Shown here piece by piece: positions 1 through 64,000 of a stretch of 64,000 nt of DNA. Made by a program: the position numbers and the translations under genes. Location: contig DJCU01000001.1 of assembly GCA_002430725.1 (NCBI GenBank), forward strand, positions 9,639-73,638. Reading direction: 5' to 3'. Below the pieces are notes generated by a model. It was not told the origin of the DNA. It ran no database searches and worked only from the letters and a program-made list of their open reading frames with translations. The stretch comes from Candidatus Gottesmanbacteria bacterium UBA5942 (GTDB lineage: Bacteria > Patescibacteriota > Microgenomatia > UBA10105 > UBA927). The stretch's first letter is position 1, and every line of letters begins with the position of its first letter.

Positions 1-1406
1 TTAGTTGTCGCCTCGCTGTGATCAGCAAGCCCTCCCTTAAACATGCCTGCTGCCGCAGAACGGGAAAGTGCCTGATGCTTACGGAATTCATTTTGAAATT
101 CATCACGGTCTACCTGCTGTCCTTTCTCGAGCGCCAATTCGTAGGTGAGCTCCCATGGAAACCCAAAACTTTGGAGCAAATCAAATGCGATAGTGCCGCT
201 AATAGTCTCGTGCTTCGACAATTCCGCCATGCCTTTTTTCAGGACTTTTTCAAACCGGACGATTTCTTCAGTCAACACCTGGCTCAACCCAAGAAACTCT
301 TGTGATTGACTTGAAAAATATACGCCATCATAAATCTCGCCAACCGCCTGATACACCTTAGCACCCAGTTCTGATTTCGATCCAGCCCCACCGAGTTGAT
401 GGATTTTTACCACCGCCCGCCGGATGAGCCTACGAAGTATATAACCTTGCTGTTTATTACCAGGGAATAACCCTTCATTAATCATGAACGTTGCCGCCTT
501 CAGATGATCAGCTATTACACGCATCGCCTGTGTTTCTTGCAAAGCACTGCCATATTTTTTTCCTGAAAATGTTTCGAGGTTTTTAATAATCGGCGCAAAC
601 AGATCAGTATTAAAAACATCTGGATCATCCGCAGTTGCCGCTGCCATACGCTCTAATCCACCACCAAAATCTACATTTTTCTGTGATAATTCCTTGAGCG
701 TTCCGTCCACCTGTTTTTGGTATTGCATAAACACCGAATTAGCTATCTCCATGAACCTGCCGCAATCACAGTTAGGATGACATACCTCGTCTTTATAGAT
801 AGATTTTTCGTGCAGCCCTAGTTCCATCCCAAAATCAAAAAACACTTCGCTGTCCGGCCCTCCCGGCTCTCCTGGCGGCATCTTCTCGGGCTCACCACTC
901 CTGCTCCACCAATTCTTTTTGGCGGGATATGTAAATATGCGTTCTCCAAGCTTTGCCTCAATACCTGCTTCACGGAATAATGTCGTCCAAATATGTATCG
1001 ATTCAGTATCTTTAGGCACGGCATCATTTCCTTCAAACACACTCACATACAAGCGCTTTGGATCAAGTTCCAACTCACCAGTCAAAAATGTAAAAATCCA
1101 CGGTAATTGCTCTTTTTTAAAATAATCACCCAAACTCCAATTGCCAAGCATTTCAAAAAATGTCGTATGCCTGTTGTCTCCCACTTCTTCAATATCCTGT
1201 GCGCGAAATGATTTCTGACTATTCACCAGCCTGTTTCCGACTGGATGTTTTTGTCCCAATAAATAAGGTACGAGCGGTTGCATACCCGAGCTCGTAAAAA
1301 GAGTAGAAGGGTCATTCATGGGCATGATAGGCGCAGAAGGGATTTCTGCATGCCCCTGAGTCACATAAAATTCGATAAATTTCTTTCTGATGTCAGCCGA
1401 TCGCAT
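1..1406 (-). CDS. alaS: Alanyl-tRNA synthetase, N-terminal catalytic part only. The 3' end lies beyond the window start, so the six-frame track does not list it.
   Basis: Reverse-strand translation from the ATG at 1406 gives MRSADIRKKFIEFYVTQGHAEIPSAPIMPMNDPSTLFTSSGMQP...KSFRAQDIEEVGDNRHTTFFEMLGNWSLGDYFK, the class II AlaRS N-terminal signature. The frame stays open to position 1. A TATAAT box sits 9 nt upstream of the ATG. Confidence 0.85.
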   Translation of the reverse strand, partial: MRSADIRKKFIEFYVTQGHAEIPSAPIMPMNDPSTLFTSSGMQPLVPYLLGQKHPVGNRLVNSQKSFRAQDIEEVGDNRHTTFFEMLGNWSLGDYFKKEQLPWIFTFLTGELELDPKRLYVSVFEGNDAVPKDTESIHIWTTLFREAGIEAKLGERIFTYPAKKNWWSRSGEPEKMPPGEPGGPDSEVFFDFGMELGLHEKSIYKDEVCHPNCDCGRFMEIANSVFMQYQKQVDGTLKELSQKNVDFGGGLERMAAATADDPDVFNTDLFAPIIKNLETFSGKKYGSALQETQAMRVIADHLKAATFMINEGLFPGNKQQGYILRRLIRRAVVKIHQLGGAGSKSELGAKVYQAVGEIYDGVYFSSQSQEFLGLSQVLTEEIVRFEKVLKKGMAELSKHETISGTIAFDLLQSFGFPWELTYELALEKGQQVDRDEFQNEFRKHQALSRSAAAGMFKGGLADHSEATT

Positions 1407-1492
1407 GAGATAGATTATAGCATGACACCACGAATACTCACGCCATACATTTGCAAACCAAAAGGGTATATACTAAAACTGATATATCGACT

Positions 1493-2266
1493 ATGAAATC
1501 ATTACCTCTGCCTATTCTCCTTATCATTGCATTTCTCACGCTTCCTATTATTTTATGGGCAACCGCCACCCAACAAGCTGACCTACGAAGCCTCGCACAA
1601 GACGCTGGGGTTACCCCTACTGTCACTCCTTCAGCCACTCCAACCGTTACACCTTCTGCAACTCCGACCATAACCCCTACACCCACAAACAGTCCGCCCC
1701 GTTGTAGTGGCTTATCAGTAAATCCGGGGGCAGGTGTCAAACCACTTACCGTCAACTTTGCATGCGCAGGCTACGACCCAGACAATGATATAACTGCCGC
1801 GGAATTCGGCTTTGGCGGTGGCGAAAAACAACTCGTAGAAAAAGGAACTGGACAATTTGGCTCTATCACAACCACACACACCTACACTGAAGCAGGCACC
1901 TACAATGTCACTTGCAGGGTACGGGATAATAATCAGGTATTTTCCGATTATCCAAGTTTTTGCAAATATACCGTTGTTGTTTCAGATAATGTTCTCACAC
2001 CCACTCCTCGACGTACCCCGACCCCAACAAGAGCTCCTGCAACAATCACTCCAGGAAGTGACCCTGTATTATTTATGGGGGGCACAGCTACTTCGATAAG
2101 CCCATCTCCAACTGTCACCATCGCAACACCCACATCTACCCCAACCCCAGAAGCGCAAGGCTGGTGGACAAGTGAAAAAATTTCCCAATTAGTAATGATG
2201 GTCATCATTAGTGGACTTACGGTCGTTGCTGCACTTCTTCTTCATGGATTTTTCGACAAACGATGA
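1493..2266 (+). CDS. Secreted surface protein: signal peptide, Pro/Thr-rich repeat linkers, a PKD-like domain and a C-terminal TM anchor with a basic tail.
   Basis: N-terminus MKSLPLPILLIIAFLTLPIILWA looks like a signal peptide. Repeats TPTVTPSATPTVTPSATPTITPTPT. PKD-like block THTYTEAGTYNVTCRVRDNNQ. C-terminal hydrophobic stretch followed by FDKR. Paralog of the CDS at 33957. Confidence 0.6.
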   Translation: MKSLPLPILLIIAFLTLPIILWATATQQADLRSLAQDAGVTPTVTPSATPTVTPSATPTITPTPTNSPPRCSGLSVNPGAGVKPLTVNFACAGYDPDNDITAAEFGFGGGEKQLVEKGTGQFGSITTTHTYTEAGTYNVTCRVRDNNQVFSDYPSFCKYTVVVSDNVLTPTPRRTPTPTRAPATITPGSDPVLFMGGTATSISPSPTVTIATPTSTPTPEAQGWWTSEKISQLVMMVIISGLTVVAALLLHGFFDKR

Positions 2267-2362
2267 CAGTCAAGATACAATAGCGCTGCAATGCAAATTG
2301 TCAAACAAAAAAAGGCACGAAGAGTAGACGCCTCTCCTACCACCTCTGTAGAGGAATATCTC

Positions 2363-2632
2363 ATGAAAGAAAATCGTATTGGTGGATCTACTGTTATTAT
2401 TTCCGGCAGATATCCAGAAAAAGGAAACGCCATCAATCTTATTTCGACAGAATTAGTATTAGTGTTAAGTGGCAATGGAGTTATTGGACATCGGGGTAAA
2501 GAAACACCCATAGAAATGGGAGACTGTATTCTTTTAAAACCAAAAGAAAAATATTATTGGAACGGACATCTCGCATTATTTATTGTGTGCACTCCTACTT
2601 GGAAATCAAGGCAACACAAAGTCATTGCATGA
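2363..2632 (+). CDS. Small cupin-fold protein.
   Basis: About 90 aa from MKENRIGG, with a two-motif beta-barrel pattern (GRYPEKGNAINLIST...GHRGKETPIEMGDCILLKP). Assignment by pattern only. Confidence 0.4.
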   Translation: MKENRIGGSTVIISGRYPEKGNAINLISTELVLVLSGNGVIGHRGKETPIEMGDCILLKPKEKYYWNGHLALFIVCTPTWKSRQHKVIA

Positions 2633-2633
2633 C

Positions 2634-3605
2634 ATGAATGATATTTTTACCCGCGTAGATAGTATTGCTACCCTTCCTCAAGTGCTTGAGCAAATTGCGC
2701 ATGCTTATGGACTAGGAACTATTTCAACTTCTTCACCTATCCTTACCGGCTACCAGGATTGCAACATAGATGTACAGTCTACGCGTGGACGATTTGTCAT
2801 AAAAATATTCGCGTCTGACAAAACCAAAGAACGTATTGATGATGTCATCATAGGGTACACCACTCTCCGTAAAAATGGTGTCCCAGTACCAATGCTGAAA
2901 ACTTCCTCAGAAAAACAGGTTCTTTTAAAAATTCCCGGAAACCAGCACGCGTCATTTGCGTGTGTATTTGATTATTTTGAAGGTAAATCGTTTACCAAAA
3001 CTCAGCCCACCGATAAGGACATTATGTCGATCACCACAATGCTCGCAAAAATCCACACCACCAAAAATCTGACTCCTCACTATTACGACACTATGGGAAT
3101 AGTAAATCTCGCAAGTGAATACAAACTGAAATCCAACGCATTATCGTCCGAAGAGCTTACAAAAATCTCGCCAGTCGTTTCTCATCTCCAACGGATACCG
3201 ATAGCTACGTTCCCCAAAACACTTATTCATGGCACTCCAGAAAAAGAAAACGTGTTAAAAAATGCAAACGGAGATCTTTGTCTCCTTGACTTGGGATGTA
3301 TGGACTATAACGCTGCGGTTATCGACATTGCCACTTTTATCGCAAATTTTGCCCTCTATGTAACCGAAGAAAAACGAAAACACATTGTTCACCTTATCCT
3401 CGACACCTACAACCCAACCCGCCAAATAACGCAGGCAGAACTCACGGCACTCCCCGCGCTTATTCGCGCCCAATATGCCGCATACATTATCGCTATGACC
3501 TATCACATGCGAAAAAATCACGACATGACAAAACAAACACAAGTCTGGCTTGATAGAGGATGGGACGGTCTTAAATCATTTACCGGTATCAGAAAACTAA
3601 TTTAA
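2634..3605 (+). CDS. Protein-kinase-like (APH / homoserine kinase type II fold) phosphotransferase-family protein, possibly catalytically divergent.
   Basis: LIHGTPEKENVL followed by DLCLLDLGCMDYN resembles the Brenner HGDxxxxN and DxG motifs of the APH/ChoK family, but Thr replaces the catalytic Asp. The start is set at MNDIF, directly after the cupin stop. Confidence 0.5.
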   Translation: MNDIFTRVDSIATLPQVLEQIAHAYGLGTISTSSPILTGYQDCNIDVQSTRGRFVIKIFASDKTKERIDDVIIGYTTLRKNGVPVPMLKTSSEKQVLLKIPGNQHASFACVFDYFEGKSFTKTQPTDKDIMSITTMLAKIHTTKNLTPHYYDTMGIVNLASEYKLKSNALSSEELTKISPVVSHLQRIPIATFPKTLIHGTPEKENVLKNANGDLCLLDLGCMDYNAAVIDIATFIANFALYVTEEKRKHIVHLILDTYNPTRQITQAELTALPALIRAQYAAYIIAMTYHMRKNHDMTKQTQVWLDRGWDGLKSFTGIRKLI

Positions 3606-3614
3606 ACACACACT

Positions 3615-4475
3615 ATGAACCCACTAGTCTTTGCTTTTATCACCTATCTTTCTTGGGGGTTGGGCGATGTATTTAACGCGATTACTGCGCGTACACTTGG
3701 TGCGGAACGCGCGCTACTTCGAGTGTTCATTGTAAGCGCTCTTCTTTTTCTCCCGCTTATTCCAAATCATATCCACGAGCTATCAAACGCTACACCACTT
3801 ATAATGATGGCAGTTATTGCGCTCGGAGGATTACAGCTTGTAGGAAATATTGCGCTCAATAAATCTCTTCGTCTTATCAACGCTCCCCTCGCGCTCACTA
3901 TTTTTTCATCATACTCCGCACTCATAGTTGTTCTATCTGTCATATTATTTCGCGAACCGATAACAATAATGCAATCGTTTTATATCAGTTTAATTTTTAT
4001 GGGAATTTTTCTTTGTACCTATGTCCCAATCAAAGAAAAACAATCAAACGAATATAAACGAGGAGTATTCCTTGCTATTGTTGGCATGGCATGTATCGGT
4101 GTGTTTTTTACCCTTGTCCAACCAATTATCGCCATTATCGGCTGGTTCTGGCCAATTTACGCATTCACTGTCTGGATTCCAATATTGTGGTGGCTACACA
4201 TCAAGGAAAAAAAGGAAAGTACACGCGTTTCATGGAAAATAGCGCTGCTACCAGTATTATTAACCGCACTTCTTTTGAGGATCGGTGATTTTTCATTTAA
4301 CGTAGCCCTCGATAGCGGCCTTACCCCGATAGTCGCACCGATTGCGGGTAGTTATCCCACTCTTTCAGTCCTCCTCTCCTATGTTGTGTTTCGCGAAAAA
4401 CTCACAATACGCCAAACCATAGGAATACTCCTTGCACTCGTTGGTATAATAGCATTAGGATTTGTAGGCGTATGA
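3615..4475 (+). CDS. EamA/DMT-superfamily membrane transporter.
   Basis: About 10 predicted TM helices and a duplicated EamA-like architecture. Confidence 0.65.
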   Translation: MNPLVFAFITYLSWGLGDVFNAITARTLGAERALLRVFIVSALLFLPLIPNHIHELSNATPLIMMAVIALGGLQLVGNIALNKSLRLINAPLALTIFSSYSALIVVLSVILFREPITIMQSFYISLIFMGIFLCTYVPIKEKQSNEYKRGVFLAIVGMACIGVFFTLVQPIIAIIGWFWPIYAFTVWIPILWWLHIKEKKESTRVSWKIALLPVLLTALLLRIGDFSFNVALDSGLTPIVAPIAGSYPTLSVLLSYVVFREKLTIRQTIGILLALVGIIALGFVGV

Positions 4476-4798
4476 GTGACGCAATACTTGTTATTATCTC
4501 ATGTAGCGATAAATCACAAGCTGAACAAATCGGCGAACAACTACTTAAAAAGAAGCTCGCCGCATGCACCCAAATTGTCCACGCTGTAGACTCCATGTTT
4601 CTTTGGCCGCCTCATAAAAATCAAATTGATTATGCTCAAGAAGCACTCCTGCTCGTTAAAACTTTGGACAACAAATGGAAAGCATTAGAAAAAGAAATCA
4701 TACGTGTTCACTCATACGAAAATCCAGAAATTATTGCACTCCCACTCTCCCATGTCGCCCCAAAGTACATGGCCTGGTTGCAAAACGAACTATCGTAA
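4472..4798 (+). CDS. cutA: CutA1 divalent-cation tolerance protein.
   Basis: ILVIISCSDKSQAEQIGEQLLKKKLAACTQIV...HSYENPEIIALPL matches the CutA1 family. Overlaps the upstream gene by ATGA. Confidence 0.7.
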   Translation: MSDAILVIISCSDKSQAEQIGEQLLKKKLAACTQIVHAVDSMFLWPPHKNQIDYAQEALLLVKTLDNKWKALEKEIIRVHSYENPEIIALPLSHVAPKYMAWLQNELS

Positions 4799-4828
4799 AT
4801 AAACACTGGTAGTCGTATACTTCTCCCT

Positions 4829-5677
4829 ATGTTATGGTTTTTCCTTGCTCTCGCAAGCGCTCTCATTTTCGCCGCACAAGAACTTCTTATGCGGATGCTT
4901 GCCATACGAACAAGCTCTCCGCGAATATTTGCTGTGGTATTTAACCTATGGGGAGCAGGCTTTGCATTGTTACTTTTTTTGCTTGAACGCGGATCACTCT
5001 CTGGCCTCTGGGGACTTACACCCATGCAATATGTACTTCTTGCTTCGACTATTGTTCTCTACGGACTATACGAACGAACCCAATTTTATGCCCGGCAGGG
5101 AACGGATGCTTCTACTTTTGCGATTATTTTTCGCTTGAGCACGGTGATCGGATTTATCGGTGCGATTTTATTTTTGAATGAGCCACTAACAACTGAAAAA
5201 ATCGCGGGCGTTATGCTTATCATATTTGCCTCATTCCTGTTAGTCTTTCGAAATCCAAAATTTACGCTCACGCCTGCACTTGGATATGCGGTACTTTGTG
5301 CCGTATTTTTGGGACTCACCAGTGTATTAGACAAGCCAGCTTCCGAACCCATGCCTGCAACACTTTATAGCTTCCTTATTTGGTTTGTGCCTATTGTGAT
5401 AGTCGCATTTCCTACTGTCTCCAAAAAAGAAATTGTCCGGGAGCTCCGTATCGGTGGGTGGAAAGTCGCCCTTGCGGCAGCGCTCAATGTCGTTGGCTAC
5501 ATTATCTATATACAAGCCTTATCTCTTGCTGAAGCATCGAGAGTAAACCCGATTACTGCAACGACCGGTATTTTTACCGTGGCGGGAGGCATATATTTCC
5601 TCAAAGAACATGGCCATCTGTGGCGGAAAATAGTTGCAACAGTATTTGCGTTTATCGGGGTACTGTTGCTGCGATAA
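4829..5677 (+). CDS. EamA/DMT-superfamily membrane transporter (second copy).
   Basis: Polytopic hydrophobic protein with EamA-like repeats. TATACT lies 7 nt upstream of the ATG. Confidence 0.6.
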   Translation: MLWFFLALASALIFAAQELLMRMLAIRTSSPRIFAVVFNLWGAGFALLLFLLERGSLSGLWGLTPMQYVLLASTIVLYGLYERTQFYARQGTDASTFAIIFRLSTVIGFIGAILFLNEPLTTEKIAGVMLIIFASFLLVFRNPKFTLTPALGYAVLCAVFLGLTSVLDKPASEPMPATLYSFLIWFVPIVIVAFPTVSKKEIVRELRIGGWKVALAAALNVVGYIIYIQALSLAEASRVNPITATTGIFTVAGGIYFLKEHGHLWRKIVATVFAFIGVLLLR

Positions 5678-5725
5678 AATATCGTACGCAGAAGTGTATA
5701 ATAAGCACACAGAAAGGAAGAAAAA

Positions 5726-6655
5726 ATGAAATTTTATCTTATCGTTCCCGACAAAGAATGTGGACTGACTTCTGAACAACAAAAACAACTCGCGATGTAT
5801 GGCGAAGTTGTCATTATCCAACACAAAGGAAAACTTGCATTACTTACCGAGCTAACCCAAGACAACGATGAAAAAATACTCGCTCTCGACCCAACAGTAT
5901 TCGATTGGGATCTAGATGTGGCAGCACTTGATCATATTCCAAATGTGAAGGCGGTCATTACTCAATCCACCTCGTTTGACTGGATACACCCCAAGGAACT
6001 TGCATCTCGAAATATTATTGGCTGCAATTGCCCGGGTTTTTCGTCCGAATCAGTAGCTGAATACGCGATATGTATGGCAATAGAAGTCGCTCGAAGACTT
6101 CCGGTTTACATCAAAAATAACTGGAAAATAGATTGGTCGGTAAAGCCAATGCTGCTCAAAGGGAAAACGCTAGGGGTTATCGGTATGGGACGCATTGGCA
6201 AAGCGATGGCTGCCGCAGGCAAAGGCATCGGCATGGACGTCATCTATTGGTCACGAAAAACCCGTCACAATGACTATACATTTACTGAACTAGCAGAGTT
6301 ATTTCAAAAAGCGGACGTGCTTATGCCAGCGCTTGTTGAAAACGATGATACAAAACGTATTATTTCTAACGACCTCATCGACACTATGAAGCCCTCCGCG
6401 GTTATTGTGGGTATTGGTCGCGTAAAGGCACTTTTACCAGAGGCATATATTTTAGAAAAAGTCGCACAAAACAAACTTGGCGGCTATGCACTAGAAGGAG
6501 AAGGCGCAAAACCATTACATGAATACCAAGGCAACGTCTGGGCACTCCCGCCTATGGCTTGGATAAGTCAGGAATCTCTTACCAATCTCATCGCTATGTG
6601 GGTAGATAATATGGTCGCAATTGCCGATAATAAACCAAAAAACATTGTGACCTAA
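5726..6655 (+). CDS. D-isomer-specific 2-hydroxyacid dehydrogenase, NAD-binding.
   Basis: Rossmann motif GVIGMGRIGKAMA and family-typical C-terminal catalytic region. Preceded by TATAAT and an AAAGGAAG Shine-Dalgarno. Confidence 0.75.
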   Translation: MKFYLIVPDKECGLTSEQQKQLAMYGEVVIIQHKGKLALLTELTQDNDEKILALDPTVFDWDLDVAALDHIPNVKAVITQSTSFDWIHPKELASRNIIGCNCPGFSSESVAEYAICMAIEVARRLPVYIKNNWKIDWSVKPMLLKGKTLGVIGMGRIGKAMAAAGKGIGMDVIYWSRKTRHNDYTFTELAELFQKADVLMPALVENDDTKRIISNDLIDTMKPSAVIVGIGRVKALLPEAYILEKVAQNKLGGYALEGEGAKPLHEYQGNVWALPPMAWISQESLTNLIAMWVDNMVAIADNKPKNIVT

Positions 6656-6656
6656 C

Positions 6657-7577
6657 ATGAAGTCCCGCTTTATACATACAGCAATGAGAATTTCGCAGAG
6701 AAGCCTCTCTATCGGTTTTCTTGTCATCGTATCGGCTAGCTACACGCTTTTATCAGTCGGGAGCAGGCTTCTTTCCGAAGGTTTTCAACCCATGACACAA
6801 GTCTATATGAGGGTTGCACTTGCAACCTTTGCTCTTCTTTTGCTTTTTCGTAAAAAAATTCGGTGGAAAACAATCCGTTCGATGCCGCGTAGCGATGCGC
6901 TCATAATCCTTACCATGGGCACCATAGGCTACTCCATAGGAGTCTATTTCATTACGTTGGGGGCACTTAACGCGAAACTCGTCAATGTCGCCATTATTTT
7001 TGCATCTGTGCCTTTTTTCTCGTATGCATATTCATTTTTCTTTCTCAAAAAACCGCTCGACCTAAAACTTACGGGGTTATTAATTCTTTCGCTTATCGGC
7101 ATAAGCATTGTTGCCACCAAATCATTTACACCTCGTTTTGCCGAGTTCGGCATCGGGGAAATATTTACCCTTATTGCCACTGCTACCATGGCGTGGTTTT
7201 TTGTCGGACGAAAAATGCTATCCCGTCACCTCAATACACATGAAATCACCATAACTGTTATGGGTGTCGCTGCAATGTCAGGACTGATACTCGCATTGTT
7301 ACGCGGTGAAACATTTTCTCTCACTGCGTTTACAAACCCACACGTGCTTTTGGGACTTGCTATCGGAGGATTTATGAATGCGCTCGTTAATCCTATCGAG
7401 ATATATGCGTTTGAACATCTCGATGCAGTATTTGGCAGTCAGATACTACTTCTCGAAAATGTCTTTGCGCTACTTTTTGGATATCTCATTTACAGAGAGA
7501 TGGTAACAATACCAGAAATTATTGGCGGTCTTATTGTCGTAGGAAGTGTCTATTTTGCCAACAAACTCCCCCAGTAG
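6657..7577 (+). CDS. EamA/DMT-superfamily membrane transporter (third copy).
   Basis: Polytopic membrane protein of EamA type. Confidence 0.6.
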   Translation: MKSRFIHTAMRISQRSLSIGFLVIVSASYTLLSVGSRLLSEGFQPMTQVYMRVALATFALLLLFRKKIRWKTIRSMPRSDALIILTMGTIGYSIGVYFITLGALNAKLVNVAIIFASVPFFSYAYSFFFLKKPLDLKLTGLLILSLIGISIVATKSFTPRFAEFGIGEIFTLIATATMAWFFVGRKMLSRHLNTHEITITVMGVAAMSGLILALLRGETFSLTAFTNPHVLLGLAIGGFMNALVNPIEIYAFEHLDAVFGSQILLLENVFALLFGYLIYREMVTIPEIIGGLIVVGSVYFANKLPQ

Positions 7578-7614
7578 TAATACAAAAAATAGCATGAAGT
7601 GAGAAGAGGCGCTT

Positions 7615-8001
7615 CTATCGTTTCTTAGGAAGATTTTTGAATTGTTTCCGTAATGTTGCAGTTGTCTCTGCCCCTTTTTGTTGCATTTCCTGAATATGGG
7701 CAAGCGCTATATCAATTTTTTCCGCGGCAGCCTCTGTGACATCATCTTTTTTATCCCCAATGGTATCCATCACCTTCTCTTTCATTACTTCACCCTGACG
7801 AACAAGCTCTTTACCTTTATTTTGCAGTTCATCGAGTTTTGCTTCCAACTCATCAATCAAGTCTTTTCCTTTGCTTTCGATCATCTTTCCCGTCTTTTTC
7901 CCTTCCTTCGTTCCCAAGAAAAAAATAATCAATGCGCCGATTAAGCCTCCGATAAAAAACCCAAACAAAAATTTGCCGTCACTATTGTGATTTTCAGACA
8001 T
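7615..8001 (-). CDS. YtxH-like membrane protein (N-terminal TM plus charged coiled coil).
   Basis: MSENHNSDGKFLFGFFIGGLIGALIIFFLGT followed by a Lys/Glu-rich helical region. The ATG overlaps the upstream DUF948 stop as ATGTCTGA. Confidence 0.55.
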   Translation of the reverse strand: MSENHNSDGKFLFGFFIGGLIGALIIFFLGTKEGKKTGKMIESKGKDLIDELEAKLDELQNKGKELVRQGEVMKEKVMDTIGDKKDDVTEAAAEKIDIALAHIQEMQQKGAETTATLRKQFKNLPKKR

Positions 8002-8266
8002 ATTTCTCCCCCTCATCATCAGTCTTATTTCGAAATGATTTAAATACAGAAAGTGCTGCTTTTATACCACTCACTACTCCAGATAAACTCGCGACTGAAT
8101 CGCCAACTGTGCCCGTCACTTTTTTGGCGTCATCAAGCATCGTATTCACCTTGATAATAGAAGTCCTGACTTCTTTGAAGATATACCATACCTGAACTCC
8201 CAGAAGCACCAAAAGAAGGGTAAGAATAAAACTTATAATGATAATAGTAAGCTGAACTGGATCCAT
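7994..8266 (-). CDS. DUF948-family small membrane protein.
   Basis: N-terminal TM (LTIIIISFILTLLLVLLGVQV) and a helical tail. The DUF948/YtxH pairing is typical. Confidence 0.55.
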   Translation of the reverse strand: MDPVQLTIIIISFILTLLLVLLGVQVWYIFKEVRTSIIKVNTMLDDAKKVTGTVGDSVASLSGVVSGIKAALSVFKSFRNKTDDEGEKYV

Positions 8267-8360
8267 GGGCAGACACTAAACTATTACAGACACTACTCAC
8301 CAGTATGGCGTAAATTGCGCTTACTGTCAATCCGATCGAAATCGTACAGAATATCACTTT

Positions 8361-8999
8361 TTATGGCTGGTAACCTACCTCACGCACTTCTGTAGAAGTT
8401 TTACCAAACCGACTTGTCGCGCTTATCGTAATCTTATTAACTCCTGGCTCGACAGCTACTTGTTCATAAAATCTCCCATCATCACGAACTATGGTGGAAA
8501 TACCATTGATTGTTACCGTAGCATCAGCATCTGATTTTCCCTCAACTACCACCCTGCTACTCGTTACGATCTGCTGGTCAGTAGGACTTGTCACTGTCAG
8601 TGGTGGCGCTTTCCCAATACGGAAATACTGATTTCCGAGATAAAAGAGAAAAATAATCAACAAAATACTCACTAAAAATCCGACAAATCTTCCCGGAGTC
8701 AAATGTACAAACGGAGCATTAAGCGGATCAGATACTCCTTTTGGCAACAAACTCGCTTTAGAAACATCTGTCATCTGCCGCCGAAAAAATGCCATAATCG
8801 CATCTGTTGGTAACCCTAAATATTCTGCATAATTACGCACAAATCCCTTGGCATAAGAAGGTGAGGGAAGCCTGCCAAAATCATTTGCCTCAATGGCGAT
8901 AATATATTTTTCTCGTATTTTAATCGCCCTTTCGACATCGATGGGCGATAGTCCTTTGGCAATACGCGCTTCCTGGAGCATGCTTCCGACTGTCTTCAT
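8361..8999 (-). CDS. rodZ: RodZ-like cytoskeleton/cell-shape protein (HTH, TM, C-terminal domain).
   Basis: N-terminal XRE-type HTH (MLQEARIAKGLSPIDVERAIKIREKYIIAIE), a central TM and an extracytoplasmic C-terminus. Confidence 0.6.
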   Translation of the reverse strand: MKTVGSMLQEARIAKGLSPIDVERAIKIREKYIIAIEANDFGRLPSPSYAKGFVRNYAEYLGLPTDAIMAFFRRQMTDVSKASLLPKGVSDPLNAPFVHLTPGRFVGFLVSILLIIFLFYLGNQYFRIGKAPPLTVTSPTDQQIVTSSRVVVEGKSDADATVTINGISTIVRDDGRFYEQVAVEPGVNKITISATSRFGKTSTEVREVGYQP

Positions 9000-9007
9000 G
9001 AGGTCAC

Positions 9008-11176
9008 CTAGCTTTCTTTGGTTTCCGCTTGACTATTGAGGAAATCATCCGGGTTCTTGATCAATACATCACGTGGTTTTGAGCCTTCACCAACTCCAAT
9101 AATACCTGCCACTTCTAGTTGATCGAGTATTCTCGCCGCTCGCGCGTACCCTACTGAAAGTCGCCGCTGCAAAAGCGATGCCGATGCCTTATCGTATTGG
9201 CAAACAAGACGCAATGCTTCTTCGAATAACTGATCACGTCCATCCGAAGACCCACCAGCACCACCTTTTTTCATTGCAGACGCTGGCTGACTCAATACCT
9301 CTTCGGTATAGTGCACTTCCGCCTGCGTGCTTTTGAAAAAGTCTACCACCTTACTCACCTCTTTATCGGAAACGAACGTTCCTTGAATACGCATAGGCTT
9401 CGCCTGATCGGGAGGCACATACAACATGTCTCCCCGACCTAATAATTTTTCAGCACCGGGCATATCTATGATGACACGCGAATCCATCATGCTGGATACG
9501 TTGAACGCGATACGTGCGGGGATATTTGCTTTAATAAGCCCCGTAATGACATCAACGCTGGGTCGCTGTGTTGCAAGCACAAGATGAATTCCAGTCGCTC
9601 TCGCCATTTGAGCAATCCGACAGATAGTATCTTCTACTTCTACTGGCGCGTACGCCATAAGATCCGCCAGCTCATCGATAATGATGACAATATTGGGGAG
9701 TGCTTGAAACCCAGAGAGTTCGTTAAATCCATCGAGGTTTCTCACTCCTACCTCAGCAAATTGCTTGTATCTCCGTTCCATTTCCTGTGTTGCCCACCGG
9801 AGCGCTGAAAGTATTTTATCCGTCTCTACGATAACAGGAGTCAAGAGATGGGGGACACCGTTATACCCCACCAACTCTACCCTTTTTGGGTCTACCAAAA
9901 TAAGTCGTACTTCAGCCGGGGTCGTCCTGTATAACAAGCTACAAATCCATGCATTGAGTAATACGGATTTACCCGATCCGGTAGTACCCGCAACCAACAC
10001 ATGCGGCATTTTGGCAATATCACCAATTAATGGATTGCCCGACACATCAAGTCCCATTGCCACAGCAAGCTTGCTCTTGGCTTTCTTCATGTTGTCAGCA
10101 AGCAACATCCGCTTGAGTGTAACAAACTCTAGTCCACGGTTAGGAATTTCTATACCAACGAGGTCACGACCAGGTATAGGCGCTTCGATACGCACCTGTC
10201 CTGTCGGGGCAGCGAGGGCAAGCGCCATGTCGCTCGCGAGTGAAGTGATCTTGGATACTTTTGTACCTAATGACAACTTAATCGCGTACTGCGTCACTGC
10301 AGGGCCAGGGTTTACCTCTACAACATCTGCCTGAATACCAAAACTATCGAGTGTCTTTTCAATAATATCCGCATTTTTTCGCACATCTCCTCGATCAGCT
10401 TTTTCTCCCGGTCCGTCTGAAAGCATGTTGACATCGGGATATTCCCACGTCTTCATGTCCTGACTATTATTGAGTGATGACATCGTAAGAGCGCCACCAC
10501 TTGTAACAGCTTTTGGGGGAGTCGCTTCATTTTTTGCTGGCATCGGGGGAGGGCTTATCGGCTTTTTTATAGCAACCTTTTCCTCATCAGTCTCGCGAAT
10601 TTTGAGCGGCTGCTTTTGCTGACCACCGATGATAAGTGGTGACTTTTGTTCGCGCTGCCCGAGTGATCCAATCCACTCAAGTATCGTTTGCATCCCCATA
10701 AGAACAAAATTGATAAACTTATCAAGCGAAGTATTAAAAAGCACGATGACACCGATAAGAATAACTCCTAGAAATAGAAGGGTAGCCCCTTCAGGAGCAA
10801 TCGCGTCAGACGTAAGCACCCATAGAACGTCTCCAAAATCTCCAGCTCTGGTAAGCGCGAGCAAACCAAACAATATAATACCTAACCCCATGGGAACATT
10901 CTGATTTGCCAGTTCTGATTTTACTTTAAAAAATAACGTACTCGCTGACACTAAAAATATCGGGAGGAGATACATAACCCAGCCAAAATGATCGATGAGG
11001 CTAGCGCGAAGCGATGATAACACAGCTCCTTCACCAAAAAATGAAATCGATATTGCTGCAGCAAACAACCAAAACCATATCGCGGCAACAGTATATACAG
11101 TTTGCTTTTTAAGCTTCAAACCTAGACCTTTACGCTTATGATATTTGCGCTTTGATTTTTTAAGTTTAAATGCCAT
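9008..11176 (-). CDS. ftsK: DNA translocase FtsK/SpoIIIE.
   Basis: N-terminal TM segments, Walker A VAGTTGSGKSVLLN, the FtsK motor and a C-terminal gamma winged helix. Confidence 0.9.
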   Translation of the reverse strand: MAFKLKKSKRKYHKRKGLGLKLKKQTVYTVAAIWFWLFAAAISISFFGEGAVLSSLRASLIDHFGWVMYLLPIFLVSASTLFFKVKSELANQNVPMGLGIILFGLLALTRAGDFGDVLWVLTSDAIAPEGATLLFLGVILIGVIVLFNTSLDKFINFVLMGMQTILEWIGSLGQREQKSPLIIGGQQKQPLKIRETDEEKVAIKKPISPPPMPAKNEATPPKAVTSGGALTMSSLNNSQDMKTWEYPDVNMLSDGPGEKADRGDVRKNADIIEKTLDSFGIQADVVEVNPGPAVTQYAIKLSLGTKVSKITSLASDMALALAAPTGQVRIEAPIPGRDLVGIEIPNRGLEFVTLKRMLLADNMKKAKSKLAVAMGLDVSGNPLIGDIAKMPHVLVAGTTGSGKSVLLNAWICSLLYRTTPAEVRLILVDPKRVELVGYNGVPHLLTPVIVETDKILSALRWATQEMERRYKQFAEVGVRNLDGFNELSGFQALPNIVIIIDELADLMAYAPVEVEDTICRIAQMARATGIHLVLATQRPSVDVITGLIKANIPARIAFNVSSMMDSRVIIDMPGAEKLLGRGDMLYVPPDQAKPMRIQGTFVSDKEVSKVVDFFKSTQAEVHYTEEVLSQPASAMKKGGAGGSSDGRDQLFEEALRLVCQYDKASASLLQRRLSVGYARAARILDQLEVAGIIGVGEGSKPRDVLIKNPDDFLNSQAETKES

Positions 11177-11282
11177 ATATTCGGTACACTCCAGTATAGA
11201 AAGAGCAGCGCACTATTGCAACGGAAAACACCACTCCCCTTACCTACTTATATCCTATAGTAATATACTAAGAGTGTCAAGT

Positions 11283-13040
11283 TTACACTTCTAAAATAAC
11301 CGGAACGATAAGCGGACTTCTCCCCGTCTCTTTAAGAAGATACTCTTTAAGCGACTCCTCTATCCGCTTTCTGACATACTGCCAGTCAATAATCCTTCCT
11401 TTTTTGAGCGTCAAAGCATGAGATACCACATCGGCCGCTCGCGCGAGCAACTGCTGTGAGCCTTTCACGTAAACAAATCCCCGAGTGATAATCTCAGGAG
11501 CGCTCGTCATCCGCCCCGTTGCTTCCTCAATAGGTACAACCACTACCACGATACCCTCCAGTGCGATCGTCTGACGATCCCGAAGCACAACATTTCCCAC
11601 GTCCCCAATCCCCAATCCATCAATCATGATATGTTCAAGCGTTACTCGGTCGACTACTCGTGGTGGAGCATGTTCAGTAAATTCCATCACTTCCCCATCT
11701 TCAGGAATAATGACTGATCGTTTGTTGTATCCCAAATCCTCTGCAAGCCTTCGGTACTGCATGAGATGCTTATATGTGCCGCCAATTGGCCACACATATT
11801 TAGGTCCCACCGCAGAAAGCAACAACATCATGTCCCCGCTCGACCCATGACCTGACACATGAAGATCTTCCATAATATCGCTATATGACACCCTCGCGCC
11901 ATGTCGATATATTTGATCAATAAGTTTATTTACATCGTTTTCCCGCCCAGGAATAGGATCTGCTGAAATAATCACTGTATCAGTATCATTTAGCTTAATC
12001 ATTTTATGCGCATCATTTGCAATACGAGATAAATTTGAACTTGGCTGTCCCTGCGCTCCCGCCACCACCAAAAACTGTTTGTTTGCTGGCATGCGCTTGA
12101 GATCTCGATCGTTAATGATGACATCTCGTGGGAATTTCATGTACCTCAACTTTACTGATTCTTCTACGTTTTTATCGATACTCCGGCCTAAAAAGGCAAT
12201 TTTACGTCCATGTTTTTGCGCAAGCTCAATAGCAAGCTGTATACGGGAAATATTACTCGACTGCGTGGTAAACAATACCTTACCATGACTCAATCGCAAT
12301 TCTTTTTCTATTGTTTCACCGATAATTTGCTCGGAAGGGGTGAAACCCGGTCGCTCACTTCCTAAACTATCCGAAAGCATGCACAACACTCCTCTTTTCC
12401 CGACAGCGTTTATTTTCCCTATCTCAGATGGTTTATCGTCAAGCGGAGTAGGATCAAATTTAAAATCACTACCGTGATAAAAAATACCGACAGGTGTTTC
12501 AATCACGAGATGTGATGTATCTGGAATTGAGTGTGTCAAACGAATAAACGACACGCGAAAAGCGCCCGCCTCCACGACAGAATCAAACCGCATCGGCCGC
12601 ACTCGATCGCGTATTGGTGTTTCTTTCAATTTAAGGTTTGCGAAAGCCGCAGCAAGTGTTGGCCCATACATAGGGACTTTCCCAAGTTTTGGATAAATAT
12701 ACGGCAGTCCTCCGATGTGGTCATCGTGACCATGTGTAAAAACAAGCGCACGAATTTTATCCTTTTTATCCATAAGATACCGAACATCAGGGATAATGAG
12801 ATCAACCCCAAACATTTCGGCATCAGGAAATCCAATACCGCAATCTACAATAAGTATGTCGCGAATCTTACCGTCATAACGATATTCATAGACATACATA
12901 TTTTTGGTAACGTTCCCGCTTCCCCCAAGAGGGACAATGCGCACCGCACCTTTTCCTGAACTCGAACCAAATGATTTTCCTTCAAATATAGTTCTCCTTG
13001 CCGCATTGCGGGCTTGGTTATGTAGATACATTTTTTTCAT
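11283..13040 (-). CDS. rnj: Ribonuclease J (metallo-beta-lactamase plus beta-CASP).
   Basis: HGHDDHIGGLPYIY metallo-beta-lactamase motif, a beta-CASP region and 585 aa. Confidence 0.9.
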   Translation of the reverse strand: MKKMYLHNQARNAARRTIFEGKSFGSSSGKGAVRIVPLGGSGNVTKNMYVYEYRYDGKIRDILIVDCGIGFPDAEMFGVDLIIPDVRYLMDKKDKIRALVFTHGHDDHIGGLPYIYPKLGKVPMYGPTLAAAFANLKLKETPIRDRVRPMRFDSVVEAGAFRVSFIRLTHSIPDTSHLVIETPVGIFYHGSDFKFDPTPLDDKPSEIGKINAVGKRGVLCMLSDSLGSERPGFTPSEQIIGETIEKELRLSHGKVLFTTQSSNISRIQLAIELAQKHGRKIAFLGRSIDKNVEESVKLRYMKFPRDVIINDRDLKRMPANKQFLVVAGAQGQPSSNLSRIANDAHKMIKLNDTDTVIISADPIPGRENDVNKLIDQIYRHGARVSYSDIMEDLHVSGHGSSGDMMLLLSAVGPKYVWPIGGTYKHLMQYRRLAEDLGYNKRSVIIPEDGEVMEFTEHAPPRVVDRVTLEHIMIDGLGIGDVGNVVLRDRQTIALEGIVVVVVPIEEATGRMTSAPEIITRGFVYVKGSQQLLARAADVVSHALTLKKGRIIDWQYVRKRIEESLKEYLLKETGRSPLIVPVILEV

Positions 13041-13109
13041 ACTCTCCTACTTTCTTTTGTTGAGAAGTTGCTTTACGTACATGGGGCAGTGATTTACGTG
13101 TTGTTACGT

Positions 13110-14213
13110 CTAGTATACCTCTATAAAATTTTTAATATTATTTTCGTCTAAGTGAAACGATTTTTCTTTTCCTTCTATGATAGACAGTGCTACCTTCCGG
13201 CAAACACTATTTAATGTACGCTCAATCGAGCGAATACCAGCATCATACCCCAATGGACGGACTAACTTTGCCCACATCGCATCTGCAATCGTCAGATTTT
13301 CTGCTGTTAACCCTGACTCTCGCATAAGCTCTGGCATCACGTATTTTTTGGCAATCTCTATCTTTTCCTCATCAGTATATGAAGGCATCTGAATCGGCTC
13401 CAACCGATCTAAGACTGCTGTTGCAATATTTGTCGTGTTGTTACTAGTCGCAATAAACAGCACTTCTGACAAATCAAACGGATAATCAAGGTAATGATCG
13501 ACAAATGCTGAATTTTGTTCCGGATCCAACAATTCAACTAATACACCCATAATGTCGCCCCTCGCGTGTTCCGATACGCGGTCTACTTCGTCAAGCAATA
13601 CTACGGGATTTTTTGTTCCCGCAAACCGTAATCCTTTAAGGATAAGCCCTATTTCTGCATCTGGACGCACACGTGACTGTCCACGAAGTTCGAGTGCATC
13701 TGACATACCTCCAAATGCAATACGGACAAACCGTCTTCCCATCGCTTGCGCGATAGATTTTGCAAGTGTCGTTTTACCCGTACCAACAAGCCCTACCAGA
13801 CATAAAATAGGAGCGCGGCGGGCAAGCATTGCGTGTGTCGTTTTTGCTTCTTCCTCACGCGTATCCGTTGGCTTTTGTGCTTCTTTTGCCCATCGATCCT
13901 GATTGAGATGAATAACTGCCAAATATTCTAAAATGCGCTCCTTCACCGGTTGCAAACCATAGTGATGCATCTCAAGAATTTTTCTCGCGTTGGGTATATC
14001 TATCTGATCCTGAGTGCGTTCGTTCCAGGGTAAATTCACCACCCAATCGATATACCGAAGCATTTGTTCTATATGCACGCGCGCGGATATATCGTGCTCT
14101 AATCGTTCAATTTCTTCGAGATTAGATACAACTCTTGTCTCCATTTCCGGAGGAACTTGTACTTCCTTCAATTTTTTACGAAGTGAAGTGACTTCATCGA
14201 GCAGTCTAGACAT
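13110..14213 (-). CDS. Lon-like AAA+ ATPase module that lacks both the Lon N-terminal substrate domain and the S16 protease domain.
   Basis: YIDWVVNLPWNERTQ...HHYGLQPVKERILEYLAV...PILCLVGLVGTGKTTLAKSIAQAMGRRFVRIAFGG...VVLLDEVDRV...LDPEQNSAFVDHYL aligns with the LonA AAA+ region. The ORF ends at the AAA/protease boundary and no protease ORF follows. The alternative start at 14255 is less likely. Confidence 0.75.
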   Translation of the reverse strand: MSRLLDEVTSLRKKLKEVQVPPEMETRVVSNLEEIERLEHDISARVHIEQMLRYIDWVVNLPWNERTQDQIDIPNARKILEMHHYGLQPVKERILEYLAVIHLNQDRWAKEAQKPTDTREEEAKTTHAMLARRAPILCLVGLVGTGKTTLAKSIAQAMGRRFVRIAFGGMSDALELRGQSRVRPDAEIGLILKGLRFAGTKNPVVLLDEVDRVSEHARGDIMGVLVELLDPEQNSAFVDHYLDYPFDLSEVLFIATSNNTTNIATAVLDRLEPIQMPSYTDEEKIEIAKKYVMPELMRESGLTAENLTIADAMWAKLVRPLGYDAGIRSIERTLNSVCRKVALSIIEGKEKSFHLDENNIKNFIEVY

Positions 14214-14359
14214 AGTACTATCATAGCAAATTTTGTGCGGCAATACTGCGAGCACTCACGCGGAATCCATACACCGAGAATGAGTGTTTATCACAAAGGG
14301 ATATATAAACCCACGAATGTCGTGAAGCAGCCATGAATGGTGAAAGAACGCTCTACGGA

Positions 14360-16546
14360 TTAAAACCTTCTCCGTCCGCCACCGTATCCTCCGCGTCCAC
14401 CGCGCCCACCGCGATCGCCACCGCCAGAACGGGATTCAGCGGGTTTTGCTTTGGCATCTTCTCCAAATAACATGGAGAGATTGATGCGGTGCATATCGTC
14501 AATTTCCATCACACGAACCTTCACCTTTTGCCCGATCGACACAATCTTTGCAGGATCATCGACAAAGTCCACGCTCATCTGTGAGACATGCACCATGCCT
14601 TCCTTACCAGGGAGAATTTCAACGAATGCACCAAATGGCAATATTCGTTTTACTTCTCCTTCAAACTCTTCTCCTGCTTCGACATCATGTGTCAGACCCT
14701 CGACCCATTCGACTGCCTTTTGAACATTCATAGCGTCAGTGCCAGAGATAAACACTGACCCGTCATCATTGACGTCAACAGTGGCTCCGGTGGTCGCGAT
14801 GATGTTTCGGATTACTTTGCCACCCGGACCAATAACCTCACCGATTCGTTCGGTCGGAATTTTGATCACTTTAATCTTGGGCGCGTACTGTGAGACTGCC
14901 TTTCTTGGCGAGTCGATCACTGCATTAATTTTGCCCAATATCATCATACGAGCAACCTTTGCCCGTTCCAGCGTCTCTTCAACAATCTCATCAGTTAACC
15001 CGTCAATTTTCATGTCGAGCTGGATTGCCGTAATACCATTTTTGGTTCCGGCAACTTTAAAGTCCATGTCACCTGAAAAATCCTCAATTCCCAAAATATC
15101 GGTGAGCAATACATAATTCTTTTTATCAGACATAAGTCCGATGGAAATACCGGCAACTGGTTCTTTGATCGGAACTCCTGCATCCATAAGCGCTAACGTA
15201 GAGCCACACGTACTCGCCATAGATGTAGATCCGTTACTACTCATGATTTCAGATACCAGCCGAATGGTGTATGGAAATTCTTCCTCAGACGGAATAACTG
15301 CCATAAGTGCACGTTCGGCAAGTGCCCCGTGACCGATTTCGCGGCGTGACGGTGTTCCTACTCTCCCTGTTTCTCCGACAGAGTATGGAGGCATGCTGTA
15401 GTGGTGAATATATCGCTTGGATTCTTCTCCCATCGGGCTTTCAATAAGCTGTTCAAGGCTTGGAGTTCCCAATGTTGCAACAGTCAATGCTTGAGTTTGA
15501 CCACGCTTAAACATGGCACTTCCATGCGTTCTGGAAAGAATTCCCACTTCTATTTCTATGGGTCTTACTTCATCCAATTTGCGTCCGTCAAACCGCTTCT
15601 GGTGAAGTAATACATTCTCACGAACCTGTTTTTTGAACAACGCATCAAGCGCTTCTTCAATCGCTTTGATCGTGTAGTCGGCTCCGTAGTTTTCAGAGAT
15701 TACTTTGGCAAGCTCAGCAACTTCAGCGCCACCAAACTCTTTCTCGGCTTTCTTCGCAAACGCGACATCCATTTCTTTGCGATAGTCTTTTTCAATTTTC
15801 TTTTTCAACTCATCGGCTTCAGAAACCTCCGGCACTGTTACTTTTGTTTTTCCTACTTCACCCACCAACTCATTGATGAGATCGATAAGCTGTCCATTTA
15901 CTTTTTTCGCTTCAACAACAGCGCCTGCAACGATCGATTCTGGTGTTTCACAGAATCCGCCCTCTAACATAATAATCTTGTCTTTAGTACCTGAAACGAC
16001 AAAATCAAATTCACTCGTTTCCTGCTCTAAACTAGTCGGATTGATAATGTACGCGCCTGTTTCAGTACCTGTTTCTTTGACATACCCTACTCGTACACCT
16101 GCTATCGGCCCATTCCATGGAACAGGAGAGATAGCAATGGCTGCGCTGGTCGCGACCAATCCTAATACGTCAGGATCATTTTGTCCGTCAACAGAAAGCA
16201 CAGTAATAATCACCTGTACGTCATGCTTGTATGACTTTGGGAACAACGGTCGAATAGAACGATCTATGACACGACCAGCAAGCACTGCGTCATCGGTGGG
16301 TCGACCTTCACGCTTTACCCATCGACTGCCTTTGATACGTCCACCTGCATACAACCGCTCAACGTATTCGACAGAAAGCGGGAAGTAATCAAGGGTTGTT
16401 TCTTTACTTGAAGCGGTCACGGTAGCAAGTACCATGGTTTCTCCGTATTTCGCGAGCACTGCGGCTGACGCCTGCTCAGCAAACCGTCCGACTTCCAGCG
16501 TTAACGTTTTTCCTGCAATTTCTGCAGATTTGGAAATAATCTTCAT
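14360..16546 (-). CDS. pnp: Polynucleotide phosphorylase with a C-terminal RGG-rich tail.
   Basis: Two RNase PH domains, KH and S1 (GEEFEGEVKRILPFGAFVEI). Tail SRSGGGDRGGRGGRGGYGGGRRRF. Confidence 0.92.
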   Translation of the reverse strand: MKIISKSAEIAGKTLTLEVGRFAEQASAAVLAKYGETMVLATVTASSKETTLDYFPLSVEYVERLYAGGRIKGSRWVKREGRPTDDAVLAGRVIDRSIRPLFPKSYKHDVQVIITVLSVDGQNDPDVLGLVATSAAIAISPVPWNGPIAGVRVGYVKETGTETGAYIINPTSLEQETSEFDFVVSGTKDKIIMLEGGFCETPESIVAGAVVEAKKVNGQLIDLINELVGEVGKTKVTVPEVSEADELKKKIEKDYRKEMDVAFAKKAEKEFGGAEVAELAKVISENYGADYTIKAIEEALDALFKKQVRENVLLHQKRFDGRKLDEVRPIEIEVGILSRTHGSAMFKRGQTQALTVATLGTPSLEQLIESPMGEESKRYIHHYSMPPYSVGETGRVGTPSRREIGHGALAERALMAVIPSEEEFPYTIRLVSEIMSSNGSTSMASTCGSTLALMDAGVPIKEPVAGISIGLMSDKKNYVLLTDILGIEDFSGDMDFKVAGTKNGITAIQLDMKIDGLTDEIVEETLERAKVARMMILGKINAVIDSPRKAVSQYAPKIKVIKIPTERIGEVIGPGGKVIRNIIATTGATVDVNDDGSVFISGTDAMNVQKAVEWVEGLTHDVEAGEEFEGEVKRILPFGAFVEILPGKEGMVHVSQMSVDFVDDPAKIVSIGQKVKVRVMEIDDMHRINLSMLFGEDAKAKPAESRSGGGDRGGRGGRGGYGGGRRRF

Positions 16547-16665
16547 AATTCTCTCGCCCCGGGGTTCTTGGGAAGTATAAGTGTTGCTAGGGATTGAAGA
16601 TAGAAAATGGAAGAACCCGTTATTTTCTACTTCTATACTCTATCCTCGACCACTAGCTGCCTATC

Positions 16666-16690
16666 TTCCAAAAACCGCGTGCGGTTTGGG
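16666..16690 (-). terminator. Intrinsic terminator-like hairpin plus U-tract downstream of rpsO and upstream of pnp.
   Basis: Minus-strand RNA AAACCG-CACG-CGGUUU followed by UU: 6-bp stem, 4-nt loop. Confidence 0.5.
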
Positions 16691-16700
16691 TAAATAAAGC

Positions 16701-17162
16701 TTATGTTAAGCCTAATTTTTCTTTAATCTCTATAAACCGTTTCTTTTCTTTTTTCTCTAAGTAATTTAACAATCGGCGGCGTTTGCTGACAATGCCCAAA
16801 AGTCCGCGTCTTGAATGATTATCATGCGGATTGGTTCGAAGGTGTCCCACAAGCTTCTCAATTCTGCGGGTAAGCAATGCTACCTGTACTTCAGGACTAC
16901 CTGTATCACCATTTTTTACAGCAAACTGTGCGATAATTTCCTGTTTTTCAGGTGAGGGAATAGCTAACTCTTCTGCAGTCGGCGCTTTCGCTGCCTTTTT
17001 CTGTGATGCCTGCCCGGATATTTTTTTCGGAGCTTTCACCGGTTTTTCCGCTTTCGCTGCTTTTACTGTTTTTTCTACTTTCGAAACCTTTTCTTCAACT
17101 GGCTTCGTTGTCTTTTTTGCTGCGGGTTTTGCAGCGGCTTTTTTCGTTGTTTTTGTTGCCAT
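16701..17162 (-). CDS. rpsO: Ribosomal protein S15 with a Lys/Ala-rich N-terminal extension of about 65 aa.
   Basis: C-terminal [40 protein letters not shown] is canonical S15. The N-terminus [47 protein letters not shown] resembles a histone H1 tail. Confidence 0.85.
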
Positions 17163-17172
17163 ACGAATTTAT

Positions 17173-17213
17173 AAAAAGGAGCACACGTTCTTGCTCCTAA
17201 GGCTATCATTATA
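17173..17213 (-). promoter_or_regulatory. Structured rpsO leader: TATAAT-like -10 box followed by a GGAGCA...TGCUCC hairpin plus U-run just before the start codon.
   Basis: Minus-strand sequence TATAAT (17208-17213 as attata), then GGAGCAAGAACGUGUGCUCC-UUUUU, then 12 nt to the rpsO ATG. Confidence 0.4.
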
Positions 17214-17257
17214 CGATATTCTGTTCTCTTTTACCAGTAGTGAGATTAAGAAGTCTT

Positions 17258-18235
17258 TCAAAGAAGCGAAGAACTCTTAAAAATTTTTGGCTTGAGCCAA
17301 TCAGATGGCGGCGCCACTGGCTTTTTACTCTCATCCATAGTCTGGCTTGCTTTCGGTTCACTCATCGGCACTGGAACAGGAGCTGCCATCGGCTGTTCTT
17401 GAATGGGTGTTTGAATAGGAGCGGGAGTCGCTGATGTCACCGGCTGTTTATTGACAAACACTTTCGGTTCTTCTGCCATAACTGGTGGTTGATGACCAGC
17501 AACACCAAATCGTTTTGCTCCCGCTTTAAGACACACGCTTGCCACCTCAAACGCCATACTGGTGACATTGCTATTTGAAAAATTATTGGTCGCTTCATAA
17601 ATCGCGTTGAGTAAATTTGTCGCGATATCGGTCGTAAGCTTTACCCCAAGTGTTGCTAAAAATTCGGCAACAAGCTCTGTGGTCGAAGATGCACCAGGAT
17701 CCACAAGATTAATCACACCATAGTTGGTGTTATCACCATGGAAATCGATATTGATAATCTGCTTGCTATTCATGATGTCTTTCTGATGTTCATATACCGA
17801 CCCCAAATCTTTTGGATCGATGGTATCGACACTCAAGATAAGATCCGCTGATACTCCCTGATATGAGTACTGCACTTTATCAGGGCTAAAAAGGTCAAAT
17901 CCTGGACGATGTTCCACGACTAAATTGAACTTTTTGCCTTCGATATTATAGCTAACTTTTTCGATAGACCCATCGACATAATCAAGTGAAATAACAAAAT
18001 TTTTCTTGCCGAAATCCCGAACCACTCGATCGACTCCCACAAAACTGGATAAATTGACCGTAACCGGATCCGGACAAACAACGGTAGCTTTTTTACCGAG
18101 AGATATAAGCCCCAACATGAGGGCCAAACTTCCACCCATACTGTCCATGGTGGGCTTGGCGTGGGTAACAATGACAATGTCATTAGCTTTTCCCACAAGT
18201 TCTTTTGCTTTGGTGAGTGCTTCTTCGTAGGTCAT
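17258..18235 (-). CDS. nrnA: DHH/DHHA1 phosphoesterase (NrnA-like nanoRNase / pAp phosphatase) with a Pro-rich C-terminal tail.
   Basis: DHH motifs (VIVTHAKPTMDSMGG; IDFHGDN), a DHHA1 region, and the position between infB and rpsO. Confidence 0.7.
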   Translation of the reverse strand: MTYEEALTKAKELVGKANDIVIVTHAKPTMDSMGGSLALMLGLISLGKKATVVCPDPVTVNLSSFVGVDRVVRDFGKKNFVISLDYVDGSIEKVSYNIEGKKFNLVVEHRPGFDLFSPDKVQYSYQGVSADLILSVDTIDPKDLGSVYEHQKDIMNSKQIINIDFHGDNTNYGVINLVDPGASSTTELVAEFLATLGVKLTTDIATNLLNAIYEATNNFSNSNVTSMAFEVASVCLKAGAKRFGVAGHQPPVMAEEPKVFVNKQPVTSATPAPIQTPIQEQPMAAPVPVPMSEPKASQTMDESKKPVAPPSDWLKPKIFKSSSLL

Positions 18236-18297
18236 ATAATAAGCAATTCGTAACGAGAAAATAGAACAAATCTATTCACTCACTACTGCGCGCTAGA

Positions 18298-19785
18298 TTA
18301 GCCTGTAGTGAACGCTATTATACCATCTTGGAGCATAAAATCAACTTTTTTATCCAAAAATATACCGCACTCCCCTCCCACTTCCACCTTGGTCACTTCG
18401 TTCTTTCCCTGTCGCACCGACTTAATCCGTGCGGTACCGATAACCTCTTCTCCGCGGACAATGCGTACGGTATCGCCTTTGGCGAGTCTACCTGAAGCTA
18501 CTTTTGTACCTAAAATACGCTCTTTCTCGTAGGGAAACTCAGCGATGATAACTCCATTACCCAATTCACGCTCCCGAACCAGTAAGTCAGCCATACCAGC
18601 AACGACATCCTCCATCTCATCCAGAAGCTCATAGATAATAGAATAAAGCCGATAAATAACCTTTTCGTGGGTGGCAAGCTTGTCTACTCCATGACCCGCT
18701 TTTACATTAAATCCAACGACAACCGCGCCTGTTGCCCGAGCTTCAAGAATATCAGCCTCGGTAATGTCGCCAAGCGATCCACGCACAACATCTATTTCTC
18801 CTTTTGGCAATGCTTCCAATACCGCTTCGAGCGAACCTGCGGTGTCGGCCTTGATAAGAAGCTTGAGACGCTTTTTGTCAGCCTCGGTCATAGCAGCGAG
18901 AAAATCAGCCACGTTTGCTGCTTTTGTCGGCTCACTACTCACTTTTTGTACTACTGTACCTGGCTCACTAGAAAGCATCGCCCCCACCGAAGGAAGAGTC
19001 GAAAATCCCAATACCTCAACCGGTTTCCCAGGTGCCGCGCTCGCCACTTGCTTACCGTTTTCATCAACCATCGCCCGCACTTTACCGAGTAATTTTTCTT
19101 CCTCATAAAGTGGCGTAGATACAGTAAGCGTGCCTGATTTTATCAAAAGCGTTGCCACCTGGCCTCGAAATTTATCAACTTTTGCCTCGATAACGACAGC
19201 GCTCACTGTGCCTGATGGCTCATTTGCCAATCCTTTCATATCCGAAACGAGTAAAATAAGCTCAAGCAAGTCATCTACCCCTTTTCCTTCTTTTGCAGAT
19301 ACCAATACAAATGGCACATCGCCACCATAGCCTTCGACCTGTACTTCGTATTTGGCTAAATCAGACTTTACTTTGTCGATAATGACACCTTCTATATCAA
19401 TTTTGTTGATCGCAACAATCATGGGGATGCCGGCAGCATGAATTTGCCTGATAGATTCAATTGTCTGCGGTTTCACGCTATCATTTGCGGCAACGACCAA
19501 AATGGCAATATCGGCAGCGCTGGCGCCACGCGAACGGATTTTACTGAATGCTTCGTGTCCTGGGGTGTCGATAAACGTAATTTTTCGATCCTCTTTTGAT
19601 TTGGTTGTTATATCTATCTGATATGCACCGATATGCTGTGTAATACCCCCATGTTCCCGGGCTGCAACTGTCGTTTTTCGAATGGTATCGAGTAAGGTGG
19701 TTTTACCGTGGTCAACGTGACCCAAAACTGCCACCACTGGTGGCCGAGAAGACACAGAAGTAACTGGTGAACTTTTTTTTGCCAT
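18298..19785 (-). CDS. infB: Translation initiation factor IF-2, minimal form beginning at the G domain.
   Basis: [21 protein letters not shown] and DTPGHEAF G-motifs. 495 aa with no N-terminal extension. Confidence 0.9.
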
Positions 19786-19814
19786 ACTGTATAAAACCCA
19801 GTGCTCGTCTCATA

Positions 19815-20987
19815 CTAGCTTTCCTTGGTATCAGTTGAGGCTTGTACTGGCTCTGTTGTTGTGGACTCGCTTGGCGCTACTTCCGGCGCTTCCTCTGCGG
19901 CTGCTGCATCTGCAACCACTTCTTTCGCTACTTCAGGCGCAAGTTCAGGTGCTTCAGCTGGCGCTTCTTCAGCTACCGACTTCTCTTCTGTAGCTGCAGT
20001 TTCCCCTTGTGACGACTCTTCGGCAACGGGTACTGACCCGCCTTTTCCTTTAATATCAATTTTCCAACCAGTGAGTTTGGCTGCCAATCGAACATTGCCA
20101 CCATCCCTTCCGATAGCTAATGACAATTGATCGTCAGGCACCAACACAGACGCAACCTGTTTTTTCTCATCCAATGTTACTTCCATGTCTTTTGCAGGCG
20201 CTAAACTCGCCATAATAAATTGCTTCATGTCATCTGACCACTGAATAATGTCGACTTTTTCATTACCACCAAGCTCGTTTATGACTGCCTGTACGCGGAC
20301 ACCTTTTTGACCGACACATGAACCTACCGGGTCTACTCCAGGAGCAGTCGAATACACAGCAACCTTTGTTCTGTTTCCTGCTTCACGTGCGACAACACGA
20401 AGCTCGACTGATTTTTGTGCTACTTCAGGGACTTCTCGGGCAAATAAGCCTTCGACCAGTCCTTTGTGGGCACGAGAAACGATGATCTCATTGCCACGCA
20501 TAGTTTCGCGAATTCCCTCTATATAAAAAGTAAGGCGTTGATTGAGATAATATCGCTCAGCAGGATTTTGTTCCTGATTTGGCATGACCGCCTGAGTACG
20601 ACCGATATCGACAATGACATTTGGCCCATCAAACCGTAGGATCATCCCCGGTGCAATACCACCAACTTTTCCTTGGTAATCAGACAACACCGCCTGTTTT
20701 TCGGCTTCACGAATACGCTGAAGGATAACTTGTTTTGCAGTTTGAGCGGCAATCCGACCAAATCCTGGAGGGGTAACATCTTTTCCATCTTGGAGCACTC
20801 TCGCTTCACCGGTATCAGAGTTAAGGTCTACAGTAAGGGTAATAAGATCATCAGTACCATAATCCTTGCGATATGCGGCAAGAATAGCAGCTCTGATTGT
20901 TTCCATGACTACATTGGGGTCTATACCCCGTTCGGTAGCGACTTGGTTTAACGCTAATGAAAATTCTGATCGAACAACTGCTGGCAT
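19815..20987 (-). CDS. nusA: Transcription termination/antitermination factor NusA with an acidic Ala/Glu-rich C-terminal tail.
   Basis: NusA N-terminal domain, S1 and two KH domains (GGNVRLAAKLTGWKIDIKG). Low-complexity acidic tail. Confidence 0.9.
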   Translation of the reverse strand: MPAVVRSEFSLALNQVATERGIDPNVVMETIRAAILAAYRKDYGTDDLITLTVDLNSDTGEARVLQDGKDVTPPGFGRIAAQTAKQVILQRIREAEKQAVLSDYQGKVGGIAPGMILRFDGPNVIVDIGRTQAVMPNQEQNPAERYYLNQRLTFYIEGIRETMRGNEIIVSRAHKGLVEGLFAREVPEVAQKSVELRVVAREAGNRTKVAVYSTAPGVDPVGSCVGQKGVRVQAVINELGGNEKVDIIQWSDDMKQFIMASLAPAKDMEVTLDEKKQVASVLVPDDQLSLAIGRDGGNVRLAAKLTGWKIDIKGKGGSVPVAEESSQGETAATEEKSVAEEAPAEAPELAPEVAKEVVADAAAAEEAPEVAPSESTTTEPVQASTDTKES

Positions 20988-21007
20988 GGTTTTCTCCTTA
21001 TGTTAGT

Positions 21008-21029
21008 AAAAAAGGCGGGTCACCCCACC
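21008..21029 (-). terminator. Terminator-like hairpin plus U6 inside the nusA 5' leader, between its promoter and the Shine-Dalgarno. Candidate attenuator.
   Basis: Minus-strand RNA GGUGGG-GUGA-CCCGCC followed by UUUUUU, then ACUAACAUAAGGAGAAAACC-AUG. Confidence 0.5.
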
Positions 21030-21054
21030 TTTATCTCTTCAATTCTTACTCCCT

Positions 21055-21083
21055 ATTATAGAGCCTCACAGCTTATGCGTCAA
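21055..21083 (-). promoter_or_regulatory. Sigma70-like promoter of the nusA operon.
   Basis: Minus-strand TTGACG - 17 nt - TATAAT. Confidence 0.55.
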
Positions 21084-21087
21084 TTCC

Positions 21088-21987
21088 TTATAGTTTCCCC
21101 TCCTCCAACTCCTCAAGAAGCTCTTTTTGACGTTTGGAAAGATGGGTAGGAACTTTGAGCTGAATTTTGACGTATTGGTCACCTCTGCCATTACCCCGAA
21201 CGTGCGGCACTCCTTTACCGCGGAGGCGAATAAGCGTGCCTGGCTGAGTACCGGGTTGGATACGAATACTTACCGGTTCATCTACAGTTTGTACATCCAA
21301 CACTCCTCCTAAGGCAGCCATCGAAAACGGGATTTGCTGCTCCAAAACAATATCATCACCTTCTCGATGAAATTTTTTATCAGGGCGTACTGCTATGACA
21401 AGATCAAACTCATCAAAGCGTATGCGGCTTCCTGTGTCGACACCTGCCGGAATTTTTATCGTTTTCCGTACTGACCCATGCCCTGCTCCTCCCGCTGGCA
21501 CATGTATCTCACGAGTCACACCCTTGACGGCATCCATAAAATCTATAGCAATTTCATACGAAGGGTGTGGTCGTCTCCCTCTTCCTTGTGAAAATCCACC
21601 GCCAAAAAACTGCTCAAATATCTCAAATGGGTCTAAATCTCCGCCAAAACCACCAAAGGGATTACCTCCCTGACCGCCAGACGTAGAATAATAATATTGG
21701 AACGGCCCTTGTCCAAATCCACCGCCACCAAACGGTCCTTGTCCTGAAGCTCCCGCTCCCGGCTGAAACGCGGCATGACCAAACTGATCATACGTTTCTT
21801 TCTTTTTGGCGTCAGAAAGCACTGAGTATGCTTCGTTAATTTCTTTAAATTTTTCGTTGGCGTTTGCCGCTTTGTTCCTATCTGGATGCCACTCCAACGC
21901 GAGCTTCCGGTATGCAGATTTTATTTCCTGCGCGGATGCTGATTTTGACACTCCCAACACTTCATAAAAATCACGTTTTGTTGCCAT
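21088..21987 (-). CDS. dnaJ: DnaJ-family co-chaperone lacking the Cys-rich zinc-finger domain (CbpA/DnaJ class B like).
   Basis: J domain [33 protein letters not shown], a Gly/Phe-rich region and C-terminal substrate domains. No CxxCxGxG repeats. Confidence 0.8.
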
Positions 21988-22057
21988 AGAACTGTGTATA
22001 TTATAAACAATTGAGCGCGCCTTCGCGCGCCCAATACTCATATAGCACTGTAATCAA

Positions 22058-22255
22058 TTAGCTACTCTGGCGACGACTTCTCATCTGAGCTGTTACCCGC
22101 CTGACAAGTTCATCAAAAGGACGGCTTAGCGCATCAATCAGAGCTTTATGCTTACGCTCTCCTTTATCTATCAACACTACTTCGCCGCCACCACCCTTTC
22201 GCGCATATCTCCGTTCGCGAATTCTCCTTCTCTGGCGCTCAGCTAATTCGTTCAT
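22058..22255 (-). CDS. Small basic hypothetical protein (65 aa) between dnaK and dnaJ.
   Basis: ORF MNELAERQRRRIRERRYARKGGGGEVVLIDKGERKHKALIDALSRPFDELVRRV starts 10 nt after the dnaK stop, on the same strand and inside the operon. No recognizable family. Confidence 0.35.
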   Translation of the reverse strand: MNELAERQRRRIRERRYARKGGGGEVVLIDKGERKHKALIDALSRPFDELVRRVTAQMRSRRQSS

Positions 22256-22264
22256 ACCACCCTA

Positions 22265-24181
22265 TCAGCTTACCACTTCCCCTTCTTCAGCTTTTGCTTT
22301 ATCGTCCGGCTTTTTCTCACCGTTTTCTGCCTTCTGCTCATCTCCTGCCCCAGTTGCTCCCGAAGCGTCTCCCGGTGTTCCTTGAGGAGGCTGTTGATAC
22401 ATCGCCGCCCCTACTTTTTGGACAACATCGGAAAGCTCACTTGTCTTAGTCTCCAAATCTTCTTTCGAGCCGGTTTCCAATATTTCTTTAAGCGCCTTCA
22501 CTTTTTCTTCAATCGCAGACTTGTCCTCCGGTTTGGCTTTATCCCCTGCGTCTTTCACGGTTTTTTCAGCAAGGTAGATCATGTTATCTGCCTTGTTGCG
22601 GGCCTCAATCTTTTCCTTCTTTTCCGTATCAGCAGCAGCATTGGCCTCTGCTTCCTGGCGCATTTTCTCTACTTCTTCTTTAGATAACCCCGTAGAGCCG
22701 GTAATTTTTATCGAGCTCACTTTTCCGCTCGCTTTATCTTTGGCGGACACCGAAAGAATACCGCTCGCGTCTATATCAAAGGTCACCTCAACCTGCGGAG
22801 TCCCCCGTGGTGCCGGTGGAATTCCGGATAAGACAAACCGCCCGAGCGATTTATTATCCGCTGCCATTGGGCGCTCCCCCTGCAACACATTAATTTCGAC
22901 AGACGTCTGGTTATCAGCCGCTGTTGAGTAAATCTCCGTTTTAGAAGTCGGCACCGTTGTGTTTCGCGCAATCATCGGAGTCGAAACACCTCCAAGCGTT
23001 TCTACACTCAGAGTTAGCGGGGTCACGTCCAGTAGTACAACATCCTTCACATCTCCGGAGAGCACTCCGGCTTGTACTGCCGCACCGATAGCTACCACTT
23101 CATCTGGGTTTACAGACACATTTGGCTCTTTGCCAAAAAATTCTTTCACTACTTCAATGACTTTTGGCATGCGAGTCATACCACCCACCATAACCACTTC
23201 ATTGATATCCGATACTTTAAGCTTGGCATCGGCTAAACATTTTTTGACAGGCTCAATCGACTTCTGGATAAGGTCAAGTACAATTGACTCAAGCTTTGCT
23301 CGAGTAATTTTGACAACCAGATGAAGCGGGCCATCTTTACCCTGAGTAATAAAGGGTAAATTCACCTCTGCTTCCATGGCACTGGAAAGCTCAATCTTTG
23401 CCTTCTCAGCAGCATCACGTAGACGCTGCAATGCTTGATTATCTTTCCGTAGATCAACGTTGTTTTCCTTTTTAAACTCATCGGCAAGGTAATCCAAAAT
23501 CTTTTTATCAAAATCGTCTCCTCCCAAATGAGTATCCCCATTGGTAGCTTTTACTTCGTACACTCCCTCGCCAAGCTCAAGAATAGAGATATCGAATGTT
23601 CCACCTCCCAAGTCATAGACTGCTATGGTGTGAACGTTTTTCTTATCCAATCCGTATGCGAGCGCTGCAGCGGTCGGCTCATTTAATATCCGGAGCACTT
23701 CTAGTCCTGCGATTTCTCCTGCTTGTTTCGTAGCTTGTCGTTCAGAATCATCAAAATATGCAGGAACCGTAATGACCGCTTGGGTCACTGGCTCTCCCAG
23801 ATATTTTTCAGCATCGGATTTGATTTTCGCCAAAATTTTGGCGGAAATTTCTTGTGGGGTGAAGGTTTTACCTTCCACTTCCACAACAGCCATATCGTTT
23901 TTCCCAGATTTGATGGTGTACGGAAGCCACTTCGCATCTGTCTGCACTGACGCATCAGAATATTTGCGACCAACAAGGCGCTTGACTGAAAACACAGTGG
24001 ATTTAGGTTTTAATACCGTTTGTCGCTTTGCAACGTCTCCAACGATATTCTTAATAGGATCAACGACCGATGGGATAACATTTCTTCCTTCAGCAGAATG
24101 AATAACCTTCGGAGATCCGCCCTCCATTACTGCAACACATGAATTTGTTGTTCCTAAATCAATACCAATTATTTTTGCCAT
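22265..24181 (-). CDS. dnaK: Chaperone DnaK (Hsp70).
   Basis: [18 protein letters not shown] and DLGGGTFD Hsp70 signatures. Confidence 0.95.
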
Positions 24182-24207
24182 ATATTTCTCCTTTCTGAGA
24201 GATAAAA

Positions 24208-24684
24208 TTAATTACTTTTTGGCGCCGAAGTACCTACTTTTACCCGAGCAACCCTAAGAACCTTGTCGCGGAACCGATACCCTGGTACTACTTCTTCCAC
24301 GACTTCATTTTGCTTACCACTCACGACCTCAATACAATCCATTTCTTCAGGGTTAAACTCCTTACCAACCACTTCAATACGACTCACCCCTTGTTCTGCT
24401 AACACAGACAACAATTCTTTGTATGCCAAATCCAATCCCGGATCTTTTATGTGCTCCTGCACTTTGCTAAACGTATCCACCACCGGCAGCAATCGTGATA
24501 ACACCATTTCAGCAGCATACATACGCACATGAGACACTCGCTCATCACTTCGCTTCTCCAAGTTCTGATAGTCAGCAAGTGCCCGCAAATATTTTAATTT
24601 CCACTCATCAACTTCATTTTTTTGTTCCACTACCACATCTTCCATTTTTGTTTTTGGTTTTGGTTGATCTTGTGTTTTTTTCAT
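24208..24684 (-). CDS. grpE: Nucleotide exchange factor GrpE.
   Basis: Coiled-coil N-terminus and a GrpE C-terminal beta domain ([15 protein letters not shown]). Confidence 0.85.
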
Positions 24685-24693
24685 AATTCAAAT

Positions 24694-25419
24694 TTAGCTT
24701 GCAAATTCATCAATAAGATTTCCTAAATATCGGACTACGGGAATAACGGTCGGATAATTAAGTCGAGACGGCCCGATTACTCCGATTGCTCCAGTTACAT
24801 GCGATGTTTTAAATTTGTAATATACAAAGCCGCATTGTGTCAGCGCACCAGTCGATAGATCATCTCCAACTAAAATAGAAAATGGCGCATCGTGTAATTC
24901 CAACACTTTCCACCAAAAAGCGTATTCATCCAGCGTTCCCAACAATTCATGAGTGAGTTGATAATCATAAAACTCGGGCATGTCCAATATGTTTGCCGCT
25001 CCAGAATAATAGAGATCGCCTTCATTAGTCGCGGTAATTGCCAAGGTTTTCGTTTTTTCCGCCAGCGCTTTGGTTGCTTCACGCAATAATTTGTCTATTT
25101 CCTGACGATAACTCCACACTTTTTCCTTTACTGCCACCTCTTCGGCAACTGAAAGATCCTTAGGTTTCATGAGCTGCTCAACGTAGTACTTCATGGCAAC
25201 CGGTGTTGGTGTACGCCCGGCTGATGTGTGTGGTTGCTTTAACATCCCTATTTCAGTCAACCGCACCATTTCATTTCGAATAGTCGCAGGAGAAACACCT
25301 AAGTTATGTTTCTTTTCTAACGTCTCGCTTCCCACAGCCTCTGCTGTCATGATGTACTCATCGATGACCGCCTTCAAAATCTGTATTTGACGAGGAGTAA
25401 GATCGGTTACTGCGTCCAT
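24694..25419 (-). CDS. hrcA: Heat-inducible transcription repressor HrcA.
   Basis: LTPRQIQILKAVIDEYIMTAEAVGSETL winged-helix N-terminus. Start set at MDAV because the annotated upstream ATG lies inside the CIRCE element. Confidence 0.85.
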   Translation of the reverse strand: MDAVTDLTPRQIQILKAVIDEYIMTAEAVGSETLEKKHNLGVSPATIRNEMVRLTEIGMLKQPHTSAGRTPTPVAMKYYVEQLMKPKDLSVAEEVAVKEKVWSYRQEIDKLLREATKALAEKTKTLAITATNEGDLYYSGAANILDMPEFYDYQLTHELLGTLDEYAFWWKVLELHDAPFSILVGDDLSTGALTQCGFVYYKFKTSHVTGAIGVIGPSRLNYPTVIPVVRYLGNLIDEFAS

Positions 25420-25420
25420 A

Positions 25421-25447
25421 TTAGCACTAATATACATCGAGTGCTAA
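25421..25447 (-). promoter_or_regulatory. CIRCE operator (HrcA binding site) overlapping the hrcA promoter.
   Basis: TTAGCACTA-ATATACATC-GAGTGCTAA against the consensus TTAGCACTC-N9-GAGTGCTAA: one mismatch. Confidence 0.85.
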
Positions 25448-25457
25448 CAGGTGTCAA
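25429..25457 (-). promoter_or_regulatory. Sigma70-like promoter of hrcA (TTGACA - 17 nt - TATATT), positioned for a leaderless or near-leaderless transcript.
   Basis: Minus strand: TTGACA at 25457-25452 and TATATT at 25434-25429. The hrcA ATG is 9 nt downstream of the -10 box. Confidence 0.55.
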
Positions 25458-25530
25458 GTGGGTTTAGACACCTTGTGTGACATCGCACTATTGCCATTAT
25501 CAGATCACTCCATCATAATGGATAATAGGC

Positions 25531-26574
25531 ATGAAACGAATTGTTATTATTGTAGTTTCCCTGATATTACTTTTAGCTATTCCCGCTTCGGTATTCCTTA
25601 CCATGCGAACACAGGAATTACGGAAAAAGGCTGCGCCCGCAACAACCCTTACTCTCACTCCAACAACTATTACCAAAGGAGTTGGTGAAGAATTCACCCT
25701 TGAAGCCCGCATGAACACTGGGGATAATCAAATCGTTGCGGTAGAACTTAATCTCACCTTTGACCCCACCAAGCTTCAGGCTGACTGGATTCACAATGGC
25801 ACAATGTTTCCAAATATTCTTTCTTCCGGCACCGTAGGGAACGGCACAGTATCCATCGCACTCGGAGCAACAAATACTACTACACCTATAACTGGTACGG
25901 GTACTGTCGCGACCATTAAATTCAAAACGCTAGCGCCAACGACAGCCCCAATCGCAGTTCGGTTTGCAGCGGACACTTTTGTCGGCGCGCTAAACGAAGG
26001 AAGTACCAACGCGCTTACAAGCTCAGTACCGGCAACAATTACGATTACCGGAGGCGGATCTACTGGCGTTACCCCGACAACAACTATCACAGCAGCGACT
26101 ACTCCAACGGTAACACTGACACCCACGCTCACCCCAACGTTGGGAGCATCAGACAGCGCAAGTCCATCAGCAGTAAGCATCGAAAGTCCATCACGGAATG
26201 AACGTGTTGAGACACTTCAACCAACAATCATCGGAAAAGCGCCACCCGGCTCAGTAGTCACCGTTACCGTTTATTCTGATCCCATCACCGTCACCGTTAC
26301 CGCAGACGCAAACGGTGATTGGTCGTATACCCTCACTGAACCGCTTGCGTCAGGGCCACACACGATCGTTGTCGCTGCACAAGATGCAGAAACAGGACAG
26401 TCCCACACTGCAACCCTCGCATTTGTTGTAGCAACTGATGGTGACAATGGTGCATCTGGAAGCGCTACCCCTGTTGCAGGCGCTGTAGAAAACACCATTG
26501 CACTTCTTGCATTAGGATTTATATTTATCGGTATGGGCGCTTTCATTCCTAAATTACGGAGGGTAGACCTATGA
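25531..26574 (+). CDS. Surface protein: signal/TM, cohesin-like domain, Ig-like domain, and a C-terminal TM anchor with a basic tail.
   Basis: GEEFTLEARMNTGDNQIVAVELNLTFDPTKLQ...GTVATIKFKTLAP resembles the cohesin fold. Thr-rich linker. C-terminus IALLALGFIFIGMGAFIPKLRRVDL. Confidence 0.5.
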   Translation: MKRIVIIVVSLILLLAIPASVFLTMRTQELRKKAAPATTLTLTPTTITKGVGEEFTLEARMNTGDNQIVAVELNLTFDPTKLQADWIHNGTMFPNILSSGTVGNGTVSIALGATNTTTPITGTGTVATIKFKTLAPTTAPIAVRFAADTFVGALNEGSTNALTSSVPATITITGGGSTGVTPTTTITAATTPTVTLTPTLTPTLGASDSASPSAVSIESPSRNERVETLQPTIIGKAPPGSVVTVTVYSDPITVTVTADANGDWSYTLTEPLASGPHTIVVAAQDAETGQSHTATLAFVVATDGDNGASGSATPVAGAVENTIALLALGFIFIGMGAFIPKLRRVDL

Positions 26575-27974
26575 GTCTCATCATGCGACAAGCCTCTGGT
26601 CGAACAACATCCATCATTTCATTTTTAGGTCTTATCGTATTCTTACCATTATTTATTATGGCAGTCGGCCAAACGATTACCCTGCTCTCGCGTGCATCGG
26701 GGAAACCAGCAGATATCACTGTCGACACGAAATCTCGTCTAGAGACCATAAACACAGACTTCTATCACGCGTTTGCGCAAGGGGGTGAAGAATCGAATGA
26801 CATGATCGCCTCGATTACTGCAGATACCCGAGCGCTCAAGCCAAAGCTTATACGACTCGACCATCTCTATGATCATTATGATGTCGTAGGGAGAGATGGA
26901 AGTGGACTCACATTTAACTGGTCGAAACTCGATGAAGTAGTAAACACAGTAATCGCAACGGGTGCCCGACCGGTATTAGCACTTTCTTATATGCCGGGTG
27001 TTATCGCACAAGACGGCAATATCATTAACCCCCCAAACGACTGGAATGAATGGGCGCTCGTCGTACAGCGCACTATCGAGCATTATAGTGGTAAAAGTGG
27101 ACGCAACTTAAATGGTGTGTATTACGAGGTATGGAATGAGCCTGATCTGGCACAATTCGGTTCATGGAAAATGGGCGGAGAAAAAAGCTATCTCACACTT
27201 TATCGATATGCAGCAATTGGCGCAAATAACGCTCAAAATGTAAACACATTTTATCTTGGTGGCCCATCAACAACAGGTCTTTACAAAAACTGGATCATAG
27301 GACTTGTTGAGTCAGGAAATAGAGTAAATTTCTTATCATGGCACACGTATCTTTCCGACCCTGAACGATTTGCAACCGATCAACGCAACATTATCCAATG
27401 GCTACTTCCCTATCCCAATTACACACTGCTCCCTAAACTTATCACCGAGTTCGGGTTTACAGGAAGCAAGAGTATTGGGTATGGCGGCAACTACGGCGCC
27501 GCTCATACAGCTGCGGTTATCCGACAGCTTATATCCGGCGGGCCTACCTATATTTTTAGTTTCCAGCTCAAAGACGGGCCAGGTCAGACAGATGGATCTG
27601 GCTGGGGACTTATTACCCACGATGATAATGGACTCAAGAAAAAACCACGATATTACGTCTATAATTTTCTCGATACCATGGCAGGTACTCGATTACTGCT
27701 TACTGGAGAAGGCTCATGGGTTACCGGGTTTGCTACTGTCAGGGATGATGTTATTCGGGTGATGCTCGTGAATTTTGATGCAAACGGAAGTCATAGTGAA
27801 CAAACGCCCGTAAAGTTTACCAACCTCGAAGTTGGTTCGTACACGCTTCGCACTCGGTTTATGCTTGGACGCGATACCAGCACAACGTTCGAAGCACAAG
27901 ACAGCACAATCGCTACAGATATCTTTATGCCAGCCCAGAGCATCGCGATACTGGAGCTTACGAAACAACCATAA
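26571..27974 (+). CDS. Clan GH-A glycoside hydrolase (GH39/GH5-like) with an N-terminal membrane anchor.
   Basis: YYEVWNEPD (acid/base Glu) and ITEFGFTG (nucleophile Glu) are spaced as in GH-A (beta/alpha)8 enzymes. Start overlaps the upstream stop as ATGA. Confidence 0.6.
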   Translation: MSLIMRQASGRTTSIISFLGLIVFLPLFIMAVGQTITLLSRASGKPADITVDTKSRLETINTDFYHAFAQGGEESNDMIASITADTRALKPKLIRLDHLYDHYDVVGRDGSGLTFNWSKLDEVVNTVIATGARPVLALSYMPGVIAQDGNIINPPNDWNEWALVVQRTIEHYSGKSGRNLNGVYYEVWNEPDLAQFGSWKMGGEKSYLTLYRYAAIGANNAQNVNTFYLGGPSTTGLYKNWIIGLVESGNRVNFLSWHTYLSDPERFATDQRNIIQWLLPYPNYTLLPKLITEFGFTGSKSIGYGGNYGAAHTAAVIRQLISGGPTYIFSFQLKDGPGQTDGSGWGLITHDDNGLKKKPRYYVYNFLDTMAGTRLLLTGEGSWVTGFATVRDDVIRVMLVNFDANGSHSEQTPVKFTNLEVGSYTLRTRFMLGRDTSTTFEAQDSTIATDIFMPAQSIAILELTKQP

Positions 27975-28008
27975 TACAGAGGAAATTTCAGACCTGAAGA
28001 TATACCAC

Positions 28009-29661
28009 TTAGGTTAGTTTGTCCGACACCCCACCATTTACTACTTCCTGTGCCGGCTCTAAGAAAAAGCCTCGGAAGGCTTGAATTTTTCGTGTCGCCT
28101 TAATCACAGAATATACTTGAGTTACTCCCAACACCCACGAAAGGAAAAAGTACGTCATAATCCCTAAGCCCGCGCTCACTCCGGTTAAAAACAACAGTCC
28201 GAACGTGCGGGTAGTATCAAATACGAGCTGATCGAGTAACTTAAGCGGCACATAGAGTGCGGCACCGGTCACCACCGCGGCAACTCCCATTTTGATAGCC
28301 GGTATTATAAGTACTGGTGATATAACCCCGTTCATTTTCTTGTTAAGAAAATAAAGTAACGCCCCTGCATTTATAATGCTTGCAATAGATGTTGATAATC
28401 CCAACGACCACACCGGCAAATGAAATACTAAGATAAATAACGTGCTTAATACTGAATTGAGAATAACCGTCACTACCCCCACACTCACGGGTGTTTTACT
28501 GTCATATAACGCATAAAATCCTCGCGCAAGGATATGAATAAGTGCTTGCGCAAATAACGATACGCTAAACGCGGAAAGTGTCATACCGGTATCTACGGTA
28601 GCTGCCCAATCAAAACGGGAAGCGCCAAAAACCAAACGAACGACAGGAATACGAAGCACCATAAACAACACCGATGCGGGCAATACCCAAAACAATATTT
28701 GATGAATAGCTGCGTGAATTGTGGCAATAAATTCTTCTTTTTTATCTTTCGCGGCAAATTGCGAAAGTGATGGGAGAGCGGCTTGTGCGATAGTCGTACC
28801 AAAAAGACCGACCGGTAATTGTTGTAAGTGCTGCGCAAAATTAAAGATTGTGACCATCCGAGCTCCCAATAAACTAGCGAGCATAAGGTCTACGGTAATA
28901 TCAATTTGTGCGACCGCCAGCCCCAGTGTTCTTGGCCCCATGAGCCTCCCCACTTCTTTCACCCCCGGCAACTTAGGATCTATATCCAAGGTATGTCGAT
29001 ACCCAAGTCGGATAACTAATGGAATTTGAATGAGAGCAAATAGCAGCGCACCGATAGCTACTCCCACTATTGGCCCCCATAATCCCCAGAGAGAAGAAAG
29101 CGCGACCGTCCCTATAATAATGCCGACATTGTAAAACACCGGTGCCGCAGCGGGAACCAAAAAGAGGCTGTGCGACTGGAGTATGCCAGTTAACACATTC
29201 CCGATTAGTAACGGACCAACCTGGAAAAGTAATATAAATCGAGTGTATGCGCTCATTTGCGCAATCTGCGCTTCATCAAATCCAGGTGCAAGCAGACGTG
29301 AAATTGCGGGCGCTGCAATAAATAATGGTATAGCCACGATCGCCAATATAATAACGCTCAAATTGATAAGCACAGTCGCGAGACGCTCGGCATCTCGTTC
29401 ACGATTGTCTGCCAAATACTTCGTATAGACAGGAATAAACGCTGCGGTGAGCGCGCCCATAACCAACAACTCGAAAATAACATTCGGGATACGAAATGCG
29501 GCAAAATACACACCCAATTCTTCGGGCGCAAAATATGAAGAAAGCAAGCGATCACGAACAAGCCCCAACACTCGAGAAACGAGAACCATGAGTGCTAATA
29601 CACCTGCGGCTGAGCCAATTGTCGTTTGTTTTTTACTCGCCAACGCCCAAAATCGCTTCAT
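28009..29661 (-). CDS. murJ: Lipid II flippase MurJ (MviN).
   Basis: VLGLVRDRLLSSYFAPEELGVYFAAFRIPN MurJ N-terminal signature and 14 TM helices. Confidence 0.9.
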   Translation of the reverse strand: MKRFWALASKKQTTIGSAAGVLALMVLVSRVLGLVRDRLLSSYFAPEELGVYFAAFRIPNVIFELLVMGALTAAFIPVYTKYLADNRERDAERLATVLINLSVIILAIVAIPLFIAAPAISRLLAPGFDEAQIAQMSAYTRFILLFQVGPLLIGNVLTGILQSHSLFLVPAAAPVFYNVGIIIGTVALSSLWGLWGPIVGVAIGALLFALIQIPLVIRLGYRHTLDIDPKLPGVKEVGRLMGPRTLGLAVAQIDITVDLMLASLLGARMVTIFNFAQHLQQLPVGLFGTTIAQAALPSLSQFAAKDKKEEFIATIHAAIHQILFWVLPASVLFMVLRIPVVRLVFGASRFDWAATVDTGMTLSAFSVSLFAQALIHILARGFYALYDSKTPVSVGVVTVILNSVLSTLFILVFHLPVWSLGLSTSIASIINAGALLYFLNKKMNGVISPVLIIPAIKMGVAAVVTGAALYVPLKLLDQLVFDTTRTFGLLFLTGVSAGLGIMTYFFLSWVLGVTQVYSVIKATRKIQAFRGFFLEPAQEVVNGGVSDKLT

Positions 29662-29689
29662 AACTTCCCTATTATAGATCAGAGGTATC

Positions 29690-29719
29690 TTGACCCACCA
29701 GCACCAAGTGCGTTATACT
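29690..29719 (+). promoter_or_regulatory. Sigma70-like promoter of rpsT (TTGACC - 18 nt - TATACT), 7 nt before the ATG. The -35 box overlaps the divergent murJ promoter.
   Basis: TTGACC at 29690-29695, TATACT at 29714-29719, ATG at 29727. On the minus strand, TATAAT lies 9 nt before the murJ ATG. Confidence 0.5.
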
Positions 29720-29726
29720 TCCACCC

Positions 29727-29963
29727 ATGCCAATCATAAAACGAGCTATTAAAAAGTTGCGCCATGACCGTGCGCGCACCTTACAGAACGAAAAATCAAG
29801 AAACACCCTGAAAATGGTGGTTAAAAAAGCACGAAAAGTGCCAACAATTAAATCTATCTCAGAAGCAGCAAGTGCGCTTGATAAGGCCGTCAAAAAACAT
29901 CTTATCCATAAAAACGCAGCAGCCCGCACCAAATCAAGGCTGTCAAAACTTCTCAAAAAATAA
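29727..29963 (+). CDS. rpsT: Ribosomal protein S20.
   Basis: MPIIKRAIKKLRHDRARTLQNEKSRNTLK is canonical S20. Confidence 0.9.
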   Translation: MPIIKRAIKKLRHDRARTLQNEKSRNTLKMVVKKARKVPTIKSISEAASALDKAVKKHLIHKNAAARTKSRLSKLLKK

Positions 29964-30025
29964 TACGTTTTTTAGAGGCATCCCCCGTTTCATTTAGTGA
30001 TTTCCCTTGCTATACTTGAAGATGT

Positions 30026-30577
30026 ATGCCTGCCAATCAAATACGCATTAATCTTTTGGGGACTCAAGATTTGGGTCACACACCATGGGGACGCCTCGTC
30101 TCGTGGGCAACCACATACGGAAGATACATCATGATCACCACTGAAATTGTGGTGCTTTTGGCATTTATATCCCGCTTCAGCCTCGATCGCAAAAATACCG
30201 ACCTAACTGAAGAGCTTGGTCAAAAACAGGCAATTATCGAAGCAAACCTTGAATTCGAACGGGAAATAAAATCATTACAGGCAAATCTTACGACCGCAAA
30301 AAAGCTTCTCACTGATCAAACAAAACCGGTAGAGCTTCTCAATCTTATAGAATCAACGCTCCCTGCCGATGTTTTTCTTTCATCACTCGATATTTCGCAA
30401 ACCAAACTGACACTCACCGCTTCGGCAGGCACGACACAAGGATTTGCACAATTTCTATCAAATATCCAATCGGTTCGCCAACTCCAAAATGTATTATTGG
30501 GAGACATACGGCGCGAACCCACGACAGGTATCGAATTTCAACTCACTGCTGATGTCGCAGGTGCACCAAAAAAATAA
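30026..30577 (+). CDS. pilN: Type IV pilus assembly protein PilN.
   Basis: N-terminal IRINLL motif (the PilM-binding INLLP signature), a single TM, a coiled coil and a C-terminal domain. Confidence 0.7.
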   Translation: MPANQIRINLLGTQDLGHTPWGRLVSWATTYGRYIMITTEIVVLLAFISRFSLDRKNTDLTEELGQKQAIIEANLEFEREIKSLQANLTTAKKLLTDQTKPVELLNLIESTLPADVFLSSLDISQTKLTLTASAGTTQGFAQFLSNIQSVRQLQNVLLGDIRREPTTGIEFQLTADVAGAPKK

Positions 30578-30580
30578 CGT

Positions 30581-31237
30581 ATGGCAAACACACCACTTAA
30601 TCAATCAAGTCTCGATACTCAATTCCACCGATATTACCAACGACTTACCCCTATCATGAAAAAACCAAAAATGCGGGCGTCTACGACCGCGGTTTTTTCG
30701 TTTTTAGCAATCTCGCTATTTACATGGTATGCCATACGACCTACCGCTCAAACGATTATTTTCCTACGCCGCGAAATTTCCGACAAAACAGCGCTCAATG
30801 AACAAATGGAAAATAAAATCACCGCACTCATAGAATCACAAGATACCTATGAAAAGATCAAAGAACGACTTCCGATAGTCCAACAAGCGCTCCCCCCAAA
30901 TCCAGATGGGGTTATACTGGCACGACAATTACGAAATCTCGCTGTTATCTCGGGTGCGTCCATTTCCGCCATACAAGTACCCAGTCTTCCTATCTTAGGA
31001 AAAGAGGCAACGCCAGGAGCAAAACTCGCGCCGCCCAAACCGCTCGAAGAATTTCCTGTGAACGTGGTGCTCACCGGCCCTTATGCATCACTAAAAACAT
31101 TTATTGATGGATTACTGACGCTTCGGCGCATTACATCTATCGACACCATTAATATACGACCAGCCCTTCGACAAGGGCTTTCTCTCGATTCATTACAACT
31201 ATCTATTAAGATACAATCGTATTACTCAACACAATAA
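30581..31237 (+). CDS. pilO: Type IV pilus assembly protein PilO-like.
   Basis: Short cytoplasmic N-terminus, a TM, a coiled coil and a C-terminal domain. Immediately downstream of pilN, in PilO position. Confidence 0.5.
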   Translation: MANTPLNQSSLDTQFHRYYQRLTPIMKKPKMRASTTAVFSFLAISLFTWYAIRPTAQTIIFLRREISDKTALNEQMENKITALIESQDTYEKIKERLPIVQQALPPNPDGVILARQLRNLAVISGASISAIQVPSLPILGKEATPGAKLAPPKPLEEFPVNVVLTGPYASLKTFIDGLLTLRRITSIDTINIRPALRQGLSLDSLQLSIKIQSYYSTQ

Positions 31238-31241
31238 CACT

Positions 31242-31439
31242 ATGGACGAAGAACGGGATTTATTACTTGTTGCAGTATTTACGACACTCACGATATTTTT
31301 GTGGGTATTTTTCGAATTGGTAAAAACATCCAAAACATCGTCAATTGCCACCCCACTTCAGCAAGTCGTGAGTCCACTCACCAGCAAAATTGAAGTAGAG
31401 GTAATTGATGAACTTGAAAAAAGAAGCACATTAGATTAA
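31242..31439 (+). CDS. Small single-TM hypothetical protein in the pil cluster.
   Basis: 65 aa, LLLVAVFTTLTIFLWVFFELV hydrophobic segment, tightly packed between pilO and the next gene. Confidence 0.35.
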   Translation: MDEERDLLLVAVFTTLTIFLWVFFELVKTSKTSSIATPLQQVVSPLTSKIEVEVIDELEKRSTLD

Positions 31440-31443
31440 TGAT

Positions 31444-32733
31444 ATGCAGGAGCGAAAAATTCCAACACTCATCGGATTATTATTAGTAGCCATCGCAGTC
31501 ATGGTATTCCGATTTGCGTTCGATCGTATCAGCCCATATATGTCGCGGGCATCAGCAATACAGTCGCCCCAAAACGTAACCATCAGCAATATTACTGACA
31601 CAGCATTTACTGTGTCATGGCTTACACAAGAACAGACAACGGGGGCAATTGTTGTTGAAGGCATCACGTCTCCTTTTTATGACGATCGTCAACTAACACC
31701 GTCCTCCTCGTCAACGAAACGAGAAGAGTTATTTTTTACTCATAGTGTTTCTATAAGAAATAGTAATCCAGACACCACATATAAATTCCGGATATTGTCC
31801 GGAGGTAAAATCTATACAGATAATGGCAACGCGTACGAAGTGCGCACAGCTCCGCTACTCAATGGCACTGGAACAAATTTAGAACCAGCGTATGGTCAAG
31901 TAACAACGCCTACAGATTTACCAGCCGAAGGCTCACTCGTCTACTTAACCATGACAAACGGGCAAACACTTTCTACCCTTGTTAACACGTCTGGTTCGTG
32001 GGTCATCCCGCTTAACCTTGTCCGCACACAAGACTTAACGAGGTTTATCGAACCTGCCGAACGCATCGATGAATCTATTGTCATCCGTTCACCAGAGGGT
32101 GAAGCCTCTGCGCTCACCGATAGCCTCAATGATAATCCCGTACCTGCGATGACTATCGGTAAAACATACGATTTTAGAAAAATTCAGGCTAACAATCTCA
32201 ATGAAAACAAGAAACTTGCCGAAGCCCCCCCTGCGGTTCTCGGTACGCAAACAAGTCAGGCTGCGCAAACCATCGCAATCACAAAACCAGCGCAAGGGGC
32301 GGCAATACCTTCAAATTTACCGCTCATTCAGGGTACTGGACTACCAGGTAAAAACGTTTTGGTAGTGGTAGGGATACAAAATCCGCTCAGCGCTTCCGTT
32401 ACTGTGGGGGCAGATGGTATTTGGCGATACACCCCCGAACGCCCACTACATGAAGGGAAACAAAGCGTCACTATCACCACTCAAAACGCCCAAAATCAAA
32501 CAAAGGCTATTACACATACCTTTGAAATCCTTAAAAGTGGAACACAGGTGTTGGGCGATGCTACCCCATCAGCAACCATAGAACCTACCCCAACACTCGA
32601 TGAAACACCTTCACCTACTGCAACACTCACCGGAGAAGAAATGCCTACAAGCGGCAATGAGCTGCCGCTCATCATCATGCTTATACTCGGTGCTACATTA
32701 TTATTAGGCGGAGGCAGCTTACTGTTTCTCTAG
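31444..32733 (+). CDS. Membrane-anchored surface protein with FN3-like and Ig-like domains and a C-terminal TM. The N-terminus resembles a degenerate type IV prepilin leader.
   Basis: NVTISNITDTAFTVSWLTQEQTTGAIVV is FN3-like. C-terminus PLIIMLILGATLLLGGGSLLFL. N-terminal RKIPTLIGLLLVAIAV aligns with the KGFTLIELLVV pilin consensus but lacks the Gly and Glu. Confidence 0.5.
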   Translation: MQERKIPTLIGLLLVAIAVMVFRFAFDRISPYMSRASAIQSPQNVTISNITDTAFTVSWLTQEQTTGAIVVEGITSPFYDDRQLTPSSSSTKREELFFTHSVSIRNSNPDTTYKFRILSGGKIYTDNGNAYEVRTAPLLNGTGTNLEPAYGQVTTPTDLPAEGSLVYLTMTNGQTLSTLVNTSGSWVIPLNLVRTQDLTRFIEPAERIDESIVIRSPEGEASALTDSLNDNPVPAMTIGKTYDFRKIQANNLNENKKLAEAPPAVLGTQTSQAAQTIAITKPAQGAAIPSNLPLIQGTGLPGKNVLVVVGIQNPLSASVTVGADGIWRYTPERPLHEGKQSVTITTQNAQNQTKAITHTFEILKSGTQVLGDATPSATIEPTPTLDETPSPTATLTGEEMPTSGNELPLIIMLILGATLLLGGGSLLFL

Positions 32734-32740
32734 CAAAATC

Positions 32741-32760
32741 ACGCATGCATTGCGTTTTTG
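32741..32760 (+). terminator. Intrinsic terminator after the FN3 surface-protein gene.
   Basis: ACGCA-TGCAT-TGCGT hairpin followed by TTTTT. Confidence 0.55.
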
Positions 32761-32887
32761 GTATATCCCAATAACAAGCACTTGACGAAACGAGTAAAAA
32801 CCCGTTAGTCTGATAATAGGTGTACACTTTGTATTCGTAGGCTTACGCGACATATCCTAAGCCGAGAGTACGCATTTAACTAATCTT

Positions 32888-33955
32888 GTGCCAGACGATA
32901 TTTTAGACGCAGCTCAAAAAGCAATAAATGACGCAGCAAAAAACGCCGATGCAGGCGCAGTTCCTGCTGCTCCTCTAAACGAAACACCTGCACCACAAAG
33001 CGCACCGCTACCGCCTGAACCAGTCGAACCAGTAACACCCCCACCTGCAGAAATGCCGCAGTCATCACCGGTAACACCCGAAACACCAGCGTCAACAGAT
33101 GCTCCTACAACACCCACGCAGGCATCCACCGATATGACAAAAGAAGAAATGATGAATGAACTCCTTGGGTCAACGTCAGTCGCTGCCCCAGCGTCAGTGG
33201 TCGTTCCTCCTCCAGAAAAAAGTGGAAAACCGCACAGCGGAAGCTTGCCGCCCAAAAAAACTTCTAAGGTAGGTATTATCGCTGTTATCGCAGCGTTACT
33301 TCTGACGCTCCCAGTTGCGGTTTATTTCATATCACAACAAAACAGTCAGATCGCAGATATTAGAAATCGCGCTGCCTGGGATACGGTATACCAAGGCTGT
33401 ACCGTCAGTCCTGATAGTTGTAAATCACTCGGACCAGGCTGGTCGTGCCATTGTCAAAATGGAACAGCGTGCACCCACACCGAATGCGAATACGATATTG
33501 AACGGAACTGTAGAGACCAAGGGAGACAATACTGCTTGAATGTCTTTAACGGAAATGCCATGACATGTTGCGTTGAAGGCTATGTCTGTGGACCAAGCGG
33601 CGGCTGTGTCCCTGGTGGAGGTGGTGGCGATGATGATAGCGGTGATGATGACGATACGGAGCCAACTCCCACGCCCACCACAGGAATTACGCCAGTCTGC
33701 CAAAATATAAAACTCTACAAAAATGGCACACAGGTTACTGACCTTAACACCCTTCGCGCTGGTGACGAAGTAGTACTCGCTGTCAAAGGCAACCTTTCAC
33801 CAACGAAGGCACACTTTAGAGTTAACGGGTCTGGCTGGACAGAAACCACAACTAAAAATGCAAGCGATGAGTTTACATGGAGTTACACCATACCTGAAGG
33901 TGTACCTGACTTTGTTATAGAAGGCGAAGTGTTTACGAACGGAGCATGGAGATAA
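32888..33955 (+). CDS. Bitopic membrane protein: cytoplasmic Pro-rich N-terminus, one TM, an extracellular Cys-rich module, an acidic linker and a C-terminal beta domain. GTG start.
   Basis: TM VGIIAVIAALLLTLPVAVYFI. At least 14 Cys in CTVSPDSCKSLGPGWSCHCQNGTACTHTECEYDIERNCRDQGRQYCLNVFNGNAMTCCVEGYVCGPSGGCVPGGGGG. Acidic linker DDDSGDDDD. Confidence 0.5.
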   Translation: MPDDILDAAQKAINDAAKNADAGAVPAAPLNETPAPQSAPLPPEPVEPVTPPPAEMPQSSPVTPETPASTDAPTTPTQASTDMTKEEMMNELLGSTSVAAPASVVVPPPEKSGKPHSGSLPPKKTSKVGIIAVIAALLLTLPVAVYFISQQNSQIADIRNRAAWDTVYQGCTVSPDSCKSLGPGWSCHCQNGTACTHTECEYDIERNCRDQGRQYCLNVFNGNAMTCCVEGYVCGPSGGCVPGGGGGDDDSGDDDDTEPTPTPTTGITPVCQNIKLYKNGTQVTDLNTLRAGDEVVLAVKGNLSPTKAHFRVNGSGWTETTTKNASDEFTWSYTIPEGVPDFVIEGEVFTNGAWR

Positions 33956-33956
33956 T

Positions 33957-34685
33957 ATGGGATTTTTGAAAAAATATTGGTATCTACTGCTTGTCACCAT
34001 TATCACTGCTGGCATTGGCGTGGTAGCCTACATTACAAGCACTAAGCTGGAACAACGAGCACCTGTTGCTCCCACTGTGCCGCAAGTCACACCAAAAGCG
34101 ACTGATGTAAACTGCAAACTTGTCTTTAGCATCGAGGCTGAACCAACACCAACACCGACTGACGGTCCGACTCCGACTCCGACACCAACGCCGACACCTG
34201 GACCAACAGCTACGCCTACACCGGAACCAACCGCCACTCCAACGCCTGTCGCTAACAATGAAAATCCGGTCTGCGTAGATCTCACTGTCGAACCTGCAAC
34301 GGGCACTGTCCCCTATACCGTCACCTTGACCTGTATTGGACGGGATGAAGACGGTGATATTACCGCTGCAGAATTTACCATGCCCGATGGATCTACCAAG
34401 CTTGTTGAACAAAATGTTGGCAGCCCAGGGTCACTTACCACCACCTATACAGTTACGACAAGTGGCGCATACAGCTTCTCCTGTCAGGTACGAGACAACA
34501 ACAGCGTTTGGGTATCGTCCGAAAACTGCCGCGTCTCAACAGGGCCAACGCCGCCACCAGGAACTACTGCAACGCCGACTCCTATCCCAACACCGAAAAT
34601 ACCGGTCGCTGGAGTACCATCAGTCCTTGGAGCATCAGCGGTTGCTGGAGGACTACTCTTACTGCTCATCGGGTTAATATTCTAA
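33957..34685 (+). CDS. PKD-like domain surface protein with Pro/Thr linkers and a C-terminal hydrophobic anchor. Paralog of the CDS at 1493.
   Basis: DITAAEFTMPDGS...TTYTVTTSGAYSFSCQVRDNNSV parallels the CDS at 1493-2266. PTPTPT linkers. C-terminus GGLLLLLIGLIF. Confidence 0.55.
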   Translation: MGFLKKYWYLLLVTIITAGIGVVAYITSTKLEQRAPVAPTVPQVTPKATDVNCKLVFSIEAEPTPTPTDGPTPTPTPTPTPGPTATPTPEPTATPTPVANNENPVCVDLTVEPATGTVPYTVTLTCIGRDEDGDITAAEFTMPDGSTKLVEQNVGSPGSLTTTYTVTTSGAYSFSCQVRDNNSVWVSSENCRVSTGPTPPPGTTATPTPIPTPKIPVAGVPSVLGASAVAGGLLLLLIGLIF

Positions 34686-34862
34686 GCCCCACGTACGACC
34701 GAGCTTTTGAGGGGCATCTCTCTTTACTCGTGTATTACTCGTATAACTTCAAAAGCGCGGCTTCTCCACATAAATAGGAGCAAGGGAAACAAAATGATGT
34801 TCTACCCTTTAAAGCAACATATACGCATAGAAAAAAAAGGGGGGGAAGATATAAAGGTGAAG

Positions 34863-35891
34863 CTATTGAAGCTTACTTTTTACGAATGTGTGTACTGCCT
34901 CAAAGCTTTCTTTTGGAAGAAGTACATAGCGCCCATACCACGAACTGGGGGGCGTATACAGCTGATCTTCTATCGATATCCGTTGCGTATTTTCCTTGGG
35001 TATCTGCAAAAACATCTTGCCTATTGTTAGTAGTTCTCCGATATTCAAATCGGTGTCTGTCGCTTCATCAAACGCGCCATATAATTTTTCTACCTCTCCG
35101 GGGTGAAGATAAATATCCTGAGATAATAGCTTTGATTTAAGCGCGAGCAACACTTCCTGTTGACGTCTCCCTCGTGCAAAATCACTTCCTTCGTCCCCTT
35201 CCGCATGCCTACTCCGCACATATTTAAGTGCCAACGCCCCATCCATCGTTTGCAAACCAGCATCAAAATGAAGTGGCTCATACCGGCAACCAAACTCAGG
35301 GTCTCCGCCACATTCATCATTCTCACGACCCGGAATAGGGAACTCTGTATCAGTAAAACTTTTTGGCACATCTATTTCAACCCCGCCCACAAGGTCTATA
35401 ACTTTCCGAAATCCTGAAAAATCCAACACTAATGCATATTGGATAGGAAGCCCTATCATGTCCGATACGATTGCTTTCGCAAGTATTAATCCGCCGCCTT
35501 TTTTCTTTAATTCTCCATAGTGATACGCGCTGTTTACCTTATCTTTGAGCGTATCGCTCCAAATATCACGAGGGACGGAAATCATCGCGAGTGTATGATT
35601 TTTTTCATGGAAAGATAACACAAGGATAGTATCAGTTAAATCAGTACCATCATGATCACCACCAGGAATACCCAAAAGCAAGATGTTTACTCGACCATCT
35701 ATTGGTTTTAAATCTGCGCCCGCATCAAACACCAACTTAAATAGTGTCGTGGGAGTGATACCTGTGGTTGACATAAAATTCTGGGAGATCGCTATGCCTC
35801 GAAGCAACGCATACCCCACCAGCAATATGCTGAGAGCAAGCACGACCCACGCTATTTTTGGCACATGAATACGGCGGATACGCGGTTCCAT
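34863..35891 (-). CDS. LytR-CpsA-Psr (LCP) family cell-envelope polymer transferase.
   Basis: N-terminal TM, LLGIPGGDHDGTDLTDTILVLS...ISVPRD LCP motifs. Confidence 0.8.
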   Translation of the reverse strand: MEPRIRRIHVPKIAWVVLALSILLVGYALLRGIAISQNFMSTTGITPTTLFKLVFDAGADLKPIDGRVNILLLGIPGGDHDGTDLTDTILVLSFHEKNHTLAMISVPRDIWSDTLKDKVNSAYHYGELKKKGGGLILAKAIVSDMIGLPIQYALVLDFSGFRKVIDLVGGVEIDVPKSFTDTEFPIPGRENDECGGDPEFGCRYEPLHFDAGLQTMDGALALKYVRSRHAEGDEGSDFARGRRQQEVLLALKSKLLSQDIYLHPGEVEKLYGAFDEATDTDLNIGELLTIGKMFLQIPKENTQRISIEDQLYTPPSSWYGRYVLLPKESFEAVHTFVKSKLQ

Positions 35892-35905
35892 ATAGATATG
35901 AATAC

Positions 35906-36586
35906 TTACGACAACACAGCGCGAATAAGCGACACAAATTTGTCCGGATCCAGACTTGCCCCGCCGACCCCAACCCCGGAAAGATATGGCTGGTCAGTAA
36001 ACCCTTTGACATTCTCATGTGTTACGCTTCCCCCATATAAAATTGGCACAGTCGGAAAAATCTGCTGTATTTCCATTGCTGCCGCATTTGCGTTTTCTGG
36101 TGAGTCCGATGTACCTGAGCCAATAGCAAACAACGGTTCATAGAGCAATAATCCACTTTTGGCAAACTCCGGTGCAAGCATATTAAGCTGCTTTATTTGC
36201 TCTGTATTTGATACGCAAACAACAGGCTTAATACCCACCTCGATTACGCGCTTTACTTTTTCTGCCACAATCTCATCGGTTTCTCCAAAGTGTTTTCGCC
36301 TCTCAGAGTGGCCAATCATCGCGTGAGTTACATCATCTTTTACCATCGAGGCGGCTACCTCACCTGTATAGGCACCCATATCAAATGGAGAAATATTCTG
36401 TACTCCTGTCGCATAGGTATTACTTTTATGAGCAAACAATGACACGTGATGATATGCAGGGCATAAAATTATAGTGACGTTATCGAGTATGGGAGGTACA
36501 TTTTTAACAAATGACTGTTGCCAAAGCACTGCTTCTGCTGTTGTTTTGTTCGACTTCCAGTTCCCTAAAATGAAAAGGTTTTTCAT
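35906..36586 (-). CDS. tpiA: Triosephosphate isomerase.
   Basis: ILGNWKSN, IGHSERR, YEPLFAIGSG TIM signatures. Confidence 0.9.
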   Translation of the reverse strand: MKNLFILGNWKSNKTTAEAVLWQQSFVKNVPPILDNVTIILCPAYHHVSLFAHKSNTYATGVQNISPFDMGAYTGEVAASMVKDDVTHAMIGHSERRKHFGETDEIVAEKVKRVIEVGIKPVVCVSNTEQIKQLNMLAPEFAKSGLLLYEPLFAIGSGTSDSPENANAAAMEIQQIFPTVPILYGGSVTHENVKGFTDQPYLSGVGVGGASLDPDKFVSLIRAVLS

Positions 36587-36590
36587 GTGC

Positions 36591-36600
36591 TACTATTATA
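36591..36600. promoter_or_regulatory. Shared palindromic A/T -10 region in the 18-bp tpiA/pcrA divergent intergenic spacer.
   Basis: CTATTATAG: TATAAT (minus strand) lies 8 nt before the tpiA ATG, and TATTAT (plus strand) lies 5 nt before the pcrA ATG. Confidence 0.35.
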
Positions 36601-36604
36601 GTCT

Positions 36605-38449
36605 ATGAAAGATGACCTCCTCAATGATTTAAACCCCGACCAGCAAAAAGCAGTGACGCACACCGATGGACCGGTGCTTATACTGGCCGGAGCAGGAAGC
36701 GGTAAAACACGAGTGCTTACGTGTAGAGTGGCATACCTTGTCGCAGAAAAAAAAGTGTCACCACACCACATCCTCATGGTGACATTTACCAATAAAGCGG
36801 CGAAAGAAATGAAAAATCGTATTCGTGCGCTTATCCATACGAAAGATCTTCCTTATGCCGGTACGTTCCACTCGCTCTGCGCGCTTATCCTCAGAGTGGA
36901 TGGGAAGCATATCAATATCTCGTCTAACTTCGTTATCTATGACGACCAGGATCAAATTGACGCCATCAAAGAAGTCATGAAAAAGCTTGATATTTCCCCC
37001 AAGCTCTATAATCCTCGTGCAGTACTTTCCACTATCTCGCAAGCAAAAAATGAGCTTATCCCCGCTTTAGAATACCCCAATCTCGCCCGCGGCAATTTTC
37101 AGGAAACGGTCGCGCGTGTGTATTTAGGATATCAAAAACTATTATTGGAAAACGAAGCGTTGGACTTTGATGACCTTCTTATGAAAACAGTCATGTTATT
37201 TAGAAGAAACCCCGAAGTCCTGGGTAAATACCAAGAAAAATACCACTATGTGTTAATCGATGAGTATCAGGACACTAACAAAGCACAATACGAACTCACC
37301 AAACAATTAAGTGCCCGGTGGAGAAATATTTGCGTTGTCGGAGACGCATCACAATCCATATATCGGTGGCGCGGAGCGGATTTTAGAAACATCACCAATT
37401 TTCGTACCGACTTTCCGGAAGTAAAAGTATTTAATCTTGAACAAAACTACCGGTCGACCCAAATGATCCTCAATGCCGCGTTTGGCGTCATTTCCAAAAA
37501 CACATCACACCCTATTCTCAAACTCTGGACAGACAAAAAAGGTGGCGACCACATCACGCTGTATGAAGCCCGAAACGAACAAGACGAAGCAACATTTCTT
37601 ATTCATATGATATTGCAGTCCGGTCGACCATTTTCTGACTTCGCGGTCCTTTATCGCACAAATGCACAGTCTCGGGTATTGGAAGAAGCATTTTTGCATG
37701 CTGGCGTCCCATACACATTGGTAGGAGGTACTCGATTTTATGAACGAAAAGAAATCAAAGACGTGCTTTCGTATTTACGATTACTTTCTAATCCCAAAGA
37801 CACCGTATCGTACAACCGGATAGAAAAACTTGGTAAAGGAAGAATGAAAAAATTTCTTTCATTTGCCGAGGAAATTACAAAAGAGAATAAACTGATACAG
37901 TTTACTACCCTCGAGCTCCTCGATAATACGCTGGAAGCTACCCACTATCTCGAACTGTATGACGCAAACGTAGAAGAAGAAGCCTATCGATTAGAAAACA
38001 TCAAAGAACTCAGGTCGGTGGCTACCGAATTTCCGAATCTAACCGAATTCTTAGAAAACGTGGCACTCGTAGAACAGGAATATACACCCGAGCGCGTCAA
38101 AGAAATGGGAGAAAATCGACAAGCCGTCACCCTTATGACTTTACATGCGGCGAAGGGACTGGAATTTCCTGTCGTTTCAATTGTTGGCATGGAAGAAGGA
38201 ATATTCCCCCACAGTCGTTCACTCATGGAAAAAGATGAAATAGAAGAAGAAAGACGACTTTGCTATGTAGGTATTACCAGAGCAAAAGAAAAGCTATATC
38301 TTACCTACGCCAACAAAAGATTATTCTTTGGTACTCGCACCCAAAACATGATTTCACGATTTATCGCAGATATTCCGGAAGCAACACTCGATCTACAAGT
38401 TTCACTGTCACAGGATCGGGGATTTCGGGATGACGATATGCTCCTTTAG
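36605..38449 (+). CDS. pcrA: UvrD/PcrA-family superfamily-1 DNA helicase, short form.
   Basis: Walker A ILAGAGSGKTRVLT, helicase motifs through VGDASQSIYRWRGA...YRST, and 614 aa. Confidence 0.85.
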   Translation: MKDDLLNDLNPDQQKAVTHTDGPVLILAGAGSGKTRVLTCRVAYLVAEKKVSPHHILMVTFTNKAAKEMKNRIRALIHTKDLPYAGTFHSLCALILRVDGKHINISSNFVIYDDQDQIDAIKEVMKKLDISPKLYNPRAVLSTISQAKNELIPALEYPNLARGNFQETVARVYLGYQKLLLENEALDFDDLLMKTVMLFRRNPEVLGKYQEKYHYVLIDEYQDTNKAQYELTKQLSARWRNICVVGDASQSIYRWRGADFRNITNFRTDFPEVKVFNLEQNYRSTQMILNAAFGVISKNTSHPILKLWTDKKGGDHITLYEARNEQDEATFLIHMILQSGRPFSDFAVLYRTNAQSRVLEEAFLHAGVPYTLVGGTRFYERKEIKDVLSYLRLLSNPKDTVSYNRIEKLGKGRMKKFLSFAEEITKENKLIQFTTLELLDNTLEATHYLELYDANVEEEAYRLENIKELRSVATEFPNLTEFLENVALVEQEYTPERVKEMGENRQAVTLMTLHAAKGLEFPVVSIVGMEEGIFPHSRSLMEKDEIEEERRLCYVGITRAKEKLYLTYANKRLFFGTRTQNMISRFIADIPEATLDLQVSLSQDRGFRDDDMLL

Positions 38450-38690
38450 ACAAAAAAGTGAATAACGACCAATATTGCTGCGCCGAATACCACACCCACT
38501 GCTAACACCATTTCCATCGCAATAAAAATTTTGCCTACTCCGTGAACGTGAGAAAAAGAAAATAACGGAGAAAATAAACGACTATCGACAGGAAGCCAAC
38601 TTACTGGTTCATCATGACGCCTTTGTATTCGTACCCTTTTTGTCATCGATCGATATTGTACCATACGAATAAAAGCGAGATAATACACCC

Positions 38691-39677
38691 ATGCTACAGA
38701 TTGATCCCACCTCACAACAACAATCCTCCACAGATATTAGAAACTGGAATAACAGCGCAACTCACCCACTCCAATCATGGGAATGGGGAGAATTCCGAAA
38801 AGCTATGGGTATCGATGTGGTACGCACCAAACATGGACAACTCACGTTTCATAACGTACCACATACGCCATGGGTTATCGGATATTTTCCTAAAGGCCCA
38901 AAACCTACGTCTCAAATGCTCCACGATCTTCGACTACTCGGCGCATCAAAGCATGCCATCTTTATACAATTAGAGCCAAATATTGCAGCATCGAAAAACA
39001 CGCTCACACTCCCTGAACTCCGCGCTTCACATCACCCGCTTTTTACAAAATACACATTTGTATTAGACCTCAATAAATCCGAAGAAGAACTTTTGAAAGC
39101 AATGCACTCCAAAACCCGATATAACTTGCGCATCGCGCAAAAACATGGAGTTTCAGTAACCGAAGATAATTCCGAGAAAGCATTTGCTGCCTACCTCCGA
39201 CTCAATGAAGAAACAACCGGAAGACAGGGGTTTTTTGCACATAACAAAACGTACCATCAAACCATGTGGCGTATTATGAAAGACGCTGGTATCGCACATT
39301 TATTTACCGCGACATACAAAGGAGAAATTCTCGCAGCATGGATATTATTTGCCTGGAATAAAACACTTTATTATCCGTACGGTACATCATCACGACAGCA
39401 CCGCGAAGTTATGGCTCCGACACTGCTTCTCTGGGAAATTGCAAAGTGGGGCAAGGCAAACGGCTATACATCATTTGATCTGTGGGGAGCTATGGGGCCA
39501 GAACCAGACCCCGACGACCCGTGGTTTGGGTTTCATCGGTTTAAACAGGGATTTAATCCGCTTCTCGTAGAACACGTAGGTTCTTTTGATCTCGTGATCA
39601 ACCCGCTTTTATACAAACTGTATACTCTGGCAGATACCATACGGTGGTTTCTCCTCAAGCGAGGTCTCAAAAGCTAA
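38691..39677 (+). CDS. FemAB-family aminoacyl-tRNA-dependent peptidoglycan peptide-bridge transferase.
   Basis: About 330 aa with a tandem GNAT-like Fem fold, N-terminal WEWGEF and conserved C-terminal KGFTKFK-like region. Confidence 0.65.
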   Translation: MLQIDPTSQQQSSTDIRNWNNSATHPLQSWEWGEFRKAMGIDVVRTKHGQLTFHNVPHTPWVIGYFPKGPKPTSQMLHDLRLLGASKHAIFIQLEPNIAASKNTLTLPELRASHHPLFTKYTFVLDLNKSEEELLKAMHSKTRYNLRIAQKHGVSVTEDNSEKAFAAYLRLNEETTGRQGFFAHNKTYHQTMWRIMKDAGIAHLFTATYKGEILAAWILFAWNKTLYYPYGTSSRQHREVMAPTLLLWEIAKWGKANGYTSFDLWGAMGPEPDPDDPWFGFHRFKQGFNPLLVEHVGSFDLVINPLLYKLYTLADTIRWFLLKRGLKS

Positions 39678-39688
39678 ATCATACCATC

Positions 39689-40516
39689 ATGGAAATACAA
39701 CAATCGCCTTATTACGCGAGCTTTATCCGATCGCTCGGGTGGATAATTGAAACGGTCGACAACAGTACTATTTTTATTAAACCCTTTCCGATTATTGGCG
39801 GCCTCGCCAAAATCCAACGGGTCACCACGCTTCCATCCGTAAAAAAACTTATCCCTCTCCTTAAAAAATATGGGGTACGCACTATCGCTATTGAACCAGA
39901 TAGAAATGTAAGCCAAACATCACTATCCCTTTGGTGCAGCCATATCCCACGACATATAAAAATAAATAAAGACCCTTATATCCCTACAAAAACTATTCGC
40001 GTAGATCTTACCCCAAACGAGCAAGAGATATTTCATCGATTTTCAGAGGCAAAACGCCGCGCAGTGAGGCGGGCAGAAAAGTATGGGGTCACCATATCTG
40101 CAAGTGACGATATCAACACATTTCTTCGACTGAAAAGTGCATCTGCAGGTTTTTTGGGATTTATTACAACATCAGGTGTACACAAGCTTTGGCAAATTCT
40201 CCCAACCCAGCATAAAACCATACTTCTCGCACGAAATGAAAAACAGCAAGTTATTGGAGGCATCCTTCTCCTTTTTTGGGAAAAAATTGCCTATTATTGG
40301 ATTGCGGGAGCATTGCCGGAAGGCAAAAAAATGTTTGCACCCACACTCCTTGTTTGGGAAGCGCTGAAAGAATCAAAAAAGAAAAAATGTACTGCGTTGG
40401 ATTTTGTCGGTGTATGGGATGAGCGCAAACCGAAAAGTAATCACGAATGGAAAGGGTTTACCAAATTCAAAGAAGGATTTGGGGGATACGAACTCTACTA
40501 CCCTCTCGCTTCCTAA
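39689..40516 (+). CDS. Second, shorter FemAB-family paralog.
   Basis: C-terminal ...EWKGFTKFKEGFGG matches the Fem family. Overlaps or abuts the upstream Fem gene. Confidence 0.55.
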   Translation: MEIQQSPYYASFIRSLGWIIETVDNSTIFIKPFPIIGGLAKIQRVTTLPSVKKLIPLLKKYGVRTIAIEPDRNVSQTSLSLWCSHIPRHIKINKDPYIPTKTIRVDLTPNEQEIFHRFSEAKRRAVRRAEKYGVTISASDDINTFLRLKSASAGFLGFITTSGVHKLWQILPTQHKTILLARNEKQQVIGGILLLFWEKIAYYWIAGALPEGKKMFAPTLLVWEALKESKKKKCTALDFVGVWDERKPKSNHEWKGFTKFKEGFGGYELYYPLAS

Positions 40517-40524
40517 TCCCCTCT

Positions 40525-43473
40525 TCACGTCACACTGCAAAACATCTGGTATTCACAATCTTTACACAGCATATTCCCCGAGCAACGAAAATCTGACGCC
40601 TCTATCTGTTTCGCAATATCAATAATCATAATTTTTTCTTTTTCTAATTGTTCCATGGTGCGAGTCGTAGAAATCTTTGTCTGTGTATCAAAAAAATAAA
40701 GCGATAATGTAATATCTTCTGTTTTCTTGCCAAATGGAACTGCATGTATTTCAGATGCTGCCAACGCATACATAGATAACTGTAAATTTGCGTCTACCTC
40801 ACGTTTAGACGGCATCCTACCAGTTTTATAATCTATGATCTCTAATTTTCCATCAGGGAGAATATCAATTCTATCGATCTTTCCTCCGACTTTTAAAGAC
40901 TTTCCCTCATGTGTAATAGGTACGATAAACGGTTGCTCAAGTGCCGCAATTTTTGTATCCGGTTTGAATTCTTTTTCATAGTATTCTGTCAAATATTGCT
41001 CTCCCCTCTTTTTCATATCTTCCTCGTAGCGTTTATTTTCGTATCCTGCTTTCTGCCACCGGCTAGTAAGCAAGCTCAATAATAATTCTTGACTCACCTT
41101 TTCTCCCGCTGCATGCAATTCATAAAAATCATGGAGCGCGTTGTGTACACTCGTTCCGAACGATAAAGATGCAGACGGAGAGGTCGGGATATTGAGAAAA
41201 TATCGAAGTTTATAATGTAGCGGACAAAGCCGAAATGTTTCTATCTGCGAGTATGAAAGATACGAGATAGTTATTTTTTTTGCCTCTCCAGATGTTCCTT
41301 GCTGCACCTCATCCTTCTTCCAATCCAGCAACGACATTTGAGAAGGTCGTAAATTGGGAGCAACGATTGATTTCTCGCCAATCACTTCGTACACAAATGG
41401 TGAAAGTTTTTTCTCTCGTTTTCCTTCACCGTAATAGTTAGCACCCGTAAGGTATAGCAAATCCTGTGCCCGGGTCATCCCTACATAACAAAGCCTGCGC
41501 TCTTCCTCCAAATGATAATCACCAACGGGCAACTCCTCTTTGATAAGCTCCTCGGGTATAGGGATAGTCTCTCTCCGCTCTACAGTCGGAAATCGAGCAG
41601 AAACCATGTTTACCAAAAACGCCACCGGAAATTCTAATCCCTTACTACTGTGCACCGATAATATATTTACCGAATCATTACTCATCCAGTCAGAGTCGTT
41701 AGCAAGTGGAGATTCTCCGAGTTCCATAGAAAGCTCAATCCAATCAAGTACTGCAGGGACGCTCGCATCTGTATGATCTGTTTCATACGTTTTAAGCTTG
41801 CTAAAAAACTTGGAAATATTGTTTGCAATTTTTTCATCAACAGGGGCACTATAGTCAAGGATGTTTTTCATCATCCCGGTATCACGCAAAAAATAAAATA
41901 AAATTTGTCCTGCGCTCTCACGAGTCACGAGCCCCATGTGTTTATGGATCATCGCGATAATTTCTTTTATTTTCTGCAGTACTTCCTTATCAACAACGGG
42001 AACTTCTGCCCCCTCCATGTTTCGTAATCCAACCGTTATTTCGCTCGCCTCAAAAAGCGACACATTTTGTTTGCGGGCAAAATTTGCAATAGCCGCAATA
42101 TCTCTCGGTGGAAATGCAAAATAATCCATAGAAAATACTCTAAACATCGCCACGTTGTCTTCAAAATTATGAATAACCTGCAAATATGAAATAAGCTCTT
42201 TTATTTCCTGTTGACGAAATAGTTGTCCGGGCCCCAAAAATTGAAACGGAATATTGTATCGCATAAGTGCGCGGACAAACGGTTCTGCGTGATTGTTTGC
42301 GCGTACCAATATTGCCATGTCTTTCCAAGAGTAAGTACCGCCACTGTGCTTTTTTACTCCTGATAGTCGCTTGATCTCTTTTGCGACCGCGTCCGCTTCA
42401 TTTTCTACCCGTTCTTCATACAGTAACTTCGGCCACTCACCGGACAAATTGCGCGCTGAAGTAAGTTTTTTGTTGATGTGTTCTTTTACCTCTAACCTGT
42501 CCGGATTATTGTGCTGTATCAGCTGATATGAAGCATCCAGTATAGATTGGGTAGAGCGGTAATTCTGCGATAACACAATAAGTTTTGCTTTTGGAAAGTG
42601 CACACGAAATGATAATACGTTAGAAACCGCAGCTCCTCGGAATTTATAGATGCTCTGATCATCATCGCAAACTGCGGTTATATTTTGCCGCTTCCCGGCA
42701 AGCAACGCCACCAATTCATTTTGGGCGATATTCGTATCCTGAAATTCATCTACTAATATGTAATTAAACTGCTCTTGATAAAAATGAAGAATATTTTTTC
42801 GCGTTCTAAAAAGCGATAGAGTTTTTGTAATAAGATCTCCAAAATCCATGTACCCCTCTTTCACTTTTAGCTCCTGATACGCCTTATAGGTACGAGATAA
42901 CTCAATGTATTTTTTAATCTCTAATTTTTCCTCTTCACTTTCAGCCTTTGCCTCCTTGTCACTTACCCATTTTTGGTACTGCTCCGGTGATACGTCCTCA
43001 TCTTGGAGACGCGAAAAATGCTGCAATATGCCACTGATGAATTTGGTAGGATTTCCTAAAGGTCGAAAATAATCTAAATCAAACGTAAACAAGTGGGCCC
43101 GAAACAACATAGTGGCGTCAGTATCGGTCATGAGGCGATAACTTGGGTTTAATCCAATATGTATTGCTTCCTGCCTGAGTAAACGGTCACAAAATTTGTG
43201 GAATGTAGAAATCCACATCTGAGTATAGCCATAGGGCATGATCACATCCACGCGCTCCTCCATCTCGCGCGCCGCTTTTTCAGTAAATGTAAGTGCGAGG
43301 ATTTGTGAAGGTAATGCTTTGCCTGAGCTTATCAGTTGTTTAATGCGCTCGGTGACTACAGTAGTTTTACCAGTGCCCGCGCCAGCGATAATAAGGAGCG
43401 GCCCATCACCGAAATTAACTGCTTCCTGTTGCTCTTCGTTGAGGCTTTTTTTATCTACGGGAGGTTTCGCCAT
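40525..43473 (-). CDS. Single-chain UvrD-like helicase fused to a C-terminal PD-(D/E)XK nuclease with a Cas4/AddB-type Fe-S Cys cluster.
   Basis: N-terminal Walker A IIAGAGTGKTTVVT plus UvrD motifs. C-terminal GKIDRIDILPDGKLEIIDYKTG (D...ExK) with Cys at CPLHYK and RCSGNMLCKDCEYQMFC (C-x5-C-x2-C-x5-C). Confidence 0.8.
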   Translation of the reverse strand: MAKPPVDKKSLNEEQQEAVNFGDGPLLIIAGAGTGKTTVVTERIKQLISSGKALPSQILALTFTEKAAREMEERVDVIMPYGYTQMWISTFHKFCDRLLRQEAIHIGLNPSYRLMTDTDATMLFRAHLFTFDLDYFRPLGNPTKFISGILQHFSRLQDEDVSPEQYQKWVSDKEAKAESEEEKLEIKKYIELSRTYKAYQELKVKEGYMDFGDLITKTLSLFRTRKNILHFYQEQFNYILVDEFQDTNIAQNELVALLAGKRQNITAVCDDDQSIYKFRGAAVSNVLSFRVHFPKAKLIVLSQNYRSTQSILDASYQLIQHNNPDRLEVKEHINKKLTSARNLSGEWPKLLYEERVENEADAVAKEIKRLSGVKKHSGGTYSWKDMAILVRANNHAEPFVRALMRYNIPFQFLGPGQLFRQQEIKELISYLQVIHNFEDNVAMFRVFSMDYFAFPPRDIAAIANFARKQNVSLFEASEITVGLRNMEGAEVPVVDKEVLQKIKEIIAMIHKHMGLVTRESAGQILFYFLRDTGMMKNILDYSAPVDEKIANNISKFFSKLKTYETDHTDASVPAVLDWIELSMELGESPLANDSDWMSNDSVNILSVHSSKGLEFPVAFLVNMVSARFPTVERRETIPIPEELIKEELPVGDYHLEEERRLCYVGMTRAQDLLYLTGANYYGEGKREKKLSPFVYEVIGEKSIVAPNLRPSQMSLLDWKKDEVQQGTSGEAKKITISYLSYSQIETFRLCPLHYKLRYFLNIPTSPSASLSFGTSVHNALHDFYELHAAGEKVSQELLLSLLTSRWQKAGYENKRYEEDMKKRGEQYLTEYYEKEFKPDTKIAALEQPFIVPITHEGKSLKVGGKIDRIDILPDGKLEIIDYKTGRMPSKREVDANLQLSMYALAASEIHAVPFGKKTEDITLSLYFFDTQTKISTTRTMEQLEKEKIMIIDIAKQIEASDFRCSGNMLCKDCEYQMFCSVT

Positions 43474-43491
43474 CGTTGGCTCATTATAATC

Positions 43492-44046
43492 TTACTCGAG
43501 CATCTTTTCGAGAAGAACTGGAAACTGCGTGTATTGAGGACCTTTTTCTAAATTAAAATGCCCTTGGTCGGGGATAAAAATAAATTCCGCATCGAGTTTT
43601 TTTTGAAGTTCTTCTGCATCTTCTATGGGTACATGAGGATCATCATTGGAATGATAGACAATAAATTTTTTGGCGTGCTTTTTGATGACTGTATAGTCGA
43701 TAGGTGTCCGAAACAATCCAGCGATACTGTCCCACCCATGAGTATTTGTAAAAGCTCCTACGGTAATACAGCGGTCAATCACAACAGCTTCCGGTAACCG
43801 CTGCAAGAGACGTAATGCAGCCACTCCTCCCGATGAATGTCCAACAATGACCGTTTCTGAAGTAAATTTCCAGTCTTTACGGGAAAATATATGATTGAGG
43901 TATCGTTCTTCATCCGGTCTATCCGCCTGTGGCAAGTCTGGCGACCACACCTCATAACCACGCTTCTCTAATTCCTGTGTAAGCCACGGAAACCAATTAC
44001 CCTGAGAAGTGTTTGCTGTACCATGGAGAATGAGCACGTTTCTCAT
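43492..44046 (-). CDS. Alpha/beta-fold serine hydrolase (RBBP9/YdeN-like).
   Basis: VLILHG...IVGHSSGG nucleophile elbow and Asp/His residues downstream. The start begins 4 nt after the rmuC stop. Confidence 0.6.
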   Translation of the reverse strand: MRNVLILHGTANTSQGNWFPWLTQELEKRGYEVWSPDLPQADRPDEERYLNHIFSRKDWKFTSETVIVGHSSGGVAALRLLQRLPEAVVIDRCITVGAFTNTHGWDSIAGLFRTPIDYTVIKKHAKKFIVYHSNDDPHVPIEDAEELQKKLDAEFIFIPDQGHFNLEKGPQYTQFPVLLEKMLE

Positions 44047-44050
44047 ATTA

Positions 44051-45079
44051 TTACGGTAATATGTTTGTATCCTCGGTGCTTTCCCCAAGTGTCTGTGTCT
44101 GAGAAAGTTTTTGCCCCAACAATGAGAATGAACCAGATACATTGCTCATAGAGTTATACGCATTGTTAATGTGTTTCCCCAACACTCCCAAATTCTCCTC
44201 TACTTTTCCGTAGTCCTTTTGTATCGCCCGAAGAAGTTGAAACACATGACGTGATTTTTGCTCCAAATCTTTCCCCTGGAATGAAAGTAATAACACCTGT
44301 AAATGCGCATACAGTGTGTTTGGCGACACTGGATACACCCGCAGTTTCCGCGCAAAATTCATAAGCTCTTCCATATTCGCCATTTCGTAATACACTCCTT
44401 CAGACGGGATATACATCAGGGCAAAATCCATCGTACCTTCTTCGGGCAATATATATTTACGGCTTATATCCGTCACGTGCTTTTTAACATCAGCGATAAA
44501 GTCGCGCTTAGCAGACGCGCGAAGCGCCTCGGTTTCACCTTTGTGCATTTTGGTAAAGTTTTCCATGGGAAATTTAGAATCGACACACAAAAGTCCTGCG
44601 TCTGTTTTTAGCACCGCGTCCACTTTCATACCGCTTTTAAACGCATACTGGAGATGAAACGAATTTTTTGGAAATGTCTGACCGATCATGTCCTGCAATA
44701 CCTGCTCACCGATGTTGCCCCTCAACTTCGGAGACTGCAAAAACTCCTGCAGGCTTCGTATTCCTTTACCTACTTCAGACATCTCGCCTAAATTCTGCTT
44801 CAAGTCGCCAATCACCCGAGCCGCGGTATCGAGACGATCGTTTAACTGTTTTGTATTTGCCTGAAGCAGTTTACTCACGTCAGTCGTTTGTCCGCGCATG
44901 GCATCATTCAGTGCTTTATTTGTATTCTCTATGGATACCTGCATGGATTTAAGCCACTCCGTAAGGGTTGAGTCATCTTTTTTTTCAGTAAGCTTAGACA
45001 GTTCTTTTTTGACTAAATATCCAAGCACTCCAAATCCAGCAATAATGACAACGATGAGGATAAGAAAATCGGAGCTCAT
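44051..45079 (-). CDS. rmuC: DNA recombination protein RmuC.
   Basis: N-terminal TM, long coiled coil, and conserved PKLRGNIGEQVLQD plus C-terminal RmuC region. Confidence 0.75.
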   Translation of the reverse strand: MSSDFLILIVVIIAGFGVLGYLVKKELSKLTEKKDDSTLTEWLKSMQVSIENTNKALNDAMRGQTTDVSKLLQANTKQLNDRLDTAARVIGDLKQNLGEMSEVGKGIRSLQEFLQSPKLRGNIGEQVLQDMIGQTFPKNSFHLQYAFKSGMKVDAVLKTDAGLLCVDSKFPMENFTKMHKGETEALRASAKRDFIADVKKHVTDISRKYILPEEGTMDFALMYIPSEGVYYEMANMEELMNFARKLRVYPVSPNTLYAHLQVLLLSFQGKDLEQKSRHVFQLLRAIQKDYGKVEENLGVLGKHINNAYNSMSNVSGSFSLLGQKLSQTQTLGESTEDTNILP

Positions 45080-45124
45080 GATGCCCCATTGTAGCACGCG
45101 CACAAACTCGCCTACAATAAATAT

Positions 45125-45442
45125 ATGGAACGACAATCAAAGCCGCGCAACCCTTTCCTTCTCTTTGCGGGTATCACCGGCATAATCGCGCTCTCTGCAT
45201 ACGTAAACATAGTGCCGCCCGATTCTCCCATCACACTTTTGGGCTTTTTTACACTCGTCTCATTTTCGATAGGTACGCTATTGGCGTATTTTTTACGAAA
45301 CAGACGCCTTGCCATCCTTATTGCTGGCGGCGTATCTCTATATCTCGTATTACGCCTCTTGGGACTTCGACACCCCTTGTATGCACTACTACTCGTAGCA
45401 AGTATAGTTGCACTTGAATTCCTTTGGAGGGATAATTCGTGA
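45125..45442 (+). CDS. Small three-TM hypothetical membrane protein.
   Basis: 105 aa, three hydrophobic helices, divergent from rmuC. No family recognized. Confidence 0.35.
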   Translation: MERQSKPRNPFLLFAGITGIIALSAYVNIVPPDSPITLLGFFTLVSFSIGTLLAYFLRNRRLAILIAGGVSLYLVLRLLGLRHPLYALLLVASIVALEFLWRDNS

Positions 45443-45467
45443 ACAACTTGCTACAATACGAGAACGT

Positions 45468-46913
45468 ATGAACAAAAAATTCTACATTACCTGCGCCATA
45501 CCTTACGTAAACGCGCCGCCCCATATAGGACACGCCTTGGAATTTGTGCAGGGAGATACAATCGCGCGATTTCATAGGCTTTTGGGTGAACAAACCACAT
45601 TACTTTCGGGCGGTGATGAAAACGCATTGAAAAATGTGCAGGCGGCAGAAAAGGCGGGTGTCCCCGTTCAGCAATTCATCGATGAAAACAATATAAAATT
45701 TCAGGAATTAACCAAGGCGCTCGGTTGTCAATTCGATGTATGGCAAAAAGGAAGTGATACCGCGCACCACTTCCCTGCCAGCCAAAAACTGTGGGATCTC
45801 TGCGACAAAACGGGAGATATTTATAAAAAATCCTACGAAGGTCTCTACTGTGTCGGCTGTGAAACTTTCTATGAACCCGAGGAGCTCAATGAGCAAGGTG
45901 AGTGTTTTGAACATCCCGGTAAAAAACTTGAGGTAGTCAAAGAAGAAAATTATTTTTTCCGACTTTCGAAATATCAGCAACAAATTATCGATCTTATCGT
46001 AAGTGGCAAGCTCACCATTACACCTGAAACTCGAAAAAATGAAGTACTCTCATTTCTTAAACAACCGCTTATCGACATCAGCATTTCCCGAAGTAATGAG
46101 CGCGCCAAAAATTGGGGCGTGCCGGTACCAGGAGATGACACACAGCGTATGTATGTATGGTTTGATGCCCTCAATATCTATCAATCAGGGATTGGATTTG
46201 GATGGGATGAACAACAATACAATACATGGTGGCCTGCAGATGTCCACGTCATTGGTAAAGGCATAAGCCGCTTTCATGCCGTCTACTGGCCGGCATTTTT
46301 GCTTTCTGCAGGACTAAAACCTCCCAAATCCATATTTGTCCACGGATACTTTACGGTAAACGGTCAGAAAATGAGCAAAACGCTCGGCAACGTCATTGAT
46401 CCTATCGAACTCATCAATAAATACGGGGCCGATGCACTTCGATATTATTTTCTGCGAGAAATACCACCATCAGCTGACGGTGACTTTTCGGAACGGAGAT
46501 TTAAGGAACTCTATAATGCTGATCTTGCCAACGGATTGGGTAATTTAATCGCACGGATTGCAAAACTCGCATCTCAAACTGAGAATATCATCGTGCCACA
46601 ACCGCAAACATTCGATGCATACCTTGCGCTTAATCCAACTTTCAAAATATATATAGAAAACTACCAGTTTAATGACGCTTTAGGATATATATGGGGAAAA
46701 ATAAAAACACTCGATATCGCAGTGAACGAAAAAAAGCCCTGGGAAAAAACAGGCAATGAACTTACTGATGCGATCAACTTTTTTATCGTTCCTATTCAGG
46801 AAATAAGCACACTTCTCCAACCGTTCATACCTGAAACAGCAAATAAAATTCTCACACAGTTCTCCCGTCAGACCATTACACCAGAGCCGCCAATGTTCCC
46901 GCGCCTAACATAA
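45468..46913 (+). CDS. metG: Methionyl-tRNA synthetase, short form.
   Basis: PHIGHALEFVQGD (HIGH motif) and KMSKTLGNVIDP (KMSKS motif). Confidence 0.9.
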   Translation: MNKKFYITCAIPYVNAPPHIGHALEFVQGDTIARFHRLLGEQTTLLSGGDENALKNVQAAEKAGVPVQQFIDENNIKFQELTKALGCQFDVWQKGSDTAHHFPASQKLWDLCDKTGDIYKKSYEGLYCVGCETFYEPEELNEQGECFEHPGKKLEVVKEENYFFRLSKYQQQIIDLIVSGKLTITPETRKNEVLSFLKQPLIDISISRSNERAKNWGVPVPGDDTQRMYVWFDALNIYQSGIGFGWDEQQYNTWWPADVHVIGKGISRFHAVYWPAFLLSAGLKPPKSIFVHGYFTVNGQKMSKTLGNVIDPIELINKYGADALRYYFLREIPPSADGDFSERRFKELYNADLANGLGNLIARIAKLASQTENIIVPQPQTFDAYLALNPTFKIYIENYQFNDALGYIWGKIKTLDIAVNEKKPWEKTGNELTDAINFFIVPIQEISTLLQPFIPETANKILTQFSRQTITPEPPMFPRLT

Positions 46914-47031
46914 GCCTTTACTTTGTAATTTTCGTCATTTTCGTTATTATCGTTCTAGTATCTGTCAATTGTTACGAGTTATTTTATTGCTTTGTAAATT
47001 TGTTAACAGTTAATTGTTAATAGTTCATTGT

Positions 47032-47829
47032 ATGTACATCGACACCCACGTACAGCTTAATTTTTCAGACTTTGACGCTGATCGTGCCATGGTCATCGGA
47101 AACGCCAAAAAAGCCGGGGTCAAACAATTTATCGTGCCTGGTGTTGATCATCTTTCGTGCCGCACCGCGGTACATTTTGCTCACGAGTACCCTGGTATTA
47201 TTTTTGCCGCAGTGGGCTTTCACCCATACGAGGCACCCAAAAATCCTGATCTTTCGTATATTGAAACACTCCTAAAAGACGATGCAAACAAAAATTATAT
47301 AGTCGCTATTGGTGAATGTGGACTAGACTACCACCAATATAAAGGTGAAGTTGCCGGAGGACGAAAAGATGTGCAGCAAAAATTATTTAGAGAACAGCTC
47401 GAGATAGCAAATTTTTATGATCTTCCCGTTATTATTCACTGTCGAGAAGCGTTTGATGATTTGTTTGCTACACTCAATACGCTCAACAAAATTCCACGCG
47501 GAGTCGTGCACTGTTTTTCTGGTGGACTGCAAGACCTCAGAGTGATACAGGAACTCGGCTTATACGTTGGGATAGACGGCAATGTTACATATTCAAAACA
47601 ATTAGCAACAATTGTTCCTCATATCTCGCTTTCCATGCTGCTACTCGAAACTGATGCACCGTACCTTACGCCTGTTCCACACCGCGGTACAAGAAACGAA
47701 CCGAAATACATACCCCTCATAGCCCAAAAAATTGCGTCACTCCAAGGAAAAGAAGTGAGTGTCATCATGGAGGAAACGACCAAAAATGCACAGGCACTTT
47801 TTTCCCTTCCGGAAAATGAGCGCCTATAA
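47032..47829 (+). CDS. tatD: TatD-family metal-dependent hydrolase/DNase.
   Basis: YIDTHVQLN...IGECGLDY...IHCREAFDD...VHCFSG TatD His/Glu/Asp motifs. Confidence 0.85.
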   Translation: MYIDTHVQLNFSDFDADRAMVIGNAKKAGVKQFIVPGVDHLSCRTAVHFAHEYPGIIFAAVGFHPYEAPKNPDLSYIETLLKDDANKNYIVAIGECGLDYHQYKGEVAGGRKDVQQKLFREQLEIANFYDLPVIIHCREAFDDLFATLNTLNKIPRGVVHCFSGGLQDLRVIQELGLYVGIDGNVTYSKQLATIVPHISLSMLLLETDAPYLTPVPHRGTRNEPKYIPLIAQKIASLQGKEVSVIMEETTKNAQALFSLPENERL

Positions 47830-47876
47830 TACTCACCAAGGCTGTGCAAAGCCATTAGGTTTAGCGCCATCCTGCG

Positions 47877-47885
47877 TGGTATAAT
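47877..47885 (+). promoter_or_regulatory. Extended -10 element (TGgTATAAT) 13 nt upstream of the GT2 gene ATG.
   Basis: TGGTATAAT at 47877-47885 and ATG at 47899. Confidence 0.4.
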
Positions 47886-47898
47886 TTAGCTTGATCCT

Positions 47899-49380
47899 AT
47901 GCGCCAGATATTTTTGCGCTACCCCAATAAAACGTTGCGGCTTTTTGAAATAGCGATTCCTCTATTTTCGTGGTTTATTATCACGCTTCCTTTGTGGCTT
48001 TCGTTCTGGCATCCTGCTTTAGTCGCGTATCTTATTATTACGTTTGACGTGTACTGGTTTTACAAGTCAGTCACCCTCGTCATTTTTGCAGTCCGCTCGT
48101 TTGTCACGTTCACCGCACACGCTGCTATAAATTGGCTTGCACAAGCAAAAAGTCTTCCAAATTTTGAACATATCTGGCACGTTATTATCATTCCTGAATA
48201 CCAAGAACCCTTGCATATTCTCAAGCGCACGCTCGAAAATTTAGCAAACCAAGATTTTCCGCGTGAACGGATGATTGTAGTACTCGCAACGGAGGCAAAA
48301 GATACAAATAGCGCGGAAACTGCTACACAACTAAAAAAAGAATTTGGCAAACGATTTGGTCATTTTCTGGTAACCAAGCATACATTGGTCGCAGGTGAAA
48401 TCGCAGGAAAATCGTCCAACATGGCACACGCAGCCAAACAAGCTGCTCTGCTTATTCATTCCAAAAAAATTCCTCTTCCCTGGGTCACCGTTACTTCATG
48501 TGACGCGGATGCCCTTCCTCATCCAAAATATTTTTCCGCATTGGCTTACCAATTTTTGAAAGACCCTGAACGTCACGATCATTTTTATCAAGGAAGCATC
48601 ATGTTTTATAACAATATTTGGCGTATACCGCTCCCTTATCGGTTTCTTAATACGCTTAACAGCATGTGGAACCTTGCGTTTTTATCACAGCAATCACGAC
48701 TTATTAATTTTTCTACCTACTCACTTTCTTTTCAAACCGCCGCCTCGGTGGGCTATTGGGCGGTAGATGTCATACCAGAGGATTACCACATGTTTTTTAC
48801 CGTATATTTTGCCCGAGGTGAACGCGTATCGGTACAACCAATATTTCTTCCAATACTGGTAGATGCCGCAGAAAGTACTGGATTTTTCCGTACATTCATA
48901 AATCAATATGAACAATCCAAACGATGGGCATGGGGTGTTTCTGATATTCCCTACGTTATCCGAGAAGCTTTCCTGCATCCAGAAATTAAACTTTCGGATC
49001 GCGTGCGAAGAGTTGCATCACTATTAGAGCATCATCTCCTCTGGCCAACAAATTGGTTTATCCTCACCCTTGGAAGCACAGTGCCACCGCTCATTAATCA
49101 AGATTTTGCACGAACAGTACTCGGACATAATCTCGCACGCATTTCTTCGGGGATACTCACGCTTTCAACTATATTTTTGATTATCGTCTTTATTATTGAC
49201 TGGCGTATTAAGCCTCCGCCACCCAAATCATATCCCAAGTGGAAATTACCACTTTTGTATCTCCAGTGGTTAACACTTCCCATTATTTCATTTTTTCTCT
49301 CGGCACTCCCAGGGCTCGATGCTCACACGAGGTTGCTTCTGGGTAAACGACTGGAATACCGAGTGACGGAAAAGATATAA
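47899..49380 (+). CDS. Membrane-embedded processive family-2 glycosyltransferase (cellulose/chitin/hyaluronan-synthase-like).
   Basis: Two N-terminal and several C-terminal TM helices. VIIPEYQEP, TSCDADAL (DxD), PEDYHM (TED-like) and YEQSKRWAWG (QxxRW) motifs. Confidence 0.75.
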   Translation: MRQIFLRYPNKTLRLFEIAIPLFSWFIITLPLWLSFWHPALVAYLIITFDVYWFYKSVTLVIFAVRSFVTFTAHAAINWLAQAKSLPNFEHIWHVIIIPEYQEPLHILKRTLENLANQDFPRERMIVVLATEAKDTNSAETATQLKKEFGKRFGHFLVTKHTLVAGEIAGKSSNMAHAAKQAALLIHSKKIPLPWVTVTSCDADALPHPKYFSALAYQFLKDPERHDHFYQGSIMFYNNIWRIPLPYRFLNTLNSMWNLAFLSQQSRLINFSTYSLSFQTAASVGYWAVDVIPEDYHMFFTVYFARGERVSVQPIFLPILVDAAESTGFFRTFINQYEQSKRWAWGVSDIPYVIREAFLHPEIKLSDRVRRVASLLEHHLLWPTNWFILTLGSTVPPLINQDFARTVLGHNLARISSGILTLSTIFLIIVFIIDWRIKPPPPKSYPKWKLPLLYLQWLTLPIISFFLSALPGLDAHTRLLLGKRLEYRVTEKI

Positions 49381-49392
49381 TAAATACAACGT

Positions 49393-50709
49393 ATGTTGAA
49401 TCAATTACTCTCCCACACACCATTGCTCTATTTGGTGCAAAGTTTATGGCGAGACGAAGCATTTTCTATCCTCGCTTCACAGCAACCGCTTTCATTTATT
49501 GCGACAAAATTAGGATTTGAGCCACCTGTATACTACACACTGCTTCATTTCTGGATAAAATTATTCGGAACAAGTGAAGTTGCTGCAAGAAGCTTATCGG
49601 TGTTGGGTTTTCTGATGGCGACTATCCTCATTATAGAGTGGGGACACACCATGTACAAAAAACATTGGCTCGCGTGGTATCTGCCGCTTATTTTTTTCCT
49701 TAACCCCATGTTGCTGTATTACTCGTTTGAAGTACGCACGTATGCATGGTATACATTTTTTGCAACCGCAATGCTTGTTACCTTTATCGAAAAGAAATGG
49801 CGATGGTTTATCGCATCTGCAGTATTAGGATTTTATACACATGTCTATCTGCTTCCATTTTTTGGCACGCTCGTTTTACATTATCTCTGGACAAATAAAC
49901 CAACACGTAAATCATTGTGGACGTTTATAAAAAAAGATAAAGGACTTCATGCATTAGCGATTGCGGGAGCATTCATGATCCCATGGGTAGTAAAAGCTGC
50001 TCTAGAGGCAACACGCCTCAAGAGTTCATGGTATTTCCCGGTCGATTGGCAACTCGTGAAGTCTGCACTCGGAAACTTGTTTGTCGGCTATGAAGGTACT
50101 CCCTGGTACGGATGGAAGTATACATATTACCTTTCACTCGGCATTATCGGGGCTTCGCTCTTTGCACTAAAAGACAAAGCACAGCGCCGCCGAAATCTGC
50201 TATTTATCCTGTTTGGTGCATTACCGCTTGTTGTCATCATCGCTGCGTCATTTATAAAGCCGCTTTATGTAAACCGATACCTGTTGCCCGTTACGATCGC
50301 AGAGGTACTTATTGTCGTAGCAGCATTAGCAGCGATAAAACAGACGATTATCCAAAAAATTGCAGCAGGAGCAATACTTGCAGGCATCCTTTGGTTTAAT
50401 TGGTGGTATTCGCCATATCATGCAAAACCTCCAATTCGCACGACATTTGAACAAATATACACACTTGAAAAACCCGGTGACCTTATCCTCGCTTCGGATT
50501 CGCTTATTTATCTCGAAGCGCTCTACTATGCAAAAGATAAAAATAAGGTATATCTCTATAACCCAAATAATAACGAATTCCCCTGGTACGTAGGAGACGC
50601 ACTTATTACCCCATCTCGCATGATCCGCGATTACCCCGTTTACCCCAAGCGTGGCTTTTTGGTATATCCTGATACTACATTTGAAATTGTCTACCAAATG
50701 CCTTTATGA
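49393..50709 (+). CDS. GT-C fold polyprenyl-phosphate-sugar-dependent glycosyltransferase (ArnT/PMT-like).
   Basis: Polytopic membrane protein of about 11 TM helices with the first-loop acidic motif WRDEAF typical of GT-C (GT39/GT83-like) enzymes. Confidence 0.6.
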   Translation: MLNQLLSHTPLLYLVQSLWRDEAFSILASQQPLSFIATKLGFEPPVYYTLLHFWIKLFGTSEVAARSLSVLGFLMATILIIEWGHTMYKKHWLAWYLPLIFFLNPMLLYYSFEVRTYAWYTFFATAMLVTFIEKKWRWFIASAVLGFYTHVYLLPFFGTLVLHYLWTNKPTRKSLWTFIKKDKGLHALAIAGAFMIPWVVKAALEATRLKSSWYFPVDWQLVKSALGNLFVGYEGTPWYGWKYTYYLSLGIIGASLFALKDKAQRRRNLLFILFGALPLVVIIAASFIKPLYVNRYLLPVTIAEVLIVVAALAAIKQTIIQKIAAGAILAGILWFNWWYSPYHAKPPIRTTFEQIYTLEKPGDLILASDSLIYLEALYYAKDKNKVYLYNPNNNEFPWYVGDALITPSRMIRDYPVYPKRGFLVYPDTTFEIVYQMPL

Positions 50710-51095
50710 AATTCACCCTTCCCGTTTCTCCTCCACAAGAATTACTCCAAGGGATTGGCTCGACAAAAATGACATGGGAGTATCGATGGGCAACAAATGC
50801 AGTTATTACTCAACTCATCGTGGGAAGCGGAGTCCTTGCATGGTTTTGGAGATTTTTACCTCCCGAGATACCCCTTTGGTATAGTCGACCATGGGGACAG
50901 GAACGATTAGCCTCTCCATGGTTTCTTTTGTTGCCGATGGCGACTGCCATAGTGGTTTACCTTATTAACCTTTTGCTTATCGCCAAATTTGCATCACAAC
51001 ACCCCATGTTTACTCGCGTACTCCTCCTTACTTCACTCCTTGTATCGTGCTTAAGTGGCGCTATGGTTATACGCATTATTACACTTATAAGTTAA
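50706..51095 (+). CDS. Small three-TM membrane protein, translationally coupled to the GT-C gene (ATGA overlap).
   Basis: 129 aa, hydrophobic helices, start overlaps the upstream stop. Confidence 0.45.
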   Translation: MKFTLPVSPPQELLQGIGSTKMTWEYRWATNAVITQLIVGSGVLAWFWRFLPPEIPLWYSRPWGQERLASPWFLLLPMATAIVVYLINLLLIAKFASQHPMFTRVLLLTSLLVSCLSGAMVIRIITLIS

Positions 51096-51097
51096 TG

Positions 51098-52180
51098 ATC
51101 GAATTCCTTCCATCACTACTTGCTGCCGCGCTCATTACCTTCGGCTTAACACCGCTCGTTATCAGATTTGCCCGCCAGCATGGTCTCGTCGATGACCCAA
51201 AGCATCGATACCACCCTGCGCATACGCATAAAGGTGTTATTCCTCGGGCAGGAGGGTTAGCGCTATTTTTGGGCATTGCCACCATGATGCTTATAGCACT
51301 CCCTATGAACCCTCAAATCATGGGAATTATTGTCGGAAGCGTTATTCTCATGATTGTCGGGCTATTTGATGACAAACGGGACGTAAACCCATATATACGA
51401 CTCGGAACAAATATTTTGGTTGCGATAATAGTCGTTGCCACTGGGAGCAGTATCCCATTTATCACAAACCCGCTTACCGGTGGTGTACTACCACTCTCAA
51501 TATGGAGCTTTGCCATAGAGCTAGGTGGCAACAGTGTCGTTATCGGTCTTCCCCACTTTTTGGCAATTATCTGGATAGTGTGGACTATGAACATTATTGG
51601 GTGGTCTGCCGGAGTTGACGGACAAATGCCTGGATATGTCGCAATCTCTGCTTTTATATTAGGGCTTTTATCTCTTCGGTATAGTTTGCTTGATGCCAAC
51701 CAAATTTGGGTAACGATACTCGCATTTATTGTCGCTGGAGCGTATGTAGGATTTCTTCCTTGGAATTTTTATCCCCAGAAAATTATGCCCGGGTACGGTG
51801 GCAAAACGCTGGCAGGATTTTTTCTCGCCCTCTTGGGTATTTTGTCTTTCGCAAAATTAGGGACTGCCCTGCTCGTTCTTGGTATCCCTATGTTAGACGC
51901 GGTGGCGACTCTTATAAGACGCATAGGGTTGAGAAAGTCGCCCGTACTTGCTGATCGGGGACATCTTCACCACCGACTATTGGACTTAGGGTGGAGCAAG
52001 CCAAAAATCGCCTTGTTTTACTGGGGAGTCTCGGCTATACTTGGGCTGGTATCGCTTACAGTCACAAGCACACTAAAAGTATTCACTTTTGTTGCTGTAG
52101 CTGTAGCGCTATCCATGTTTCTCGTATGGGTCAGCTTCTTTACGCAATTCTCAAAGCAGCAAGACCACGACAGTGGCTAA
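51098..52180 (+). CDS. Polyprenyl-phosphate N-acetylhexosamine-1-phosphate transferase (GT4, MraY/WecA family).
   Basis: GLFDDKRD (DDxxD) and HLHHRL motifs. About 10 TM helices. Confidence 0.75.
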   Translation: MEFLPSLLAAALITFGLTPLVIRFARQHGLVDDPKHRYHPAHTHKGVIPRAGGLALFLGIATMMLIALPMNPQIMGIIVGSVILMIVGLFDDKRDVNPYIRLGTNILVAIIVVATGSSIPFITNPLTGGVLPLSIWSFAIELGGNSVVIGLPHFLAIIWIVWTMNIIGWSAGVDGQMPGYVAISAFILGLLSLRYSLLDANQIWVTILAFIVAGAYVGFLPWNFYPQKIMPGYGGKTLAGFFLALLGILSFAKLGTALLVLGIPMLDAVATLIRRIGLRKSPVLADRGHLHHRLLDLGWSKPKIALFYWGVSAILGLVSLTVTSTLKVFTFVAVAVALSMFLVWVSFFTQFSKQQDHDSG

Positions 52181-53064
52181 AAAACTTAGCGCTGTTCACT
52201 ACGATATTCTTTACAGGACACTTATTTAATACCTCTCTTCTTAGTGATTCTCTCCTCGGATTTGTCGCGTTCTGTTTTCTTTCCTCATCAAATTACATAT
52301 TAAATGACGTACTCGATGCCCCCGCTGACAGACGTCACCCGTTTAAAAAATTTCGCCCTGTCGCGAGTGGCAAACTACCGGTAAAAACAGCGTTACTTGT
52401 ATCTTTACTCCTCCTCGTTTCTGGATTAGGAATAGCGCAGATAATCGGTCAAACATTTTTTCTCTTTTCCCTGGTCTTTATCCTGCTGCAGTACTCGTAT
52501 TCGATTATCTTGAAGCACATATCTGTCATTGATATTGTCGCAATTACTGCAGGGTACGTACTTCGCGTCTACGCGGGAGAAGCGGCAAGTGGATATCATA
52601 TTTCTATCTGGCTTGCGCTTGCAGCATTATCGCTCGCACTATTTCTTGCTATCGGCAAACGGAGAGCAGAACTCACCCTAATCCAAGGCTCTGGAGACGC
52701 ATCACCCAAAGATACGAGGGCAGCATTATCGCACTATTCTGAAAAACTTTTGGATGCGTATACGTCTATGTTCGCCACCAGTACGTTTATCTCATACACG
52801 TATTTTACATTCCTTGAGCGCCCGATCACCCAGGGGCTTATATTTAAAAACTACAGTGACTTCGTTATCGGTATACCAGATCGCAAATGGATGATGATGA
52901 CCATACCATTTGTCCTATATGGCATTATGCGATACATGCAGCTTATTTATCATGGAAAAGGTGAGTCACCTGAGCAAGTGTTAACGACAGACTTACCACT
53001 CCTTAGCACTGTTATCCTTTGGACAGGGGCTGCATTTTTTGTCATCTATGGTATCGGGGGCTGA
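52126..53064 (+). CDS. UbiA-family prenyl(phosphate) transferase, possibly decaprenyl-phosphate phosphoribosyltransferase-like.
   Basis: NDVLDAPADRRHP (NDxxDxxxD) and ARPRQWLKNL N-terminus. About 8 TM helices. The start is inferred and overlaps the upstream gene by about 55 nt. Confidence 0.6.
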   Translation: MGQLLYAILKAARPRQWLKNLALFTTIFFTGHLFNTSLLSDSLLGFVAFCFLSSSNYILNDVLDAPADRRHPFKKFRPVASGKLPVKTALLVSLLLLVSGLGIAQIIGQTFFLFSLVFILLQYSYSIILKHISVIDIVAITAGYVLRVYAGEAASGYHISIWLALAALSLALFLAIGKRRAELTLIQGSGDASPKDTRAALSHYSEKLLDAYTSMFATSTFISYTYFTFLERPITQGLIFKNYSDFVIGIPDRKWMMMTIPFVLYGIMRYMQLIYHGKGESPEQVLTTDLPLLSTVILWTGAAFFVIYGIGG

Positions 53065-53070
53065 TACGTG

Positions 53071-53598
53071 TTAGGAGTTTATATCTATCTTTTCACTAAT
53101 TACTTCAACTAACTGAGAATTGTTCCATGTGCTGTAGTTATAAACAATTCCCGGCTTGTTCCCCAAGACGTGAGGAAGATAGTATTTTACCGGAGGGAAC
53201 ACCTCTTTTTTCTCCAAGACTTCTGCTTTGTTCATCCATGCGGCATTACCTTCGCGAGAAGCAAATACAACATCCGGTTTCTGGGATACATTGGCCAAAA
53301 AACCAAAAACGATAAATAGCTCGTTGCGATCTGTATGATGGTGCATTGCTACAAATTTAAGTTGTATTTCTGACGGGAGAAGCGTTATCCCAACCTCTTC
53401 ATGAACCTCGCGGATAGCAGCTGATAACGGATCTTCTCCTTCCTCTATATGTCCCCCAGGGAGCGCGAGCCAGCCAGGAAATATTTTTTTGGTATCACTT
53501 CTTCGAAACATAAGTACTTCTTCCCCGCATACAACAAAAATATCTACGGTAAGTACAGGCGTGGCTACGGTATGTGGTTGTGTCGAAAGAGCGCTCAT
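53071..53598 (-). CDS. NUDIX hydrolase.
   Basis: Nudix box GGHIEEGEDPLSAAIREVHEEVGI. Confidence 0.8.
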   Translation of the reverse strand: MSALSTQPHTVATPVLTVDIFVVCGEEVLMFRRSDTKKIFPGWLALPGGHIEEGEDPLSAAIREVHEEVGITLLPSEIQLKFVAMHHHTDRNELFIVFGFLANVSQKPDVVFASREGNAAWMNKAEVLEKKEVFPPVKYYLPHVLGNKPGIVYNYSTWNNSQLVEVISEKIDINS

Positions 53599-53632
53599 AA
53601 ACTAAGTATACCAGGAGAAAAGACAACGGGAA

Positions 53633-54514
53633 TTACTCTGTTTTATCCGCGTACTGGGAAGAAATCCATCCTTTGTTAGTGCCATCGTAAGAAATTTGAT
53701 ACCAAGAACTCTGCGTATTAAATAAGTGATATCGCTCACCGGGGTTCACTCGAGCGGCTTCAGTTGAAGAAGTAGAAGGCTCCATGCGTACCCGAAGAAA
53801 CCCTGTCGGTGTATCTTTGATAGTGACGTATGGTTTTTGTGGGACTGCAGATGATGTGGCAGTCGTGCCACCTGCAGCTACTGTTGGCGATGGTGTGACT
53901 CCCGCTGAAGATGTCGACTCACTTGTTGCAGGAACACCACCAGCAGAAAGCGCTAACTTCATGCTCGCGATGAGCTTGTACCCAGTCGTCAATTTTACTT
54001 TCATACTTCTCGTCAAAAATCCTGGGGAAGTAACGGTTAACGTGTGATCTCCTGCCTCTGCATCTGAAATCGTAATTGGCGAAATTCCTTTGGTGACGTC
54101 ATCCAAGACAACTGAGGCGCCGTCAGGGTTGGTGATCACCGAAAACTCTGGCTTGCCAGCAACGCTTTTTTCCAGCCACAGCACGTCTACCGCAGACGAA
54201 AGCTCAGATTCTGAAAGAATAGCGTTCACATAGGTAAGAAGATTAGGTCCTACCGATATTTTTGCCTGCCATGGAGCTACTTCTCCAGTGGTTGATTCGG
54301 CTACTAATCGGATTGTGTACTCACCTGCTGTCACTTTTTCCCGAAGAGGTGTACGACCGATGTGTTTGTTGTCCAAAAATACGCTCACTGTCGGTGTGGC
54401 GTCTACCCGCAACTCACCTTCTTTGGGTGCGCGGTTTCCTAATAACTTTACAGCTCCCACGATAACGAGGATAACAACAAGGAAAACGAGGAGAAAGCTG
54501 ATTTTACGCTTCAT
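53633..54514 (-). CDS. Membrane-anchored protein with two PEGA domains and a C-terminal bacterial SH3 domain.
   Basis: TM FLLVFLVVILVIVGAV. PEGA-like blocks (ATPTVSVFLDNKHIGRTPL; PDGASVVLDDVTKGISPITI). C-terminal GFLRVRMEPS...SSWYQISYDGTNKGWISSQY is SH3b-like. Confidence 0.55.
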   Translation of the reverse strand: MKRKISFLLVFLVVILVIVGAVKLLGNRAPKEGELRVDATPTVSVFLDNKHIGRTPLREKVTAGEYTIRLVAESTTGEVAPWQAKISVGPNLLTYVNAILSESELSSAVDVLWLEKSVAGKPEFSVITNPDGASVVLDDVTKGISPITISDAEAGDHTLTVTSPGFLTRSMKVKLTTGYKLIASMKLALSAGGVPATSESTSSAGVTPSPTVAAGGTTATSSAVPQKPYVTIKDTPTGFLRVRMEPSTSSTEAARVNPGERYHLFNTQSSWYQISYDGTNKGWISSQYADKTE

Positions 54515-54613
54515 AAATTGAGTTCGATCATACCACATCTGACAAGTTTCAGGCAATGTTACAGGCTCTCGCAAATTTGACTTTAGGGCTTTTTTACGCT
54601 ACAATACGCGGTA

Positions 54614-55312
54614 TTGAACCACTCCTCCGGGGGTGGTTTTTTAGTCACTACGCCTATGTATAAAACCGCGCTTTTATGGCTGACACGGCCGTACCACGGA
54701 AGCAATCGGTTAAGCCGCGTCATCCGTCAAAAAATTGAGGGAAAGCCGCTGTCTGAAGTCATCGGCATACCGCTTATTAGCTTTGCATTTTTTGCAGCTA
54801 TTGTCGTGCCGCAAACACAGGCAGGGTTTAGTGCGGCAGAGGTATACCTAGACACCCAGTCTACTACGGTAAATGCGGTAGTGACCCCTTCCCGCTTCCG
54901 ATGGCCACTTGCAACCTTCGGTATTTCCCAATTTTCTTCTGGCTGGCATACAGCGCTTGACCTTACAAATCCAGCAGGCACACCTATTTACCCGGTCACC
55001 GATGGAAAAATAATACTGGTTGCCTCTCTGTTTAACGGATATGGCAAACACGTCATCGTAGAACACGACAACAACATGACCTCAACATACGCCCATTTAT
55101 CAAAAATTACGGTGACAGAAGGTCAAACAGTAACCAAAGACACCGAACTCGGTACAGTCGGTGCTACTGGCTGGGCTACCGGAAACCACTTACACTTAGA
55201 GATCCATCAGGATGGAGCTGCATTAAATCCTATGGAAGTATTGCCACAAATCCAGAAGTATGAACCAGGTCGTCAGATAACACACCAGATACCCTCCGAT
55301 ATCTCGCTATAA
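54614..55312 (+). CDS. M23-family peptidoglycan endopeptidase (LytM-like).
   Basis: HTALDL...YGKHVIVEH...TGWATGNHLHLEIH contains the HxxxD and HxH metal-binding motifs of peptidase M23. The start could instead be the in-frame Met at 54656. Confidence 0.75.
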   Translation: MNHSSGGGFLVTTPMYKTALLWLTRPYHGSNRLSRVIRQKIEGKPLSEVIGIPLISFAFFAAIVVPQTQAGFSAAEVYLDTQSTTVNAVVTPSRFRWPLATFGISQFSSGWHTALDLTNPAGTPIYPVTDGKIILVASLFNGYGKHVIVEHDNNMTSTYAHLSKITVTEGQTVTKDTELGTVGATGWATGNHLHLEIHQDGAALNPMEVLPQIQKYEPGRQITHQIPSDISL

Positions 55313-56095
55313 GTACTTCGTAAAAAATGCGACAACGGGAGTATGCACCACAGGAAGTAATGACGTGTCTCGTTTGTATTTGTGATCAATATTTTCCAGT
55401 AACAGCCATTCCTTGGGGCAATGAAGTGCTTCGTAAATTTTTTGCGTCTCTTGCCAGGGCACTTCGGTATCCAATAATCCTGCGACCACCAGTGCATGAG
55501 GATGAAAAATCCCATGTGCTGCCTCCAAGACATCGTGCTGTGGCAAATCTGCATCTAACCGATACGCGTATGGCACGCGGATAGTGCTACCATCTCTACT
55601 ACTTATTTTTTCCATAAATCCTGATTTTTTCCATTCTTCCTCTATATTCCCATAGGCAGTATTCGCAAATTCTACCGGTGCTGACACCGCGCACAGCGCC
55701 TTCACTCTGGCATAATCATAACTAAATAACACTGCAAGCTTGCCACCCATACTATGCCCATATACGCCACACCGAGACTCATCAATATACGGTAACGTTG
55801 TTACGTAATTATAGACCGCATCTGCATCCCGCCTATAATTGCTAAAACGATAATCATGCTCAAGTGATCCTTCGCTATCGCCAAATCCAGATGCGGTAAA
55901 CCGCACAGTAACTATTCCTTTTTCGGCCAATCGTTTCGCGATATCGACAAGATCAACACCTTCTTTGTAGCCGGTAAACCCATGAAAAATAAATACAACT
56001 GGTCGTTTACCATCGACTTCCGGCTTATAAATCTCTGTTGCGAGATTGAGCTTTTTTTTATTTGGGATATGTATAAATATCGTTTTGTAGGTCAT
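55307..56095 (-). CDS. Alpha/beta hydrolase (esterase/peptidase-like).
   Basis: VVFIFHGFTGYKEG...GVYGHSMGG nucleophile elbow. The start overlaps the upstream stop as ATGA. Confidence 0.65.
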   Translation of the reverse strand: MTYKTIFIHIPNKKKLNLATEIYKPEVDGKRPVVFIFHGFTGYKEGVDLVDIAKRLAEKGIVTVRFTASGFGDSEGSLEHDYRFSNYRRDADAVYNYVTTLPYIDESRCGVYGHSMGGKLAVLFSYDYARVKALCAVSAPVEFANTAYGNIEEEWKKSGFMEKISSRDGSTIRVPYAYRLDADLPQHDVLEAAHGIFHPHALVVAGLLDTEVPWQETQKIYEALHCPKEWLLLENIDHKYKRDTSLLPVVHTPVVAFFTKYL

Positions 56096-56982
56096 AACGA
56101 AGAGGTTGTAACCCACGACACAATTTCACTCACAAACTCAGCTTCTTTTCCAGTAAACCCGTGATCTGCATCGTTTATGATGACGCTCTTGTATACCGAT
56201 GATGCAGCGTGTGCATCAAATGATTTACGGATTGTGGTTATCGGCTGATCTGCGTGCTCATCGTTACCAGCAAATATTACAAGAAGCGGTGACTTAATTG
56301 CACCAAATGTCGATAGCGCGCCTATTTCATCACGATAATTAAATACATCTTCGGGTGATCCTTTACCCAATAAACTCATCCACCGCTTGGGAGTAAGCGG
56401 GAAGAAATCAAATCCGGTCAGCAACTCGTCACCTTTCCCCTCACGTATTTTTTGTTCCATGATGCGCTGATGTTCGCGATTTATCGCTTCATCAAATCCT
56501 GCTGAATATCTATCGGACATTGGGCCTGCAAGCACAACACCGGAAACCCGATCGTCTGGCACTGTTCCTGCGTAGTAACACACTTTGTTTGCACCCGTAC
56601 TATGACCGACCAGCGTTACGCTCGAATATCCGCGGTGTACGAAAAATGATACCATCGCATCGATATCTTTGATGCAATCGGTAAAGTTTTCTACTCCCGA
56701 GCCGATTGTTTCGTGTACATACCCCTTCTCATTGGCACTATCTAACCTGTGGGTACTGGTAACATAATCATGGCCGCGCGTGTGAAATGATGCAAAACCA
56801 ATGCCCTGCTCATCACTCATATTTGCAAATAGTTCCATAAGCTTGGGGTCACTATAAAATTTACTCGTGAGTCCATGTACCCAGACGATGGCTTTCTTTC
56901 CCGGATTTTTGGGGAGATGAAAAATACCCTGATGTACGAGATTGTCTGACGTGATAATTTCTTCTAACGAAAATTGGGTCAT
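56092..56982 (-). CDS. Alpha/beta hydrolase (second copy, translationally coupled to the next gene).
   Basis: AIVWVHGLTS...LVGHSTGA nucleophile elbow and C-terminal Asp/His. Confidence 0.65.
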   Translation of the reverse strand: MTQFSLEEIITSDNLVHQGIFHLPKNPGKKAIVWVHGLTSKFYSDPKLMELFANMSDEQGIGFASFHTRGHDYVTSTHRLDSANEKGYVHETIGSGVENFTDCIKDIDAMVSFFVHRGYSSVTLVGHSTGANKVCYYAGTVPDDRVSGVVLAGPMSDRYSAGFDEAINREHQRIMEQKIREGKGDELLTGFDFFPLTPKRWMSLLGKGSPEDVFNYRDEIGALSTFGAIKSPLLVIFAGNDEHADQPITTIRKSFDAHAASSVYKSVIINDADHGFTGKEAEFVSEIVSWVTTSSL

Positions 56983-56988
56983 ATAGGG

Positions 56989-56995
56989 TATTATA
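56989..56995. promoter_or_regulatory. Shared A/T -10 element (TATTATA) in the 24-bp divergent spacer between the hydrolase and DUF457 genes.
   Basis: TATAAT (minus strand) lies 7 nt before the hydrolase ATG. TATTAT (plus strand) lies 12 nt before the DUF457 ATG. Confidence 0.35.
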
Positions 56996-57006
56996 CAAGG
57001 AAAACT

Positions 57007-57501
57007 ATGGATATTTTATACCACGCGCTTACTGGTATAGCGATTTCCAAAAGTATGGGTGGCTCTGACCCTGCACTTGCTGCAGTTGCTGCAATACTCC
57101 CCGATATTGTCGGAGCTACCCCTTTTTACTACTATAAATTTCGACAGGCACTTGCATCCCCTCCCACAGCATTTCCCAGATTACTCTTTACGCTTCTTAC
57201 CTCAAATAAATTTTCGAACGCGATTGATGCAGCAAGTTACCGGATAACACACTCACTATTTGCTGCACTCGGGGTAGCAATACTCGCCTATTTTGTATAT
57301 CCCAACTCGTGGATCATCATATCGCTTTCGTACCTTTCCCATATTTTGATCGATATCCCCACGCATGAAGGTGATTTTGCCACCCGTATATGTTACCCAT
57401 GGGATATGCACACGCGCTTGGGTAAAAACTGGTCAACGAATTGGCAGGTATCTCTCGCATTTTGGCTCTACTTAGGAAGTGTCTATCTTGTTATCGGCTA
57501 A
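57007..57501 (+). CDS. DUF457/YdjM-like membrane-bound metal-dependent hydrolase.
   Basis: Multi-TM protein with HILIDIPTHEG and N-terminal YHALTG motifs characteristic of DUF457. Confidence 0.55.
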   Translation: MDILYHALTGIAISKSMGGSDPALAAVAAILPDIVGATPFYYYKFRQALASPPTAFPRLLFTLLTSNKFSNAIDAASYRITHSLFAALGVAILAYFVYPNSWIIISLSYLSHILIDIPTHEGDFATRICYPWDMHTRLGKNWSTNWQVSLAFWLYLGSVYLVIG

Positions 57502-58130
57502 CTTTTTTTTGCAAATACCGATATCCATGTTTCAGGAGGTCGCTCACTGTTTCTCTCATGCTGATCCCATGTATACATGTCGGTGACAACAAATCCTGCG
57601 TTCACTAACAAACTCCTGAGTTCTGAGACGGAGTAGTACGTAAAAAATCTCTGGTCACCCTGTATGGTGCTACTTATTGCCATTTTCTCTCCCTCTCCTT
57701 CTTTAAGAAGCAGAAACAATATGCCTTCGGGCGTTATCAATCGCTCGAATTTCTGTAACACCGGTAATATTTCTTTCCGCTTGAGGTGAAGAAGTGACGC
57801 ACACGCCCAAATCCCATCAAACGATGTATTGAGCTTGATCGCGCGCAAGTCCATATTATGGAACGTCACGTTCGCTTCCGCGTGTTCGTTGGCGTACGAA
57901 AGAAGTGTATCGGATAAATCGATGCCAGTGACCGTAAACCCCTTGGATGCAAAATAATTTGCGTCTCTTCCCGACCCGCACCCGGCATCCAAAATATTGC
58001 CGCCTGATTTTACGAAAGAGATAAATTTCTCGCGTTCAGGAACAGGCGCGTACCGCTGGGCTTTCGCAATATACTCAGGCGCGGTTTTGTTGTAGGTAGT
58101 TATGGTCGTTTGCAGATACGCATCTTGCAT
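57498..58130 (-). CDS. Class I SAM-dependent methyltransferase.
   Basis: SAM-binding motif I ILDAGCGSGRDANYFASKGFTVTGIDLS. Confidence 0.75.
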   Translation of the reverse strand: MQDAYLQTTITTYNKTAPEYIAKAQRYAPVPEREKFISFVKSGGNILDAGCGSGRDANYFASKGFTVTGIDLSDTLLSYANEHAEANVTFHNMDLRAIKLNTSFDGIWACASLLHLKRKEILPVLQKFERLITPEGILFLLLKEGEGEKMAISSTIQGDQRFFTYYSVSELRSLLVNAGFVVTDMYTWDQHERNSERPPETWISVFAKKS

Positions 58131-58146
58131 ATGTATAAGTATACTC

Positions 58147-58170
58147 AAAGCCCTGGTTTCCCAGGGCTTT
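58147..58170 (-). terminator. Perfect hairpin downstream of groEL, likely the groESL terminator.
   Basis: AAAGCCCTGG-TTTC-CCAGGGCTTT, 10-bp stem. Confidence 0.55.
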
Positions 58171-58206
58171 AAAGTTAATACAATCTATTTCATTGTTAGG
58201 AGTTGG

Positions 58207-59874
<1,668 letters not shown>

Positions 59875-59892
59875 CTAATAAAATTTATAAAT

Positions 59893-60207
59893 TTATTCGA
59901 CTATTGCCAAAATATCTTTTTGTTCAACGATCATCCAGTCCTGCCCTTCAACCTTAATTTCGTTTCCTCCCCATTTTTTGTACATGACTTTCTGACCGAC
60001 TTTCACGACCATCTCTCCTTTGCAGCAGGAGTCTTTTTCATCGCCACACGCACAAACTGCGCCATCGCCAACAGCCATGACCTCGCCCATTTGTGGTTTT
60101 TCTTTTGCGCTATCGGGAAGTACTAACCCTGAGGGTAACTTTTGTTCAGCCTCCAAAGGCTTAATGAGAACATTATCAAACAACGGCGTAATGGTTTTTT
60201 TTGCCAT
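59893..60207 (-). CDS. groES: Co-chaperonin GroES with a Cys-rich insertion in the roof-hairpin region.
   Basis: PLFDNVLIKP...GEVMAVGDGAVCACGDEKDSCCKGEMVVKVGQKV...DILAIVE. The four Cys (CxC...CC) replace the usual roof loop. A strong AAAGGAGG Shine-Dalgarno precedes the ATG. Confidence 0.9.
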   Translation of the reverse strand: MAKKTITPLFDNVLIKPLEAEQKLPSGLVLPDSAKEKPQMGEVMAVGDGAVCACGDEKDSCCKGEMVVKVGQKVMYKKWGGNEIKVEGQDWMIVEQKDILAIVE

Positions 60208-60258
60208 AACTTGCCTCCTTTTTATAAAATGCGACTGCAGAGCTGTTTTGCTAAAAAA

Positions 60259-60285
60259 CTAGCAGTCTTTTGAAGTGACTGCTAT
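60259..60285 (-). promoter_or_regulatory. Degenerate CIRCE-like inverted repeat upstream of groES.
   Basis: CTAGCAGTC-TTTTGAAGT-GACTGCTAT. It is palindromic but differs from the consensus at 4 of 18 positions. A TTGACA-N16-TAAAAT promoter lies just upstream on the minus strand (about 60286-60310). Confidence 0.4.
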
Positions 60286-60286
60286 T

Positions 60287-61192
60287 TTATCGGTGGTAAA
60301 AAATCTTGTCAAGGGGGATATCCGACTGCTGAAGCCGAAGGGCGTACTTTTCTCGCACCCATTTACGCGCATCGTTAGGATGAAACCGTATCATACCATA
60401 TTCTATTACCTCACTTGTCCGTCTCTTTCGCATGTACACCCGTTGTACGAAAGATGCGACAGGCTCTAGTAATGCTATAGCACCTTGTAGCCACGTCAGT
60501 ACATTGATCCTCGATTTTTTGTCGCTTCGCACCATGCCACGAATTTTATCGTGCCACGCGTTTGGAAAAAAATGCTTCACCCACCGATTTGCGGACAAAA
60601 ACCGCTGATACACCCCTTCCCTCTCCCACAGCGGCACCATCTGCAACACCTCGTGCGCGGCAAAAAAATCCCGCTCGTTCCGAGGTAGCGAAAGCGCATC
60701 TTCTGCCATAAACATGTTGAGGCATATTTTATTTTTCACCCGCCTGTCTCCCGGCCTTCTACGCATCCCCAATATCTCAGCGACAAAGGTCACGAGACTT
60801 CGGGTTAACCACAGAGTATTTTTTCGCGAGACAAAAAATAAATCGATATCGTCACCTTCTTTGGCATTTTCCACAGCCAACCCACCCGTCACTCCTACAA
60901 GAAGAAGTGTCGGGATGATCCTGAACAGTCGCGAAGCTGCGTGTATCCGGCGCCATTTGAAAACCGCACTTTTTTGCCGCAATTGTCTGATATGCACCAA
61001 ACTTTTTCGTTTGGGTAAGCACACATACTCAATACCTGCTTTCTTTGATATATCCAAACCAGTAAGTGAGGAAGGTACTCGATCAATACCCCCCACCGCC
61101 CACAACCGTATCTCATCCCGAGTTAACGGAAAATCAAAAACATCTGCGTACGCCACAGCGGCAAAAACTTTTTGAAGGCGCGTGAATTTCAT
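60287..61192 (-). CDS. Pol-beta-superfamily nucleotidyltransferase-fold protein of unknown function.
   Basis: LLVGVTGGLAVENAKEGDDIDLFFV matches the hG[GS]-x(9-13)-DhD minimal NTase motif, with a later acidic residue (FMAEDAL). About 190 aa of helical C-terminus. The 3' end overlaps the groES promoter/CIRCE region. Confidence 0.5.
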   Translation of the reverse strand: MKFTRLQKVFAAVAYADVFDFPLTRDEIRLWAVGGIDRVPSSLTGLDISKKAGIEYVCLPKRKSLVHIRQLRQKSAVFKWRRIHAASRLFRIIPTLLLVGVTGGLAVENAKEGDDIDLFFVSRKNTLWLTRSLVTFVAEILGMRRRPGDRRVKNKICLNMFMAEDALSLPRNERDFFAAHEVLQMVPLWEREGVYQRFLSANRWVKHFFPNAWHDKIRGMVRSDKKSRINVLTWLQGAIALLEPVASFVQRVYMRKRRTSEVIEYGMIRFHPNDARKWVREKYALRLQQSDIPLDKIFYHR

Positions 61193-61204
61193 GCCTATAT
61201 GTAT

Positions 61205-62773
61205 TTATGGGGCAGGACTGATTTCCGGTTCACTTGTTAAGCCGTATGAAGACAACACTTGTCGAAATCCAGCGGCCATCGTGGTTAATACCTGTGTCGG
61301 AGATCCTCCAGTAACCATACCGTTTACTGCGTCAGTAGCATACTGGATAAGCTTATCGTTGAGACCATTATCGTACGTGCGTGATGCCATCGGAAATGAT
61401 CGGGCGTATACCGCCTGCTTCACAAACGCCCCTAAGTAGGGGTCTTCCGCGATACTATTTGCCAACTCTACCCGCGCGTATGGCTCACCAAACAGCCGAC
61501 TTTTCGAGGCTTCAGTGTAAAGCTTTGTCGCACCTTCAGCACTCGTCATATATTTTACGAATTCCCATGCTGCTTCCTGATTGGGACTCCGAGAAGAAAC
61601 TCCCTCTACCCAATATGACGCCCACGCTACCGCGTTCCCCTGTAACTGCGGTGCCGGCACGATGTGAAACCGCAACTGCGGGTTAAGTTGTGCTATCTCA
61701 TGTGCGCGCCACGAAGGCGCGAGTATCATCGCCACTCTGCCATTTGCAAACGCGGAAATTGAGTTGTCCATCCCATCACTCCAGGTATACAGCGGGTCAG
61801 AGGTATCTGAAAATTTTCGATAAAAGATAAGCGTTCCCTCGGCTTCTTTCCCTACAGGATTTGCGATAGACGCGCCATTTTGCAAAAACATAAGCGCCAA
61901 TATGTCGCTGAAGTGTTCTACATTATTGGTAGTTCCCAACGCGATCGTAGACGTCACGATGGCAGTACCGTTTTTGACCGTAAGCTTGGGAATAAGATTG
62001 ATAACATCTGTCCATGTCGAAGGCTCGCTCACTCCCGCTGTTGCAAACAATGCGTCATTTATATACAAGCCCAAACCGTCCATCATGAGCGGCAATCCAA
62101 ATATAGAAGTGCCTGCGACTAAGTCGTTACTCGCTACCGGAAAAAACGCGGTCGTAAATTCAGCTGGTGTCATAACAGTGGGAGGAACTAATGCTAGTTG
62201 ACTACGCAACATCGGAATCCATGTATTGTGAAAACGGAATATATCCGGGCCTTCTCCACGATTAATAGCAGATTGTAATCGCTCACGATACTGTTTGGGT
62301 GATTGTTGGGTGTATTGTATTTTGACTCCTGGATGCGTGGCTTCATATTCTGCGATAAACTGACGAGTTACTTCATCGTTTTCCCACAAACTCCAATAAT
62401 TAAGCGTGACTTCTTTCGTAGATGTCGTTCCTCCTCCGCTCACCCGTCCCCATATAAACCATCCCAATAGCCCAACGAGTAATAAGCCAAATAACAAAAG
62501 GAATATTTTTACGAACGGCTTTCTGGATGAGTCTTCCGGTGACGTGCCATCTGCTGTAGGCACTTGCACGTTGGGTATAAACGGATTTTGAAATGAAGTG
62601 CTCGGATTTGCTTGCGCAGTTCCTGCTGCATCGGGCGGTGGGACAACTATCGTATCCGGCTGCTCAACGGGAGCCTGATAAATTGGCTCAGCCATGCCAA
62701 TACCTCCCGCGGGGGCGGGTGTCTCAGGTGGCACACTTGGTGTTTCAGGCGATGATGGGTCTTGGGAAACCAT
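61205..62773 (-). CDS. Extracellular solute-binding protein (ABC-type, family 1, sugar-like) with a cytoplasmic Pro-rich N-terminus and a TM anchor. No permease or ATPase genes are adjacent.
   Basis: TM IFLLLFGLLLVGLLGWFIWG, then a periplasmic-binding-protein-like sequence (VTLNYWSLWEN...). The alternative start at MAEPIY (62695) would give a longer intergenic region. Confidence 0.6.
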   Translation of the reverse strand: MVSQDPSSPETPSVPPETPAPAGGIGMAEPIYQAPVEQPDTIVVPPPDAAGTAQANPSTSFQNPFIPNVQVPTADGTSPEDSSRKPFVKIFLLLFGLLLVGLLGWFIWGRVSGGGTTSTKEVTLNYWSLWENDEVTRQFIAEYEATHPGVKIQYTQQSPKQYRERLQSAINRGEGPDIFRFHNTWIPMLRSQLALVPPTVMTPAEFTTAFFPVASNDLVAGTSIFGLPLMMDGLGLYINDALFATAGVSEPSTWTDVINLIPKLTVKNGTAIVTSTIALGTTNNVEHFSDILALMFLQNGASIANPVGKEAEGTLIFYRKFSDTSDPLYTWSDGMDNSISAFANGRVAMILAPSWRAHEIAQLNPQLRFHIVPAPQLQGNAVAWASYWVEGVSSRSPNQEAAWEFVKYMTSAEGATKLYTEASKSRLFGEPYARVELANSIAEDPYLGAFVKQAVYARSFPMASRTYDNGLNDKLIQYATDAVNGMVTGGSPTQVLTTMAAGFRQVLSSYGLTSEPEISPAP

Positions 62774-62793
62774 AGTAATGTAGGGTACAATGT

Positions 62794-64000
62794 ATCATAA
62801 CATGAGAGATAATCCCGCGGTAAGTACATCGACTCCCAAGGCATCATTTGCCACCCTCCGCAACATCGGCATAGGCATAGTATTGCTACTCATCTCTGGA
62901 GCTATCGGGCTTTCTGCGTATGACGCGTACTATGAAGGAAAAGTGTACCCCAATGTCACGATAGACGGAGTTTCATTCGGAGGAAAAACGCCCGCAGATG
63001 TCGAGAATTATTGGAGTCGCCAAAACATACCATTTGCAAACGCGGTGTTTGAATTCAAATACGAAAACGAGTCCGCGAGTATTTCAGGGGCAGCGCTTGA
63101 TTTAGGCTATGACGCGACACTATCTGCTGCCCAAGCGTATGCGGTTGGACGATCGGGAAATTTTTTGGGTGACCTTATGACGAAATTCTTCCGAGGGACT
63201 ATCAGCCTTACGCCATACTTCCGATGGAAAACTGACCTTGTGACTGAGGCGGTAACAAATCTTTCCTCCCGCATCGACATTCCGGTGCAGGAGGCGTTGT
63301 TTAAATTTGCAAACGGACGGGTGACGACATTTCGAGCATCCAAAAGCGGTCTACAGGTAAACCGAGAAGAAACATTTGCTCGGTTTGAAGCAGCGGTCAA
63401 AGCGCTCCCCCACGCACCGCTCTATCACATTGTCATTAACCTTCCCGTCTACGTCATGGAACCCGAGGCAACCACCGAAAAAGTAAATTCATTTGGCATA
63501 AAAGAACTAATTGGTCGTGGATATTCTGAATTTCAAGGCTCGATACCAGGAAGAATTCATAACGTTGCACTTGCAGCCTCCCGCATCAATGGCGTGTTGA
63601 TACCTCCGGGGGACACATTTTCCTTTAACGATGCCATTGGTGATATATCAGCTGCCACCGGTTACCAATCTGCATATATTATTAAAGAAGGTCGTACCGT
63701 TTTGGGTGATGGCGGAGGTGTCTGTCAGGTAAGCTCTACTATGTTTCGTGCTGCATTAAACGCTGGCCTTCCCATCGTTGAGCGTCAAGCACATGCCTAC
63801 CGCGTACATTACTACGAAGAAGGTGGATTTAAACCGGGCTTAGATGCGACCGTTTTTTCACCCAGTGTCGATCTTAAAATCAAAAACGATACACCAGCAC
63901 ACATCCTTATCCAGACTACGACAGATACCAAAAATCTTACCCTTACGCTTGAGCTTTACGGCACCCATGACGGAAGAAGTAGCGAAATTTACGATCACAT
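62794..64000 (+). CDS. VanW-family protein, partial (3' end beyond the window).
   Basis: N-terminal TM, then GDGGGVCQVSSTMFRAALNAGLPIVERQAHAY, the VanW domain signature. The ORF runs to the window edge, which is why the six-frame track does not list it. Confidence 0.7.

Follow-up and report, generated by a model that had tools for sequence, protein, structure and literature searches.

The genome of a Gottesmanbacteria-type Patescibacterium carries, on a 1.17-Mb contig, five genes (A to E) that may together encode a compact, lipid-carrier-based pathway for a pentofuranose-decorated envelope glycopolymer, a reading that we prefer but hold tentatively. The functions of A to E are all predicted from sequence, and the proteins appear to be known kinds of enzyme in a new combination or variant. 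The expected product is a polyprenyl-linked polymer bearing a pentofuranose derived from PRPP. If this is true, the route combining a polyprenyl-phosphate 5-phosphoribosyltransferase (PPPRS) with a GT-C glycosyltransferase, described for Mycobacteriales and for some Proteobacteria, would be extended to ultra-small bacteria. The envelope of CPR/Patescibacteria is the interface for host attachment by episymbionts and for contact with phages. Three protein families stand out as subjects for biochemical study, namely those of the 493-aa GT2 resembling cellulose synthases, of a GT-C enzyme devoid of the first transmembrane helix (TM1) and of its DUF1648-like partner.

A preliminary description of this DNA had suspected a CPR organism, which the source confirms, and had proposed four enzyme types. 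All four assignments held after testing, and every motif quoted for them was located in proteins A, B, D and E.

Gene layout and conservation in relatives

The window analysed is the whole stretch of 64 kb. Five + strand open reading frames fill exactly positions 47899-53064, their starts being refined from the gene calls of the source genome and the junction sequences. These genes and the neighbouring features discussed below are as follows.

34863-35891, - strand: LytR-CpsA-Psr (LCP) ligase gene (PF03816, 113.9 bits), 12 kb upstream and outside the operon
47877-47885, + strand: TGgTATAAT, a possible extended -10 element with its end 13 nt upstream of the gene A start codon, ATG
47899-49380, + strand: gene A, 493 aa, cellulose-synthase-like GT2 (predicted)
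49393-50709, + strand: gene B, 438 aa, predicted GT-C(A)-fold glycosyltransferase ending in a small C-terminal alpha/beta domain
50706-51095, + strand: gene C, 129 aa, weakly DUF1648-like protein with three predicted TM segments
51095-52180, + strand: gene D, 361 aa, putative polyprenyl-phosphate N-acetylhexosamine-1-phosphate transferase of the WecA/TagO type (PNPT)
52126-53064, + strand: gene E, 312 aa, predicted PPPRS (DPPRS), orthologue of Rv3806c
53633-54574, - strand: gene of a membrane-anchored PEGA and SH3_3 surface protein (PF08308, PF08239), convergent with the operon

A 12-nt gap separates A from B, B and C share an ATGA overlap, C and D a TAATG overlap, and D and E overlap by 55 nt; the five genes are translationally coupled. 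Reading frames, junctions and TM segments predicted in all five products agree with the earlier picture of five genes for membrane proteins that share one orientation and touch or overlap at their ends. The TGgTATAAT element was read directly and is absent from a consensus promoter scan, which requires a -35 hexamer; on weak evidence, it is a possible promoter element of gene A.

Synteny was checked in 62 species-level related genomes with enough flank around the locus, and the gene order is retained: 54 have the order A-B-C-D-E and four have minor variants of it, giving 58 of the ABCDE type. Since the same order recurs in this way, the arrangement is not due to chance. Among 32 more distant metagenome contigs, 18 carry A-(B and/or B2)-C-D-E, where B2 is a paralogous type of B. 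The tight spacing is kept in about 70 genomes, with median distances in relatives of 11.5, -4, +2 and -55 nt for A/B, B/C, C/D and D/E, respectively. The MetRS-TatD flank upstream and the PEGA/SH3 gene downstream, which adjoins E at 68 of the 80 loci from related genomes, are as syntenic as the operon itself; therefore, conserved order alone is no proof of functional coupling, and the gene order partly reflects phylogenetic inertia. The operon is conserved like a tRNA synthetase across the whole order-level lineage (median identity of 68% for A and 69% for E versus 67% for MetRS). The outward-facing members, B at 49% and C at 39%, are evolving more rapidly.

Departures from the common order show which parts are separable. 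E is not adjacent to D in five loci (L071, L111, L140, L156 and L168), A-GT-C-C is followed by neither D nor E in three (L070, L073 and L082), one locus (L080) has A-D-E without GT-C or C, and there are also A-GT4 arrangements and, in Chloroflexota-like contigs, A alone. Because E is absent beside D in several loci, it is a frequent, not universal, accessory to a core of A, GT-C, C and D. Such partial sets mean that the modules can be separated and that the donor of the GT-C enzyme need not be the product of E. They also favour a somewhat unlikely alternative of independent modules, in which A would secrete a free exopolysaccharide (beta-glucan or PNAG-like) without a lipid primer, as classical BcsA, PgaC and HAS synthases require no polyprenyl primer, while D would prime another polymer or protein glycan, and E and B (with or without C) would decorate a type IV pilin, as with TfpW of P. 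aeruginosa, an S-layer or the PEGA protein. PilN/PilO genes in the window fit this alternative, and there is a precedent for PPPRS-dependent arabinosylation of pilin (cited in PMC11127046). Against it, the translational coupling of the five genes is itself conserved and the complete set occurs together in most lineages sampled, both of which count for a joint pathway; moreover, the 55-nt overlap joins E to D, and E does not lie beside B.

Of 80 relatives, about 30 encode an additional soluble GT2 (about 236 aa) directly upstream of A and about seven a GT4, a kind of variation typical of surface-glycan loci.

Predicted functions of the five proteins

Protein A is predicted to begin with two TM helices, to continue with a GT-A domain and interface helices, and to have further TM helices towards its C-terminus. 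It carries D135, GKSSNM (170-175), DAD (202-204), Q231 and FSTYS (271-275), followed in its C-terminal half by PED (293-295), QSKRW (339-343) and YRVTEK (487-492), and thus contains the D, DxD, (T)ED, QxxRW signature of processive GT2 synthases of the BcsA/CesA/HAS/PgaC type. D135, D202xD204, E294-D295 and Q339xxR342W343 are invariant in a 56-sequence homologue alignment, and the DxD, the aspartate of ED and both Q and R within QxxRW remain so in homologues at 27-45% identity. YRVTEK, with V489, T490 and K492 invariant, resembles the FxVTxK gating loop, and GKSSN (170-174), Q231 and YRVTEK follow one another, judged by motif order only, as do KAG, QxP[HQ] and FxVTxK, motifs of beta-glucan synthases (PMC6821405). 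The closest structural neighbours of the A model are PcManGT (the top one), BcsA, CesA1, CvHAS and XlHAS1; the superposition on BcsA, CesA and HAS covers about 330-350 residues, interface and TM helices among them, the TM region of the model being of low confidence. The proposed GT2 therefore stands as regards motifs and synthase-like structure, and it is putatively processive.

Unlike BcsA, CesA, PgaC and HAS, A has no PilZ domain and no BcsB or PgaD partner, the motif resembling the gating loop is found at its very C-terminal end, and it has no significant sequence match to a solved member and none to a curated equivalog model (14.5 bits for CelA, TIGR03030, against a cut-off of 699; E > 0.09 for solved synthases in a sequence-profile search of PDB). 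Ten distant relatives of A likewise reach no NCBIfam synthase model at its curated cut-off, the only match being a weak one of P0442 to PgaC (TIGR03937; 22.7 bits versus 422.3). With E <= 1e-30 as the limit, the family numbers 656 clusters at 50% identity, of which most are from Patescibacteria and a few from Chloroflexota.

To our knowledge, PcManGT does not count among the established exporters of polymers, and an Alg1-like role has reportedly been proposed for this minimal cellulose-synthase-like enzyme. By analogy, A could be a transferase adding one or a few sugars to polyprenyl-PP-HexNAc or a membrane glycolipid, so that a short lipid-linked oligosaccharide or lipoglycan would be extended or moved to protein by the GT-C enzyme. 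We consider this decidedly unlikely, as the motifs marking polymer-translocating synthases are all retained in A (QxxRW with AxG after it, one like FFCGS and, at the C-terminus, one like [FY]xVTxK; roles in PMC6821405), and both their survival in distant homologues and the extent of the superposition point the same way.

An assignment of A to the DPMS type, which would have contradicted the preliminary description, is disfavoured: the nearest structures are of the synthase type, and DPMS, GtrB and ArnC match via the GT-A core only. A role of A as a GtrB/DPMS-like synthase of a polyprenyl-P-hexose donor, with C as flippase, B as GT-C, and D and E as unrelated neighbours, is highly improbable, even if a GT2, a small membrane protein and a GT-C resemble GtrB/GtrA/Gtr* and CsbB/GtcA/YfhO, and A-GT-C-C persists without D and E in some loci.

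Protein B has the multi-TM fold of GT-C enzymes and an RDEAF motif (20-24), in which D21-E22 (nt 49453-49458) is invariant in a 56-sequence alignment. The suggested GT-C with a first-loop DE motif is thus upheld in its fold and acidic pair, but the canonical TM1 before the DE is lacking, only about 18 residues preceding it; in the B2 type of relatives, TM1 is followed by EPYWYGDEG. A Pfam search gave no match for the B protein of the window, and PMT_2 was matched weakly by 10 of 56 homologues. From its fold, B might use a polyprenyl-phosphate-sugar donor.

Protein C has a conserved loop, LPPxVPLWYSxPWGxERLA (nt 50856-50912). PF07853 (DUF1648) was matched by six of 24 homologues (best E-value 4.7e-5), and searches for GtrA, SMR, MATE and PDB matches found none. 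Loci in which A is followed by a GT-C gene also have C, with two exceptions, and those that lack the GT-C gene lack C as well; C may be an accessory protein or flippase for the GT-C step.

Protein D carries DDKRD (92-96), GVDG (173-176) and HLHH (290-293) and scores 77.5 bits with PF00953 (Glycos_transf_4; cut-off 27), in line with the HexNAc-1-P transferase with DDxxD and HLHH motifs proposed earlier; the label GT4 is right as this Pfam name and wrong as CAZy GT4. Its best model is wecA (TIGR02380), at 94.8 bits below the cut-off of 326, MraY (TIGR00445) gives 50.9 versus 192, and MraY chains in PDB match at 6.5e-9. D is best described as WecA-like, not as a WecA equivalog.

Protein E contains NDVLDAPAD (60-68) and RRHPFKKFRP (69-78). 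Its placement among UbiA enzymes was made by ranking model scores and PDB matches. NF008978 (decaprenyl-phosphate phosphoribosyltransferase) gives 219.7 bits (cut-off 207) and quinone, heme and chlorophyll prenyltransferase models 50 bits or less; the Rv3806c structure (8j8j) matches at 4.3e-33, the next UbiA structure at 2e-9. Residues R22, K28, Y70, N73, D77, K87, R90, Q135, Y138, K143 and Y157 of Rv3806c are identical in the alignment with E; their roles include binding of PRPP and phosphoribose (PMC10994848), and other UbiA enzymes do not have them. Orthology of E to Rv3806c is shown at the sequence level, and the UbiA-like protein with NDxxDxxxD proves to be of the DPPR type, as had been supposed.

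Proposed pathway and attachment to the wall

In the preferred pathway, D would prime synthesis at the cytoplasmic face: with a UDP-sugar as donor and polyprenyl phosphate as acceptor, transfer of HexNAc-1-P would give polyprenyl-PP-HexNAc. A, which has its own TM helices, would elongate a beta-linked chain on this primer and move it across the membrane; as in the synthase-dependent O-antigen route of WecA and WbbF, no ABC or Wzx transporter would be needed. In many relatives, the soluble GT2 or GT4 encoded upstream may add an adaptor or side sugar. E would convert PRPP to polyprenyl-P-ribofuranose-5-P, a phosphatase and a flippase, possibly C, would deliver polyprenyl-P-ribose to the outer face, and B would add pentofuranosyl residues from this donor to the exported polymer. 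Throughout the 64-kb window, the operon included, no flippase, ribose-5-phosphatase or epimerase was recognisable; ribose is the expected pentofuranose because no epimerase is seen.

The product would be coupled to peptidoglycan by the LCP ligase or stay lipid- or protein-linked. LCP enzymes attach wall polymers, with a precedent in TagO plus LCP (PMC7831098), and the ligase encoded here is a candidate for joining a polyprenyl-PP-linked polymer to peptidoglycan, its link to the operon being presumptive. The window also encodes MurJ and FemAB-like proteins; taken with the LCP ligase, they show that peptidoglycan is present in this organism, which is equipped for attaching a polymer to its wall. 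The PEGA/SH3_3 protein is possibly a wall-associated partner, or a mere neighbour.

An extended form of the preferred pathway, which we regard as unlikely, would make the product the main secondary wall polymer of Gottesmanbacteria and related Microgenomates: a minimal arabinogalactan-like glycopolymer with a synthase-GT2 backbone on polyprenyl-PP-HexNAc, pentofuranose added by the TM1-less GT-C, and C as a new flippase or GT-C subunit. Within this wall-polymer reading, the sugar might be transferred as ribose-5-phosphate, which is conceivable because no phosphatase is evident, yielding a teichoic-acid-like anionic polymer.

Comparison with known systems

Mycobacterial arabinogalactan synthesis involves WecA, GlfT1/2, Rv3806c, Rv3807c, DprE1/E2, Rv3789, AftA-D/Emb and Lcp1. 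The likeness in logic which had been pointed out extends to the PNPT primer, the putative GT2 polymerase, the PRPP-derived polyprenyl-P-pentose donor, transfer by a GT-C on the outer side of the membrane and the presence of a genomic LCP ligase gene, and E keeps every PRPP-binding residue of Rv3806c; for arabinose itself there is no support. No DprE1/DprE2 pair (FAD-oxidase and SDR) is annotated in the window or about 7 kb beyond its right end, nor is one adjacent to E in related loci.

Because DprE1/E2 are absent from the window, the closer published analogue appears to be the three-component ribofuranose system, not arabinan. In Citrobacter youngae O1/O2, this consists of the PPPRS ORF15, a MATE flippase and a GT136 GT-C (Kelly et al. 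2024, PMC11127046). Both systems encode a UbiA-type PPPRS with a GT-C, and ribofuranose is expected without DprE1/E2. Of the three-component set, the present locus has the PPPRS and the GT-C, and neither a flippase family nor a 5'-phosphatase was found in the operon or 64-kb window. It differs from the C. youngae system in having no fused HAD phosphatase domain or PAP2 phosphatase gene in the operon, a DUF1648-like 3-TM C instead of a MATE, GtrA or SMR flippase, a GT-C without TM1 and CBM, a position within a synthase-GT2 and PNPT operon and not next to an O-antigen locus of the ABC or Wzy type, and a Patescibacterium as host.

In Salmonella O:54 (WecA, WbbE and WbbF), the WbbF synthase acts on Und-P-linked O antigen (PMC2841628). 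A is likened to WbbF by role only; the operon has a GT-C and a PPPRS, whereas O:54 has neither, and its polymer would be attached to peptidoglycan, a lipid or a protein instead of lipid A-core. Common to both are a WecA-type primer, an integral-membrane GT2 for polymerisation and export, putatively so in the case of A, and, optionally, a small soluble 'adaptor' GT2 beside the synthase.

Layout of the operon and its host

The five open reading frames of the preliminary description were borne out at exact coordinates by the gene calls of identical public contigs, the junction sequences and the prediction of transmembrane (TM) segments by a hydropathy scan in all five products:

47899-49380, +, gene A, cellulose-synthase-like GT2 glycosyltransferase (493 aa)
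49393-50709, +, gene B, GT-C glycosyltransferase (438 aa)
50706-51095, +, gene C, DUF1648-like protein with three TM segments (129 aa)
51095-52180, +, gene D, putative polyprenyl-phosphate HexNAc-1-P transferase of the PNPT superfamily (361 aa)
52126-53064, +, gene E, putative polyprenyl-phosphate 5-phosphoribosyltransferase, PPPRS (312 aa)

A gap of 12 nt lies between genes A and B, while B and C share an ATGA overlap, C and D a TAATG overlap, and D and E overlap by 55 nt. The junction sequence ahead of A shows an element TGgTATAAT whose end lies 13 nt upstream of the gene; a promoter and terminator scan was uninformative, giving counts near those in shuffled sequence. A protein with 100% identity to A is encoded both by a JGI contig of 1,172,763 bp and by GCA_002430675.1. 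When one genome per species was scanned, the closest relatives belonged to Candidatus Gottesmanbacteria, then to Woesebacteria and Roizmanbacteria, in agreement with the earlier suggestion of a CPR organism.

Proteins encoded by the operon

The product of gene E scored 219.7 bits against the equivalog model of decaprenyl-phosphate phosphoribosyltransferase (NCBIfam NF008978, cut-off 207), while the models of heme O synthase, UbiA, MenA-like enzymes and chlorophyll synthase reached 50 bits or less, which rules out a quinone, heme or chlorophyll prenyltransferase. The best solved structure in a PDB search was Rv3806c (8j8j, 4.3e-33), the next UbiA-fold structure being at 2e-9. All 11 PRPP-binding residues of Rv3806c (R22, K28, Y70, N73, D77, K87, R90, Q135, Y138, K143 and Y157; PMC10994848), mapped from the PDB-search alignment, are identical in E, and other UbiA enzymes do not retain the residues that bind phosphoribose (PMC10994848). 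Because of this score, structural match and residue identity, E does not group with quinone or heme prenyltransferases and, as first proposed, is predicted to be an enzyme of the Rv3806c type, i.e. a PPPRS.

The product of gene D matches PF00953 (77.5 bits) and carries the DDKRD and HLHH motifs, consistent with its initial description as a HexNAc-1-P transferase. The top NCBIfam model was WecA (94.8 bits), above archaeal and bacterial MraY, all of them under their equivalog cut-offs; MraY was ruled out, its score being both under the cut-off and lower than that of WecA. Judged from its sequence, D is predicted to transfer HexNAc-1-P to polyprenyl phosphate as an enzyme of the WecA/TagO-like kind.

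Protein A, publicly annotated as 'glycosyltransferase family 2', showed weak Pfam matches (PF13641 and PF00535, with PF13632 in homologues) and no significant sequence match to solved structures or curated synthase models (PDB profile, NCBIfam). Since PDB sequence-profile searches with A, B and C returned nothing useful, fold comparison was needed. The residues D135, D202xD204, E294-D295 and Q339xxR342W343 are invariant in homologues of A, and relatives of 27-45% identity still keep DxD, the aspartate of ED and both Q and R in QxxRW without exception, which upholds the assignment to the processive-type GT2 by motifs. These are accompanied by KAG-like GKSSN, Q231, FFCGS-like FSTYS, RWAxG and a C-terminal Y-R-V-T-E-K resembling the FxVTxK gating loop, a series with the same motif order as described for bacterial beta-glucan synthases (PMC6821405), as judged by order and spacing and not by residue-level superposition. 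The model of A has a pLDDT of 70.7 overall, above 90 in the GT domain and below 55 in the C-terminal TM helices. DPMS (13.8), GtrB (12.9) and ArnC (12.4) align with it over just about 190 residues, the GT-A core, so A was not grouped with DPM/DPG synthases, in keeping with the original proposal. A may be processive and may form a channel; a rival reading, by analogy with PcManGT, is that it might be a non-processive transferase acting on a lipid acceptor.

The A family is large (2498 clusters at 50% identity with E <= 1e-3, and 656 with E <= 1e-30) and has no characterised members. The length is near-constant in Patescibacteria (about 493 aa), and a few members occur in Chloroflexota. One distant relative of A (P0442, 672 aa) contains an inserted GxxExxY domain (TIGR04256, 107.8 bits).

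The GT-C protein B itself has no Pfam match, and just 10 of 56 homologues matched PMT_2 weakly, some being publicly annotated as 'GT39' or 'mannosyltransferase'. Its AlphaFold model is confident (pLDDT 91.9). The first-loop DE motif ascribed to it was found as D21-E22, invariant in the homologue alignment, but this lies about 20 residues from the N-terminus, and therefore the canonical TM1 ahead of the motif is missing. In more distant Microgenomates, the interval between A and C contains a second GT-C type, B2 (455-557 aa), in which EPYWYGDEG comes after a canonical TM1; it takes the place of the TM1-less B or occurs together with it. Examples, among others, at loci around homologues of A (L numbers) are:

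L084 9499-11001, B2
L078 4337-5704, B2
L082 1332-2753, B2
L096 9493-10977, B2

The sole strongly conserved feature of protein C is a loop, LPPxVPLWYSxPWGxERLA, after the first of its three TM segments. Among 24 homologues, six matched DUF1648 weakly, this being the only family to match, and GtrA, SMR, MATE and PAP2 gave no Pfam match even at E <= 1. With no such support and no sign of conserved Asp, His or Arg residues in a catalytic arrangement, a GtrA, SMR or MATE flippase and a PAP2 phosphatase were rejected; a sequence-profile search found no PDB match. A Lipocone/VanZ assignment was also dismissed, as the paper on these proteins names Patescibacteria and UbiA in unrelated contexts only.

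Conservation and modularity of the locus

For 62 of the 80 best species-level loci, A is followed by 5.6 kb or more of sequence, and the order A-B-C-D-E was found in 54 of these, with trivial variants in four more; the operon is syntenic in related genomes, as are its flanks. The other layouts (ABCD, ADE, A-B2-C and A-B2-C-D-E) occurred at one locus each. Median inter-gene distances were 11.5, -4, +2 and -55 nt. A more distant set was seeded with a Chloroflexota-like relative, the locus scan using alignment A5 since A4 was too divergent. Of its 32 loci with enough room, 11 were A-B2-C-D-E, four A-B-C-D-E and three A-B-B2-C-D-E, while four had D without E, two had A and a GT-C only, and eight had A alone. 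At least four of the latter are high-GC, Chloroflexota-like metagenome contigs (L089, L095, L101, L134); Chloroflexota-like relatives, including P0342, scored up to 506 bits, and at their loci A stands alone beside trigger factor or BirA-like genes, without GT-C, PNPT or PPPRS. Gene C accompanies every GT-C that follows A, with two exceptions, and is missing where the GT-C is missing (L080, L087). The core of the system would consist of A, one or more GT-Cs, C and D, with E frequent yet dispensable at that position.

In about 30 of 80 relatives the gene immediately 5' of A encodes a soluble GT2 (about 236 aa, PF00535), and in about seven a GT4 (about 400 aa) adjoins A; the window genome has neither beside A. 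Such extra genes are found at:

L088 7263-7973, extra GT2/GT4
L028, L024, L017 and others, approximately 7260-7970, extra GT2/GT4
L080 6766-7968, extra GT2/GT4
L087 9505-10788, extra GT2/GT4

The gene 3' of E at the distant loci L146 (6215-7138) and L136 (13571-14920) encodes a GalU-like UTP-glucose-1-phosphate uridylyltransferase in one, hinting at UDP-Glc supply, and a third PMT-like GT-C (FDEVYH) in the other. Such accessory variation is typical for surface-glycan loci.

Median identities to the window proteins in 59 complete loci were 67% for MetRS, 68% for A, 69% for E and 63% for D, against 59% for TatD, 54% for the PEGA protein convergent with E, 49% for B and 39% for C: the cytoplasm-facing enzymes are under housekeeping-level constraint and the outward-facing proteins are fast-diverging. 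The upstream MetRS-TatD genes, a widespread housekeeping pair, occupy this position at 66-67 of 69 genome loci and, in the metagenome set, at 31-34 of 40, and the convergent PEGA/SH3 gene shows similar synteny; gene order alone is therefore weak evidence, and the argument for one system is carried by translational coupling and biochemical coherence. TatD was set aside as the missing phosphatase, given this pairing and the separate promoter-like element ahead of A, and the downstream NUDIX gene was excluded, being found in just four of the closest relatives. The separability of the modules in some genomes lends some weight to a rival explanation, in which A produces a free exopolysaccharide while E and B independently perform the pentofuranosylation of pilin or S-layer.

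Envelope genes and a proposed pathway

Further genes of the window concern the cell envelope:

28009-29661, -, MurJ
30026-33955, +, PilN- and PilO-like genes, then fn3/Big_13-domain and unannotated proteins (part of a type IV pilus locus)
34863-35891, -, LCP (LytR-CpsA-Psr) glycopolymer ligase, adjoining triose-phosphate isomerase
38691-40516, +, two adjacent, slightly overlapping FemAB-family (peptidoglycan interpeptide-bridge) genes
53633-54574, -, PEGA and SH3_3 membrane-anchored protein, convergent with E, position kept in 68 of 80 related genomes

The presence of MurJ, two FemAB-like proteins, PilN/PilO and LCP indicates that peptidoglycan is made and that a secondary polymer can be attached to it; the LCP gene points to a wall that carries an attached polymer delivered from a polyprenyl-PP carrier. 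The PEGA protein could be a wall-polymer-binding surface protein or just a syntenic neighbour, and GT-C glycosylation might alternatively act on pilin.

Elsewhere in the window, a Cohesin/Big_13-domain gene followed by a GH39 glycoside hydrolase gene (25531-27974, +) may form a surface-anchored polysaccharide-degrading pair, and three EamA-family transporter genes are interspersed with CutA1, APH-type kinase and 2-hydroxyacid dehydrogenase genes (2583-7577, +). Rfam gave a single match that reached the gathering threshold (66.7 bits against 65.2; 38221-38317, +), to the family RF03531 (n00280, 'C. difficile sRNA included into helicase gene'). It lies inside a UvrD-type helicase ORF (36605-38449) and is probably explained by conservation of the helicase-coding sequence, not by an sRNA. 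The three long ORFs of 194-245 aa at 58541-59878 (+), antisense to the GroEL gene (58207-59862, -), can almost certainly be discounted as spurious.

In the pentofuranosylation route demonstrated by Kelly et al. (2024, PMC11127046), a PPPRS acts on PRPP and, once the 5'-phosphate is removed, Und-P-ribofuranose results; a flippase carries this donor outward for a GT-C that transfers alpha-Ribf onto the finished polymer, and ORF13-type or DprE1/E2 epimerases turn the donor into Xylf or Araf. In the synthase-dependent O-antigen route, the primer comes from WecA, and a single integral-membrane GT2, WbbF, is responsible for both polymerisation and export (PMC2841628), and LCP-type ligation to peptidoglycan is known for teichoic acids and arabinogalactan (PMC7831098). 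The family or fold of A, B, D and E, the structure of the operon and its conservation are directly supported by the data; combining the logic of Kelly et al. with that of WbbF, we infer all substrates, the processivity of A, the order of steps, a role for C and the final acceptor: D would prime the lipid carrier, A would polymerise and export the chain, in some cases after an adaptor GT, E would supply a lipid-linked pentose, B would attach it outside the membrane, and the LCP enzyme (34863-35891) might ligate the product to peptidoglycan. Neither the 64 kb of the window nor some 7 kb past its right end yielded a flippase, 5'-phosphatase or epimerase; given that no epimerase turned up there, the sugar is more likely to be ribofuranose than arabinose, to which the original mycobacterial analogy would point.

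A literature search found nothing on this cluster or on PPPRS in CPR, and the proposed pathway makes the composition of CPR envelopes accessible to targeted experiments. Each enzyme is a member of a known superfamily; what has not been described is their combination, without a recognisable flippase, phosphatase or epimerase, of a synthase-type GT2, a PNPT, a TM1-less GT-C, a DUF1648-like protein and a PPPRS, with housekeeping-level conservation across one order of ultra-small bacteria.

Follow-up and report, generated by a model that had tools for sequence, protein, structure and literature searches.

A cysteine-rich roof segment in the GroES co-chaperonin of a Gottesmanbacterium and its relatives, with a possible metal-binding role at the dome apex

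GroES is among the most conserved and best-studied of proteins, and the roof of its dome has been regarded as a structural part with no active role. Canonical forms with solved structures (E. coli, 1AON; T. thermophilus, 4V4O; M. tuberculosis, 1P3H and 1HX5) share family, fold, and mobile loop with the protein described here, and their arrangement in a groES-groEL operon under CIRCE/HrcA control is likewise shared. The difference lies in the roof, which in the protein described here is longer, free of hydrophobic residues, and has four cysteines, whereas the aligned E. coli, M. tuberculosis, and T. thermophilus roofs have none. Phage T4 Gp31, another co-chaperonin of the GroES fold, also has a remodelled dome top; there, however, the roof hairpin is missing, leaving an opening, while here it is lengthened and Cys-enriched. 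As for metals, Taneja and Mande reportedly found divalent cations to be bound by acidic loops in the dome of M. tuberculosis Cpn10; this precedent would be for carboxylate-based rather than thiolate-based metal at the dome.

Helicobacter pylori HspA, the sole and essential GroES of that organism, carries a dispensable His/Cys-rich metal-binding C-terminal appendage with -Cys-Cys- anchors; the protein is abundant, and a metal-storage role has been proposed for it (PMC3856676). Its nickel-binding tail is His-rich and terminal, with NikR/nickel regulation; the module considered here is internal, in the roof, and of a type with almost no His (0.8%). Metallothioneins are defined by a Cys content of about one third, the lack of aromatic residues, Cys-X-Cys, Cys-Cys, and Cys-Cys-Cys motifs, and the lack of structure until metal is bound (PMC4101491). 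Cys-rich GroES roofs were not found described in the full-text literature searched, which largely lacks subscription-journal papers.

The gene studied here lies in a 64-kb stretch of DNA (the window) from Candidatus Gottesmanbacteria bacterium UBA5942 (Table 1), and its product, MAKKTITPLFDNVLIKPLEAEQKLPSGLVLPDSAKEKPQMGEVMAVGDGAVCACGDEKDSCCKGEMVVKVGQKVMYKKWGGNEIKVEGQDWMIVEQKDILAIVE, had been identified as a GroES in the first-pass annotation. This is borne out by an end-to-end match to Pfam Cpn10 (PF00166; 95.1 bits against a cut-off of 21.1, E 2.6e-27), with residues 6-103 covering profile positions 2-93 of 93, and by a Foldseek search of the PDB, in which all 33 matches at E <= 0.001 were to Cpn10/GroES, Cpn20, or Gp31 (1g31), the top structures having 38-44% identity. 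The AF2 model has the GroES beta-barrel fold, with core pLDDT of 73-90. The mobile loop, with its hydrophobic tripeptide for GroEL binding, is intact: its SGLVLPDSAKEKPQ pairs in alignment with E. coli GGIVLTGSAAAKST, and S26, G27, L30, P31, K35, E36, P38, and Q39 are invariant or nearly so among 120 relatives. The C-terminus (...KDILAIVE) is also canonical, with no HspA-like extension and no His.

Table 1. Features of the groES-groEL and hrcA loci (window positions; strand as read, "." for inverted repeats)
Feature	Position	Strand	Details
groES (Cpn10) CDS	59893..60207	-	ORF list; 104 aa plus stop
Mobile loop (GroEL-binding)	60091..60153	-	about residues 19-39, EAEQKLPSGLVLPDSAKEKPQ; nearly invariant among relatives
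Roof (dome-tip) segment G47-M66	60010..60069	-	GDGAVCACGDEKDSCCKGEM; translation, and alignment with solved GroES structures and 120 relatives
N-arm Cys pair C52-A53-C54	60046..60054	-	codons TGT GCG TGT
C-arm vicinal Cys pair C61-C62	60022..60027	-	codons TGC TGC
groEL (Cpn60)	58207..59862	-	551 aa, GGM-type C-terminal tail; Pfam PF00118, E 7.9e-62
Ribosome-binding site GGAGG	60214..60218	-	6 nt upstream of ATG; read from sequence
Sigma70-type promoter TTGACA-17-TAAAAT	60284..60312	-	11/12 consensus matches; best site in scanned region
CIRCE-like inverted repeat	60256..60288	.	minus strand ATAGCAGTC-N9-GACTGCTAG; overlaps -10 hexamer
hrcA	24697..25437	-	Pfam HrcA PF01628; repressor expected to act on CIRCE
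hrcA-grpE-dnaK-dnaJ operon	21091..25437		hrcA first; Pfam HrcA, GrpE, HSP70, DnaJ
Second, near-canonical CIRCE	25422..25446	.	at hrcA 5' end; TTAGCACTC-N9-TAGTGCTAA; pattern search

The surroundings of the gene are those of a housekeeping groES. It is the first gene of its operon, with groEL starting 30 nt downstream of its stop codon, and the two share one promoter and one CIRCE, upstream of groES. The repeat there has 12-nt arms, 92% complementary, with a 9-nt spacer, and resembles the consensus TTAGCACTC-N9-GAGTGCTAA; the genome also has hrcA, with a CIRCE at its own 5' end. The pattern has no further match in the 64 kb, where 0.11 would be expected by chance and these two are seen. No other operator is visible upstream of groES, and its regulation looks, from the upstream sequence, to be purely of the heat-shock (CIRCE) type. 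An extra paralog in place of the housekeeping gene was considered and, within the window and the relatives' loci examined, rejected: the window has a single Cpn10 ORF, and none of those loci had two groES copies. This is thus the organism's operon-encoded, HrcA/CIRCE-regulated GroES, with an ordinary core, an ordinary mobile loop, and an ordinary groEL partner; it presumably still works as a co-chaperonin in the usual way.

The roof is another matter. Residue-level alignment with solved GroES structures, and a further alignment with GroES of E. coli, M. tuberculosis, and T. thermophilus, place it directly after the conserved AVG-x-G (here AVGDG): only G47-x-G49 is retained, and the new sequence that stands for the remainder of the hairpin makes it about 6 residues longer, net, than the canonical form. 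The replacement includes C52-x-C54-x6-C61-C62, with two Cys on each arm flanking an acidic turn, GDEKDS. The first-pass annotation had described just this, a CxC-x6-CC cluster standing in for the roof hairpin, and both the translation and the alignment with diverse GroES agree with it as to sequence and position. By homology, the segment would sit at the dome apex; simple arithmetic, with homology to solved GroES heptamers, would then give the heptamer a total of 28 Cys around its dome orifice. The Cys density of the segment is not due to chance: Cys makes up 0.5% of the residues in the window's long ORFs, and the probability of four or more in a given 17-aa stretch is about 1.5e-6. Nor is it a sequencing or frameshift artefact, which was considered and rejected. 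The reading frame is intact; the identical protein is found in five sources (NCBI, MGnify, JGI, Logan, and ENA), on 17 contigs of its cluster that are listed in 53 index blocks, the longest contig being 1.17 Mb; and more than 100 distinct relatives have Cys-rich roofs in the same position.

These relatives were surveyed through 279 distinct roofs from the Microgenomates group (organisms named as Gottesman-, Woese-, Roizman-, and Daviesbacteria). By number of Cys they fall into two classes: 166 have none, 112 have three to six, and just one has one or two. The Cys-rich roofs range from 12 to 33 aa, with 28% Cys and 17% Asp; Asp, Lys, Gly, and Ser are abundant, while hydrophobic, aromatic (about 0.3%), and Pro residues are almost absent. 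CxC is found in 94 of the 112, CC in 71, and CxxC in 41, and the commonest distributions of Cys over the two arms are 2+2 and 3+2. The spacing is variable, with 55 signatures among 78 roofs. Within the window protein's own 90%-identity cluster the roofs are AVCACGDEKDSCC, ASCSCGDDKDSCC, AACCDEKDSCC, and GACCDDKDSCC: the spacing changes, with almost no change outside the roof, but all variants keep four Cys, so that conservation of the Cys in close orthologs is upheld. About 60% of close relatives have a roof without any Cys, and the Cys-rich form is therefore dispensable for chaperonin function; even orthologs with 85% overall identity can bear an ordinary Cys-free roof. The first-pass annotation, made from this one sequence, missed the polymorphism across the group, the Cys-free orthologs at this identity, and the lack of conserved Cys spacing. 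The best 150 of 16,050 matches (50%-identity cluster representatives) did not show the trait beyond the Microgenomates group: they included one Cys-rich roof, which probably represents this lineage's own cluster, and one roof with two Cys.

Composition and motifs suggest what such a roof might do. Like metallothioneins, these segments have CxC, CC, and CCC motifs, abundant Lys, Ser, and Gly, next to no aromatics, and no predicted secondary structure; some relatives' roofs, such as TGSSCDCKDCDCKKCDCGKM, resemble metallothionein fragments. Metallothioneins, though, are free-standing small proteins, where the roof is an insert of 12-33 residues in a GroES of 104 aa; Gottesmanbacteria-type roofs are also unusually Asp-rich, and any cluster would need seven chains. 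Common ancestry with metallothioneins or with another Cys-rich domain was rejected: roof peptides matched no Pfam family even at E <= 10, and a search of all PDB sequences gave nothing significant, the best metallothionein match having E = 4.6. The resemblance is therefore compositional only. It would suit a metallothionein-like thiolate module binding a thiophilic metal at a putative site at the dome apex, the reading that fits the data best and whose chances we judge to be about even. The number of Cys favors it, since a metal site needs three or more ligands, while drift would have filled the nearly empty class with one or two. It is also consistent with the retention of Cys as spacing and neighboring residues change, and with recurrent switching between roof forms under otherwise extreme purifying selection. 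The metal would by default most likely be Zn(II), with Cu(I), Cd, Ni, Co, and As(III) indistinguishable from it by sequence. A Pfam search covering 55 of the window's 56 long ORFs found no metal transporter, metal regulator, hydrogenase, or metalloenzyme-maturation gene; this counts against a metal-binding role, as it leaves no gene in the window to hint at which metal. Also against it are the absence of significant sequence similarity between roof peptides and any metallothionein family or solved metalloprotein, the variable Cys spacing, the dispensability of the Cys, and an Asp content higher than is usual in classical metallothioneins.

A classical structural zinc site is a rival to this reading: a single fixed Cys4 site in each subunit, like a zinc ribbon or knuckle, with the sole role of rigidifying the longer hairpin. 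The window protein, with exactly 2+2 Cys on the two hairpin arms, would suit it, as would the prevalence of 2+2 and 3+2 among its relatives. However, a ribbon or knuckle has two CxxC motifs at conserved spacing, and the window protein has CxC and CC; CxxC occurs in a minority of Cys-rich roofs, the number of Cys runs from three to six, and the spacing shifts from CxC to CC even inside one 90% cluster. Such variation in spacing leaves no basis for proposing a particular coordination geometry, and a classical fixed site is disfavored; we consider it decidedly unlikely.

Structure prediction bears on the same question. With the same MSA, AF2 gave a roof hairpin for a Cys-free ortholog (pLDDT about 81) but coil without secondary structure for the window protein (block pLDDT about 53), so the low confidence is specific to the Cys-rich roof, although it could simply reflect a heterogeneous alignment there. 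AF2 is usually confident on conserved zinc ribbons, a further point against a fixed zinc site. A defined fold for the Cys-rich roof was rejected, the monomer model being of low confidence there and offering no geometry.

Iron-sulfur ligation is a different possibility, in which [2Fe-2S] or [4Fe-4S] clusters, used in sensing or transfer, would be bound by the roofs of one or of adjacent subunits. Organisms of this group are probably anaerobes, and each chain has three to six Cys that might serve, Asp offering an alternative ligand. Against this, vicinal CC, CxC, and variable spacing are atypical of Fe-S sites, a sevenfold ring makes an even pairing of subunits impossible, and a Pfam search of the window ORFs found no Fe-S assembly genes nearby; the idea seems very improbable.

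The first-pass annotation had proposed metal binding or redox sensing, without choosing between them. As a redox switch, the roof thiols would form disulfides within or between subunits under oxidants, locking or capping the heptamer, or, in organisms poor in antioxidant systems, would act as oxidant scavengers. The Cys are clustered and, by homology, surface-exposed where seven chains meet, and CxC and CC motifs are able to form strained, reactive disulfides; a dispensable, patchy feature is also what might be expected of a niche-specific stress adaptation. Odd numbers of Cys are, however, about as common as even ones among the Cys-rich roofs (52 to 60), so that pairing within a chain would often be incomplete, and seven-fold symmetry bars complete pairing between chains. 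GroES is cytoplasmic, and cytoplasmic Cys clusters are usually metal ligands; in addition, the neighboring acidic residues would be expected to raise thiol pKa and so reduce reactivity. The equal frequency of odd and even counts argues against obligate intrachain disulfides, and on this ground the data lean toward metal binding; a redox switch appears quite unlikely. Of the original two-sided proposal, then, composition and motifs, the all-or-none number of Cys, and their retention support a role of this general kind, short of proof, with the metal half the better favored.

The last alternative is that the Cys have no specific function, the roof being a fast-evolving, dispensable loop in which a low-complexity Cys/Asp/Gly insert, arising by slippage or recombination, is merely tolerated. 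Phage T4 Gp31 is functional without a roof hairpin. Roof length varies widely (12-33 aa), with frequent gain and loss, and the roof outpaces the core even in Cys-free forms, with 28% mismatch in the roof and 10% in the core. Among Cys-rich forms, pairwise mismatch is 31% at Cys positions, 47% at other roof positions, and 8% in the core; this analysis is ungapped and understates Cys conservation under register shifts, so the conservation of Cys is a lower bound. In one pair of loci (L006 and L008) the roofs differ at four positions, none of them a Cys. Roof Cys codons are an even mix of TGT and TGC (34:34), which points to Cys of long standing that have been kept, and not to repeats newly made by slippage; with no perfect DNA repeats in the roofs either, fresh microsatellite slippage was rejected as their sole origin. 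That the Cys survive both spacing changes and this synonymous turnover is hard to reconcile with mere tolerance, as are the bimodal counts, essentially without intermediates, and the enrichment to 28% of what is the rarest residue in the genome. Lack of function is, in our estimation, unlikely.

It is also at odds with the recurrence of similar solutions. On the GroEL tree, which includes 15 Cys-rich loci, all with groEL within the locus examined, the roof state requires at least nine changes by Fitch parsimony. Cys-rich and Cys-free groES loci are collinear, and the two forms are orthologous alleles of the same locus. Between syntenic orthologs the whole roof can be swapped with no, or almost no, amino acid change at the compared non-roof positions: L001 and L012 differ by 24 nt and 0 aa over 83 compared non-roof codons, and L007 and L021 by 22 nt and 1 aa over 81. 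The Cys-rich roof is thus a polymorphism that is common throughout the Microgenomates group and has switched state many times there. Bacterial ribosomal proteins are known in Cys-plus and Cys-minus (zinc-ribbon and zinc-free) forms, with repeated switching between related lineages. These are similar in being conserved housekeeping proteins with and without a Cys cluster, but their ribbons have fixed CxxC motifs and the two forms are often zinc-regulated paralogs, while the GroES forms are alleles of unfixed spacing.

If the roof does bind metal, the seven roofs would converge at the apex of the heptamer dome, bringing together 28 thiolates here and 21-42 in relatives, either as per-subunit sites or as a shared cluster bridging subunits. 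The roof would become ordered only on binding metal, the metal-thiolate structure taking the place of the canonical hairpin's hydrophobic packing. The cell would probably gain a way to buffer or store metal on a protein that is very abundant, a dome that metal stiffens or caps, or both. By analogy, we infer a functional parallel to the HspA tail, which lies elsewhere in the protein and arose independently. A bolder version, which we regard as doubtful, has the seven roofs building one multinuclear metal-thiolate cluster that plugs the dome orifice, making the lid a high-capacity metal store or sensor and the roof an exchangeable cassette. Metal or redox state might then govern how ordered this lid is, and perhaps also how stable the heptamer or how well sealed the cavity, and the module might be gained, lost, and swapped by recombination among Microgenomates lineages with local metal conditions.

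For experiments, Cys-rich and Cys-free orthologs with 0 aa change at the compared non-roof positions provide matched natural pairs, and a self-assembling sevenfold scaffold displaying thiolate clusters may interest protein engineers. Should the Cys prove to be without function, the series would still document unusually fast, cassette-like evolution of a single loop in a protein whose remainder is under extreme purifying selection. Should metal binding be correct, this would be a second, independent recruitment of a co-chaperonin for metal handling, after Helicobacter HspA, and the first at the dome apex; it would show bacteria with ultra-small genomes, short of homeostasis systems, adding functions to abundant housekeeping proteins.

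The 104-residue GroES (Cpn10) of the window matches the PF00166 profile end to end in a Pfam search (score 95.1 bits; cut-off 21.1). Its roof, the hairpin segment at the dome tip, reads GDGAVCACGDEKDSCCKGEM, with the arrangement Cys52-x-Cys54-x6-Cys61-Cys62. In a residue-level alignment with solved GroES structures the Cys stretch takes the exact position of the roof beta-hairpin, after the conserved AVG-x-G, and alignment with E. coli, M. tuberculosis and T. thermophilus GroES places it identically; the proposal of the first-pass annotation that CxC-x6-CC replaces this hairpin is thus borne out, in a roof about six residues longer than canonical. Cys makes up only 0.5% of residues in the window's long ORFs, and given this background four in 17 residues have a per-position probability of about 1.5e-6. 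A sequencing, assembly or frameshift artefact, named in that annotation as a possible refutation, is excluded: the identical protein is on record from five independent sources, on many contigs of up to 1.17 Mb (NCBI assembly GCA_002430675.1 included), and a JGI metagenome copy has the same gene neighborhood.

No other Cpn10 ORF occurs in the window. The groES inverted repeat, a CIRCE variant (TAGCAGTC-N9-GACTGCTA), overlaps the -10 hexamer; in a pattern search the CIRCE layout had just two matches in 64 kb (0.11 expected by chance), and both operators overlap or abut a TTGACA-type promoter. From this operon layout, with its sigma70 promoter and CIRCE, groES is the ordinary heat-shock-regulated housekeeping co-chaperonin gene.

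Features of the groES locus and of other window regions discussed in the text
Feature	Position	Strand	Details
groES (Cpn10) ORF	59893..60207	-	104 aa; PF00166
Roof-coding segment of groES	60010..60069	-	
groEL	58207..59862	-	551 aa; PF00118; start 30 nt downstream of groES
Ribosome-binding site	upstream of groES		GGAGG, read from sequence
Sigma70 promoter	60284..60312	-	TTGACA-17-TAAAAT; near-consensus, 11/12 matches
CIRCE-type inverted repeat at groES	60256..60288		ATAGCAGTC-N9-GACTGCTAG; 12-nt arms, 9-nt spacer
Second CIRCE, near-canonical	25422..25446		TTAGCACTC-N9-TAGTGCTAA; start of hrcA-grpE-dnaK-dnaJ operon
ORF upstream of groES	60287..61192	-	301 aa; no Pfam family
DnaJ	21091..22041	-	317 aa; J domain and DnaJ_C domain
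ORF with Cys cluster	33053..33955	+	300 aa; no credible Pfam match
UvrD-helicase/PD-(D/E)XK nuclease fusion	40525..43473	-	982 aa
EamA-family transporter paralogs	3615..7574	+	three within 4 kb

The ORF immediately upstream of groES is found at this same place in both the NCBI and the JGI copy, and its stop codon falls within the promoter/CIRCE region. The DnaJ of the hrcA-grpE-dnaK-dnaJ operon has zero Cys and is therefore without the customary CxxCxGxG zinc finger (class B-like), which contrasts oddly with the gain of Cys by GroES in this genome. Elsewhere, the 300-aa ORF has a local Cys cluster (CCVEGYVCGPSGGCVPG) and sits downstream of PilN/PilO-like genes and a purple-acid-phosphatase/Big_13-domain ORF, neighbors which suggest possible secretion or surface location of its product; the nuclease fusion is AddA/AddB-like, with a faint Cas4-like match and a four-Cys stretch (CSGNMLCKDCEYQMFCS); and a D-2-hydroxyacid dehydrogenase gene interrupts the EamA set.

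The 120 closest database relatives, all with Patescibacteria or Gottesmanbacteria names, divide into proteins of 98 aa with a Cys-free roof (G-x-G-T-T-D-E-K-G-N-x-V-K-M) and proteins of 102-112 aa with 3-6 roof Cys. A second search, with a divergent Woesebacteria-type Cys-rich GroES, found such roofs in about 35 of the 120 nearest relatives, under Woese-, Roizman- and Daviesbacteria names, among them strikingly metallothionein-like ones such as TGSSCDCKDCDCKKCDCGKM; the Microgenomates group of Patescibacteria includes both Gottesman- and Woesebacteria. Only 1 of the 150 nearest 50%-identity cluster representatives from the whole Cpn10 family (best 150 of 16,050) has such a roof, and it probably stands for this lineage's own cluster; a further one has two roof Cys. 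Within this scope the trait is documented for Microgenomates only. Many of the nearest representatives (P0123-P0150) are 150-370 aa long, with two or three Cpn10 stretches in tandem, Cpn20-like architectures. Two Microgenomates GroES with Cys-free roofs (loci L071 and L072) have a charged C-terminal extension of about 22 aa (…AVVEEDKKNAYEEVLEMSKKLNARR) past the canonical end. Many species-representative records (including L004, L006, L007, and L010) bear the title “uncultured Gammaproteobacteria bacterium”, and L053 is named “Weeksellaceae bacterium”; since GroES and GroEL from these records group within Gottesman- and Woesebacteria sequences, the titles look like placeholders or mis-binning.

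The whole pooled set comprised 314 distinct proteins with 279 distinct roofs: 166 without Cys, one with two, and 112 with three (16), four (44), five (36), or six (16). This all-or-none distribution, zero or at least three, counts as a sign of selection; the near-absence of a 1-2 Cys class would follow from a metal site needing at least three ligands. Cys-free roofs are nearly fixed in length (13 residues in 144 of 166), while Cys-rich ones span 12-33 residues and consist of 28% Cys, 17% Asp, 12% Lys, 12% Gly, and 10% Ser, with about 2% hydrophobic residues (about 17% in Cys-free roofs) and 0.3% Pro (vs. 6.9%). The Cys form two groups, one per arm, most often 2+2 or 3+2, on either side of a turn that is acidic or rich in Gly; CxC is present in 94 of the 112, CC in 71, and CxxC in 41. 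Their spacing is not conserved (55 distinct signatures in the first 78 roofs), which weakens the metal-binding case, and a classical fixed Cys4 zinc site seems distinctly unlikely. A redox or disulfide role, the other function suggested at first pass, is quite unlikely; odd and even Cys counts are about equally common (52 vs. 60), which argues against obligate disulfide pairing.

Could the Cys be carried in a tolerated loop without specific function? Conservation among close relatives, which the first-pass annotation proposed as a check, is found in the window protein's 90% cluster, whose four full-length variants (AVCACGDEKDSCC, ASCSCGDDKDSCC, AACCDEKDSCC, and GACCDDKDSCC) differ in CxC-to-CC spacing and neighboring residues, and hardly at all outside the roof, but retain all four Cys. 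Two further loci (L006 and L008) have four roof differences, none at Cys, and are identical elsewhere. Ungapped pairwise mismatch is 31% at Cys positions (a figure inflated by register shifts), 47% at other roof positions, and 8% in the core. TGT and TGC serve equally often as Cys codons and the roofs hold no perfect DNA repeats, so fresh slippage products are rejected and the Cys have persisted through synonymous turnover. A functionless loop is in our view unlikely.

Roofs have switched repeatedly between the two states. On a tree of the adjacent GroEL (544 columns, 75 taxa; loci from 80 species-representative genomes), the 15 Cys-rich tips occupy nine separate places, and Fitch parsimony requires at least nine state changes (9-10 in bootstrap replicates), against a mean of 13.7 when states are distributed over the tips at random. 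In Gottesmanbacteria UBA6580 (L012), the closest relative of the window's species, the locus remains collinear for more than 5 kb (81.6% nucleotide identity), and the GroES differs by 24 nt but no amino acids in 83 compared non-roof codons, while the roof is swapped wholesale (DGAVCACGDEKDSCCKGEMVVK against AGTTDEKGNPVTMIVR). A second, independent pair (L007 and L021) shows the same pattern, with 22 nt and one amino acid differing in 81 codons. Given this collinearity and near-identity, and since no fetched locus has two groES genes, paralogy is rejected in favor of orthologous alleles. Cys-free roofs, being uniform and like those of other phyla, are taken as ancestral; the Cys-rich ones have emerged on many occasions, either anew or through exchange of short cassettes.

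AlphaFold2, run with a 120-sequence alignment, models the GroES core confidently, and significant Foldseek matches are to Cpn10/GroES-type structures only. For the Cys-rich roof (residues 48-66) the model gives coil at a block pLDDT of about 53, dropping under 50 for residues 58-60. From those 120 sequences, the Cys-free roof of the L012 ortholog (P0012) is modelled as a short hairpin (strands 50-51 and 57-58, block pLDDT about 81). An autonomous hairpin is thus not predicted for the Cys-rich roof. Such a result would fit a segment that becomes ordered only when metal is bound or the heptamer forms, but could also stem from a heterogeneous alignment in this region.

The best-supported reading, to which we give an about even chance, is that the roof is a flexible, metallothionein-like thiolate metal-binding module at the dome apex. 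Metallothioneins are about one third Cys, lack aromatic residues, use Cys-X-Cys, Cys-Cys, and even Cys-Cys-Cys motifs, and have no secondary structure before metal binds (PMC4101491), all features shared by the Cys-rich roofs. That hydrophobic residues are lost suggests replacement of the packing in the hairpin by a metal-thiolate core. Homology with solved heptamers implies that seven roofs converge around the dome orifice, which would place 28 thiolates there (21-42 in relatives), as per-subunit sites or one shared cluster; an Fe-S cluster is very improbable. Counting against metal binding, the roof peptides have no significant similarity to metallothionein families or solved structures, about 60% of close relatives do without a Cys-rich roof, and Pfam annotation of 55 of the window's 56 long ORFs found no metal-handling gene.

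The first-pass annotation likened the protein to HspA, the sole GroES of Helicobacter pylori, whose dispensable His/Cys-rich C-terminal tail, with a -Cys-Cys- anchoring motif, binds and stores nickel (PMC3856676). The roof is a different site and has no His, and the gene is under CIRCE rather than the metal control implied for HspA; the module would therefore be an analogue of HspA, outside that family. No description of Cys-rich GroES roofs was found in a full-text library that covers few subscription-journal papers. The window protein is a genuine GroES whose roof module is undescribed, recurrent, and probably metal-binding, and matched ortholog pairs, one roof Cys-rich and the other Cys-free, allow a direct test of the metal-binding hypothesis.
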